A stretch of 64,000 nt of DNA from Basidiobolus meristosporus CBS 931.73 (lineage: Eukaryota; Fungi; Basidiobolomycota): NCBI GenBank assembly GCA_002104905.1, contig MCFE01000441.1, positions 10,243 to 74,242 of the forward strand, written 5' to 3'. The number at the start of each line of letters is the position of its first letter. Within the stretch, counting starts at the first letter, position 1. Shown piece by piece: positions 1-64,000 of this stretch. The position numbers and the translations under genes are program-made. A model generated the notes under the pieces. The model worked only from the letters and a program-made list of their open reading frames with translations, was not told the DNA's origin and made no database searches.

Positions 1-427
1 CATAACCTCCAACGACTGGCAATCCTCACCACAGCCCTGGGCCAATCTCCACCAAATGCGGAGGTGATCTACGAAGCGATGCAAGATAAACTGCATCAGC
101 CATATCGTAAACATCTGGTAAGCACACTAGTGCGTACATGTGGCGGGTGAGCATATATTAACGATGGATTGCTAGATTCCCGGCCTTCCCGAGATCATCT
201 CCACCATAACACCATCTTCCCACCCGGGCTTGGTTGGGATCTGTCTGAGCGGAGCTGGCCCTACCATGCTAGCCTTAGCTACACATAACTTTGACAAGAT
301 CGCCGCCGACGCACAGGCAATATTTGCTCGCCAGCCCAACGGTGGCATTGATACCGTCGTCAAAGTGCTCGATATTGTAGAAGGGGGATGCCAATGCCAT
401 GTTGAGCAAGTCGAACTTGAGCTATAG
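1..427 (+). CDS. THR1: Homoserine kinase, 3' part (5' end outside window); intron 118-175
   Basis: Spliced translation reads HNLQRLAILTTALGQ...MQDKLHQPYRKHL|IPGLPEII...GICLSGAGPTMLAL, giving the GHMP-kinase C-terminal motifs of Thr1; GTAAGC...CTAG intron. Confidence 0.93.
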
Positions 428-1511
428 ACCATTCGTACTAATTATCTCGGTGCAGCATGATATTTCCTCATTCAAGTTTCTAGATAGTCATTGTGTGACA
501 GAAATCCCCTCCTGTTTGGATGACTCATTCTTAGTAAAATAGACTATATATGACTCTACCCATGGAAATTGGCTCATGTGATTAATTTCGAATTGCTTCT
601 TGTTAAACGTATTATCTTGTGAGATCATATTGAAGCTAGCATACCGATCGGTGACTATAAAAGCGTTTGCAAAGGATGGTAACACTAATTGGATATCCAT
701 TCTTCATTTCGTAGTAACCCTCCCCGGTTGCACACAGCCTATTGGTTTCTATGCATTTGGGCTTATCGATCCTATGACCACCAATCATTAGTCACCGTTG
801 GATTCATGCCTGTTAGAAATAAGGTTCATCACACCTGCGATGAATATATCATTATGCTAAAGTGAGTTCATCTAAACCAACTGGTGTGCCTGAAATCTCA
901 AACTGTGGCTTAGCCTCATCTTACGATTGGACCAATCCACCTTGGATTGCACACCTTTGCTGCTACCTGAGATTTGGCCAATAATTGACCAAGTGTCTTA
1001 AACCACACTAGATGTTATAGATAGTAGCAGGTCCACGTCCTAGAGCAATGGGAGCGTGAGGCTTCATAAGTGGTTAAATGTCTCTTCAAATTATGTGGAT
1101 GTAGTTAGAGATAAACAATATCTTGAGAGATTGACTAATCAACCCGTCTTGCAAACGAGAGTATGTTCGACTCGCGGGCAGTTCTTGGCGGCAATCTCCC
1201 TTGAGAGGGGCCAAAAGAAAGGGTAAAGGCTTCCTTGGGCATTAGTGGACCTAAAGAAAGCGGAAACAACCATCTAGTCGCGCTCTAGTGACGTGCGTTA
1301 TCCTATTAAAACATCCAGAACAAATTTACGAAATGCGTGACTGCTAGAATTACCTTATCCAAACAAAAAGATTCCCGGCTATTTTTTCTACTTAGTGCGA
1401 TGATATTTAACCGTCCACGTTTTCCTTTTGCTATCTCATGGTAAAAGTTGACTTCCTTATCGTCCCTCCAAAGATAGCTTCTCAGAATCCAAATCCCCAA
1501 CTATTTGATTA

Positions 1512-4500
1512 ATGAACGAATTCTCCACGTTTGAGCGTTCCCTCTGCGATGCCTGCTTGCTTCTCATTTATTCGGAGAGTCGCGAACCGCTAGAGTTTCT
1601 TGATATTTGCGTGCAGTGTGCTCCAAAGATAGTACCAAAAAACGTCTGGCCCCCCTTGTTGAAAAATATTCAAGCTCCCACCGGAAAGCGGAAGAAAGCC
1701 GCGAAACCCATTTTTTCAAGAAGCGAGCTCGAGTCCGGGGTGTGTGACTGCTGTTCTAAAAACAGCTTGGTCCAGTTTATCGGGGAAATACCGCTTTGCC
1801 ATGAATGTTCCACAACTTTCATAGCTAGCAGCGCTTCATTAAGGTCAGGGCGTCTACCTACCTTTGCGGAGACGAAGGATATAGTCGGTCGTAAAACTGC
1901 TTCCTCAAAGACTATCTGCTATTTCCCCGAGTCTTCTGACACAGACACTGACGAGCAATTATATGAAGAGTGCCTGGAATATAATTATTCGAGGCTATTC
2001 AGGGATATTGCTCAGGAATACCTCGAAGAAAACGGTCGAGATTTTGAGGACTGTTTGATGGCTTGCGGGCTGCTTCCTGTCGTATTCAAAAGTGATAAGG
2101 TGAAGGATGAAGTGGCAGAGACAAGCCTTAACCATGACGATATATTGCCTTCCGATGCGTATCTTGATAAATCGGGATCACCATCAATTCCCGAGCATTC
2201 AGATCTGGCGGTTGGTTCTCAGTGTACAGCAATGGCGACTACCACCGATGAGCTAACTGTTGAAGAAAATTGTCCAGAGGAGACCGATCCGCGTTCTCCC
2301 ATGAATGTTGCGGAGAATAGACCAGAAAACGATAGTGAGAGTTACCTGGATGACGGATTGGTAAACTTTGTGAAGATAGAAGAGGGCGCACCAAGTTTTG
2401 AGGGGCAAATTCAAAGTGAGGCCTTCATAGATTCAGAAGAGTTGCCTGCCATAGCGAAACCGAGCACTCCCTCTTTGCAAGATAATCACGAGCATACTTA
2501 TGTCGGTGCTGTGGATATATCTGAGCTTCCTGAAGGCGTAATCTCAGTGGAACCAGGGCCAATTCCAACAGAGCCTGCGGTACCTTTGAAAGTAGAGAGT
2601 CCCAGACCTTTAGCATTGGAGCCAGCCGATCTCCATTGTAATTCATGGACACAATGTGATGCAACGGATACTGAGAATAAACCATTCCACACTACACCCT
2701 CAACTAGTGTTCAAGTAACCCCGCGAAAACGAGGCAGGCCGAGGAAACATCCGATCATCGAGCAAAACACACCTCTTACCACCGGGGTATCAACAAAAAC
2801 TGCCGATTCTGTGAGTGGCAACAAGGAACCACTAGACAACGATTCAACACTACCCACTCCACGAAAAAGAGGGAGGCCAAGAAAATATCCCGTCGCGGAA
2901 AATCCTGTCCCTAAAAGACCACGAGGGAGACCAAGGAAGTATCCTTGCGGCGATAGTTCCAATCCACGCGTATCATTGGACATCACCGCAGGTGGCTCAG
3001 CAAAACAACCAGTGCCAAGAGAGCGTCCACAGGTGGCATCAGCTCAACATCCCCTTCCAAGTTCTCAAAGCAAGGCCACAGCTAGTTGTTTCTTGACAAG
3101 AGGAACAACCAGCAAAATATCGAAACTGGTTGAGAATGAGCTCGACGTGCATCGTTTCGAGAAACATCGCAGGGTCAAAGTGCTATACAATGACGGCATC
3201 TGGTATATCGGTAGAATGATGGAAATAAGCCATGGTAAAATCCGCATACATTACGATGACTGGGATGAAACTCATGATGAATGGATCGACTCTCACAGCA
3301 AACGGATCTATATTTTTACTAGCGAAGAGGATGAAGGGCCTGTGAGCCGCAGACAAAAGCGATTGGCAATCCAGAGTGTGGTCAAGCTTGAAGACATGAA
3401 TGAGCTGGCTTCCCTGGTAAAGCAGGAGCCCATCATTCCAGAAATTCGTAACTACGAATCAACCGGCGCAGATCAAGGGATAGTCGAATATATTGAGGAA
3501 AGAACTAGAGAGAGATCAACCATCTCTGTCTCCGCGTCCAGTGTTGATGAGTCGTCTCCTCTTCCCGAAGAGCAGCTTGAGGAAGCAAGTGAAAAATACA
3601 ATGCACCAGGCTCAATAATGCTATACGAGGAGCACAGATCGATCAGTCAAGACATAAATGAGCCAAACTTCATAGACGCGTGGAGAGACTCTGCGGTAAG
3701 CGAACAGGATATGTCGAAGCAGAAAGTCCCGGGAATCGCCGATCTTTCTCGTGGGTACAACCTCCGGAGCTCAATGAACCTGGATACAGAATCGACTGTA
3801 GATAGCCCAGAGAGCGCTACCGCAAAAGAGTCCAAAAAACGCCGTACCTCTCACAATATATTTAAGGACCGGTTCAAAGTTGGATCAACTCTTGAGGTCA
3901 GAGATCGTCTGAAGGAATGGTGTACTGGGGTGGTTATGGCAATCAAAGGATACCGTGTACTGATCCATTACGAAGGTTGGCCAAGCACACACGATGAGTG
4001 GATTGAAATAAACAGCAAACGTTTGAAGCCCAACACTGTGATCGAGAAACAGGAGAAATTCGAGGAGAAGGAGTTGGATCGCTTGGTTGAGGAGCAAATT
4101 GCCGACATCGAAAAGAGGGTAATTATCCGAAGGAAGAAACCAGATCAGAAAGAGGAGCCTGTTCTGATGGCTGAATATTTCGACGAATCAAACATCGTTG
4201 AGGGAGTTGGTGAGTACCCATTGGTATGGCATACTTGGTTACATTATTGAGCATTATCATTAGAAAGCGAGAAATGGAAGGTCTACTGCAACCAGTGCAA
4301 GGTAGTAATCAAACAGATAAGGTAATGCCCAGATCTAGTTGACCTCTGTCCAGACTCTGATTAACCCTCCTACTAGATATTACTGCACCTACTGCGAAAA
4401 TCCATCCGAAGGTTACGACTACGAAAGCTTTGACCTATGTTTATGGTAAATAGTGAGGTTGACTCCCTCCCCCGTAGGCCATTGACCAATTTTCTGCATA

Positions 4501-7500
4501 GGTGCTTTTCACGAAAATTCCCAAGGAAACACCAACACCCGCGCTCCTCGTTCGCTGTGGAATACATCATGGAAGATGCCAACATCGAGCTGGCTCCCAT
4601 CATCGGGGAGCTGGTAACGAAGTACGAAAAGGATATCTTTGATGAAAGCTACACGGAGATAGATGGGAAACCCTACATGCAAGCAGTCTGTTGTGAGGAA
4701 GATAGGAGTCATATTTCCTTATTGAAATGGAAAAAACGAAAGATCTGCGCCTTCTGTAACGACGAAGACCCAAACATACTGGGGGGTTTCATTGGCCCTA
4801 AACCTTTTGTATACATCAAGGTAACCAACGAGGGAAACAAGAAGAGAAAGAGCTTCTGGACCCATGATGCGTGTGCTCGATATTCACCTGAGGTGGTTCA
4901 GACCAAAGAAGGGGATTGGTATAATGTCAGCATGGCATTAAACAGAGGAAGAAAGATGGTTCGTACGGAATTGTAACCAAGTGCTACACTGAACGGCTTT
5001 CTAACAGGCTCAATAGAGGTGTGCAGTTTGCAAAGAGAAAGGAGCCACCATCGGGTGTTTCGAAGCCAAATGTCCAAAGAGCTATCATATTCTGTGTACC
5101 AAAAAGCCCATGCCACACTTCGAAAAAGGGGTGATATTCTGGTGCCCTCAGCACGAGTCAATAAGAAGCAAAAAAGGTAATAAGTAATGAACGTCCTAAA
5201 CCACTGCGTCACCCTCTTAAACGCTGCCTACTTGCTAGAAAAATACAACGACGTATTCAGCTGCGATGTATGTAATCGAAGCTTTCAAGATGACAGCTGG
5301 TTCACATGCATTCCTTGCAGTGACGACTACTTTTCATCCTACGATCTGTGTACCGAGGTAATTGACTTTGTCGGAGCGCATGAAGGAATATCTGTTAAGG
5401 CATTTGTAGTGTTATGAACAAGGTTTTCCCCAATCACACCCGCATCTACCGGTAGATTTCAAGAAAACTTGTAAGGAGATCAACAACTTGTCGTCACACT
5501 GTAGGCTAATCATATCCTTCTAGGCTTGAACGACATACTCGAGGCCCAGGCCATTGAGGATATCACGAAAGGAAAGAATGAGAAATCATGTTTGTACCTT
5601 ACAGTTGGAGAAGCTTTATCCAACCATTCGCCTAACATCCTGTCCATAGCACGGAAAAAGAACTTCACTCCCAAGCACTTGCGTCGCGGGGATAAGATAT
5701 GCTCCTATTGTTCATCTACAACTTCATCCGTTTGGAGAAAGGGTTCGATTTGGTTTTATTCTCATTGTGCTCTACGTTTCTGGGACTCAACTCAGTTTCC
5801 GGATAGGCTTTAACGGGGTGCTGATGTGCGGAAATTGCTTTCAATTATCCCATGTACAGAACAACCATATTAAATCCGAAGCCGGGGCTATCTCTGTGGA
5901 AGAATACACCAGCCAGCTGTGCAACTACGAGGAGTGCGTTGATGACTACACTCACAATCCATATTTAACCAGAATCGCTTGTACGGATACTCTTTTCGAC
6001 AACAACATCAAAACCCTATACTTGGATAGTTACGCTCCAACTGAATGCCATCTGTTCTCCCTCACCATCGATAGCACCTACTACGATGTCCCCGGAAGAG
6101 CACCAAGATGTAAACGAGTCTTCATACTTTCACTCAGGTAGCCACTAACGCTCGACACCTGTAGGGGCTACTCACTCTGGCACGGATTATCATGGTTGGT
6201 GGTATTGATTTCGGTTGCTTGGTATCTGTATGTAATTAACCTGGATTCCAGGAACCTGGTTGCCTCAGAGCGTCAGAAGGTAGTCTACGCAATCCCTTTC
6301 TCATGCCATAGGACAGACTGTAACGTCAGCAGAGCATTGCAGAAGTACACGCGGCCCAATGAACGGATTCTATCGAACTTTCTTGGACGAGGTACTGGGC
6401 CACAACATTAAATATTTGGAGAGGTTATCAGGCTTAACAAGAAATTAGGGACCGACGCCATCGAGAGTTTTTTACTCGCAAGAAAGTATGCTACCATAAA
6501 CTTATCGTCATTCGCTGGCCTGAGCTAACATTAGATACGTGGTAGATGCATCGGACTAGATATCAATCCAGTAAGTGGACATGTTGTTCTGGTGCTGCGC
6601 TGCCGATACTCAATGATTTCTAGGCTGCCGTAGCACTCTCAAGAAGAAATTGCTCGTTCGCCATTCCTCCCGATCTTGGGATCACCGCCGAGCATCGACC
6701 CACTGTTATGCAGGGCGACTCCCGATATCTAGTTGGGCCGCTCTTTGAAGATGAGTCGTTTGATCACGTGCTTTCCCACCCACCATATAAAGATTGTGTA
6801 GCATATTCTACTCACATAGAGGGGGACTTGTCTAGGTTCGCCTATTCTGAAGATTTCTTGATAGAATACAGCAAAGTCGTGGATGAGACTTGGAGGTGAG
6901 CACTGAGTGACCTGATTGTGCCAGCATACTCAACCTCGTTCAACAGGGTCCTAAAGATGGGTCGTCGCTGTACTTTGGGAATAGGCGACAACAGAGAGCA
7001 TTGCTTCTACATTCCAGTAGGATTTCGAATGATAAGCAAGTACATTGAGCGTGGCTTTGAATTGGAAGAATTGGTAACCGTACGACAAAAAGTTCCTCTT
7101 ATCTCTCTTCACTGAAGCATGATCTGTTAGATTGTCAAACGACAACGATATTGTTCCGCTTTTGGGTTAGGCACCTATCTCTGCGTCCAGTATGATTTCC
7201 TGATATTTACCCATGAGTTTTTGGTAACCTTACGGAAAATAGACCCTGAGAAAGTGCACACGCCAGCTGCATCAGGTTTAAGACGAGTTGGTGTATCCGT
7301 TTCGTGAGTGGTGGCTAATACTCATACTCTTAGATGATCAGGATGGTATTCATGAGATGACCATCACTGAGACTGTTCGTGGCATCCCATATTGCCCCAT
7401 TGCTAGGAAAAGTGTGGTGATGGGGACAGTTTGGACATTTAAGCCATCAGCCGAGTTCTCATTTGTATCACTCTGTACATCCAGGATGGTAGAGAGGTTC

Positions 7501-8398
7501 GGAAAAAATGGGTACAACTGGGAAGAAATCCGGATTGAGTTTGCCAAACAAAACGTGATCCCCCTTTGTTCCTGAGAATTGTCTTTAAGCATCCTAACAA
7601 GAATGTGATCTAGGACCGCCTTCAAGAGAGTCGCATGGTGGAGACACAGAATGGTATTACCATATCGCGTCTTTTGTACAATCTCTTGACTAACCCAATC
7701 TTTTCAGAAATCTACTCGGAAATGGAAATGTCTCCCTACGAGAGGAGTCGTCTACGAAGGATCCAGGAGAACAACCAGAAGTTGCTGGCCTTGGTAAGCC
7801 TTGCTAGTCCTTACCGCATTGTCTACGCTTCTCATTCAAAAGCCGATATTTAGGGGGTTATTTCGGACTTAAGTGAAGAATCTGATGACATTTCACACTG
7901 CGAAAAGTTACAAAATCTTGAACCTCACCCTCCGCCTGCGCCCTTACTTCTGGTTGTTATTCCTCACATACCTAGTACGGTGATCCTTGAAAGCCAGCTA
8001 TCGGAGTATCGAGCAACCATCCTGAGATGTGCTAAACAAGCGGTAGAAAAACTCCCACCATACGGCGATTTGATTGTGGGGGCTCAAGATGTCCGCTTAG
8101 AACAAGACCGGCTGTATCCATTGGGAATCCGCATCATGGAAGATATTACAAACAACGTCCCGGAATTTCGCCTGAAGGAGCTTATCGTGACGGTTCCGGA
8201 CGGATACGCCAAAGATCGTCGTAAACAATGCAATTGGGAGGAATTCGAAGATCAGAAATGCGCCTTGGAAGAGGCAGTGGAACATGTACCAATAGTTCAT
8301 GTAAGTGCATTCAATTGGAATCTATGAAGCATTGTGCTAAATCGCTGGTTGAATAGGCATATTATTTAGTGTTTATGAAAAGACCCGATATAAGTTGA
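1512..8398 (+). CDS. Multi-exon chromatin-reader-fused DNA amino (N6-adenine-type) methyltransferase: 3 AT-hooks, 2 chromo/Tudor barrels, ZZ, extended PHD, ZZ, GATA finger, MTase, KRI motif, degenerate C-terminal MTase-like segment
   Basis: The ORFs at 1512, 4437, 5187, 5526, 5767, 6196, 6708, 6918, 7288, 7635 and 7980 join in frame through GT-AG introns. Motifs: PRKRGRPRK x3; IHYDDWDETHDEWI and IHYEGWPSTHDEWI; CNQC...YYCTYC...DLC; CAFC...THDAC...CAVC...GATIGC; CSYC-x17-CGNC; NFLGRGT (SAM binding); HPPY at 6777-6788; YERSRLRRIQENNQKLLALG. Last exon AYYLVFMKRPDIS ends with TGA at 8396-8398. Confidence 0.88.
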
Positions 8399-8591
8399 AT
8401 TAAGTAAATAAAAGCCAATAAATATTGTCACCATTGAAAATTTTCCACCAATAAACGGAGAATTTCTTTCTGGGGTACCCTGAAGAGGTTTCTAATAAAA
8501 TTGGCCGGAACACCCGGAGTTGCACACTACCCTATCCTCTAATGAACTAGACATCTAGGTAAGCCTTCGAGCAATGTTTCTTATTTCCACT

Positions 8592-8676
8592 TTACATGAT
8601 GCTTAAGAATCGCTACACTGAAACTGACCTGGTCAGTCATGTTGAGTCGCCCTTGTGGCACTTTTTTCCCTGATAC
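8592..8676 (+). ncRNA. Box C/D snoRNA candidate 1 (snR50-type guide), intronic
   Basis: C-like box ATGATG 8596-8601; guide AGAATCGCTAC 8606-8616; D' CTGA 8618-8621; C'-like ATGTTGA; D CTGA 8670-8673; GTAAGC donor at 8559 upstream. Confidence 0.6.
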
Positions 8677-8799
8677 TTCTCATTTATTTCCAAATGACAG
8701 CATTCATCTGGCCAAATCTAACAGCAATTTCTGGATTAGGTACCGTAAGTCATCTGGAGTAATGTATATACTATGGTAGGTAACAGTCGTGTACTTGTG

Positions 8800-8905
8800 G
8801 AGTCGCTGATGATGGTATAAGAATCGCTACACTGAAGTGCATCGATCTGCTTTGTTGGATCGATCCGATGTAGATATTGGCTTTGCCAAAACACTGAGGC
8901 GACTC
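8800..8905 (+). ncRNA. Box C/D snoRNA candidate 2 (snR50-type guide), intronic
   Basis: Perfect 7-bp terminal stem GAGTCGC (8800-8806) / GCGACTC (8899-8905); C box TGATGA 8807-8812; guide AGAATCGCTAC before D' CTGA 8832-8835; D CTGA 8894-8897. The guide is antisense to the LSU rRNA segment GTAGCG(A/G)TTCT. Confidence 0.8.
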
Positions 8906-9012
8906 GTTCTTCATTTCAAGAATCCCATTTCTAACAGTTGAACAACTTCTAGATGAGGCCGATTGTAAATACGTTAAATAAATAAAACCGCCAATTTCTA
9001 AAAATTCCCTGT

Positions 9013-10780
9013 TCAGTTCCATATCTTTATTCTACCATCCCAACCACAACTAGCCACGATATCACCTCGAAGCGGGTGCCAAACCACATCAATGGCTGCT
9101 TCACGATGGGCATTCTTGATGATTTTGAGAGGTCTCGAAGTGCTCCAATCGTAAAAGTAAAGTGAACCGTCGGCCGATCCTGTTGCGACATATTTTCCCT
9201 TTAGGGAGAAGTTGCACTGAATATGATATCCCGACACCTGGTGCCCCTCAAAGCGCTAAGAAGGTCCGTTATATATGGAATCCAGCAAATTCTCCGCCTA
9301 ATTTCATACCTTACGCTGATTCATCTTCCATGGCTTTTCCATGTTGAAGATGGCGATGTAATTTCCATTGGTTTGCGCAACAAAGCAGTGTTGATTCGGG
9401 TGGATGCTCAGGCACGTGCAGGAAAATCCCTCCTGGTATATTTGATTAGAGTGAACGGTCCCCTTGGAAGTATGTGTCAGTCAAGACTCCAACCTCGTGA
9501 AATACCCTTGGTAGATGACTTACCGAATCGTAATCCCAAACAACGATTGATTTATCTGAGGCGTTGCGCAAGACAAAATCCGAGCAAGTCATGAAAAACT
9601 TGGAATCGGGCAGAAACTGCAGATCTTGCACTTGGCCAAAGAATCGCGAATACGTTCGAACAATCCTAGAAACCACACGGTGAATACGTTTCCACATGAC
9701 CTCGATACATATCCTTGTCCTTACTGGTTACTACGAATATCCCAGGCCAGGAGTCCCCCTTTAAACATCCCCGACAAGAAGACGTTCGGATCAGTGGCGT
9801 GAAATCTCGTCGTGGCTATGTATTCTGGGTGATCGTAGGTCTACAAGTTCGGTTATTCGAAAAGATCTAGGATTCGAATGGTCTGAAGAAGCGCGCTGTA
9901 GACTCACTTGAGTTACTGTTCCAGTTGATATATCGGAAAGGGTAACTTTTTTATCAAATCCACCGGAAATTAATCGATGTCCATCATGGTTCCAATGGCA
10001 GTCCTTGACTCCTCCTTGTTGGTTTGAACATTTTCAGGAATAGAGTCTTTAGTGGCTATGCTGAACAACTGTTGTAAATACGCACCCGTATGGTTAATGG
10101 AACAAAGTGCTGATTTTTCGCGGAACGCGTCGTATATCTTAACACTTCCATCCATGGAAGCTGACGCGAGCAAGTGAGCTAAAATCAGTGAGAAGAGTTG
10201 AAAACTCTGTGTAAATCCAATTACGCATCGAGAGTCGGATTAAAAAAAACATACCGTATTGCTCATTCCAACGCAACACGTTTATCCCTTTCGTATGATC
10301 ATCGAATTGAAGTATAGTTCGAGAGGGTATTCGCTCAGCAGAAGAGTTGGAATGTAGTTCTTCCGGCAGTTCGAGTATCCTTTTGGAAGTAAACATTTCT
10401 GCCGAGATGAAGTCAATTCAACCACTGATTCCATCGTTGGAGTGAGAATCTTAGAATAAGCTACCACTAACTAGCATCTCTATCCTAGTGCTCTGCCTTG
10501 CGCTACCCTCGTCAGCGGAGGATTGCCTTTTCCTTTTGGAAACATAAGGTCTGCTAGCTTTGAGATTACATTTCAACCGTTTCACAGGAAAATTTTCACC
10601 GGTTACATGCTGCAAGTTGACAGCCAAGAATAGATTAGAACAAAATCCCGATTGTCACTAAGCTACCAAGAGGAAAGTTACATCCGTAGCCTTCTCTAGT
10701 TTCGGGGGAATATTTGGCTCGATCTCTACTTCGTCAACCGTTTCTGAATCACTGGAGGAATACACAACGAGTGAATCCAT
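9013..10780 (-). CDS. WD40-repeat protein, WDR25-like, multi-exon
   Basis: Starts MDSLVVYSSSDSE; WD repeats HTKGINVLRW, LASASMDGSVKIYD, DKSIVVWD, VATGSADGSLYFYDW, VASCGWDGRIKIWN*. Confidence 0.8.
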
Positions 10781-12250
10781 CAAATACTGGATGTATGTGT
10801 GGGGATATAGAGTCGGGGGAATATCAATATGCTCAAGGTAAGCGAGAGTTAGAATTCCACAATGATATATTCCGAAATAGGAGTTCAGTTGCAGAAAAAA
10901 GTGACAAGTATCCACGGGATATTCAAGTTCATTCAATCAGAGTGTATCTTGGGAAAGAACATCAAGCAATGGATAAAAATAAGGATAAAAATGTGAATTC
11001 CATCTCATCTGATCACCTAACCACAAACATGTCCAATTGCTAACACAAGTCGACAATTTGAGGCGAAATAGACTCCTAATCAGTGGTTTACCCCTAGTGC
11101 TAGCTTTCCCTATTATTACTTGTTTTGATGTTTAAGAAACGATCATCTTTAGTCAGCATCCCCCACTCCCCAGTTCAAGATCACTTGCATGCTGGTTTGT
11201 TTGGTTGGGTTTGAATACAGCGGCAATGGTTCTATTGGTGAGCTTAAAGAAGTGGACTATATGGAGTCAGCCTTAGTTTTACTACAATCTCGATACTTCA
11301 AATAAAAGGATTAAAATTAACTCTGCCTCTGTCAGCCATGGTGATGAAGGCCAGAAATATGAACAAATTGGATTGGTACGCTCAGGAGAAGCAATAAAAT
11401 TCCAAATTCGAAAATTTGATACTGTGCGAATGGTGTTTGTTATCAGCGTGCTCCATCCGTGAGATTTCTTGTTTGCGTAGCCTCGCCACATGTTCCCGTG
11501 TTTAAGGGGATCGGTTCAGCGACAACCACTACAAGACATGAGCAAAGGGATATTAATTTGTTATGGTATACAGTTCAACTGATCGAGTGATTCTGTATCA
11601 AGGAGACTTTACAGCCACTGTTGACTTTGAGAAGCGATGTAGCTAGCCTGAATCCAAACAACCTCTTGCTAACCTATGAATGATTGGTTGGGTTCTGGAG
11701 TAATTAAACATAGAATTTTCTTTACAAATAAGATTCCGCTACCGAATGGCCGAATCTAGAGCACATTTTTATATAGACAGGCAGTCCAAGGGAGAAGTGG
11801 AAAGTTTAAGGGTCGTGGATACCAAAAGTGGCGCATCTCATTAGTTATAGCAAATGGAGTCAAGTTGAAATCCAAAAGAGCTAAATCTACGAGAGTTCTA
11901 GAGAAGCAGCGTTCTACTGAATCTAGACTGGTATTAGGGAAAGTGCCATATCCACACGCTCAGTGCTGGAAATCGGTATTTTTACGCACAATTAATTTCA
12001 CGTCGTGACTGGAACTATTTTTGTGACCATCATGATTCTACTCAAAATAGCCTAGTTTCAGATTTGATGAAATCATCGTCTCCTCAAATACTAAGTATTA
12101 CCATAGCGATCATTTCTATTTGACGATTGGCCAAGTCGGCCAAGAAAAGTAACCTGTGTAGACATATAAATACCCTGCCTCTCCTCCGGGTAGTCCAAGT
12201 TTATCTATTCATCCTTGCCCTTGGTATTTGCCCTATCGATTCATCCACCC

Positions 12251-13197
12251 ATGGCAAGCTACGAAGTAGATTGGGTAGCTCCTTTGGCTGGTCCAATACA
12301 TCCACCTAAGCACATCAGCCTTCCCCCGGCATGGCGGAAGCGTGAAGCAGTGAACCATGGTCGTATGCGTAAATCCAAAAGCCAGTACCTCCCGGATGCA
12401 CACATCCGTTGGTCCAAAGCCGGGGGGTTCAATGATGAGCCCGCCGCGCATCCGGAGAAAAGCAAAACCAACCGCTTTTCGACCATCATACAATCCATGG
12501 GCAGTAAGTACGCATGCAGCACTCGTGCTAGAAATTCATCTAATCTGGTTACTCCATAGATCTTCTGAAACGAAGCAGGAAGATGGACATCTCATCGCCC
12601 TTCAACTTTTTACATTGTGGCCATGCAGGCGTTGACCCAATCACGCAAGAGATTGTTGTAAGTGAAACTATACGGATGGTCAAATTTCACACTGACTAAT
12701 TTGGTTGTCGCTACATAGGGATTGCCTACGAATTCATTAAACCTGGTTCCACTAGATCAAATCACAACCTCTTATCTTGACGATAAGCCACTCCCACCCA
12801 CACCTGACGAAAGCGTGACGCCGAGGACGAGCACACCTACGCCAAAGTCTGGTGTACCGGTGTACGACAGAGCAAAGCTGAAGCGGAGCACAACATGCAT
12901 CAATAGCCCTTCGATTCAAAGAGACTCTGGCGTTCGCTGGTCTCTCCAATCCAATCGCGATGAAAGGCAATTACGAAGAGCTTCCAGTCTTCGATCGAGC
13001 ATGTATTCCCCCAGAAATCGCAAGGTACATTCCCATATTATCTCTGTACACTTCCCACGCGCTAACTTGCTCCAAAGAATTTGGAAATCTCGTCCCCCTT
13101 TAATCCGATCCATGTCGCCCACATTTCGTTCACAAAGGAGGGAGCGTTGGTAGCTATGCCGCTGAACTGGAGACAGAGCCTAGCATACGAACTATGA
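12251..13197 (+). CDS. Small protein with two CRIB (Cdc42/Rac-binding) motifs and no catalytic domain; 4 exons
   Basis: Spliced translation: MASYEVDW...QSMG|NLLKRSRKMDISSPFNFLHCGHAGVDPITQEIV|GLPTNS...RNRK|NLEISSPFNPIHVAHISFTKEGALVAMPLNWRQSLAYEL*. Donors GTAAGT, GTAAGT, GTACAT. Confidence 0.75.
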
Positions 13198-13626
13198 TTT
13201 TTCTACTTTAACAACGTCATAGTAGACTATGTTGTGTAACCACTCAGAATGTAGATATATCCGTACGAGAATTGAATGAATCAAGTGATCCGATTTCAAC
13301 ATGTATAAATAAACCCAGTTTAACCAGTACGCAAGCAAATACTTGTCAATGGTCGATATCGTCCTACTTTGGGATATGGTTGCTTTGAATGAATGGACTT
13401 TATATCCAGTGTGGGGCAAAGCAAGTTGGACAAAGCTTTTCATGCGCCTTGACATCATTGCAGCCTTAACGGTCCATTAGACATGCCGGCAGGATATTCG
13501 ATTCTGGATAGATTTATTAAGATCAGGAATGCCACGACCAATCCAGGGTTTCCGAGCTTTCAAGGTACCCAAGTGGTGGATCCTTCCATGGATGCGCTTG
13601 ATGAGTAAATATGTATATATAAATAT

Positions 13627-14679
13627 TCAATGCTCTGGAGGACCGAAGACCACTCTGCATTCATTGCCCATTAGATAGTGTCGTTTCAGACCATCACCCC
13701 TGGCAAAGCTCTTACGACATGTCGTACACAGATACGGCTTCTCCCCCGTATGAATACGAAAGTGTCGTTGTAAATCGTGCTTTCGAGAAAACGATCGTGT
13801 GCATTTTTGGCACTTGTATGGACGGGTATCTGAATGGGTTTTCAGGTGAGTTTTCAGTGTACTCTGCCGATGAAAGGTTCGTGTACACATAGGGAACTCA
13901 CATTTGAATACAAATTGGCCATTCGCCCTTTTGGTCTTGGGAAAGTCGGTGTTATCTGGAAATTGGACATAGGCGACTTTCTTCTCTTGACTACAGCGGG
14001 GTTGGTATACTAGTTGTGCATTAAATAGCGATCCAGATAGATCCCCCGACCCAGTTGATGTTGGTATTTGTGGAATATCGTTGACCACTGAGTTTTCTAA
14101 TATGTACAATGCAGCATCGTCTAGGAGCCTTGCTGGTAAAAGTGTAGGGTCCAGAAGGGCCATTTCAGCATTAATGTCATAACCATCCAAGTAAGTGATT
14201 GGATGGCCAATTGAGTACAACGGAGCTTCAGTGGATAAGTACGGACTGCCAACAAATTTGTCACATTGATATGGGTCTCCTAGAGGACGAAATGAATTAC
14301 TGCTCTCCGTAGGCGGGTAAATAGACATCGAAGTTGTAGGTTGTGTTGGTGACACACTGTCAAATGTAAAGATCGAAGGTAAAGAGGAGAAATCATCTGG
14401 AGGATCCTGTGACTTGTCGCTTGCTATGAAGTTTGGATGCGTGGTGTTATCTTGTAAGGCTACCGGAAAGTGGGAAAGAAAATGCTTGCTCGTGTCTTGG
14501 ATTCCCTCACTCTCTATATTGGTCGCTAAGAAGGAAATACTATCTGCGTAGTAATCCATAAAGAGTATACTAGGGTAAGATGTTTGTGAACCAGTGTCGA
14601 GAATAGCCGCTTTATATGGAATCCATGGCATGTCTGTGTACCAAAGGCTTATACTGAATTTGAAATGATTAAGCTTCAT
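13627..14679 (-). CDS. C2H2 zinc-finger transcription factor (3 fingers); true start possibly Met at 14559
   Basis: CEFPMCTRTFHRQSTLKTHLKTH, CQKCTRSFSRKHDLQRHFRIH-TGEKPY-CTTCRKSFARGDGLKRH at the C-terminus; acidic/Ser/Pro-rich N-terminus. Confidence 0.92.
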   Translation of the reverse strand: MKLNHFKFSISLWYTDMPWIPYKAAILDTGSQTSYPSILFMDYYADSISFLATNIESEGIQDTSKHFLSHFPVALQDNTTHPNFIASDKSQDPPDDFSSLPSIFTFDSVSPTQPTTSMSIYPPTESSNSFRPLGDPYQCDKFVGSPYLSTEAPLYSIGHPITYLDGYDINAEMALLDPTLLPARLLDDAALYILENSVVNDIPQIPTSTGSGDLSGSLFNAQLVYQPRCSQEKKVAYVQFPDNTDFPKTKRANGQFVFKCEFPMCTRTFHRQSTLKTHLKTHSDTRPYKCQKCTRSFSRKHDLQRHFRIHTGEKPYLCTTCRKSFARGDGLKRHYLMGNECRVVFGPPEH

Positions 14680-14952
14680 TCGTCAAATTCATGTGCTCTT
14701 TGTTTGAATGGTAATGCACACACACTTTAGTAACACCGGTTGCCATTTGATCGAGATTCCTCGATTTCCCCTCAAACCAGCAGATCCGTCGCATGCCTCC
14801 AATGGCCGTAGAAACTATCGTGCGAGGGAGTTTTCTTGGCAGTGATACCCACTCGCACGAAAGAACTTCCATCCGAAGTGGGTTGGGAAATTGCTTTGAT
14901 AGAATCCATTTTACTCTTTTATGTATAATGCTACAACAGGCTTGAATTGCAC

Positions 14953-15837
14953 TTAGACATCGACTAAAGCGATCTCGCGTTCCACATGTCTACCGTATAT
15001 CACAAACAATCCGAGTTGCAATCCTGTTAGCAGTGTCCCAAGTGAATTGGGAATGATTATAAAATAATTTACAAGAACAGATCCATACGTAAGCCATAGG
15101 ATGCAGTTGACAAATGAAGTTGCAGATAACGGAAGTGATAGCGATATGGTGGACTTGGTTCTGATAACCTCAAACTAGAAGCAAGTATTTGGTTACAATG
15201 GTCCTTAGATGAAAAAACTCATTTAGGAACCTACCACAGTTACCAGAGGCGCTGCGTACATACAAACTGAAGCACAGGAGGAGCATAACCCCAGAATATA
15301 TGTAACATTGTCCGAGGCTAAACTCTTGATTAAAACTAAGCCGCTGAAAAGGAGTATGGCTATGAGGATAAGTGTTTTTCCGAGTTTTCCCTGAAAACCA
15401 GTATTGTCAGCACACACCATGGATGTCGAACTTGGTAGGTAAAGCAAAAATACCTTCTCTTTGGCATAATGGTAGTATACAAGAATACACATGCCTGAGG
15501 TTGAGATGCCGACAGTGCTAACAAGGGTAAGAACTACATCTCCTATTAATATACCATATTGTAGCCATAATAGAGAGCTACTCACGTTAGTAAGAAATTC
15601 AAAAGGATAGTTAAAGTGTATAATACCTGACAAAGGTCGAAATAAAGGGGTACACTGATACTGAGCCAGTTTTCTTTTCTTTCACAAATCGCCAACAAAG
15701 GGATCTAAAAGATTTATAGACGCTTGTGTTAGGATCAGGCCATTTCACGGTTGTATTTTGATACAGGGGATTTACAGGCTTGAAAAGAACATGGCAAGAT
15801 TGAAAACGGTGGTTAGGAAGGACAGGATTAGCAGCAT
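14953..15837 (-). CDS. SWEET (MtN3/saliva) sugar transporter, multi-exon; start approximate
   Basis: Two MtN3 repeats: AMFFSS...KEKKTGSVSVYPFISTF...LWLQYGIL, and VCMYAAPLVTV..VIRTKSTISLSLPLSATSFVNCILWLTYG...IPNSLG...QLGLFVIY; stop TAA at 14953-14955. Confidence 0.85.
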
Positions 15838-16098
15838 TTTGATACCACAGTTAGATTTACAGGTGCTAAGTTGACAAGAAGATACTTCATAGCCCAAGTT
15901 AGCAAAGCCATTGACACGATAGGAAGAAACCAAGTTTGGAAATAGCAGTAATCATTATGTCATTCAACATGTATCAGTATTAGATAGGCAAAAGCGTGCC
16001 TAGCCTCTGATTCCAGGTAATGATAATCTCGCTTCCATTGATATATCTTCATCGGTCTTAAAAACTGACCGTAAGAATTGACCAGTTGAATCGTAACA

Positions 16099-17127
16099 AT
16101 GGCCTCACCCAAGTTGCGAACTGCGGTTGACCATATCCTTCGTCATCTGCCCAAACCCGGAAACCACAAGCAATTACCCTTGGTTGTTGGATTGTGCGGG
16201 CCACAGGGAAGTGGTGTGTATACTTAGGCTGCATTTTCTCTGCACTTCTCCAATATAACCAGTCTTTTCACCCGTTCAATAGGAAAAACCACGTTGACGC
16301 GTCAACTGGTCACTACTCTTCAAGGCTCACCATACAACCTCAATGTGGTTTCCTTTTCAGTTGACGATCTGTACCTACCGTTCGAGCGTCAATGTGAGGT
16401 AGCTTCCAGCAATCCCAAAAACCGACTTCTTCAGTATCGTGGTAACGCAGGAACACACGATCTTGATCTTGGCCAACTCACATTCGAAAGACTGCTCAAG
16501 TCTCACGATCAGTACGTTCGAAAGCACATTGCGGATCCAGTTCCCATTCCCCAATATAACAAAGCCTCCCGCAATGGGCGAGGGGATCAAGAACCCTTGA
16601 GCAATTGGCCGAAGGTATCCCCGCCTTACGACATTATCCTGTTTGAGGGTTGGATGCTAGGCTTCAAGGCACTACCTGAACAAGAGCTTCGGAACATTTA
16701 TGCGCGGTCACCGGCGAACTCGCATGTTCGAAAATTTAATATTGAAGAAATAATTCCAGTGAATGATTATCTGAGATCATGGAGCCTACAAGTCTATTCC
16801 TATCTTGATGTCTTCATTCACATCGATACCGAGGATATCGATTTTGTGTACGACTGGAGATGGGAGCAAGAAGAGCATATGAGAAGCGTGGCCAACAATC
16901 GAAACATCGGTCTGACTAGCGAAGAAGTGAAAGATTTTGTGGATAGATTCATGCCAGCATACGAGCTGTACCTACCCAGGTTGCGAAATACCAATCTGTT
17001 TGTCGATTTGCCTGAACCCAACCGCTCCATCAAAACACAGCCATGGGGTAGGCATTTGAGGCTGCTAATCGACAAAAACAGAAACATGCTAAGCAGCACC
17101 TTAGTGGACGGGAAGAGCAACCTGTAA
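16099..17127 (+). CDS. TDA10: Tda10 / D-glycerate 3-kinase-like P-loop kinase; one intron near 16215-16282
   Basis: VGLCGPQGSG|KTT Walker A across the intron; SVDDLYL, RGNAGTHD, ILFEGWMLGF, WRWEQE, DFVDRFMPAYELY. Confidence 0.88.
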
Positions 17128-17652
17128 TCGAATGGATACCAAAATAAACACTCTGCTGCACAGGTGGAACAAAAAGCCCTTAAACAGTAGTATGCAAGCA
17201 ACCATGTCATCCAGACTTGTAGCGGATCCGAACGAAATCACATACCTATGTCATAATGTGCAAGACCAACCGCTATCTTGCTTTGGATGTTGGGATTGCA
17301 ACAAGCTTGACTTCATGCCACAAGACATATATCGGGGATTATTCTCCGCATTCAGGGTCGAAAACCTGTATCCCGAAAGATCTCTGAATCGTCGATCAAG
17401 CATTCAGTCAGAATTCTAACGGCAACACTGATTGCCCCTCCTTTTATCACTGAGTTTGAACGTCGTGTGATTGGTTTGTTTGTTAATTGGTTCCAGATAC
17501 AGCGCTTAGGCCAAGCCTAGGCCTCGCCTCTGCAAGGCTCAGTAGCATTGCAGAAGGCATACACCATACAAATCCAGGACATGTATTCTTCGGCTGACCC
17601 ACGCGCAATCTCCAGTGCCCAAGGCATCAGCGTAAGAGTGGAATGAGGAAAT

Positions 17653-17811
17653 GGCTATGCACTTGGGAATATGGATTGTATGTAAGAGGAGGGGACATGA
17701 ATCTTATGTATGAGTAGGGAATATGGATTGTACGTATGAGGAGGGAGCATGAGGAAGGAATATGATTTGAAAGCTTTGGAAGGAAGAAATGACTATTCAC
17801 TTGGGAATATG
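17653..17811. repeat. Imperfect short direct repeats (about 2.5 copies)
   Basis: GGGAATATGGATTGTAyGTAwGAGGAGGG at ~17665 and ~17717; CACTTGGGAATATG at ~17660 and ~17798. Confidence 0.7.
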
Positions 17812-18138
17812 AAACGTATATATTGGATATAACTTGTATGGATCGCGGAGGCTTCCTCGTTTAACCATATCAGTTCATCCATCGGTCGATTCAAAGGAGT
17901 CTGAGAAAAATATATAGTTATAATTATCAGGATTGGACAAACATGAGATGCAAAGATCAAGCAGGCCAAAAATGGGGATTTATGGGGAGGCACCGATAGT
18001 GCTTTGGCTAAGGAAACACTGGGGAAACATGCACTATGCAGACAAGTGGTTTAGAACAACTTGGAAAGACACTGGGTGGTTGGTGAATATAAAAGTGGCT
18101 TCAAGTACGTTTTCATCCCATCAATTTTAGACTCAATC

Positions 18139-18921
18139 ATGGACAACCCACTCATCCCCTCCACATACATTTCCAAAAAGCGTAAATACTCCGCCGAGTA
18201 TAGTGACTCCTACTTTCTCGACACCACCTCGCTCATCCCCACTCCCCCACTCACCCCAACTGACATCCCGAGCAATTTACCTGAGCTAGAGGAAGACTTT
18301 GGTAGATTTCCATGCCAAACACCAATAGAGCCTATCTTCCACATGTCCGATTTACTTGCAAATCACTCTACTCTTGTGGCAAATCCTTTAGAATATGGCC
18401 TTTTTGGAGCTCCTGACGAATTTCCAAGCGGTGACCTGGCACTCTTAGAAAACCCAGATTCTTCCTTCCCTAGCAATGATCAAGGGTGGGTGGCATTTCC
18501 ATATCAGGCTGACCTGGCGCAAGCTCTACAACATCACTTGGCTTCACCACACCACATTTTTTCTGAATCTCCCTTGGCATACTACCCAGTAAGTTATCTG
18601 TATCATCAGCAAGGTCTGTATATGCCAAGCCAGCCCTCCACTCCCAGCCCATACATGGGATACTCTGGAAACAAGGATGAGGACTACTTTCGCCCAAGCC
18701 CTTCTCGCCCATACCAGTGCGGCTATTGCTCAAGGTCTTTCGCACGCAAACACGATCTCAGACGCCACACCCGCGTTCACACCGGCGACCGTCCATATAA
18801 GTGCCGTAGCTGCGGCAAAGCGTTTTCTAGAATAGACGCACTTAAAAGACACTTGCGAATGGAAGTCAAATGCTTCAAGGTTCTGGAAAAGTCCGAATAT
18901 TATCCAAACTCGTGTTCGTGA
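18139..18921 (+). CDS. C2H2 zinc-finger transcription factor (2 fingers)
   Basis: YQCGYCSRSFARKHDLRRHTRVH-TGDRPY-KCRSCGKAFSRIDALKRH; first Met MDNPLIP at 18139. Confidence 0.92.
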   Translation: MDNPLIPSTYISKKRKYSAEYSDSYFLDTTSLIPTPPLTPTDIPSNLPELEEDFGRFPCQTPIEPIFHMSDLLANHSTLVANPLEYGLFGAPDEFPSGDLALLENPDSSFPSNDQGWVAFPYQADLAQALQHHLASPHHIFSESPLAYYPVSYLYHQQGLYMPSQPSTPSPYMGYSGNKDEDYFRPSPSRPYQCGYCSRSFARKHDLRRHTRVHTGDRPYKCRSCGKAFSRIDALKRHLRMEVKCFKVLEKSEYYPNSCS

Positions 18922-19649
18922 TGGAATCCATCGGTCGAACCTCCACAATTACTTAGAATAGACGAACCGATGTAACTAATATTTTAGAGATTTTGTATTA
19001 TTATTAATTACCGTTGTATAATAGACCCCGTCCCAACAGCAAATAAACGGCTTCCTGATGTGGCAAATATCGAGTTTTGCAACGCTGCATTTGGCCTGAG
19101 CGGCTGATTATCGAAGTGGCACTAGCATCAGTCTATCACAACATACGAGTTGTTGTAAGAATTGGATCACAAAAGGGGTCCGTAAGAGCTTCTCTACATG
19201 ATACTGCCAATCTCTAATTTATGTAGGGGGATGGAATCGCGCAACTGGATAATGTATTTTGTGCCTCTCCTTGACAGCATTGGGAAATACCAGGGTTGAA
19301 TGTTCCACCCCCCAAGACTAGAATATAGCGATCGTGGAATGCTGCTAGTACTAGTGAGTTCGAAGTATTATCCCGAATCATCGTAACATTTGCGTCAAAA
19401 GCTCCTAACATTCGGTTTATGTTAGGAACGAACATCCAAACACAATGAGCACGATGCAAGCGCCTTCCGTTGAAAAGTAATTGGTTGCGGATTTCGTTGC
19501 TTTCTTGAACAATGACAAAGCGATGCAGGAGAGCGTCGCATCTTATTTCGTGCGTTCAACCTCGGCGAATGCCAAACCTTATTTGGATGGATATATATAT
19601 ACAGCCCTGTTGGCACTACTGTCACGGGTAAATTAAAGCACTAGCAAAT

Positions 19650-20331
19650 ATGACGTTTAATCACAAAATAGTAACTCTGCTCCTGTTGCCATTATTGGTA
19701 TACTCCCACATGGAAATGAAATCCCCACCTGCCAGACATTCAGTCTTCAGCAAATATTACCGCGACCATGACCCAGATTGGGACATCACATCACCACTGG
19801 GTGGTAAACGGGTATGTTCAACCAACATATTCGCCACAATCACACTAGCTTCTAACATGCAATCAGACATATCCCTGTCAAGGTTACAAGAAGGGGCCCA
19901 TCCAAGGTACTTACAAAGCCGGACAATCCATCCCTATCGAAATCGTTGGTCCAAATACCCACAAAGGCGGGCACTGTCAATTTAGCATATCATTTGACGA
20001 CAAGAAATTCGTGGTGATCAAGGATGTGATGCACACCTGCTTGACAAAGAGCGGAACCAAATTCTCCATCAAGTTGCCCTCCTCGAGCCCCAACAGCAAC
20101 AACGCCACACTAGCATGGTCGTGGATTAACGCCGAGGGGAATCGTGAGTATTATATGAATTGTGCCGATATCCGGATCACTGGTGGAAAGAAAGATGGCT
20201 ATATCAAAGGACCCGAGCTCCTGGTTGCCAACTACAAAGGCTACCCAACAGTCGGCGAATTCTACTTCGAATGGGAAGATGACGGCCAAGATAAATTCGA
20301 CAAGCGGCGAATCATAACCATCCGTGCGTAG
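19650..20331 (+). CDS. Secreted AA11-like lytic polysaccharide monooxygenase (chitin-type); one intron after GGKR
   Basis: Signal peptide followed by His1 (VYS|HMEMKSPPAR); spliced YPCQGY...NTHKGGHCQFS; LAWSWINAEGNREYYMNCADI matches the AA11 W-x-W-x-N-x-x-GNRE-x-YMNCA pattern. Confidence 0.8.
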
Positions 20332-20558
20332 AGCATTCAACCTGCAGAAGCCGAATCACCCGGATACCCATCGGCTTCTATCATTTTGCTGGCAATGACC
20401 ATGATTAACAAATATATTGCACTGGATAGTCTCCATTCCTCATAATCAACACCTCCCCTAGTAAAGAGAAATAAAGTTATGGCTAAAAAGATTTATTGTC
20501 GAGTTCACTTGGCAAGCTCTAGGGGAATCTAGTGAAACCAAATAGAGATAGCACAAAC

Positions 20559-21098
20559 TTACAAACGACGACCACGACGACCACCCTTTCTACGAGTACT
20601 GTCAGTGGGGATAGGAGTAACATCCTCAATACGGCCGATTCTCATACCAGCTCTGGCCAAGGCACGAAGAGCCGATTGAGCACCAGGACCAGGGGTCTTA
20701 GGGCCGTTACCACCAGTAGCACGAATCTTAATGTGAAGGGCAGTGATGCCAAGCTCCTTGCAGCGCACAGCAACATCTTGAGCGGCCAACATGGCAGCGT
20801 AAGGGGAGGATTCGTCACGATCAGCCTTCACCTTCATACCACCAGTGACACGGACCATAGTTTCACGACCAGTCAAATCAGTAACATGAACAAAGGTATC
20901 GTTGAAAGAAGCGAAGATGTGAGCAACACCGAAGACGAGTTCACCTTCGCGAACTTGAGGACCAAGGGAAATTGGTTCCTGGGTTTTCTGTACTTTTCCG
21001 GCTTTCTTAGACTAAACATTACAAATAGATTGAATACGTTGTCGAAAAGCGTTGTCAGGCGGAAAACCTTTCTCTGTTCTATGCGTACTACTTACCAT
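20559..21098 (-). CDS. RPS14: 40S ribosomal protein uS11/S14; ATG-only first exon (21096-21098), then intron
   Basis: [15 protein letters not shown]...[34 protein letters not shown]...[13 protein letters not shown]. Confidence 0.98.
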
Positions 21099-21979
21099 GA
21101 TTAGATGGATGCCAACCTGTCAGCAATATGGATAAGGAAGGGGAACCAAAAGGTGCAAGAAGGAGCCCGAACCTCTGTGTAAATTTGGTAATTAAGATTA
21201 CCCTCACTTAACGTCCCCCAAAATATAGGGATCTCTTGCTATTATATCCTTCTCAATGACAACCGACTGCCTATATCTGATTGGACCACCAGAAATATTC
21301 AACGGGTATACGTATTAATAATGCAACACAGTAACATAGAAAAAGATCGCTCCTCTTCAACAATTGGTGGGCTAAAGTGAGGATAAGAGAACATATTCAC
21401 GAAGCAGCTGTGAATGTATTCTGAAGCTCAGCTTCAACCTAGCGTTTGCATACGTATATATAGCGATCTGTATGGCCAATCAACGCGCGATATAGTTTCT
21501 CCTTTGAAGCAGATATCAACACTCTGGTGAGGTAAGCTTGAATCAATGCAAATTTTTGGTTAAGAAACAATAAATTTCAGGAAATCTGGCTATTTTTAAC
21601 CAATAATATACCGGGTTTTGTCACATATTAGGGCGTACTCTAATGCATTAGAATCGTTGAATGGCGTGGTGCCATTAAGACTTCAGGATTGCTTCCCCAC
21701 TTAGAAATCCAAAAAATTCTATAACTACTTTTCTAACGCGTGGAGATAAAGTTACGCTGTAACGATCTTGGCATCGCCGACCGCTTTAAACGCTTCAAAA
21801 CTATCAAACGCGAACGTCAGATATATTTCTAGCGATCTACCAACCTAGTTCGGTCGACTTCATACCGCTAGTCTAGAATATTTTATTCTATATATTTCCC
21901 GTCACTCATTCAATTCCGACCCGAGTGATCTACAACCTATACTACCAAAGGAGACTTTGTTTGGCGATTGGATCCAAGC

Positions 21980-24900
21980 ATGTCGACCTCACAGCCTCCT
22001 ACTAATCCGAATACAGAGAGCCTTGGAATGCTTGTCGACCCAGCTTACGAGCGAACTTTGCAAAATCGTGTTAAAGATTTACTCGGCTGGCGACATGATA
22101 AGTAGGTTTTTTCCTTTTGGCTCAAGACAGAGTCGGTTTTCTCAACTTTCTTGCTGGAAACAGTTTCCCTGGCAGTCAAGCATCTTACTTCGAAACTGCT
22201 CACCTAGAATATCTTAAAAGCGAAGATTACTTCGTATGTGAGCAAAACGACGGAATTCGTTGTCTTTTATTTACAACAATCACACCCAAGGGCCCTGCTA
22301 CCTTTGTGGTAAGTCCAAAGCCAAACTATACTTCATTATTGTCATCAATCGTCCAATTGGAATTCATTTCTTTATTCCTCCGAAGATCGATAGCAAGAAT
22401 AGTTTCAGGTATTTGTCTGCAGGCTTGCCTGTCAGAGATCAGCCCACTTTTCAGCATGAAACTTTATTAGATGGGGAACTGGTGATTGAAAAATCTGGTG
22501 ATCAGGTTTGCCGTATATTCATTCTCCTTGTTACCATATTTTTATTCACCTTGTCTTGTTATCTAGAAGCTCTACCGATACCTCATTTGTGATCTAATAG
22601 TCCTCAATAAGGTTTTAGTTGCGCACAAATCTTTCAACAACAGGCTTGGGGTATATCTACATTATGCTCTTCTATTTTAATTATATACTAATATTATCGA
22701 AAAGATGCTCAACCAAGAGGTGATACTCCCCTTCAATCGGATGATAAGTAACGACCCAAGTAAACGGCCACCATTCAAGTGAGAAGATCAACCTCGAGCA
22801 TTTTTAATGTGCAAGTTCTGATTTCCATTTTGATTAGACTGGAGCTAAAGAAGATGGAGCGATCATATGGCCTCAAGGTTGTATTAGAGCACAAAAATAA
22901 TGGGCTTCTGTTCACACCAGTTCGATCTCCATATACTTGTGGTCTGTCTCGGAAGCTGTGAGTATACCTACAAGGAGATAATGCGCCAATGACCCGTACT
23001 AATCAGATGTCCTATTAAAGTCTCAAGTGGAAAAACCCTCTATCTTACACGGCAGATCTCAAAATCAAAGTGACATACAACGTTGACCGGAAGCCAATTT
23101 ATTCAGTATTAGCGACGTGTAATTTGAATCACAAATTCTTGGATCACTTGCAGCTTGAACCTAGCTTGTTCACTGAGTATGTCACATGTTCTTATATATT
23201 AATGTTGATGTATTCATATTGATAATGTTTAGATGGCGCTCCTCACCTCCAGATGGACGGATCGCAGAGTTTAGGTATGACTCGACGTTACTTGCGTACA
23301 TAACTTTCATTTGATGCTTACATATGAATGTAATGTTAATTTAGGTGGGACTCACAATGGCCAGTGACTATTTTTGAGAAGGGCTACGCACCAAAAACTC
23401 AGAAAGGCGGTTGGAGGTAATACCTCATGGGTATAATGCGAGTTTAGGTCATTAACCCGATTCTAGATTTGTCCGTTTCCGAGACGACAAAGATACTGCG
23501 AACGAGGAGGAATTCGCCAAATTGGTTAGAGAAGGGATGCCAAACGCCGTACCAAGAGACGTGGTTTGTATAAAGATAGCATAAGCTTTTTTGAAATGAT
23601 ACTAAACGGAAAACGTCAAAAGCTCGAAAAACAGGTCGAGGAGATCCGTAGTAATTGGAAAATCCGCGAAAAATCTGGTATGCATCCGCCTAGCGGGCAG
23701 AGTGGAAGTTCGCACAGCCAACAAGCTTTACACGGATCCCACGAACGACGCCCTTCTTCAGATATTCCTGGTAACATTCCAAGAGAGTCCCCCTTACCTT
23801 CACCTCGACACGATCAGGGATTCAATCGTAGAAAAGGTTCTCATGATTCATCGCGAAAAGGATCTCAAGACTCGGTCAGTCGAAAAGGTTCACAAGACGA
23901 AACGGCTAAGAAAAGCTCGCCTCCTGAGGATCTTAATACTGGTGACAATGTAGCCCCATCGGGCTCTTCAGGCATCCCACCGGAGTCTCTAAAGCCAGAG
24001 AAATCTCCTACCAAACTTGTATTTCCCACATCTACGGAAGTTTCTCATACGCAAAGTGAGACCAAAAGCCCTAACGACGTCCAATTAGATCAACCAAGCG
24101 CTGATCTTCCGCCACAGCAAGGTGAAAAATCTTCTCAGTTGCTGCCTAAAGCTCCAACACCCGGTTCAGAAGCTCATTTGGAAGAGCAAAACGAGAAAGA
24201 ATCATCGACTCTAGCCACTGATATTGTAACCCAAAATCCAGATACGAATGCTACGATACAGCAAAGTCAAGATGCCGAGGTTACGAAAAAACCATCATCA
24301 CCTGAAGTAAGTACGCAATTCTGTGCGCATAATCTTGCATACAATCATTTAAAGCGTATTTTTTTTTAAATTTAAGCCATCCGCGTCCAATTCTGAGGTT
24401 GTTCCGCCACAGGGCATTAGTAAAAAAGAGGACGAGGCAATAATTCAAAGTTCTGACGACAAAGAGCTTAAGCCTGCCAAAATTGAGGATGATTCGTCCC
24501 CTCAACTTCAATCCGATTCAGTCTTGAAGCCGACTGAGAGCAATACGCTGGGTAAAGACAACTCTAGCCAGGAAGTTGCATCAAATGACAAGTAAGTTGC
24601 CGAACATTCTTATACAACATTCTTTTTGGATTCATATATTTATTAACCCATTGCAGACAACTAGCCCCTTTGGTAGTACGGCCCGAGAGTTCTGATAGCG
24701 TCACTGCACCTACAAAGGTGCAAAACCTAAATGCAGAGTCTACAGCTGTTGTTGAGACTATTTCAGCTACTGCGGAGAAAGATGCTTTCGAGGTGCTAGC
24801 AAGCAATCCAGAGCATCTTAAAGCCGTCCACGCAGTCGAGGCAAACGGTAATAATCACTTACCTGAAGTTACAGGTATTGCCGTTAAAAGGAAAAGCCTG

Positions 24901-26877
24901 GGAAACGAGAATCAGAATGAGCCACAAAAGTAATTGCCCATGAGATGATGCACAAGTATTGTAATTGTTTTTAACTTTAACCCCAATAGGCATAAGAAAT
25001 TATCTATCGATTCATCTCCTATTCAACGGGAACATACTAAGCAACAGCTGCAAAAAGATCCTGATCAGCGAAAGCAACAGTCTTCAGCAACATCTCTTTA
25101 CCAAAGCCCTATGTTCCAGCCGCAATTACAACCGATGAACCAAACGCAAATACAGCAGAATCAACAACCCAAAATTATACCAAATCAAAAGCAAGATCCA
25201 ATGTCAGATCCACATCATGGTTTCAGTAGAGTCGAGCCAGCAAAGATGGCGCAGTCGCCCAATCAGCGACCCGTAAGTTCTGCCGATACTCCAAGCACCA
25301 ACACTCGTATTTTTTCGGGACCACAAATTCTTTCATCGCGCGATCATGGCACCAAGAGTGAAGCTAATGTTGTTTCTGTTCAACCTGTTCATGAACAGAC
25401 CTCGGCTACTACAATTCCCCCGACTAAATCTGCTGTTTCATACGATACTCGCATTCACGGTGCCTCGCCAAATCTCTCAAGCCGCCCTTCGGTGGAAGCT
25501 CATTCTGGATCTGCCCCAGTACAAGATCCGTCGAGTCGTCGCGCATCAAGTGGAAATGAGACGTCGCTTCTAGACAGATTGTATAGAGTAGAGCCGTTAC
25601 CTACCTCGCAAACGAACACTCAGAGTATTTCACATTCCGTGTCTAACCCCGATGCTGCCCGATTGACTAGGGGTGTTCCAGGAACAGCTCAGCCTATACA
25701 AACTGACCAGCCACAAAAGTCTCCACATCAATATTTCTCGAGTCCAAGTCATCCCAGCTTCCAGCCTGGTGCAAACCTGAAATCAAATGAGCATCAAATC
25801 CGTAGAGACTCTGCATCAAACCCCGCATCTTTTGATCGGAATAGCAGCACGGGATACACACACCATCCAATTCCTAATTCACAAATCAATCCAATGCAGC
25901 CGACCTCAGATGTTCCGCAGGTTACTCCACAGTTGGGATACAATACTCCTAAAGAATTCCAGAGAGGCTCTCCTCGATATGGTGCAGGTTATGTTGCAAA
26001 TGACAAGCAACCTCGACACTCGATATCGGACATCCAACATCACCCAGTTCATTCTAAAGGAGCTATAAACAACGACAACAGAGAGGCCTTGCGCCGATCG
26101 ATGACATTTCCAAATATCCCAGGTGGATTGAAAAACGACACTTTCAATGCCAGTCCAACCGCCGCAAATCAACAATATGGGAAGCAGAGTATTAATATGC
26201 ATCCGGGTGAAGCGCACGAACGTGATAGCCGAGGATATAGGCCGCCGGTGGATGTCCCAGCCAGGCCATCACAGTATACTCCAATGATGGATTCTAATTC
26301 GCAAGCGTTAGGGAATAGATCACCGAGCCTTCTTCATCAAAACCCACTACCTGGCTATCCTCAACGAACTATGGCCGGTCGTTCACAAACAGTGCCCCAA
26401 AGCGCCCGTCCCCCAACTCAGCCATCTGGAATACAACATGTTAGCCAATCTAGTGCTTCTTCACAGTACCCTCCACCGTATGACCAAGCGGAGATACAAC
26501 GGAGACCACCCGCCCATTCAATGATGGCAATGCCCGGACAGTACTCGGTGTCAGCGTCGAAGTCACCCGGTTATAGACACTCCATTCCACATTCTCCTGG
26601 AGCCTCTGTTCAGAATTCACCTCAATTGGTGCCCACTAGGCAGGAAAATTGGCAGCCTATGAAGGATGTTAGTATTGCAGCAGGATATCCCCATCAATCG
26701 AACCCACAATGGCCGGGAACGCAATATCCTTATCATCCATCCGTACCAGTGTATAACTCGCAACCAATTCATTCTACCCCCTCGCAACCACGAAGCCGAA
26801 CGCAGTCCAAAGGAAAGCTAGATTTTATAATGAATTCTTCGGAAGAGGAGCCAGATTGGAGAAACACCCGACTATAA
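21980..26877 (+). CDS. mRNA guanylyltransferase (Ceg1)-like protein with inactivating motif changes plus ~1,000-aa low-complexity C-terminal extension; multi-exon
   Basis: FPGSQ; YFVCEQNDGIR (motif I K>Q); TLLDGEL; YLICDLI; HKNNGLLFTP; LLKWK; OB-fold GGWRFVRFRDDKDTAN. Exons continue in frame through 23566-24307, ~24399-24592, ~24657-24929 and ~24990-26877. Confidence 0.85.
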
Positions 26878-27239
26878 CTTGTTTGGTCATAAGTATGGCG
26901 GATCATATTATAATATTGTGAAAGGAATTTTGTACTTTTATGTAGCCTTCCTCATTCTTTCTCCAGCTGATTTTGTTCATTTAATTTCTCTCATTTTTGT
27001 TTTGAATTTCATTGCATCGGTCGCAGTTGTTAGTTTCTGATACACCCCATGTTAAATAGAATAGTTATGCCTTTTAGTGTGAAATAGCCCAGCATAACTT
27101 ATCCTCTCAAGAGTGCGCAGTTTTTGTATAAAAGAGCAAAAGGAGAAATTTCACCGAGCAGAAGCAAACATTCATTGGAAATTAAATTAGAAGGCAAAAG
27201 ATAGTCAACACCCGCACTTTTCAGAGACCATTGTCGGTA

Positions 27240-28203
27240 GTGCGAGATGACGCTTGCCACGGCGCTTTTTACTTTATCAAACACAAGGGTTTACTTCACC
27301 GGGTGCATCATCCCCTGAACTGACGCTTTGGATATCGAAATTGTTCCAAGCGAATACTGCGCCCAACCAGTCTATTGACGGCGTAGTAGGTCGCCTGGAT
27401 GGGATCGTGTCCGATGGCAGCGTCGGAAAGTACTTTCCCATCCACTCTGCGATCAGCTGCACTCTTATCGATCAGAGAGACGCTGGCGGTGGAAAGGATA
27501 TCACGACACTCTTTACCCTGTAGGTCTCGATCGCATCCTGGCTTAGACTCTGGTCACTAGCAAGTGCCAAAAGATCGCGTTCGGTGATCAGCTTTTTGGT
27601 GTCCGTAAGCTTCTTGAAGCTGGTGAAGAAGGTTTGAAATTCGGGGTCGTTGAGCACGATTGCAAGTTCATGAAGTTTGTATTTGAGCGCATTGCGCCCC
27701 GAATGTTTGCCTAGCACCAGATTGTTCGATGGGACGTCTACAAGCTCAGGGGTGCTGATCTCGTAGGTTCTCTTGTTTTTCGGTACTCCGTCTTGGTGGA
27801 TCCCCGATTCGTGGGCGAATGCGCTCAAACCGACGATGGCCTTGTTCGCTTGACTAGGCATCCCGCTTTTTAATACCACCAGTTGGGAAACACGATATTG
27901 AAAGGTGGTGTCGATCTTGTTGAACACTGGATAGCTATTTGGGCGGGTGCGGAGCGCCATCACAACTTCTTCCAGAGAAGTGTTCCCTGCACACTCTCCA
28001 ATCCTATAGATCGTCAATTCCACTTGACGGACCCCATTGGAGATGGCAGCCAGTGTATTGGCCGTAGCCAAACCTGGATCGTTCTGGTAATGTGCAGACC
28101 AGACGACCTTTTCGGATCCTCGAGTGTTTTCTCTTGGATAGTTGAAGAGCGCGCTATACTCCTCCTCTGGAACACAGATGCCGACCGTATCAGGGATATT
28201 CAA
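27240..28203 (-). pseudogene. 2-isopropylmalate synthase (bacterial-type LeuA) pseudogene fragment
   Basis: Begins mid-domain at NIPDTVG. HCHNDLG has decayed to HYQNDPG and GER to GEC; AFAHESGIHQDG and LGKHSGR are retained. The regulatory domain (DAAIGHDPIQATYYAVNRLVG; FDIQSVSSGDDAPGEV) is spread over three frames, implying two frameshifts. Confidence 0.85.
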
Positions 28204-29748
28204 TGTGGCGGCTCCCGCCTTTCACCCACTCTTATTCATCTTCTATCTATCGAAAAATCCCACTTCGTAGGGCATTTTGTGAGGGGAAGAGCCCGCCTAT
28301 AAATAGAAAATGGTGGTAAAGTGATCACGCTAAGTTATCCAAGATCGCTAGTGGAGATCAAGATTTGCGGGGATATCGTAACAAATACTAGGGATCTACA
28401 CTCTTGTTTGTTTATGCTAACCCACCCATCATTCATTGGATTAACTTTAATCGAACACCAATCCAAAATGTAGAATCCTGCTTAAGATTGACGTCCCTCC
28501 TGAACTCGGATTTTAACTGTTGAACGGATGATTGTGATGAGGTGCCAGGGTCAAGCAGAGGCAGTAAAATGGCGCCCACACACACACACTCCCACCGACT
28601 GAGGGTTTAGAAACGTTGCTCAAGATCCCTCAAAACTTTACCGGCAACTCCGCTAGATTCGAAGGCGAAAAAGGAGAAATAAACGTACCACGGAAAATCC
28701 GATACTTCGGTTTCTTCAGGATTCACTCATAACTTGAGCCCATTCATTCCGGTGACTCTTGACCAAAGAAATCTCAACTTAGGAATTCCCATTTCGGTTT
28801 CTGTGTAACTCCAGACTGCATTTAACCAACTATGTACCAGTGATGCCATAAACACAGAAAGTTCATTTGTGCTAGGCAATTTAGCCTTTACTCGACAGAA
28901 TGCTATATTACATATGGTGATGAACACTACTATCCCTGGCACTCAGAAAACCACTTACAGTAAATATCAGGTAATTGGTGTCGAGATAGTTCCACAGCGA
29001 GAAATCCATGTAGGGCGGAAGCAACTCAACTGTTCAAGAAACCTCTTTGTCGTGCTTGATTTGTAAAGCTCCATCGGTATTGATTTGGCCATATTTGTGT
29101 GTGTGAAAATATCCTGGATATCTAGACAGACCGAATAGCTGATTCATCTCGTTTGCTATCAGCAGGACTTTTCTCCTGCACAAAGTAATTTGTCCCCCTG
29201 AAGCGTTGGTGTCCGAATCGCTGCACTTGCTGATCCATGGCTCAAAAACTGCGACCGATGAGGGTTGTTACACCCGACATCCTATTGCTCCATGCCCTTT
29301 GGACCCTCAAACTCTCCACATATTGTTGCCATACGGAGGGTTATTCATGGACTTTACGACATACACTGCATGACCTTGACAAGTGTAAACTTCGTTGGAT
29401 TTCAGATGTCAACACCGCCACAGAGGAGCCTGCAGCCTCTGTATTGGAGACCGTGAGTGTGTGAACTTTCCAACGACCAGTATTGGCTTTGCGTGACCCT
29501 TTAACAAGACTTTTTTGGTGGTGTTAGCAAATAACCAATTAGGTAACTGTATCCTCGACCCCACATTTGTCGTCACATGCTGTCGAGATGGCTCTTCAAT
29601 TTGCCACATTTCTTTGATTGTGTGAAGTCCTCCGAAAGTGAGGGCCATCCTCAAATTCGTTTAAATACGAGACCTTGCCTCGGGGGATGCACCCAAATCT
29701 CCATCCGCACCTTCGTGAAGCCATTTTCGAACTCGCCTCTCTTTTCCC

Positions 29749-30501
29749 TTGCGCCCCCTCATACCGCCTGAGGTCTCCATCTGCGCCTTTCGAAACAGCA
29801 AGGCTAACATGTCCAGTCAACGTGCGTCGGTTGTTCTGACGCGGCCGTACAAATGCGACATATGCGACAAGGAGTTTGTGAGGCAGGAGCATGTACAAAG
29901 GCATAGACGAACCCACACCGGCGAAAAGCCATACCCATGCACCCACCCAGGATGCACCCGAAAATTCTCACGCTCAGACGAACTAACCAGGCATATTCGT
30001 ATTCATACAAAGCCCATAAATGTACTCGATCGAAAGCCACTACATATCCATTTGCATACCCCAGCCAGTCTAAATCCTTCATATTCCATCCCACTCATGA
30101 GAGATCCCCATTGTAGTAAGCCCTTCAAGCCAAAGCGCCCTTTGCAAGGGACAGGCACCACATTCATCCACCACTCCCACCCATCCCTGTCGCCTGGCAG
30201 TGTAGCACCATCTGCTCCATCGAAGGTGCCATCTCGTTTGTGTATATCGCGAGACCGCCAGCTTCTAAATGAGGCAGAGCCCAGTGTTCCAGAACCCAAC
30301 CGAAGGCCGCCGCCGAAACGTCCCTCCCCGTTTCCAGAGACGAAGCCAAAAAAATCCCTCAGACACTCCATCCACGCTAACCTGGATCGGGTATTTCAAT
30401 CCAGCTGTCCTGAGGAACGAGTCCTACCCCCGCTGTCCGGCGGTCTGAGCCCGCCCCCACTCAAAGACAGCACAAGTCGGTGGCTGCCTGTCTCTCTGTA
30501 A
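29749..30501 (+). CDS. creA: CreA/Mig1-type C2H2 carbon-catabolite repressor-like factor; 5' end uncertain
   Basis: [55 protein letters not shown] follows the CreA/Mig1 finger pattern; C-terminal VLPPL motif. Confidence 0.78.
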
Positions 30502-30801
30502 ACATTGCTTGATCCATAGAATTGGTCTTGTCGGTCGCAAGCCTGCTCTCTTTGTACATTGGTCGCCTGTATACAAATCGACAACGGAGCCTGCTGTGTA
30601 TACTGCTGGTAAATTCAAAACAATCCTCCTCCCAGATAGGGAATCCTTCATTGTACAAAGTCCACCACCACCCCTCTGCCTTGTCAAGAACTGGGAGAGC
30701 ACTCCACCCAGGGAACCAAACCATCCACAGAAATAAAGCAAAAGGTGAATTCAACCGAGACATTTATTCATGATCCAAGAGATGAAATTTAATGGCTGTA
30801 T

Positions 30802-32020
30802 TTAATCGGCACGCAAAACTTCCAAGAACTTCTTGCTGGTGGCGGTGTGAACCTTGGGTTGGTTCTTCTTGGTCTTGCCCAAGATCTCAGCACGCTTGAC
30901 AACCTTGGAGTAAGGGTTCAAACGGAGCATGACACCGTTGTTGCGAAGAGGGTTCTTCTTTTGAGCAACGGAGCGCTTTTGGTGCTTGGTTCCGGCGGCA
31001 CGGCAGACGGATTGGATCTCATCGGAGTTGATGATACGGGTAACATCGGGGTTGCTGATGATGTGAGCAGGAAGATCGTAGTCCTTCTTCAAGGAAGATG
31101 ACTTCTTGTAGGTACCGAAGAGGCTATCCAAAAGCTCGAAAGCACCTTGGGTCCAGATGATGAAACGACCGAGGTGAGCACCAGGAGCCAATTGGAGAAG
31201 GTTAAGACGACGAACGTTAACCAACTCGACACCGGGAAGGTTGCGGAAAGCACGGACAATACCGTTGTCCTCGTTGTAGACAACAAGGGGACCGCGTCTT
31301 TGTCTGTGGCGACGGTTTCTAAGCTTGCCCTTACCAGCGCGGATCTTGCGGCTGTTGGCAACCTTGACAACATCCTCATAGGCGTTGAGGGCCTTGAGAA
31401 GGGTGACGGCGTTCTTGGTCTTGGTGAGGGACTCAGCACCGTTGCCAATAACGAGGGGAACCTCCTCGATTTGCTCAATTCTGTGACCACGGGCCAAGAC
31501 CAAAGCAGGGATGGCGGAAGCGGCCAAAGCGGAGGCAGTGGCGAAACGCTTCTGGTTCAAGTTGGTCTTAACGTGCCACTTTCTCCAGATCTTGGTAGGA
31601 GCGAACATACGACCACCACGGCACATGTTACCGAAGGCAGCTTGTCCGGAACGGTGGGTACCACCACCACCGACACGAGGAATACGAGCAACAGCACGAC
31701 CAGTACCCCAGGACTCGGCAGAGGTTTGGTGACCAGCCTTGACGGAAACAGCGTAAGCTTGACGCTTGTTCTTGGCCATGTTGGTGTGGACGAAGCGCAC
31801 GATATCAGGGCGGATAGGGGCCTTGAAAACGGCGGGGAGGGTGACGTTGGCAATGGTGCCATTGCCAGACTCGGAGTAGACGTTAATGACAGGTCTAGCG
31901 GCCGCGGACTAATGAGCAATTGAAGATTAGGGCATTGAAGAGGAATAGGGAGAGATGGATGTGCGCTGAGCTCTATAGATGCAGTGGAAATGTGGCGTGA
32001 TCGCGAACCATACGTACCAT
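30802..32020 (-). CDS. RPL4: 60S ribosomal protein uL4; ATG exon 32018-32020, intron 31909-32017
   Basis: [12 protein letters not shown]...[43 protein letters not shown]. Confidence 0.98.
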
Positions 32021-33320
32021 CTTGAATCCTTGAGATGACAAAGCGGGTGGAATAAAAGGAAAGAACCGAAATGACCGTCCAATGCCTATTATACTTGGCG
32101 AATGTTGCTCCCTCGAGGATTGCCGCCAGAGCGAGAATGATTGGACGGGCAATTTTGATCAACGAAAAGAATAAAATTTTGTCGGGAAAATTTGCGTTTA
32201 CCCAGTGGCTCATATCATCTGATTTAACCAACATGAATGTGTTTAAGCTAGTATGGTGCTGGAGTATGAAGGCTACGATTACATATGGTTTCGACTGGTT
32301 GGCTGTTGACTAGGCATCACTTGGTGTATCTGGACAGAGACGCCACACTCGAACCGGTGTCGAGCAAGATTGGCTCGTCCTACGAATATCATCTCTTTAG
32401 CACTGACAACTTCAACCATATTTTAGTTCGCATTCACATTGCCATTCGTTTTAAATCAATGGAGATCATGGTTGCGGCATTATTTTCCAATCCATCTAAT
32501 ACAATTTTGGAGGTACTCTGATCTCGTTCATGGATCTTGATAGCGAAGAAAATAATAATAGGTCGGCGACTCTGGTCAGCGACTCTAAATATATATATAT
32601 GTGTCTATATCTGCAGATGCCATCGACCATGGATGTGGCTGAGTCGCTTAGGGTCTATGGTGGTTGTTGCAGCCAAAACAACATCAATTTGGAGGCAACG
32701 GTAGCAAAGGCATTGAGGGAGTTTATATACAGACAGTAGTAAATATTGCCTCGTCATTTCATGGGAACGCAATCCATAATATAGTGCGACATTTGACCGA
32801 AATTTGGAAAAGCATATATTTACGAACACCGGTGGAGCAGATACAATGGAGATGCATTCAATTGACCTCGGTGCTACTACAAATCAATAAATGAAAAGTC
32901 AGACTAACTGCCTGGTTTGGCAGTTGGCTTTGATTTGTGTTCCCTATAGTTGTCTGTAGATGAAGAACGTGAATGAGCTTGGCCATTGGGCCGTTGTGAA
33001 TATGACTGCCCTGAATATATTGGTGTAATGCCATTCTTAATGCGTTCAAGGCCTCTTTGTCCCCCTTTAATTCATATCCGCATTGTAAATCTCTGTGCCT
33101 TATTCAGAATTATCAAAGATCCTGGCTCTTGTTCCTCTTCGCTTCCGTTTCCTTGCCAAATTTCTTGGACTTGAGCTGTTTTGAGCTTTCGTTTCGACCA
33201 GACCTCAACAGCCTATATTGACCTCGGATAAAAGAGTGTGCTTCTTGTTCTCACAACACTGCCTTCTTCCACTTCAGGACTCTTTGAACCCTTCATTCCC
33301 CGGTACAACCGCCACATACG

Positions 33321-35778
33321 ATGTCAACGGTACCCTTGAAAAAAGGCTACTTGACAGTAAAAGAAGAAGGGATACGCGCCTGGCTATGGTCCAGAAGGTA
33401 TATGGTCCTTTGGGAGAGATCGCTGACTTTCCACAAAAATGAGGTACAGCCAACAACCCTCTCCAACTTATTTCATATCCGTCAGCCTTGCTTGGCTTCA
33501 AAAACTTTCGTTGTTTTCTGAGTAGTGTTGAGCCTTCCATCGAAATTAGAGAGCATAAAACTGACGGTCACCTTGGTTTTTGTTATTTCCAATTCATCCA
33601 GGAGACGCCGAGTCCGTTGGGCCTCATATTCATGAAGGAGATAGAGGGACTGAGCCGAAATGAGCTAAAGCCGTACAGTTTCGAGATTGTCACCCGAGAC
33701 AAGACGTATTACCTTGCGTGTAGAAACGACGAGGAGTTATATTCCTGGATGGACGCCATTTATTCGGTAATATGCACAATAGCTAGCATCCCCCACTCGC
33801 GCTAACAACATCTCATTCATGATTAGTACTCTCCGTTAATGACCGTCTCGAACCCTACCAATTTCCAACATCAATTCCACGTCGGCTTTGACTCGGTTAC
33901 TGGTGCTTTCACGGTAGATTGGTGTTGTAATGTAGCATATAGATACGGCGAATTTACCTGAATGTTGACACTAGGGACTCCCGGACGAGTGGACGAGGTT
34001 ATTGGCTTCATCGGCCATCACCAAGGAGGATTATTCAAAGAATCCGCAAGCAGTATTAGACGTATTGGAGTTCTATACCGAGAATCAGAAGGAAACTCAA
34101 GGTTACCCTGCGCTACCTCCAAACAAGTTGGCAGGGCTACTTCCTCAAGTAAAGCTACAGGTGCTATTGGAGTGGAAATCTGTTACTTACCCTATTGATT
34201 GTTAAAGCCACCAGGGAATCGACAACCAGCACCCAATCGCTTACCTACTGCGCCCAATAATAACAAGATGAACGGATATCCAACGCCGCCATCATCAGTA
34301 GGCCAATTCTTTGGGTCTTTCACAAGCGGAGATGTTTTAATGCTTCCTCTCCTCTAGTTCTCTAAGCCACCCACAGATATGGGCAATGTTCAGATGCATA
34401 GACCGTCTCCAAATCCAAATCCGAAACCGATACCAATCAAGCAACTTCCAATTAGACAGCCGCCTCAAAACCTGGTCCCCAAGCCAATTCCAGTGAGGCA
34501 GAATCCACAGGCAATTACCCGAGATGATGTTGACATCAAGCCCAAAGCAAAGCTCAAGGATCAAAGGTTATCCACGATGACCGAGCCGCAGATTATGGAG
34601 AGATTGAGTACGTTGTTCGTGACATGTTCAATAATTCACCGAGGCGTTGTTACGAGCGAAAAAGGATTTTCCATTTACAGAGTCGATTGTTTCTCGAGGT
34701 GACCCAACAAGCATTTATGCAAAGATCAAGAAGATCGGTCAGGGGTAAGGGTTATTGGCGATTTGCTGGTTCTCAAGCCACGCACTCATGGGTTCGCTTG
34801 CTTTAGGGCTTCGGGTTCGGTGTATGTTGCTCGGTCGTTATCTTCAAACCAAAAGGTGGCGATCAAGCAGATGGATCTTGGGCATCAGCCACGCAAGGAA
34901 TTGATCGTGAATGAGATTTTGGTGATGAAGGAGGCGCAACACCCAAATATCGTGAATTTCCTCGACAGTTTTCTCATCAACTACTCGGAACTCTGGGTGG
35001 TGATGGAGTTTATGGAAGGAGGCGCCCTCACTGACGTCATAGAGAACAACGCGCTGACAGAAAAGCACATCGCCACCATCTGTCTAGAGGTAAGTCCATA
35101 TTGTCCCAGCATTCTAGTAGCTACCTGAGCTCACCATCTTGTCAGACGTGCAAGGGACTGTATCACCTTCATAGCCAAAACATCATCCACCGCGACATCA
35201 AAAGTGACAACGTGTTACTAGATGCGCAGGGCAATGTGAAAATCAGTAAGCTTCTTTTCCCCACCTGGTCCCATCATTGCTAGATATTCATCATCGTTAT
35301 GCAACAGCTGATTTTGGCTTCTGTGCCAAACTCACCGAGCACAAAAACAAACGGGCCACCATGGTTGGAACACCCTATTGGATGGCACCCGAGGTAGTCA
35401 AACAGAAGGAGTACGGGGAAAAGGTGGATATTTGGTCACTTGGGATTATGGCTATTGAGATGATTGAGAACGAGCCGCCTTATCTTGACGAAGAGCCTCT
35501 AAAGGCATTGTATTTAATTGCTACCAATGGTACGCCCACTTTGAAAAAGCCGGAATTGCTAAGCCATGAATTGAAGAGCTTCCTGGCCGAGTGCCTCTGT
35601 GTCGATGTGAAAAGCCGAGCTGATTCGGCCGAACTTTTGCGGGTAATGTTGAAAGGGGAACGATTTTTTCCGGCAATTGATTAACGAAGCCGGTTTACTC
35701 TAGCACGATTTCCTTAGAAAAGCCGGACCTCTCAGCCATTTGGCTTCCCTGCTGGCATTCCGTAACGCCAATCCTTAG
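33321..35778 (+). CDS. CLA4: PAK-family kinase with PH and CRIB domains (Cla4/Skm1 type), multi-exon
   Basis: PH: KKGYLTVKE...WSRRYMVL...[16 protein letters not shown]: [16 protein letters not shown]. Kinase: [48 protein letters not shown]. Confidence 0.92.
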
Positions 35779-36178
35779 AAACCTGTGTTTGCTATATTCC
35801 ATGTCTATTTCTTTTTTCTTTAATTTTTCATTGCGCGTCCATTCTCAGTTGTTCTATGGTATATTTTCGCATACATTTAAGAAATGAGGGCTGTTTTGAA
35901 AAGGAACAAGGGGCTCCAATGGGATATCTGCACTGTATACTTTGTTCTTAACGCCTTTCTTGGAAATAGTGTCCCCTTCACATCAACTGCATATACATAG
36001 CTGCACGCTCTTGACGCTACCAGCCACATCCCACTCCATCTCCCATCCATCTAGTCATAAGAGCAATAAAATCTACGGTCTAGGTATTTGCACCAACAGG
36101 TTCTTATCGCCGTACAATATTAAATTTCATAAATTTGAAATCGCTGCTTAATAATGATTTGAGGGAAACCAAGTATAA

Positions 36179-37682
36179 ATGGATTTTCTGCCTCAAAAAC
36201 TATCACCACAGTTTGTAAAATTCTTACGCGAGATGGACGTAACCGCGAAGTTGGAAAAGCTCGATATCTCGGAGGACGAGAAAAAGGCTTTTGAGGAAAT
36301 CGACACTCCACTGAAGTTTCTGAAAGTTTGTTTCCCCACCTATGACGACAAGCTTTTGTTAAGTAAGCTAGAGGCCTGTAACGGAGATGTCGAGAATACT
36401 GTCGACGTGATATCCAACGATGAACTAAGGAACTTGGAAATGTTCGAGTACGCTTCTCATACCCCAGAGGAAACCGTTCCTACACCACCGAAAGAACCAG
36501 TAGTGGAGCCTACTAGACGTCAAGTCAACGCTCCGGGGAATTTCAGCAGGGCCCGTAAGCAACAGCGTGATACCCAACAAAGAATTCGTCCAGTCCTAAA
36601 GAAGGATGACTTCCCTGAATTGGTGTCCACTCCAAAGCCTACCAGCAACTCTTCCGACTCCTCAAAGCCTCAGCAACCACCTCCACTGCCGCCCCTTCAA
36701 CCGCGTATGACTATTCGCCATCAGGAGGAATTCGAAGAAGATCTCTCCCACCTAGCTAGCATTTTCCCGGACCATGATGTATCCGTTCTCTCCGTCATAC
36801 TTCAAGACTCTACTAGTCTTGAAAACGCCATTGACAACGTGCTGCGAAACGTGGATACGGCTAAACCATCCGACAAGACCAGTCGGGGTAGCACCAAAGC
36901 AAGACTGGTGTTTAGCGGGCAAAGGAATATTCGGGAGATCCATGATAATCCTGATCTGGAGATCCAAAGGGCCAAGAACGCGCCTAATCTCTCCGCCTAC
37001 AGAGTTCAGAGTATCGAGGACCCGGAATATTGCCGTCGGAAGGCCATCGAGAATATCACCAAGAGAAACGAGTTTTTCATGAAGGCCGCCAGAGCCTTTT
37101 CCGGTAGATCTTACGGTAGTGGTGGAGTGGCATTCTTTTACTCGCAAGAGGTTAGACTCTCTGTTGGCTATTTGTGCTTGAAGATACTGAGTAGTAATTT
37201 GTTATAAGGGCAAGAATTATGACGCCAAAGTCAAGCAATGGAAATCTCGTGCCGCGCAAGCAACGCTGATGCAGAACCAGTTAGTCTCTTTTCGAGTCGA
37301 TATCTTCAACATGTGATAGCTAAAAGACTCCATCTATAGGTTGCGAGTCCAAGACCCTCATACTGTTGATCTTCATGGATTGACGGTTTCTGAGGCGTTA
37401 GCAGTAGTTAAAGACACAGTCAATGATTGGTATTCGCGAGAGGAGATGAAGTCAGGTAATATTCTAGTGACTGCGTTGTATCTATACCATGTTATTCAAT
37501 TGTGGTTCCTTGTAGGTCGCTCTTACTTCAAGCCTTTGACTATTGTCACCGGAGTAGGCCACAACTCGCCATCCTACAACTCTCGCTTAGGGCCCGCCGT
37601 AACCAAAATGCTAAACAAAGAAGGCTGGAAGGTGGATGCATCCAAAAAGGGCTTCGTGGTTGTGAAGGGAGTCAAGATGTGA
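36179..37682 (+). CDS. CUE2: CUE-CUE-DUF1771-Smr protein (Cue2/N4BP2-like endonuclease)
   Basis: Two CUE-like helical repeats (LKVCFPTYDDKLL; LASIFPDHDVSVL); AARAF...AFFYSQE; Smr motifs VDLHGLTVSEA and IVTGVGHNS. Confidence 0.8.
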
Positions 37683-37924
37683 TTTCGAAGGTGGAAGTTT
37701 CGCGTTTACAGACAGAAAACTCCAACCCGCATTCATGGAGCCAGCACTCACCACGACTATTGAGGCATGTACATATGATAGTATTTAGGAATAAATAATT
37801 GTTTAAGCCATTAAGTTATGCTTGATTGGACCTTGATTAGTTAGTTTGTATATCAATTAGTGGAATCTACCTTTTATTTGGGTTCTATCATGGAAATTAA
37901 GCTTACATTTAGCATGTGCATGTG

Positions 37925-38773
37925 CTATAGAATAGATTTGGTACTCATGGGTGGAGATGGATAGCCTGTATCTATTTCTTCCTCAGTAGGAGCTTCTTTA
38001 GCTTTCTCCTGTTGCATCTTGGCCCTCATTTGTTTCTTCAAAGAGGCTATCGAGGGGCGTTTGATGGTGGTAACAGTAGCTTTCCGAGTTTGTGATTTCT
38101 CCAGAGTTTTAAGAGTAATGGGATCCAAGGTGCTTTTAAATGCCACCTCTCTTGATGTGTTTTTGGTGAAATAGCTGTTATACGTATTAAAAGCGATGTC
38201 CCGAACCTCCGGGGAGGCGTCAGATATGCCTGCTGCAATGGCTTTCTCGATCATCACGAATTCATCACCTAGACGAGACTCCCACAAATTTACCACACAC
38301 TGCAACCCTTTGATCACACCAAATCTAATATCCTTATTCTCACTCGATTGCTCTTCAAGGAGGGAGGAGAACCAACTTGTGGGGCCTGACAAGGAGAGAA
38401 TCTTGATGAGAGAGTCGACAGCTTTGGTGCGTATGATCTTGTTTGTGCGGCCACAGTTCTTCAGGATTACTGGAAGATAAGCGTTGGCCAGAGGGTCGAA
38501 TTCAAATTTGAGATGTTGAACGAGCTCTACAATATATTCCATGGCCATATTACAGAGCTGTGTTCTTTCGCTTTTGACACAGTCTATCACACCTGGAGCA
38601 ACCACTTTACAAAGCTCCATAAAGTTGCTGTATTTACAAACGTTGGGGAGAGCCTCTTTCAAAGCAGCCAAAACATCTCGACGCTTTAACCATTCTTCCT
38701 CTTCAGACTCGGCAAATGTTCTCGAATAGGAAACCACTTCCTGTTCGTAAGACTTTTCGCTTGGCCCCATCAT
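37925..38773 (-). CDS. Stand-alone CLASP-N/TOG-like HEAT-repeat protein, intronless
   Basis: WLKRRDVLAAL...VKSERTQLCNMA...YLPVILKNCGRTNKII...ISDASPEVRDIA. Confidence 0.75.
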   Translation of the reverse strand: MMGPSEKSYEQEVVSYSRTFAESEEEEWLKRRDVLAALKEALPNVCKYSNFMELCKVVAPGVIDCVKSERTQLCNMAMEYIVELVQHLKFEFDPLANAYLPVILKNCGRTNKIIRTKAVDSLIKILSLSGPTSWFSSLLEEQSSENKDIRFGVIKGLQCVVNLWESRLGDEFVMIEKAIAAGISDASPEVRDIAFNTYNSYFTKNTSREVAFKSTLDPITLKTLEKSQTRKATVTTIKRPSIASLKKQMRAKMQQEKAKEAPTEEEIDTGYPSPPMSTKSIL

Positions 38774-39207
38774 GCTTGGGAACTGTTTGTTGTGTGAGGT
38801 TTAGAAAATAGGAGCTCAAAGTTGGGATTTTTTCTTCCATTGGAAATCAAGCACTATTTATATGTACAAACAAGGACAATAAGCATACACCCTACACAAT
38901 CACTCCCACTGAATCTCCTAAGGATTTTCAAGAATCCCGCATCATCCAGACATGCATCTCCCGTGGAATTAAGTGCGCGCACTTCAGAAGTACGCTAAAT
39001 AAACGCCTATTGCTGCACATACATGTGCTTGAGATCTCGTTATTTGTTTAAATTAACCGCATTTTATGGGGAAACTCGATTTGCTCCATCTTGAATGTTG
39101 AGTGGCCCTTCACTCAGGGAATGTTTTTATTTATTGTTGATATTCTTCAACCTTTATATTCGGAAAACAACAACACCACACTGAGCTCTCCCCTTGAATA
39201 CTGCAAG

Positions 39208-39535
39208 ATGCTGACCATTGAAAGAACCACGAACCACTCACAAACCGCTAACTTCCAGCAAGAGAAAGAAAAGGCTGCCAAAGATATAGCACAGGTGAGC
39301 CCATAGTCCTTTCCCCTACGATGTCTCAGCACTGATGTTTTTGGCTTAGGGTTTGGAGGAGCTAATAACCAATCTGACCATGTTGAATCGAAACCTTGAA
39401 TTGGTGAATTCTCTGGGCAAGGATTTCGACCAGATGTCTCATCTGTGGTCAGGCTTTCGCCAGGTTTTTCTGGAGAAGGAGGGTACTGAGGTGGAAGATA
39501 TGGAAGATGTTACTGTATCGGAAATGAGTCCCTAG
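39208..39535 (+). CDS. DAD1: DASH/Dam1 complex subunit Dad1; one intron; start approximate
   Basis: NFQQEKEKAAKDIAQ|GLEELITNLTMLNRNLELVNSLGKDFDQMSHLWSGF matches the Dad1 pattern. Confidence 0.8.
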
Positions 39536-39655
39536 AAAACCGTAATATTCCAATAGAATCCAATTTTCGTATTTGTAAAATAAACTGTATACCTTTCCCA
39601 ACTTATCTTTCCAGTGACGCTCGAATTCAGTGAAAGTTACGGCTGTGAGTTGATT

Positions 39656-39704
39656 CGAAACACGAAACACGAAACACGAAACACGAAACACGAAACACGA
39701 AACA
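39656..39704. repeat. 7-bp tandem repeat (CGAAACA)7, read in another phase as (CACGAAA)6
   Basis: Read directly from the sequence. Confidence 0.97.
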
Positions 39705-39951
39705 TGCCTACGGAGTCTAGATCAAGATCACTGTAAAGGATTTGCCGGGCTTTCTCTGAAAATCTACATATGTTATAGCTATTTATGGAAAGCCAGCATC
39801 ACTTCGAACAGGGGAAATGATGTTATTTGCGGTAAGTGGTTTTGCCAGGCCGGAGCATTTATACGAGCGATCTGGTCTAGTCTTCAGCGTCTTTCTTTAT
39901 CTCGTTAATTGTAATCGCTCTCCGCCAACGATCCCATTGAAGACAACGGTA

Positions 39952-40980
39952 ATGGAGCCTCTTTCAACCTCCGAGGGATTTTTTGCTGCCATTGGACTCT
40001 CCAAGTTGGTCAACTACTGGCACGTTATGGTCTTGACTACTGTGGCCTGTCAGCTCATTGCTTCCTTCTCGCGCCTTGCTTCTCCTATACTGTTCCCCAA
40101 AACTTATGGAAATCTGAAGGGTGTCAAACGTCTTAGTTGGGATATGCATGTGGTTTCGTTGGTGAACTGCATTGTAGTCTCCGTATTAGCCACCCCAATG
40201 CATTGGAACCATAGTCTTCCTCAAGATAAGCTGTTCGGATACAACGACCAAGTGGGCCTACTTCATTCAATTGCCTCAGGGTAGAGTTGCAAATCAAGCA
40301 ATGACCGTAATTCTCTTGCTAACATTAATGTTGATCAGATATTTCTTGTGGGATGCCTTCCATCACATTAAATATGTCAAGGACTTTGGTATTGGGTTCG
40401 CCTTTCATGGAGTAGCCTCGCTCTTCTTGGGAGTCTATTCATTCGTAAATACGCTCACTTCTTTCTGTATCTTTGTGCCGATATTGACTCAGGTTTATAT
40501 AGCGACCATTCATTATGTACTACGGATGCTCCTTTTTGATGTTTGAACTCAGCACGCCATTTTTGAATTTCCACTGGTTCATGGTAAGATCTTGATGCAC
40601 TCATATGTTGGCGAGAAGCCAGCTCACCATTTCCCGCAGGATAAACTTGGCTATACTGGCAGCATGGCGCAGATAGTCAATGGGGTCATACTTGTTATCG
40701 TCTTCTTCTTTGCTCGTTTGGTTTGGGGTTTTTGGACCATGTACGATTTGATTGGTAAGGCCCCGGATAAGATATCCTCCATGATCACCAAACTCATCTT
40801 TCCTCTACAGTCACGGTCATTCCTCGCTTAGACCAGATTCCATGGTATGTTACGTTGTTTTTCGGCATGGCTTTCACGTGCCTGAACTTGTTGAACATCT
40901 ACTGGTTCCGTAAGATGATCTTATCCGTTCGTGCAAGATTCCTACTCAATGACAAATTCAATAAGAACAAGAGAGAATAG
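39952..40980 (+). CDS. TLC-domain (TRAM/LAG1/CLN8) membrane protein, Tda4/TMEM56-like, multi-exon
   Basis: SWDMHVVSLV, GYFLWD, FHGVA, RPFIMYYGCSFLMFELSTPFLNFHWFM-DKLG, FFFARLVWG, LNLLNIYWFRKMI. Confidence 0.88.
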
Positions 40981-42116
40981 TTGTAGAGTAGATATTGGAG
41001 ACCAGATATCTATCGATTTTTCCATTCCCCACTGTTTCCCGATTCCAATTCCAATCATATTGGCTTGTACATTAATAATAGTATTTCCGAGATACGATTT
41101 ATCCGAGTTTTCTTCATCCATATATACCATGTTACTATGTGTTGCGCCAACTAAACCGAGACGAAGGAGCTACGTGCAACCATACCCACGTGTGGAGGTG
41201 CGTAAAATCCTCCTATCACTAAGCAATGTGAATGGTGAACCTATGAATAGAACAGTCCAGTTTTAGGCAATTTTATTGACAACATAATGCTGATGTGCGA
41301 ACTGGTAATATGCGAGAAGTGTTGGCAAATCTTATGCTCCAGCAATGTCACGTGATGCCCAACATTTGTATCAGCAATCATAGTTAATTTATTCGAGCTT
41401 TCACACAACAATGGCAAAATAAACAGGATCAAATCAAAAAATATCGTGGCTACAGTCAATTCCAATATAGAGGGGTTATGGTTTTCCAGAAAATCGATCC
41501 GTCGAATTTCAAGGTATCAGATGTAAAAACAACCAAAATTGGATAATCAGCTTCGCCAGGAGTAGGCATGGTTGAAAGTCCCGGCTATTAGTTTACCAAG
41601 TCAAAAAATCCCATATCAAGAAATTTCCAATGTATTCCACAATACTTGGCAGGGTCGATGCACAGCTTTGGGTGGTTTCTATCAGTGGGATCTTTTGGAT
41701 TGGTGAATTCTAACTTTATTATGGTTAGATTTACTCATCGCTTATTATTCAGGCGGGCTCCGTTTTTGCGGACAACTCAAAACGGCCGGAGAAACTCCGA
41801 CTCTGCCAAGGTTGACAGTGAACTGACGGTCGCTGTTAGCAATAACTACTGTAATATTAGAGTAGAGTGTTTGTAGTTACAATGCCAAGTCCTTCGCCTC
41901 AAGCTATTTTCATGCTCGGGCTTTCCGCAGCTCATGGTGAATCCTCACTCAACATGTCCATGCCATGACCAAGGATTATTGCATGGTCAGTTATAAATAT
42001 CATTACACTAATCGGGAATTCCGTAGTCAATTTTGTTGACTACCATATTGAGCACACGCACGAATGATTCCCATAAATACAGGTTGTACAGAGCTTGGTC
42101 GTATCCTGCAAACACC

Positions 42117-45100
42117 ATGGCGTCTATTCCTGAAAAACGGGAAAATGAGAACAATGAGGAATCTACAACGCTAAACGACTTAGAGTTTACAGAGAAGGTG
42201 GAAGTCACTCCAAATTTAACCGAAGATGTTCCTGACGAAAAAAGCGAGAAAAAACCTGTCGAGCCGAAAGCCAGTATGCGAGAGCTGTTTAACTTCGCCA
42301 CCAAACTCGATCTGTTCTTGATGGTCGTCGGCTTTGTGGCAGCAATTGTCGCAGGCGCTGGTATGCCTTTGATGACGTTAGTATTGTGTTTCTTTCCATG
42401 TTTATACATTAGCACTAACGTTGCGGAAAAATACGGAAAAATAGGGTGATCTTTGGCCAAATGATCAATATATTCAAGGTGTTCAATGTGAAGGCAGCCG
42501 AGGGATATATCTCCCCCGAAGATATCTCCACCTTCCGCTCCGAAATCAACAAATATGCCTTGTACTACGTCTACCTTTCAATCGGGATTTTCGTCACCAC
42601 ATACGCCTATATGTCTACTTGGGTTTATGCCGGTGAACGTCAAACCAGAAAAATTCGCGAATCCTATCTCGCTGCGGTGCTTCGTCAAGAAATAGCTTGG
42701 TTCGATAAGCTGGGTGCTGGTGAGATTACAACCCGAATCACTAGCGATACTCATTTGATTCAGGACGGTATCTCCGAAAAATTCCCTCAGAGTTGCTCTT
42801 ATGTAGCTACATTCATATCTGCTTTTGTCATCGCATTTACGAGAAGCTGGCAGCTTACCCTAGTTCTTTGCTGTATTATTCCCATGATCGCGATCTCAGT
42901 GGGAGTATTGAATATGTTTACCAGCAAGTTTGTCAAACGGGCTCTCGATCACTATTCTATCTCTGGTACGTTGGCTGAAGAGGTGATATCTTCCATTCGG
43001 ACTGCAACAGCATTTGGCCAACAAAAGAAGCTTTCAGAGTTGTACAACAAAAATATCCTCTTGGCAAAGCAGGAGGGATTGAAGAAGGCGTTCTTTTCGG
43101 GTGCCGGAATTGGTGTGATCTACTTTATTATTTATGCCGCTTACTCTCTCGCTTTCTGGTTCGGTGGAAAGCTATTGAACTGGAATGATATTGACGTCGG
43201 CAACGTTTTCAATGTCTTCTTCGCTGTGATTATTGGTGCCTTTTCACTTGGTCACGTCGCTCCTAATCTCCAGGCCTTTGCTTTTGCACAAGGGGCTGCA
43301 GCAAAGCTATACGATGCAATTTATCGGGTCCCTGCTATCGACTCCTCCTCCGCAGAAGGCATCCAACCCACAGAGAGAACTAATGGCCTAATCGAAGCTC
43401 GTGATATTCACTTTACATATCCATCCCGTCCAGATGTTCCCATTCTCAAAGGAATCAACCTAACTGTAGAGCCAGGAAAGACTGTTGCCTTGGTGGGAAC
43501 CAGTGGTTCCGGAAAATCAACGATCATTCAGTTGTTGGAGAGATTCTACGATCCACTGGAGGGTGAGATCCTTCTAGACGGGCGACCTATTAAATCGCTA
43601 AATGTTCACTGGCTTAGACGCCAGATCGGATTAGTGTCCCAGGAGCCGACCTTGTTCAAATGTACTATTGCCGAAAACGTTGCTCACGGCCTGATAGGAA
43701 CTGCCTACGAAAATGAAAGCGCAGAAAAGAAGATGGAGCTTATCGAAGAAGCCTGCAAAATGGCCAATGCTCATGGTTTCATCATGACTTTGCCGAACAA
43801 ATATGACACCCACGTTGGTGAAAGAGGCTTTCTACTTTCTGGGGGCCAAAAGCAGCGTATCGCCATTGCTAGGGCTATCGTCAAAGATCCTCGGATCCTC
43901 TTGTTGGACGAAGCTACATCAGCACTTGATACTCAGTCAGAGGGTATTGTCCAGCAGGCTCTGGATCGTGCTAGTTCTGGCAGAACTACCATAGTGATCG
44001 CCCATCGTCTTTCGACCATTCGCAATGCCGACCAAATCGTTGTAATGGAACGTGGCCAAATCATTGAGACAGGCACTCACAACTCTTTGCTTAACGAAAA
44101 GGGCGCCTATTATAGACTCGTCGAACTCCAAAAGATCGGTAATCAAGATGAAGAGTTGTCAGTTGTTCCTCCACCTGAAGACCAAAATATCACTGCTGCT
44201 ACCACACAAGATTCACAATTGAGACGGCAAACTACACAGCACTCAGTTCTGTCGGTAGGCAGTAGGAAGGACGTCGAGGAGGGTGCTGAGGCAAAACACT
44301 CTTTCCTTTACGTCTGCTACCGCGTATTCCTATTGAACCGGCCGGAGTTGAAATTCATGTTCGGTGGATTGTGTGGTTCTATAGTAGCTGGCGCCGTTTA
44401 CCCCGTTTTCGCTATTATCTTTGCTGAAGTAATTACTGCACTAAGCATCGTGAACGACGACGCAAAGCGTACACGCGAGATCAACTTCTGGGCCTTGATA
44501 TTCCTAATCATTGCGATCGTAATGTTTATCGCCCAAACCGTTCAGGGGACTTTCTTTGGCATCTCTGGCGAAAAATTGACCGAACGAATCCGTGCTATGT
44601 CATTCGCTAATATGCTGAACCAGGAGATCGGGTGGTTTGATCGTGACGAGAATAACACTGGCGCATTGGTATCTGCCTTATCCACCGATGCCACGCATGT
44701 GCAAGGGGTTAGCGGCTCTACATTTGGCACGATCTTACAAGTAGTGGTCAACATTGTTGGTGGATTTGTTGTTGGTCTCGCTTACGGTTGGAAGCTTACC
44801 CTAGTAGTGATGGGTTGCATTCCCCTTCTGATAGGTGCAGGACTCATTCGGATGAGAATGATGAATGGCTATCAACAGAAAACCAAAGCTGCCTACGAAC
44901 ATTCCGCACAACTGGCATGTGAAGCTGCGTCATCGATTCGAACCGTCGCCTCCCTTACTCGAGAACAGGATGTGTGCCGGGAGTATCACGCTGAATTGGA
45001 GGAACCAGTGAAAGCTGGTAAACGGAATGCATTTGGATCTTCCCTTGTGTTCGCACTTTCACAGGCCATTGTGTATCTAGTTAACGCGCTTGGATTTTGG

Positions 45101-46093
45101 TATGGAGGAAGGTTGTTATCTACGATAACCTATTCTGGAACTACCCCAATCCAGGAGTATGATCAGAAGCAATTCTTTGTGGTGTTCATTGCTATTGTGT
45201 TCGGTTCCCAAAGTGCTGGTAACATATTCTCGTTTGTTCCAGATCTTAGCAAAGCTAAACATGCTGCAAGCAGCATCATCGCCCTTTTGGATCGTCAGCC
45301 CCTCATTGATGTAGTTAATGCTCAAGGTGACAGAGTAGAGTCTGTCATGGGGCGTATCACTTACCGAGATGTCCACTTTCGGTATCCTACTCGCCCAGGA
45401 GTTCCGGTACTCCGTGGCTTAAATATTGATATTAAGCCTGGCCAGTTCGCTGCGTTGGTGGGCCCATCAGGCTGTGGTAAGAGCACAGTGATCGGTCTAA
45501 CGGAGCGCTTCTACGATGTTCTTGCTGGAAGCGTTATGATTGATGGAAAGGATGTTCGTCAAATGAATATCAACGATATGCGCAAGCATATTGCCTTGGT
45601 CGGCCAGGAGCCCACGCTTTACGATATGACGATTAGAGAGAACATCTGCTTTGGCTTAGTTGGCCGTGTCCCTTCTCAAGAAGAAATCGAACAAGCAGCT
45701 CGTGACTCCAACATTCATGATTTCATCATGAGTCTTCCTCAAGGTTACGATACTCCACTTGGTGGGAAGGGCTCACAGCTTTCTGGCGGCCAGAAACAGC
45801 GTATTGCGATTGCCCGTGCACTAATTCGCCAGCCGAAGATATTGCTTCTCGACGAAGCCACTTCTGCCCTTGATGCTGCTTCGGAGAAAATTGTTCAGAC
45901 TGCACTGGATAATGCCGCCAAGGGACGAACCACTATTGCGGTGGCGCATCGACTCTCGACAATTCAAAAAGCCGATATTATATACGTATTCAAAAATGGA
46001 GTTGTTAACGAACAAGGCACTCATGATGAACTCATGGCCCTTAGGGGGCAATACTACTCTCTTGTTGTCCAACAAGACTTGAGCACCAACTGA
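42117..46093 (+). CDS. Full-size ABCB (MDR/P-glycoprotein) exporter; intron 42377-42444
   Basis: TMD-NBD-TMD-NBD layout; GTSGSGKST and GPSGCGKST Walker A, LSGGQKQRIAIAR twice, LLLDEATSALD twice; the GTTAGT...ATAG intron restores PLMTVIFG. Confidence 0.97.
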
Positions 46094-46642
46094 GCTGATG
46101 CTTATCTAATACCTTTAGTGTAATATAATCCCCAAGCATATGTGACTTGGAATGCAATAATAAATAAGCATGTGACGATAATTGGCTAAATTCTTGTATT
46201 GTCAGTAACAGCTTAATATGGTAGTAGATCATTTAATAAAGGCGGAGTTTCACCGAGCTGGACATCTCATTGTTTACTCGAAGCTGTAGTTCTTCAGATG
46301 ATACGGTATTTAAAGGAGGGTCTCAAAATCATAATGATTGGTTACATCCGAGTGACAACAGATCAATTGTCAGGGCTGGCATTTCTCCTAAATCCACATT
46401 CACATCCACACCACTTGCATCATCCGGGCTTTCGATTGTGGGTTTGATTGTGAGTTAAACGATGTTCGATGACTCCTGATGAAATGTAGTGATGATGCAC
46501 ACTCGTGGGGGAATTGCTGAATGGCTGAATTTCGGAGCGTGCATGATATAAGCTGGCTACCTACCCTCCGCATTGCACGTCCTGGCTGCTTGTCCAGTTT
46601 CTTGTCCTATTACTTTCTCAGTTGCTTGTCTTCACCATATAC

Positions 46643-49600
46643 ATGAACCATACATTAGTTCAGTCAGAGCAGCAATCGCTGCTTGAAGCTCTGTTACTTT
46701 CCATGAAGCGAGTGGACAAGCATCCTACATTGCCCGTTATATATTCTTCCACCATGTGCGCTCTTATGTTTCGATATACCAACTCACAGGTTTTCTCTCT
46801 TCATATCGGAAGTGAGCAGTCCCAAGTGTCGATTTCCCTGTGCCCTGATATGTCCCTCATGGACCTCTTGAAAGTAACCGAGGATCGAATCGTGACGTCA
46901 CTTCGTGGAAGACACCTCTCTATTTCTGAGTTGGCCATCCGCCTGTATGTCACGGATTCATCACCTGTTGTGAATGACAGTTCAGAGATACAAATGCATA
47001 TTAGTTCCACAACCGGCCAGGTAATCGACAGAATCGGCATCAACAAATCTTTGCTTTGTAGTGGCACAGACGTTGTAGGCCATTGGAATGAACTGCTGAG
47101 GCGTTTTGTTGACCAACCAGATGTACCTATATCCGAAGTTGTCCTACTTCCCCCTGTGGAAGCGGAGCTTTTAACCTCCGACGGCTGGGCAACCACTTCC
47201 TTTGTTACCGATACACTGGCTCCATCCGTTGGAGTTTATCTTCACACGGTTTTTGAAAATACCTCCAAAATGTATCCTGGGCGCACAGCGATACTGTTCG
47301 AAAAATCAACTGGCCAGGATGAGGTTTTCACTTACCAAGAAGTTGAAGCTATCTCTACTACATTGGCCAAATACCTGCATGAGAATCACCCTACAGGACC
47401 AGGGGTGTATATTGGCCTATTAATGCCGCAAAAACCGACTGCATATATTGCAATGCTTGCCATCCTTAAGACTGGTTCGGCCTATGTCCCGATTGACCCA
47501 GCATGCCCCTCAGAGCGCATAGAATACATACTCGGCGATTCTCAAGCCGGATTATTGCTGTGTGAAAGGGAAGCAGTAAGAGATAATCTACCATGCCAGA
47601 CATTAGCCTTGGATGATTGGCTGGCGGCCCAGTCATCCTTCAGTGAGAGTTTCAAGCTACCTTCTGGAGTACTTCAAGTAGCAGATCCGGCCTATATGAT
47701 ATATACTAGCGGAACCACTGGTCGGCCAAAAGGTAAACCCAAGCCTATATAGATACTGATGCTGATGGATGCTGACGACTGCATATTACAGGGGTTGTCG
47801 TTGAACATCAAAATGTTGTCAGCTTGGTCAACGCAGAGTATTCCATTTTCAAATTAAATGCTGAAGATCGAGTATATCAGCAGTTCTCCCTTTCCTTCGA
47901 TGCATCTATCGAGGAAATATGGCTACCGTTCAGAGTGGGTGGAACCCTTGTTCCAGCTACTCAGAAGCCAGGTCCAGGACTCTCGGAAACTCTAGAAGCC
48001 AAGGGTGTAACTGTTCTTAGCTGTGTCCCAACCTTACTAACCATGCTGCCGGAAGACGAGAAGTTGCGAAGTCTTCGACTGCTCATTCTGGGAGGAGAAG
48101 CTTGCCCCAAATCCGTAGTGGAAAGATTCGGTATTGGCTGTCGGATTGTAAATAGCTATGGGCCGACCGAAACAACGGTAAGTGATTATGCTCGGTCCAT
48201 TTTGAAATCATAGAAACTCAATTTTGTTAGGTGATTGCGACATGGAAAGAATGCAATCCAACTGATGATATTGTGACAATTGGACGACCAATCCCTGGGT
48301 ATTCGGCTTTCATCATGTCAGCACATAATCAACTTCAGCCTGTAGGGGTCGCAGGAGAATTGGTTATTGGGGGTCCCGGTGTCACACGGGGGTATCACAA
48401 CCTTCCCGAGCTTACAAGGAGCAAATACATCAAAAATACATCCCTGGATTCCGAGGGGCGGTTATACAAAACTGGTGATCTGGCTCGGTTTAATGCTGCC
48501 GGGGAAATTGAGTATTTGGGCCGTATCGATACCCAAGTGAAGCTACGTGGCTTTCGAATCGAGCTTGCCGAGGTTAGCACCTTTCTGTTGTATGCATGGG
48601 ATGTTCTGTCGTACTCAAGTACATTTCAGGTAGAATCAGCACTGCAAGCTTGCGAAGGCATACAGCTGGCTGTGGCTACTGTAGATGTGGATGTATTTAG
48701 CATGGAGCATCTAGTGGCATACGTGGTTCCGACTGGCAACGAGGCCTTCTTGGACTTTCAGGCCATAAAAGATAATCTTCAGAAAAAAATGCCTAGCTTC
48801 ATGGTTCCCTCCACCTTCCAGGTAATACAAGATGTACCAACTTTGCCAAGCGGAAAAATCGATCGCAAGAGTCTACCAAAGATGTCACCTGACGTTGCGG
48901 TCTCTGTAAAAGATGAATCCAAACCAACCATTGCCCCGAGAACCCCGACGGAGGCAAAACTAGTGGACGTTTGGACCCGTTACTTCAACGGTAAAGCCAT
49001 ATCGGTATCGGATAACTTTTTTGATCTTGGTGGCCATTCGCTCTTTGCTGCTATGCTCATCTCAGAACTACGTAGCAGTGAGTGCACAAAAGGCATCTCG
49101 ATGGGACATATATATCAATTTCCCGTTCTAGAAAACCTGGCTGCCTTCCTTGACACTGGTTTATCCACTGAGACTAGGCATGTTAGCAAGAACAGTAATA
49201 TAGATCGAGGAAACAGTGATGTTGAGAAGTTGAGCAATTTGGAGAGAGTTGATTTTCCACCTACGCCTAGCTACTTGCATACTTTCGGTCGTATGATCTG
49301 TCAGCTCGCAGCAATACTAACGGTTTTCCTTGTAACGACACTACCAGTATCAATCTTGTACATGTTATACAAGTTCACAGAAACTCCGTTAGCCGTCGTG
49401 TTAGTGCTTTTTGCCCTGGATTTTTGTTGGATGGCTGTGATCGTAGTTGCTTTGAAGTGGATCTTGATCGGGCGGTACCGTGAAGGAAAATGGCCACTTT
49501 GGGGGGCCTATTACTGGCGTTGGTGGGTTGTAAGAAGCTGCACAAGAGTGCTCAAGTTGTATATCCTCGAGGGATCTCCACTCCTTAACCTTTTTTACAA

Positions 49601-51733
49601 TCTTATGGGAGCAAAGATCCACATGACAGCCTATGTTGGAACCCGCCACGTATACTGTTTTGACCTCGTTACCATCAGGGAAGAAGCATCTATTGGTCTG
49701 AATGCGTATCTAAACGGATACAAGGTTGAGAATGGATGGCTTATCATTGGAGCGGGAAACATCGTAGGCGCTGGTGCACGGGTTGGAAATAAGTCGCATT
49801 TGGGGCTGAATGCAGAACTCCAAGATGGGGCTAGCCTTGATGACTTATCGGTTCTCCAAGATGATCAACAAATCCCAACGAACGAAAGGTGGGCGGGGTC
49901 GCCGGCAAAGTTGGTAGAGCACACAAATGTCAGGGATAAAGAAGACTCCACATCTCAGTTGACTATCTGGATATTTTGCCTGTTGCATTTCATTGCCGCC
50001 ATATTTGTAAACATCGCCTTTGGATTGTTGGCGTCACTCACAGGTAGGTGAATTCCGAAGTTGGTTATTTATGCCATGTCTCACAAAGCTTTGAATAGGG
50101 ATCGTCGTGTTGGAAGCCATACCCGTCTTGCTGCCAACTTTCAATCCATATATTACAGTCATTTTGGCCACTCCGTTTGTTTCAATAATTGCCATGACTC
50201 TTTTCTGTCTTGGGGTAGTCTTGCTGAAGTTAATGATTCTTCCCAAGATATCTCCTGGAGAGTATACACTGAGGGGCTTATTTTACTTACGTAAATGGTA
50301 GACTGTCACTATCAAGTATAGCCTCGATCATATTCTCACACCTTTAGTGCTCTAGGTGCTTAGACATATTGATGCAGATCTCGCTTGAAATGACCAACTC
50401 AATCTATGGAACCCTATATGCACCTCACTGGCTTCGCGCCCTAGGTGCAAAAATCGGGAAAGCCTCTGAGGTTTCCACTATTACATATATATCCCCAGAC
50501 CTTCTGAGAATAGGAGACGGGTGTTTCCTCGCGGATTCTGTGATAGTTGGCCCCCCATATGTTCGCCATGGGAAACTATCTCTTGACTATGCGACAGTAG
50601 AGGAGCGCTCTTTCGTTGGAAATGGCGCACTTTTCCCTGCGGGGGTAACAATGGGTAGGTTAGATTATTTTATGAAACTGGATGATCATTAACGTGGTTC
50701 AGGTAAGGATTGCCTCCTTGGAGTACTCTCAACACCAGGCCACGACAAGAGATCTTTGGAAGGAAACAGCTCCTGGCTTGGGTCCCCATCCATGTATCTC
50801 CCCAATCGACAAGCAGCTACCAAAAATTGGCCGAAAGAGCGTACCTATGCTCCTTCAAATAGTCTATACATAGTTCGCTATTTAATGGAACTCTGGCGAG
50901 TCTTCTTGCCCAATATGGTCAATATCACGGCTTTCGTCATTGTGGTAATGATATTGGAGCTACTTTACGAGCGAACATCCAGTCGAAAGATTCTTTCCGT
51001 TGCAGATGAATTTATGTTGAGCAATGGTCTTTTCACCAACTTATCTCAAGGAGGTCTAATTGCCTCGTTTCTACCAATCTTTCTGATAGTCAATAGTGTT
51101 GTGGCTGCGGGTGCTTGTGGGTTCGTCCTGATCATGAAATGGATACTAATAGGCACTTATGCGAAGCGCGAAGTGCCATTGTGGAGTTCTTTCGTGTGGA
51201 GGTTGGTAATCATCCAGGATTCCCGATAACGTGCTCTCCGTTACTAAAATTCAATTAGGACAGAGCTAATAACAGCTCTACAAGAAGGAATAGCCAATAG
51301 GCAGTTACTTCAAAATTTGCGTGGTACTCCGTTAGTGTGCTTTTGGTTTAGAATGCTAGGAAGTCAGATAGGTGACCGCGTATGGATGGACACTTTACAA
51401 ATCACTGAGGCTGACCTGATTCACATCGATGATGATGTCTGTATTGGTGAAGATACGATACTACAGGTAGATTCCATATTTGCGTTAAGTGCATTGGCCC
51501 AAGATTTAAACAACCGCCATTTCTTGCAGACACATCTTTTTGAAGACCGAATCATGAAGATGGATAGCTTGAAGATTGGTTGCCGTTCTAATGTTGGCTC
51601 ATCCTCAGTAATCTTGTATGGGTCTACTTTAGAGGAAGGTGTTTCGATTGGAGCTCTTTCTTTAGTAATGAAGGGCGAAAGATTACCATCCCATACTGGG
51701 TGGAATGGAATCCCTCTGAGCAATAACTGCTAA
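46643..51733 (+). CDS. Pls (epsilon-poly-L-lysine synthetase)-like single-module NRPS: partial C remnant, A, T, membrane segments with three beta-helix terminal repeats; about 9 introns
   Basis: A motifs YMIYTSGTTGRPKG, FDASIEEIW, NSYGPTETT, YKTGDL, GRIDTQVKLRGFRIEL, SGKIDR. T motif DNFFDLGGHS (Ser 49038-49040). Three terminal repeats KWILIGRY...WPLW / GAKIG / GTPL...LGSQIG / QTHLFEDRIMK. The frame is kept across all traced introns. Confidence 0.88.
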
Positions 51734-52479
51734 GGGTTTTCGTGTTATATAAGGCTCCACATGAATCGCTAGGCATTAATTCGGGTGGTGGTACTATTCG
51801 CATTCAAGTGATTATGGTCAAACCATTATGTAAGGCTGGAAATTTATGAACCATCACTTTATGTCTGGATCGGAAGGACTGTAGTTACATCGAGGAGTTC
51901 GATGAACATAAGCCTCGCAATAGGCCTTCTTTACTTACCGGCTATACACTACCTGATCAACCATTTCCATTTGAAAGCTATATTGGATGGATTCAGCCTA
52001 ATCCCGAATTATGGAGCCCATAAAAATAAACACAAGTCTGTTCAGCCTGGTAGCTGGAACCACCTGAAGGTATTATATAGGCAATACACAAATGCCAAAT
52101 ATGGAGAAATGGTCATTCGTTTTCTAGCTTTAGTATCGAAAATCCCATTTTGACCACTTAGGGGTTAGGTAGAATTACATCATCAGAATATAGTAATCCA
52201 ATGGTATTGTGGTGAAGCAGTTACTGAGGCTACTAAACTTGAGAAATCAAAGTGTTAAGTTGCTTTGTGAATTTATATATACCAGTCCTGTTTGTGGTAT
52301 TCGTGCCTTGTATTGTTGAAAGCTTTATGTCTTGAACTTCTTTATAGATGTTACTCAGTTAAATAATAAGTCACATTAATATTGATATCAAAGTTTTATA
52401 CATATCCGTAGCTCCGAAATTGTACTCTATCTACTCATTTGATTATGCTAGCAATGTTGAGACCAGTGACTACGATATG

Positions 52480-52817
52480 AATGAATAAAAATCAGGTATT
52501 AAGTGCCAGCTTGAACCGCTACGCCAGCAACCCGCTTTCCTTGAGCAAATATGCGTTCGCGGAGTTTATCATCATAGACACTCACAGTGACGGAAAAGAC
52601 AGTGTAAGCACCTCGGAGAGCATTTTGGATCCGCGTCTGCTTCTTCCACCTGAGCACCCTTAGAAGCGAGGACTTATGCGACTGGCTTGGAGGCATTACG
52701 AGCAATGGCTCAGACTTTTAACTGGTGAGACAGGTTGGGGTCCATGAGTACATAGTCAACGACAGATACGCCTTGCAGGCTGGTGGCACCAAAGACAACG
52801 AGGATGTTCTGAGACAT
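52480..52817 (-). pseudogene. NmrA-like NAD(P)-binding protein pseudogene fragment
   Basis: MSQNILVVFGATSLQGVSVVDYVL...KV*AIARN...VA*VLASKGAQVEEAD, then a frameshift into ALRGAYTVFSVT...QGKRVAGVAVQAG; two in-frame stops. Confidence 0.82.
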
Positions 52818-53308
52818 GATTGGAATGTAGTTGCTGTTGTTTACGGAGTGGGAAGAAGTAGAATTGTCATATATTGCAGCCGATGTGCGGTTAAAGGAAA
52901 TCTCGAGTTACTGTGTAAAACAAGCCCTTTTCTGTGCTTGTTACCAGTGAAATTGTCCGTGCTTGTTACTAGTGAAAACAAGCAGGGTTAGGTTAAGCAA
53001 GGATGACTATCTCTACCATTGATACGGATTATCCAGCAGCAGAGTTTTTCCACTGCCTTGATCTGCCACTGACGGTTAACTCTAGCTTGACACACGCTAC
53101 CGCTTCAGCTGCATGTAAATCACAAGTCCTATTGATTATCCAATACTTAGTGATGATTGGTGGAATGATCGAGGAACAAGCTAGAATTTATGAGAAAAAT
53201 CCCGAATTTCAGTTTAATATAAAAGCTCGCTAGCTCCGAACTGGTTCGACATTCAACACATTCTAATACCATATACTATTACATCTATTCTTAATCACAT
53301 AAATCACC

Positions 53309-55249
53309 ATGTCTAAAGCTGTCGGAATTGATTTGGGAACCACCTACTCCTGCGTTGGTGTCTGGCAAAACGATCGTGTAGAGATTATTGCCAACGACCA
53401 GGGTAACAGAACCACTCCCTCCTATGTTGCTTTCACAGACTCTGAGCGTCTCATCGGTGATGCCGCCAAGAACCAAGTTGCCATGAACCCCACCAACAGT
53501 GTGTTCGATGCCAAGCGCCTCATTGGTCGTCGTTTCAACGACTCCGAGGTCCAATCCGATATGAAGCACTGGCCTTTCAAGGTTGTTGAGAAGGACTCCA
53601 AGCCCCTGATCCAAGTTGAATACAAGGGTGAGAGCAAGACCTTCACTCCTGAAGAAATTTCCTCCATGATCTTGTTAAAGATGAGAGAGACCGCTGAGGC
53701 CTATCTCGGTGGTGAGGTGAAGAGCGCCGTTATCACCGTTCCTGCCTACTTCAACGACTCTCAGCGCCAAGCTACTAAGGATGCCGGAGCTATTGCTGGT
53801 ATGAATGTTCTTCGTATCATCAACGAGCCTACCGCCGCCGCCATTGCCTACGGTCTTGACCAAAAGACCAGTGGTGAGAAGAATGTCCTCATTTTCGATC
53901 TCGGAGGAGGTACCTTCGATGTCTCCCTCTTGACCATTGAGGATGGTATCTTCGAAGTCAAGGCCACTGCTGGTGATACTCACTTGGGTGGTGAAGATTT
54001 CGATAATCGTCTTGTCAACCACTTTGTCCAAGAGTTCAAGCGTAAGAACAAGAAGGACTTGTCCAGCAATGCTCGCGCCCTTCGTCGTCTCAGAACTGCA
54101 TGTGAGCGTGCTAAGAGAACCCTTTCATCTGCTGCTCAAACCTCCATTGAGATTGACTCCTTGTTCGAGGGGATTGACTTCTACACCTCCTTGACTCGTG
54201 CCAGATTCGAGGAACTCTGCCAAGACTTGTTCCGTTCCACCATGGACCCTGTCGAGAAGGTTCTTCGTGACTCCAAAATTGACAAATCCAATGTCCACGA
54301 GATTGTCCTTGTTGGAGGATCCACCCGTATCCCCAAGATCCAGAAACTCGTCTCTGATTACTTCAACGGCAAGGAGCCCAACAAATCCATCAACCCTGAT
54401 GAGGCTGTTGCCTATGGTGCCGCTGTCCAAGCTGCTATCTTGTCTGGAGATACCTCTGAGAAGACTCAAGACTTGCTTTTGCTCGATGTTGCTCCTCTCT
54501 CCTTGGGTATTGAGACAGCGGGAGGAGTGATGACTCCCTTGATCAAGAGAAACACCACCGTCCCTACTAAGAAGTCCGAGACCTTCTCTACCTATGCCGA
54601 TAACCAGCCGGGAGTGTTGATTCAGGTCTTTGAAGGTGAGCGTGCCCGTACCAAGGACAACAATATCCTTGGCAAATTCGAGCTTACCGGTATCCCACCT
54701 GCTCCTCGTGGAGTTCCTCAAATCGAGGTTACCTTTGATGTTGATGCCAACGGTATCTTAAACGTGTCTGCTTTGGACAAGACCACCGGTCGCTCAAACA
54801 AGATCACCATTACCAATGATAAGGGGCGTCTCTCCAAGGAGGATATCGAGCGCATGGTGTCTGAGGCCGAGAAGTACAAGGCTGAGGATGAAGCCGCTGC
54901 CTCTCGTATTTCAGCCAAGAACGGACTTGAGTCCTATGCCTATTCTCTCCGCAACACCATTCAAGACGAGAAGGTTGCAGGGCAATTGGAGGTTGATGAC
55001 AAGAAGAAGCTTGAGGAAGCCATCAACAACACCATCAGCTGGTTGGACAACAGCCAAGAAGCCTCTAAGGAGGAATACGAAGACAAGCAAAAGGAGTTGG
55101 AAGGTGTTGCCAACCCCATCATGACCAAGATGTACCAAGCTGCTGGTGGTGCTCCAGGTGCTGCTCCAGGAGGGTTCCCTGGAGGTGCCGCCCCTGGTGG
55201 ATTCCCTGGTGCCGATAGCGGTGAACCAACTGTTGAAGAGTTAGATTAA
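53309..55249 (+). CDS. HSP70: Cytosolic Hsp70 (Ssa type), intronless
   Basis: [38 protein letters not shown] repeats; ends PTVEELD. Confidence 0.99.
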
Positions 55250-56149
55250 ATAGCGAATTGAGAACACTATATTCATGTATTTAACAATGTACACTAATTA
55301 TAAATCTGTGATTATTTCATGTAGTCTTAGCCTTGCATCTTAGAATAAATGAATGTTTTAAGAAAACATTGAGATATTTTAGGTGTATTATCAATGAATA
55401 GATCCGAGGAGTTCTATTTTAATGCATATTGGCAGGTATAGATAACGAATATTGCAACAAGACTTTCAAACTAGCAATGTGTTATCAGGCAAGAATCGAA
55501 GGTTAATCATAATTTTGGGCGAGAAATATTCGGAGACTGAGGTGCTAATGGGCTTGCAAAACTGCAAGTCTACCACTGCACCACCGATAGTCCTACTGAG
55601 TTATTAGTGAAGTTCTGCCAATCATGTTGATAATAAAACTGAATGCCACTAAATATTAGAATGAAATCTGCGAAAGTAAGTCGGGCTATACTAACAATAA
55701 TAATAATGCCTAATATCTATATTGTGATACATCAAGTACTGATTGTCATGTGCATTCTTATGCCGGAGTCCTTATTTCAAGTGAAATATAGAAGCCAGTG
55801 TTAGTTTTGTAGCCAACATATAAGGGCTTGAAGCTGGGGGGAGTTGGTATGTATTGTTGTATCCAAGAGAAAAGTGTAATAAAACTCTTGGATGAGTTAG
55901 CTGAACCCAAGTGACAACTAAGTGCAGAATCTTAAATTGTCAAGAGTGACAGAAATATTAGCAGTGAGGTTCTGGTCTAATATTGGTCTTGTATATACTT
56001 GAGTTGGGCTATAAAGGTGACAGAGTTGGTTTGCTATGCAAGCTAGGGTTGGTGCTCTTGGGAGTGCTAGATATGCTAGGCTTGGGTGGAAACTAGAACA
56101 GAATTGTCAAATTCTTAATTTTGCTGAGGCACAATCTTAATTTTGTTGA

Positions 56150-56685
56150 GACACATTAAACCAAAAGGTTCAGTAATCTTTATTTATATTTTTCTGATCA
56201 AGTTGAATTAGTAAGTGCCAGGAGACTGGACTAATTGAAATCTGTTGGGGTGTTGATAGGTGCATAAGATAAATGAAAAATTGCATCATTAATCAGCTGA
56301 TGTTGTGGCAACTACTAAGTGGTTGGATAGATCTCAGATGACTAATTCTTTGTAAAGGCTTAGCAGATCAGTTGAGGATGTAATGATCACATGAAAATTG
56401 ATCAGGCGTGACAGCTAAAAATAGCTTCTGCAAAGTGATAAAATAAACCATAACAGGAATCAGTTATATTTGGGTTAGGGAAAATCAGTTAGGGTACTAG
56501 ATTTTCTAACAGAGTGAAATTGGCTAAGTTTTAAATGTTGATGCACAACATCATTTCCTCCTGGGAGAGGAGTTTTCTGATACCCTCTGGGTTCCCCTGT
56601 GGCTCCAATACTGATCAATGATGGCAACATCATCAAAGTTGGTGTAGGTTCCCTGGTGTTGTGTTTGGAATCATAACCTTTCCAC
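56150..56685 (-). mobile_element. Candidate non-autonomous unit 0 of the retroelement array
   Basis: Starts after the CCCCCCTAA junction (56686-56694). Ends in AAATAAAGATT plus a variant AACC-TTTT-GGTT hairpin (56159-56184). About 535 bp, CpG-poor, no convincing ORF. Confidence 0.45.
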
Positions 56686-56694
56686 TTAGGGGGG

Positions 56695-57431
56695 AGACAG
56701 TCACCAACAGGTGAAATCTTTATTTCAGTTGAAACAAAGAAGCCAGCGCTACTGTTGTAGCTTTGATACAAGAGTGTGTAGCTGAGGGGAATTTGTAGGT
56801 AAGTTAATAAGAAGTGATGATAGTTCTTCAGTGCTCAAGACACTGTTCAGTGGGAAGGGGGGTAGCAAGAGAGGTAAGAATGACTTGTGAACAACATTAA
56901 TGAGGGGAATGTGATAAGGATTGATATTCATCATAAAGGGAGTGTGCTGCTGCAGATATTGCTGCCAAAGGTCTGTCAAGCACTTCAGGTAGGCCAGCTT
57001 GGGTTTTTCTGACTGCAGAATAAATTCAGCAAACTTCTTGACTTCAGGATCTCCAAGCATAGTTCTCCAGCAGGAGCCAGGAGTTGTGTGGTGTGTTCTC
57101 TTCCAGGCCTTAATCAGTGGGTTGTTGCAGTTGTGAAGTCTGAGGTATAATCTGGTTCTAAGGTAGAGAAGTCTGATCTTATAGGGCATAAACCCAAAAG
57201 CACCAAGAACAGCATGTCTGTAGGGGCATTCAGGCAAATGAGGCACCAAGGTGGTAATGCACCATACTGCAAACTTGTCAAGCTTAGTGCAGTTGCTAGA
57301 AGTAAGAGAGAGAAGTGGTAAGCCAAATTCCAGGACAGGGAAGACAAACTGCTTGAGTAGAAGGAGGCAGCTGGGAGCTGAAGTTGTAGGAGGAGTAACA
57401 GCCAACAGCTTGTGGAGTGCCTGTCTTAGAG
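56695..57431 (-). mobile_element. 5'-truncated copy (unit A) of the APE-RT LINE
   Basis: Near-identical to the 3' ~735 bp of units B and C, including the 3' hairpin at 56701-56714. Confidence 0.93.
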
Positions 57432-57439
57432 TTAGGGGG

Positions 57440-57958
57440 AGGAAAGTCACCAAGTGGTGAAATCTTTATTTACTTATGACAAGTATCTAAAGAAGCCAAG
57501 TTAATCTGAAGTTATTCCTAGAAAGCTAGGTCTGAGAGATATCTTCCTGGTAAGCCAGGTCTGAGAGTTGAGAGGCTGAGTGGTACTATATTTCCTAGTT
57601 AGCTAGGTCTGAGAGAGGTTTCCTGGAAAGCCAGGCCTGAGAAGTGCAAATCTGAATATATCTGAGCTAAGTTATACTGGTTTGCGGTAGCTGAATTGTG
57701 GCCGGAATGGCCAGTAGACTGGGGAAACTGAGAGGAATTTCTGGGCAATCACTGGCCAAATTTACTAGGCAAATCTGGCCAATTAGCATTTCAAGGATCT
57801 CAGCCAATCAGAGCCTTTACTTTGCCCGATGGTTGATCAAGCCATCTCCCAATGAGCACACATCAATTTATTAATCAAATTTTGCTGGATCCAGGATTTG
57901 AACCCACAACCATGGGTATGGAAGGGTTAGGGATAACCACAAGGCTAAGTGTTCTTGG
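57440..57958 (-). mobile_element. tRNA-derived SINE-like element with LINE-type 3' end
   Basis: A-box TAGCCTTGTGG (57947-57937) and B-box GGTTCAAATCC (57904-57894) at tRNA spacing; internal duplicated block (~57515-57645); 3' AAATAAAGATTTCACC-ACTT-GGTGA. Confidence 0.78.
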
Positions 57959-57968
57959 TTAGGGGGGG

Positions 57969-58931
57969 ATGATAATCACCACAGGGTGAAATCTTTATTT
58001 AAATCATAAATAAAGAAGCCAAATTTGAACATGAATATTTGAGATGCAGTAAGCCTACAAGATAAACTTGGACTTTGCTGTATCCCAAATATCCTCAATA
58101 CTGAAGTCAAGTGGAGAATGTAGCAAAACTGCCTGTTCACTGTAGTATTTCTTGAGGAAGTTTGTGACTTGAAGGGAAGGAGAGTTTTTCAACAAGCTGG
58201 TAAACCTTTTGAGGAGTTCTTTTTCCAGAGAGAATGGGACAAAGAGTGGAATGTCCAAATGATGTCTGAATATATGTTCTGAGAGCTCCCAATCCAGCAT
58301 ATTTTTGACTTCTTCTGTAAAATCTTCAACAATATCTTTGTCAAGAATTACTTCCAAGAGATCCCTAGCAATGTACTGAATGTTAATAATCTTAGGCATA
58401 TGAATACCTAGGTCCTTGAGGTAGTTTCTTTGTTCTGAAATTGGGAGATAGCCAGCATTTCTGAAATAGCAAACAGCCCAATTGGCAGTGGGAGGAGTAT
58501 CAGGGCTGACAGGGAATCTTCTTCTGGCTTTAGGGTGCACTGGCTTAGGTGACTGTCTTATTGAAAGGGTAGCTGGCTTTGGATGAGCTTGAAGTGCTTG
58601 GGAGTATGTATGAGTATGAATAATAGGAGTTGCTGGTTGCTGACAGTAGTCAGATTGACTGGAAGAAGAGCTGGTTGAGGGGTTGCAAGGTAAGGAAGAA
58701 GCTGAGAGAGAAGTAGAGAGTGCTGGGTGAAGTTCAGAGAGAGTTTTGAAAAGAACCTGGATCTGAGATTTCAACATTGAGTTTTCAACTTCAAGAAGAG
58801 AAACTCTTTGTTCAAGGTAAGAAGTCTGTAAAGAGTGAAAGTTGGGTAAAGACATGGAAGGAGTAGATAATAAGAAGAAAGGAGTAGTTGGGGTGGGAGG
58901 GTGGGAAAATAGTTAAGAAGAAAAGAGAGGG
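57969..58931 (-). mobile_element. ORF1-only retroelement unit
   Basis: Bounded by TTAG(n) junctions; pyrimidine-rich 5' UTR, a single 266-aa ORF, then AAATAAAGATTTCACC-CTGT-GGTGA. Confidence 0.75.
58055..58855 (-). CDS. LINE ORF1-like protein (coiled coil, Pro/Ser linker, putative RRM-like domain)
   Basis: LEQRVSLLEVENSMLKSQIQVL heptads; TYSQAL; PISEQRNYLKDLGI..KIINIQYI..LLEVIL resembles ORF1 proteins of early-diverging-fungal LINEs (from memory, not searched). Confidence 0.65.
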   Translation of the reverse strand: MSLPNFHSLQTSYLEQRVSLLEVENSMLKSQIQVLFKTLSELHPALSTSLSASSLPCNPSTSSSSSQSDYCQQPATPIIHTHTYSQALQAHPKPATLSIRQSPKPVHPKARRRFPVSPDTPPTANWAVCYFRNAGYLPISEQRNYLKDLGIHMPKIINIQYIARDLLEVILDKDIVEDFTEEVKNMLDWELSEHIFRHHLDIPLFVPFSLEKELLKRFTSLLKNSPSLQVTNFLKKYYSEQAVLLHSPLDFSIEDIWDTAKSKFIL

Positions 58932-58940
58932 TTAGGGGGG

Positions 58941-61766
58941 AGACAGTCACCAACAGGTGAAATCTTTATTTCAGTTGAAACAAAGAAGCCAGCGCTACTG
59001 TTGTAGCTTTGATAAAAGAGTGTGTAGCTGAGGGGAATTTGTAGGTAAGTTAATAAGAAGTGATGATAGTTCTTCAGTGCTCAAGACACTGTTCAGTGGG
59101 AAGGGGGGTAGCAAGAGAGGTAAGAATGACTTGTGAACAACATTAATGAGGGGAATGTGATAAGGATTGATATTCATCATAAAGGGAGTGTGCTGCTGCA
59201 GATATTGCTGCCAAAGGTCTGTCAAGTACTTCAGGTAGGCCAGTTTGGGTTTTTCTGACTGCAGAATATAGTGAGCAAACTTCTTGACTTCAGGATCTCC
59301 AAGTATAGTTCTCCAGCAGGAGCCAGGTGTAGGGTGGTGTGTTCTCTTCCAGGCCTTAATCAGTGGGTTGTTGCAGTTGTGAAGTCTGAGGTATAATCTG
59401 GTTCTAAGGTAGAGAAGTCTGATCTTATAGGGCATAAACCCAAAAGCACCAAGAATAGCATGTCTGTAGGGGCATTCAGGCAAATGAGGCACCAAGGAGG
59501 TAATTCACCATACTGCAAACTTGTCAAGCTTAGTGCAGTCTCTAGAAGTAAGTGAGAGAAGTGGTAAGCCAAATTCCAGGACAGGGAAGACAAACTGCTT
59601 GAGTAGAAGGAGGCAGCTGGGAGCTGAAGTTGTAGGAGGAGTAACAGCCAGTAGCTTGTGGAGTGCCTGTCTTGCCAGGATAATTCTCTTCTTCAGGTGT
59701 GCTCCAGAGTCTAGTCCAGTTGGAAGGAAAGGAAAGCCAAGATATGTAGCAGAAACCTGAGCAGGTAGAGTGGAGTTCTCCAAGTTGATGGGAGAGCCCA
59801 AAGGTACTGTCTTTGCAATGGAAAGCTGGAGATTATTCTTCTGCAGATACTGGTGGATGGTCTGGGAGTCTTGTTGCACATTGGAGGAGGATACTCTGAT
59901 GTCATCAGCAAAGAGAGTAACCAAGCAGTCAGCTGAGAGTCTTGGGAAATCATTCAGGAAGATGGCAAACAGTATAGGACCAAGCACAGAGCCTTGAACC
60001 ACTCCATTAGGAACTGAGAACACAGCTGATTGCTCACTTGGGTGCAGAATTCTTGCTTGTGGATCCAGAAACAGAGACCTGACAAGGAGGGTGAGAGAGG
60101 TACTGGAGAAGCATTGCAACTTGGACCAAAGCAGATTTCTGTCAACTGAATCAAAGGCCTTAGTAATATCAAACAGAACTGAGGGATACTTGCACTGGAG
60201 AGAGTGATCTTGGCTAAGTATGACTGCATATTCCAAGGAGAGGCCAGGAACAAAGCCAAACTGTGCAGGATGAAACTTGAGGGAGTCAGAGTAGAGCTCC
60301 TGAGCAAGCAGAAGCTCAAACACCTTTCTGCAGGTGGGCAGCAGAGATATTGGCCTGTAGGAGCTAGGATCCAGGTGCTTTCCTTTACCCTTGTACAGTG
60401 GCAGAACATTTGCAAAGGACCACTCCTCAGGAGTAGAAAGCTGGGCTGAGCATTGCTGAAACAGTGGAAGCAGAAGTGCAGACATGGCCTTGGTACTAGT
60501 CTTCAGAAGCTCATAGGAGATTGTGTCCACACCTGGAGCAGTAGAGTTGGGAAGCCTCTGGAGCACATTATGGATTCTCCTTTGATCAAGTGCAAGTGGG
60601 ATGGGCAGAGTCTTGAAGTCAGGATGAAAGCCAGGAGTTGAGTACTGCTTTGTAGAGAAGAAGATGTTAGCCAGCTGTTCTGTTGAAGGTAACTTCCTGG
60701 AAGAGGGCCTCATTGCCCTGTAGAGTCTTGATACTGTTCTTGTTATAGAGTTGGAAGATTGCAGAGGCAAGGAACTCATAATATGATCCCAGAGCTGAGT
60801 ATGCAGAGTGTGGTGAATTGCCTTGGAGTGGTGTATTGCTGTCAGGAGGAGTTTCTCTGTTTTTGGGTTAGGGAAACTCAGGTAGCTTTGTTGCAGGGCT
60901 GAATCAATGGATTCCCATTTTCTTGAGGTAACAGCAGTAGTCTTGCATGGCAGTGAGAGGGAGGCAGACACCAGAATCAGATGCTTCACAAAGAGCCAGG
61001 CAATAGTTGAGATCATCTGGCAGAGAAAGTAGCAAACTGGCAAGCTTCAAGTAGTTCCCAAAGTCTTTCTTCTGATTCTTGGTAGCTTTGTGGGTGAGCA
61101 CAGTAAGTTTTGGCAGCTTCTTCTTCACAACTGGTTGCATAGAAAGGGACCAGGCTGGGTGGTCAGAGGCTCTCAAGGATCCTAGCTCAGCTCCAGAAAA
61201 TTGCTTAACTTCATTCACAAAGTAGAGGGCAGCAGCAGAAGGGCAGATCCAGTCAACACATCTTTTCTCAGATTGAGCACCTAGTGCTAGCAGGTGGCTT
61301 TCTCTCAGGAAGCTCAGTAGGAATGTAGACCTTGGCTTCATTCTTGCAGTCAGAGTAGTCTTGTTCTCAGGATGGGGAATGTTGAGATCTCCAAGCAAGA
61401 TAACAGGTGTTGATATAGATTGTTGGTATTGCTGAACCTTCTGGCATATAACTTGCACTTCCTGAAGGGCAAGACTTGGAGGCAGATAGCAGAGCACCAG
61501 ACTGATAGTTGGCAACTGGAGAGCAGCACAGTAAGGGGAGTAAAGAGGAACACAGAGCTGAGGAGTATTGATGGTAGAAGAGATGAAGCAGATAGAGGAG
61601 GTATTCTTTGTTCTAGGAGTAGAAAAGCAATATAGATTAGTCAAAAGTATAGAGGGTAGCTGGACATCAATCAAACACAGGAGGGAAAATCTTGATAGAA
61701 GTCTCTCTAGAGTTGGTCTTGATGGCTGTATGCTGTTGCAGTTAAGCAACAGAACTTCAGGTAGTC
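58941..61766 (-). mobile_element. APE-RT non-LTR retrotransposon unit B (ORF2 only; one frameshift near 61000 and one stop at 59505)
   Basis: APE: LLNCNS, LCYLPP, LGDLN, CVDWI, ASDH. RT: YRPISLLPTCRKVFE, QFGF, FDITKAFDSV, GVVQGSVLGPILF, LFADD, YLG. No RNase H; 3' UTR of about 50 nt. Confidence 0.95.
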
Positions 61767-61778
61767 TTAGGGGGGGGG

Positions 61779-64000
61779 AGACAGTCACCAACAGGTGAAA
61801 TCTTTATTTCAGTTGAAACAAAGAAGCCAGCGCTACTGTTGTAGCTTTGATACAAGAGTGTGTAGCTGAGGGGAATTTGTAGGTAAGTTAATAAGAAGTG
61901 ATGATAGTTCTTCAGTGCTCAAGACACTGTTCAGTGGGAAGGGGGGTAGCAAGAGAGGTAAGAATGACTTGTGAACAACATTAATGAGGGGAATGTGATA
62001 AGGATTGATATTCATCATAAAGGGAGTGTGCTGCTGCAGATATTGCTGCCAAAGGTCTGTCAAGTACTTCAGGTAGGCCAGCTTGGGTTTTTCTGACTGC
62101 AGAATAAATTCAGCAAACTTCTTGACTTCAGGATCTCCAAGTATAGTTCTCCAGCAGGAGTCAGGTGTAGTGTGGTGTGTTCTCTTCCAGGCCTTAATCA
62201 GTGGGTTGTTGCAGTTGTGAAGTCTGAGGTATAATCTGGTTCTAAGGTAGAGAAGTCTGATCTTATAGGGCATAAACCCAAAAGCACCAAGAATAGCATG
62301 TCTGTAGGGGCATTCAGGCAAATGAGGCACCAAGGAGGTAATGCACCATACTGCAAACTTGTCAAGCTTAGTGCAGTCTCTAGAAGTAAGTGAGAGAAGT
62401 GGTAAGCCAAATTCCAGGACAGGGAAGACAAACTGCTTGAGTAGAAGGAGGCAGCTGGGAGCTGAAGTTGTAGGAGGAGTAACAGCCAGTAGCTTGTGGA
62501 GTGCCTGTCTTGCCAGGATAATGCTCTTCTTCAGGTGTGCTCCAGAGTCTAGTCCAGTTAGGAAGGAAAGGAAAGCCAAGATATGTAGCAGAAACCTGAG
62601 CAGGTAGAGTGGAGTTCTCCAAGTTGATGGGAGAGCCCAAAGGTACTGTCTTTGCAATGGAAAGCTGGAGATTATTCTTCTGCAGATACTGGTGGATGGT
62701 CTGGGAGTCTTGTTGCACATTGGAGGAGGATATTCTGATGTCATCAGCAAAGAGAGTAACCAAGCAGTCAGCTGAGAGTCTTGGGAAATCATTCAGGAAG
62801 ATGGCAAACAGTATAGGACCAAGCACAGAGCCTTGAACCACTCCATTAGGAACTGAGAACACAGCTGATTGCTCACTTGGGTGCAGAATTCTTGCTTGTG
62901 GATCCAGAAACAGAGACCTGACAAGGAGGGTGAGAGAGGTACTGGAGAAGCATTGCAACTTGGACCAAAGCAGATTTCTGTCAACTGAATCAAAGGCCTT
63001 AGTAATATCAAACAGAACAGAGGGATACTTGCACTGGAGAGAGTGATCTTGGCTAAGTATGACTGCATATTCCAAGGAGAGGCCAGGAACAAAGCCAAAC
63101 TGTGCAGGATGAAACTTGAGAGAGTCAGAGTAGAGCTCCTGAGCAAGCAGAAGCTCAAACACCTTTCTGCAGGTGGGCAGCAGAGATATTGGCCTGTAGG
63201 AGCTAGGATCCAGGTGCTTTCCTTTACCCTTGTACAGTGGCAGAACATTTGCAAAGGACCATTCCTCAGGAGTAGAAAGCTGGGCTGAGCATTGCTGAAA
63301 CAGTGGAAGCAGAAGTGCAGACATGGCCTTGGTACTAGTCTTCAGAAGCTCATAGGAGATTGTGTCCACACCTGGAGCAGTAGAGTTGGGAAGCCTCTGG
63401 AGCACATTATGGATTCTCCTTTGATCAAGTGCAAGTGGGATCGGCAGAGTCTTGAAGTCAGGATGAAAGCCAGGAGTTGAGTACTGCTTTGTAGAGAAGA
63501 AGATGTTAGCCAGCTGTTCTGTTGAAGGTAACTTCCTGGAAGAGGGCCTCATTGCCCTGTAGAGTCTTGATACTGTTCTCGTTATAGAGTTGGAAGATTG
63601 CAGAGGCAAGGAACTCATAATATGATCCCAGAGCTGAGTATGCAGAGTGTGGTGAATTGCCTTGGAGTGGTGTATTGCTGTCAGGAGGAGTTTCTTTGTT
63701 TTTGGGTTAGGGAAGCTCAGGTAGCTTTGTTGCAGGGCTGAAACAATGGATTCCCATTTTCTTGAGGTAACAGCAGTAGTCTTGCATGGCAGTGAGAGGG
63801 AGGCAGACACCGGGAATCAGATGCTTCACAAAGAGCCAGGCAAAGTTGAGATCATCTGGCAGAGAAAGTAGCAAACTGGCAAGCTTCAAGTAGTTCCCAA
63901 AGTCTTTCTTCTGATTCTTGGTAGCTTTGTGGGTGAGCACAGTAAGTTTTGGCAGCTTCTTCTTCACAACTGGTTGCATAGAAAGGGACCAGGCTGGGTG
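61779..64000 (-). mobile_element. APE-RT unit C (continues beyond the window; indels near 62560 and 63810)
   Basis: Near-identical to unit B over about 2.2 kb; 3' hairpin at 61785-61798. Confidence 0.95.

Follow-up and report, generated by a model that had tools for sequence, protein, structure and literature searches.

The gene studied here lies in a window of 64,000 nucleotides from Basidiobolus meristosporus CBS 931.73, and it is virtually certain to belong to the Pls/PosA family of homopoly(amino acid) synthetases. We argue that it probably encodes a functional single-module, membrane-embedded enzyme of this kind, working by the mechanism proposed below. Judged by its sequence, its adenylation domain quite probably takes L-lysine, and a product resembling epsilon-polylysine (epsilon-PL) is somewhat favoured. 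B. meristosporus is an early-diverging, culturable fungus of the frog gut. Epsilon-PL is sold as a food preservative, and research on related isopeptide polycations looks at their use as antimicrobials and as cell-penetrating carriers. To our knowledge the only proven eukaryotic producers so far are a few clavicipitaceous ascomycetes. Three conserved synthetase genes in a culturable host would allow a direct test of polymer synthesis outside the Dikarya.

The gene can be read at full length (Table 1). A preliminary description of this DNA gave the gene these limits, called it intact and estimated about nine introns. The limits hold, and so does the claim of an intact gene, but the intron count is eight. 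Each intron is 48-63 nt long and runs GT..AG. The splicing is predicted from reading frames, splice sites and the paralogues. Removing intron 3 restores the A8 motif context RIELAEVES, and intron 8, if kept, would split QTHLFEDR. The junction across intron 5 (...LRKW/CLD...) agrees with paralogue P0014; an alternative donor/acceptor pair at 50291/50363 was discarded because the paralogues read ...LRKW-CLD.... All eight intron positions fall in the same alignment columns in four Basidiobolus genes, namely the window gene, the two paralogues found besides it in the B. meristosporus genome and one gene of B. ranarum. This bears out the long residence in the genome that had been suggested from the introns.

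The public counterpart is ORX89509.1 (P0153), and its name, "acetyl-CoA synthetase-like", is misleading. In the public model introns 3 and 8, both in frame, are left unspliced and exon 5 is skipped. The exon skip removes TM4, so one membrane helix is missing, and there is an insert inside the most conserved motif of the family. The corrected model is of practical use, since ORX89509.1 would probably fail if expressed as annotated.

Table 1. Features of the gene, in positions of the window.
Feature	Position	Strand	Details
Whole gene	46643..51733	+	9 exons, 8 introns, CDS 4641 nt, 1546 aa; ATG at 46643, TAA at 51731-51733
Exons 1-3	46643-47732, 47792-48177, 48231-48572	+	
Exons 4-6	48630-50043, 50099-50297, 50356-50654	+	
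Exons 7-9	50703-51201, 51259-51466, 51530-51733	+	
Intron 1	47733..47791	+	59 nt, phase 1, GTAAAC..TTACAG
Intron 2	48178..48230	+	53 nt, phase 0
Intron 3	48573..48629	+	57 nt, phase 0, in frame without stop; retained in public model
Intron 4	50044..50098	+	55 nt, phase 1
Intron 5	50298..50355	+	58 nt, phase 2
Intron 6	50655..50702	+	48 nt, phase 1
Intron 7	51202..51258	+	57 nt, phase 2
Intron 8	51467..51529	+	63 nt, phase 0, in frame; retained in public model
Condensation-domain remnant	46643..47227	+	N-terminal ~195 aa; C-terminal half of NRPS C domain
Adenylation domain	47240..48881	+	aa ~200-690; introns 1-3 inside; PF00501, PF13193
Span of ten code residues	47899..48857	+	D400 at 47899-47901, K682 at 48855-48857
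Ser743 codon of GGHSL	49038..49040	+	T-domain phosphopantetheine attachment site
TM1-TM2	49293..49466	+	aa ~828-885; hydropathy maxima 2.17 and 2.74
Soluble repeat C1	49467..49946	+	aa ~886-1045; left-handed beta-helix unit; TIGR02353 positions 36-251
TM3-TM4	49959..50241	+	aa ~1050-1125; split by intron 4; TM4 in exon 5
Soluble repeat C2	50248..50887	+	aa ~1128-1305; introns 5, 6 inside; TIGR02353 positions 329-423
TM5-TM6	50900..51148	+	aa ~1310-1392; hydropathy
Soluble repeat C3	51149..51730	+	aa ~1393-1546; introns 7, 8 inside; TIGR02353 positions 510-694
QTHLFEDR, family-invariant	51464-51466 + 51530-51550	+	in C3; split by intron 8

Pfam finds AMP-binding (PF00501), AMP-binding_C (PF13193), PP-binding (PF00550) and Hexapep domains in the gene. 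It finds no TE or R domain and no match to a conventional condensation domain. Adenylation motifs A3, A4, A5, A7, A8 and A10 are all present, and the motifs located are TSGTTGRPKG, FDAS, NSYGPTE, YKTGD, GRIDTQVKLRG, PTLPSGKIDR and GGHSL. The core motifs and the phosphopantetheine serine are thus intact, as had been read by eye. PF00550 reaches 25.8 bits (cut-off 20.8), and TIGR01733 scores 390.8 on P0153.

The N-terminus holds a remnant of a condensation domain (~195 aa) that is absent from the preliminary description. A single-sequence Pfam search finds nothing in the N-terminal 200 aa, and only a profile search identifies the remnant. A profile built from 13 N-termini matches McyB (E 1.6e-19) and Txo1/Txo2 in their condensation domains, at chain positions ~230-490. 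The remnant lacks the HHxxxDG motif and evolves faster than any other part of the protein (dN 0.44). For P0161, a relative from Bacteria, Pfam gives a Condensation match below threshold.

Hydropathy shows six hydrophobic segments in three pairs, which alternate with three soluble repeats. These repeats (C1-C3) are related to each other, with pairwise z scores against shuffles of 8.5, 16.6 and 23.7. Together with the Pfam domains this is the architecture that had been proposed, with A, T and membrane segments alternating with three related repeats. Four separate pieces of exon sequence match TIGR02353, the model of the Pls/PosA terminal domain, at model positions 36-251, 329-423, 510-563 and 624-694. 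A search with this model had been suggested as a check, and P0153 passes it with 473.6 against a cut-off of 423.1 despite its model errors. The three closest relatives of P0153 score 522.9, 550.1 and 537.4. An AlphaFold model of the C-terminal domain of a paralogue (pLDDT 88.9, pTM 0.89) has three repeats, each with two long helices and a beta-rich unit whose short-strand pattern fits a beta-helix.

Unit by unit, the best matches among solved structures are serine, maltose and galactoside acetyltransferases, which are hexapeptide-repeat enzymes that use pantetheine thioesters. Such acyltransferases move the acyl group of a pantetheine thioester onto a nucleophile, and their active site is at the trimer interface. 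Each C unit matches their fold. They are soluble homotrimers that use acyl-CoA, whereas here three diverged units would sit in one chain on a six-helix anchor, with a carrier-domain thioester as the donor.

S. albulus Pls has the same layout, A-T-(TM pair + C unit) x3 with TIGR02353 and without TE or R. It is about 49% identical to the window gene by an eye count over a 128-aa central segment of the A domain. Unlike the window gene, Pls (1319 aa) has neither introns nor an N-terminal condensation remnant. PosA of Acinetobacter baumannii (8g95-8g98; PMC10522769) shares the family and the architecture too, and its AlphaFold model has three beta-helices on six bent helices, as in the model of the paralogue.

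The specificity code was read in two ways, from the FDxS / PT / GGE / YGPTE / GKxDR anchors and from a 120-sequence alignment. Both give D400 A401 E404 S440 I462 G464 S485 V493 I494 K682, or DAESIGSVIK, the code already proposed for this gene. The bacitracin lysine code cited at that time is found in print, where the 8-residue signature of BacB-M1-Lys is DAESIGSV (PMC3207962). The closeness to Pls is real as well. The experimentally proven S. albulus Pls has DAESIGTVVK (PMC10522769, Suppl. Table 2), so that 8 of the 10 residues are identical and the sole differences, both conservative, are T>S and V>I. The window gene has the lysine-type pocket D-A-E-S-I-G-T/S-V-x-K, and DAESIG[ST]V[IV]K occurs in 112 of the 120 aligned family proteins, the window gene counted. 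At code position 2, enzymes for lysine carry Ala, those for ornithine Met and those for Dap/Dab Phe, and changing Met218 of PosA to Ala raises lysine activation about 10-fold (PMC10522769). PosA itself has DMEHNGTVSK, where Met at position 2 limits the chain length to ornithine; the window gene has Ala. The core of the A domain scores 207 bits with S. albulus Pls (7wew), 242 with GrsA and 239 with PosA. It is no closer overall to Pls than to generic NRPS A domains, so the lysine call rests on the pocket residues. The tools uphold the lysine-type code, and lysine itself is what we would expect from it.

It is worth considering a different cationic substrate within the same family and mechanism. 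With ornithine, arginine, beta-lysine, D-lysine or a hydroxylated or methylated lysine, the enzyme would make another isopeptide polymer or else a short oligomer. Code-based calls have erred before in the Pls/PosA family, where PosA proved to be an ornithine enzyme. The family has also surprised with an arginine preference in a Bdellovibrionales enzyme and with beta-lysine (code DGESVSVVNK). Positions 7 (Ser, not Thr) and 9 (Ile, not Val) depart from proven Pls, both touch the side-chain amine in PosA, and the N-extended subclade to which the window gene belongs is uncharacterised. However, Asp1, Ala2 and Glu3 are identical to those of proven lysine enzymes. Ser at position 7 retains the hydroxyl and is also found in BacB-M1-Lys, and the known non-lysine members all differ at position 2 (M, F, G or S). 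We consider another substrate unlikely and prefer L-lysine.

The mechanism we propose begins with the A domain, which would adenylate a diamino acid, most likely L-lysine. The amino acid would then be loaded as a thioester onto the phosphopantetheine arm of the T domain. The C-terminal domain would act as an acyltransferase, with three membrane-helix hairpins and three left-handed beta-helix units forming a pseudo-trimer. The thioester would be attacked by a side-chain amine, either that of a free lysine or that of the free, growing chain. The chain would grow by isopeptide bonds and the polymer would never be tethered, and because it stays untethered no TE or R release domain would be necessary. 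The expected product would be a polycation of the epsilon-poly-L-lysine type. It would probably leave the cell by way of the helix bundle or next to it, and would probably act against rival microbes where the fungus lives, in gut and dung. We take the gene to be expressed, and the epsilon linkage, the export and the biological role are likewise presumed.

Even an intact gene could be silent, redundant or re-used, for example to aminoacylate a membrane or wall acceptor, and there would then be no secreted polycation. There are three paralogous copies, so single copies may be dispensable. C. variabile has a working pls yet makes no detectable epsilon-PL in culture, and the imperfect public gene model suggests weak transcript support. 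Against this, the recognisable catalytic motifs are kept and the sequence comparisons show strong purifying selection over the full length, all three C units included. Between the paralogues pS is 0.71-0.77 and dN is 0.20-0.29, with synonymous sites saturated. Of 189 columns with at least 95% conservation among 116 non-Basidiobolus relatives, the window gene keeps 176. The 13 altered columns include D766H in the T domain and G937H and G956R in C1, and most of the 13 are common to all Basidiobolus copies. Tabima et al. also found most predicted secondary-metabolite genes of this strain expressed at or above housekeeping level, in a report that does not name the window gene. A silent or re-used gene therefore seems improbable to us, and a working synthetase is the better reading.

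The gene appears to come from Bacteria. A representative search with a 605-aa exon piece was dominated by multi-module megasynthetases, whose A-T domains sum, and gave one useful match, P0014. A word search from an Embleya locus gave only Dab/Dap-type enzymes with DFE... codes, which were used as the outgroup. A tree rooted on them places the window gene inside the lysine-code radiation, in an N-extended subclade. The nearest clade consists of N-extended bacterial Pls/PosA proteins (99 SH-aLRT), for example those of Pedobacter cryoconitis (1488-1489 aa) and the metagenomic P0195, P0161, P0179, P0192 and P0203. Like the window gene they have the condensation remnant and lysine-type codes. Unlike it they are uninterrupted ORFs, and they are only 38-41% identical to it. 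The fungal stem branch is long, with 0.85-0.9 changes per site. Around the fungal clade in the tree stand bacterial genes without interruptions, none more than 41% identical. This suggests an ancient transfer from Bacteria, after which introns were gained and the gene was duplicated within Basidiobolus. The line of descent would run from a bacterial subfamily with a condensation remnant, through the gain of eight introns, to duplication. If so, it is a clean example, open to dating, of how a gene from Bacteria turns into an ordinary fungal one, with all eight introns gained before duplication and speciation. We know of no enzyme of the N-extended subclade that has ever been characterised, and the Basidiobolus genes offer experimental access to this branch.

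Synthesis of epsilon-PL in Epichloe had been mentioned, and it is real. Overexpression of Epls of Epichloe festucae and Claviceps gives more epsilon-PL and turned a non-producing strain into a producer (PMC7179176). Epls is reported to be 51% identical to S. albulus Pls and occurs mainly in the Clavicipitaceae (PMC7179176). It resembles the window gene in being fungal, in its architecture and in its lysine pocket. Among the best 120 matches to the Basidiobolus C-terminal domain, Basidiobolus is the sole fungus and the other named matches are all bacterial, so its acquisition is likely to have been independent of ascomycete Epls. A bolder scenario is that Basidiobolus acquired, apart from Epls, a bacterial polycation synthetase of an uncharacterised subfamily and kept three diverged, intron-bearing copies for distinct products (for example other chain lengths) or for a polymer that is not plain epsilon-PL. 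This is doubtful, but if true the products would shape the life of Basidiobolus among gut bacteria.

We found no published report of B. meristosporus as carrier or producer of a polylysine-type synthetase, so the view that an early-diverging producer would be new holds to that extent. It does not hold for the genes, because the window gene is in GenBank and Tabima et al. 2020 entered the paralogue K493DRAFT_300898 as a horizontally acquired NRPS-like gene. A 2023 table of Pls/PosA homologues also covers other eukaryotes, with Ascomycota, Basidiomycota, a Mortierellaceae entry, Amoebozoa, Metazoa and Alveolata (PMC10522769).

Bacterial contamination or mis-assembly must be weighed, since the identifiable nearest relatives outside Basidiobolus, by name or genomic context, are bacterial. 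The eight short GT-AG introns, which sit at the same positions in four genes from two species, rule this out together with the eukaryotic genes that flank the gene on the same contig, an ABCB transporter on one side and an Hsp70 on the other. GC content is that of the surrounding sequence, and contigs of the source DNA run span the entire stretch without difference. The sequencing runs compared with it, all of them DNA, otherwise gave cross-matches from the paralogues. There is scarcely any chance that the locus is not fungal. The paralogues have other neighbours, either a P-type ATPase and an MFS gene or short-chain dehydrogenase genes, which rules out a conserved gene cluster. No peptidase gene like that of the Streptomyces and Corynebacterium pls operons lies beside the window gene. 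Nor does a PPTase gene adjoin it as in the bacterial sisters; in P0195 and P0192, the two whose surroundings were analysed, one follows directly downstream. In some more distant members of the Pls/PosA family the PPTase is fused to the synthetase.

The window carries a real and intact fungal gene that is conserved, belongs to the Pls/PosA family and has a lysine-type pocket. Six-frame ORFs in the raw sequence outline a single long gene that is interrupted by short stretches. Reading frames, GT..AG boundaries and a close paralogue's protein sequence served to build an exon model. It has 9 exons and 8 introns of 48-63 nt, where about 9 introns had been counted in the preliminary description. The CDS of 4641 nt has no internal stops and encodes 1546 aa. 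The predicted splicing rests on sequence logic and on conservation in the paralogues.

The public protein for this gene is ORX89509.1 (P0153), named "acetyl-CoA synthetase-like protein" and assigned to Basidiobolus meristosporus CBS 931.73. NCBI now places this strain in the Basidiobolomycota, formerly in the Zoopagomycota. Our spliced product and the public protein are 98% identical across 1077 residues and 94% identical in the last 400. Exact mapping shows that the deposited model retains introns 3 and 8, which are in frame and without stops, unlike the six stop-bearing others, and goes from exon 4 to exon 6. The omitted exon 5 codes for the fourth membrane helix, so the deposited protein lacks one membrane helix. 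The retained intron 8 would interrupt QTHLFEDR with 21 residues, and no motif in the family is more conserved than this one. The public model of the paralogue P0014 uses another junction at intron 7, with about 8 extra residues (QVNVLTPW) and an implausible 28-nt gap. This is probably another annotation slip.

Positions of the synthetase gene, its introns and the features discussed with it
Feature	Sequence	Position	Strand	Remark
ABCB (MDR-type) transporter, full-size	window	42446-46093	+	two ABC_membrane and two ABC_tran domains
Synthetase gene, ATG to TAA	window	46643-51733	+	
Intron 1	window	47733-47791	+	
Intron 2	window	48178-48230	+	
Intron 3	window	48573-48629	+	retained in ORX89509.1
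Intron 4	window	50044-50098	+	
Intron 5	window	50298-50355	+	
Intron 6	window	50655-50702	+	
Intron 7	window	51202-51258	+	
Intron 8	window	51467-51529	+	retained in ORX89509.1
Segment from exon 4 to exon 6	window	50044-50355	+	removed whole in ORX89509.1
Hsp70, intronless	window	53309-55249	+	PF00012, 875 bits
Positive GC skew	window	56000-64000		0.23-0.32
Intron 7 junction	L001 (P0014 locus)	12665-12694		public model
Short-chain dehydrogenase	L002 (P0151 locus)	3626-4688	opposite to synthetase	upstream
Short-chain dehydrogenase	L003 (P0152 locus)	4017-5901	opposite to synthetase	upstream
PPTase	L084 (bacterial sister gene)	10596-11231		overlaps synthetase 3' end
PPTase	L085 (bacterial sister gene)	10590-11324		overlaps synthetase 3' end

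The domain content agrees with what had been read from the sequence by eye. Pfam finds AMP-binding, AMP-binding_C, PP-binding and Hexapep in the gene, and no thioesterase or reductase. All core motifs of the adenylation (A) domain are present, as is the GGHSL serine that takes phosphopantetheine in the carrier (T) domain. The NCBIfam model of the "Pls/PosA family" terminal domain, TIGR02353, hits the window in four separate exon pieces. The curated cut-off of this model is 423.1, and its score is 473.6 for ORX89509.1 and 523-550 for three relatives. The six hydrophobic segments form three pairs joined by short loops, which requires the A and T domains and the three soluble units to share one side of the membrane. 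We infer that this side is the cytosol. The three soluble repeats had been described as related, and their mutual similarity does reach z 8.5 to 23.7 over shuffles.

The fold was predicted for the C-terminal 706 residues of the paralogue P0151, rather than for the window gene's own domain, from a 41-sequence alignment (pLDDT 88.9, pTM 0.89). In the model, two paired long helices and then a beta-rich unit recur three times, and the pattern of short strands in these modelled units fits a beta-helix. Foldseek found no solved structure that matches the whole P0151 domain; single units match hexapeptide-repeat acyltransferases and gamma-carbonic-anhydrase-like proteins. Both the model and these matches agree with the published model of PosA (PMC10522769).

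The substrate code is DAESIGSVIK. This first reading was recovered from the FDxS, PT, GGE, YGPTE and GKxDR anchors and independently from the columns of a 120-sequence alignment. The BacB-M1-Lys signature DAESIGSV, cited in the preliminary description, stands in print (PMC3207962). The proven codes are DAESIGTVVK for Lys in Streptomyces albulus Pls, DMEHNGTVSK for Orn in PosA, DFECLSAVTK for Dab, DFEYVGTVTK for Dap and DGESVSVVNK for beta-Lys, and position 2 determines substrate chain length by structure and mutagenesis (PMC10522769). DAESIG[ST]V[IV]K occurs in 112 of the 120 aligned family proteins, the window gene counted. Taken as a whole, the A domain is no more similar to that of Pls than to GrsA or PosA. 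Lysine is our best call for the predicted substrate, and the gene most likely encodes an epsilon-polylysine-type synthetase.

Long residence in the genome had been proposed, and the other Basidiobolus genes bear this out. When the three other proteins are mapped exactly on their loci, 8 introns appear in each, at alignment columns identical to those of the window gene. Four genes in two species thus have 8 intron positions in common, which implies that the introns were gained before the duplications and before B. meristosporus split from B. ranarum. Between copies pS is 0.71-0.77, which is synonymous saturation, and dN is 0.20-0.29. Relatives outside Basidiobolus have 189 columns with at least 95% conservation; the window copy retains 176 of them, and most of the 13 altered columns are common to all four fungal genes. 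At the sequence level this is the pattern expected of a working gene.

The best 120 matches include three B. meristosporus proteins (the window gene among them) and one from B. ranarum. Every other match is at most 41% identical, and every named one is bacterial. Species-representative bacterial and archaeal genomes contain at least 587 stretches encoding a relative, across many phyla, the best 40% identical. In maximum likelihood trees, which contain no confirmed Pls or Epls sequences, the Basidiobolus proteins group in a single clade (100), at the end of a long stem. This clade falls within a 20-row clade (99) of N-extended proteins of 1440-1560 aa, including one from Pedobacter cryoconitis. 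Rooting on the Dab/Dap-type enzymes puts the whole N-extended group inside the lysine-code radiation. The ORFs of two bacterial sister genes are uninterrupted, their surroundings are densely packed with bacterial genes, and a PPTase gene lies immediately downstream of each, overlapping its 3' end. Several other family members have a fused 4'-phosphopantetheinyl transferase (PF01648), and none neighbours the fungal copies. The paralogue K493DRAFT_300898 was listed as a horizontally acquired NRPS-like gene with a best match in Firmicutes, its likeness to Pls not being recognised (Tabima et al. 2020). The tree placement and the uninterrupted sister genes fit that report.

The extension itself, residues 1 to about 195 upstream of the A domain, is absent from the preliminary description. 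It is conserved across all four Basidiobolus proteins, and the N-termini of some longer bacterial homologues can be aligned to it. When these N-termini are combined into a profile, it hits solved condensation domains in their second half, namely those of McyB (E 1.6e-19) and, at chain positions ~230-490, Txo1 and Txo2. Pfam Condensation matches the N-terminus of one bacterial member below threshold. These ~195 residues have no HHxxxDG motif, so they are a non-catalytic condensation-domain remnant. It is the fastest-evolving part of the protein (dN 0.44).

The ascomycete enzyme Epls is reported to be 51% identical to S. albulus Pls (PMC7179176), and no fungal protein outside Basidiobolus is among the 120 best matches. 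Together these suggest that Basidiobolus acquired its gene independently of Epls. Supplementary Table 2 of PMC10522769 files a protein with a Dap-type code from Podila minutissima (Mortierellaceae), KAF9322632.1, under "Actinobacteria"; this protein could be a further homologue in an early-diverging fungus, or endobacterial.

The family and its presence in fungi and other eukaryotes are already published (PMC7179176, PMC10522769), as is bacterial NRPS transfer into Basidiobolus (Tabima et al. 2020). We found no mention of polylysine in the searched literature that names Basidiobolus, or of poly-L-lysine in the best-ranked literature on Zoopagomycota, Mucoromycota or Mortierella. New here are the recognition of Pls/PosA genes in Basidiobolus, their occurrence as a family of three or more copies with common introns, the N-terminal remnant as a marker of the subfamily that supplied the gene, and the correction of the gene model at the ORX89509.1 locus.

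The ABCB transporter lies upstream on the same strand and stops 550 bp short of the synthetase; it may be an exporter or self-protection pump. It is absent from the paralogue loci, whose neighbours differ, so there is no conserved cluster. CLASP-, CUE- and kinase-like ORFs lie farther upstream, and the Hsp70 gene 1.6 kb downstream is an ordinary eukaryotic neighbour. Contamination as the origin of the gene is excluded by its introns and these flanking genes. The dehydrogenase genes at the P0151 and P0152 (B. ranarum) loci hint at orthology from synteny, unlike the tree, where P0152 falls outside the three B. meristosporus copies. The last 8 kb of the window have a strong positive GC skew.
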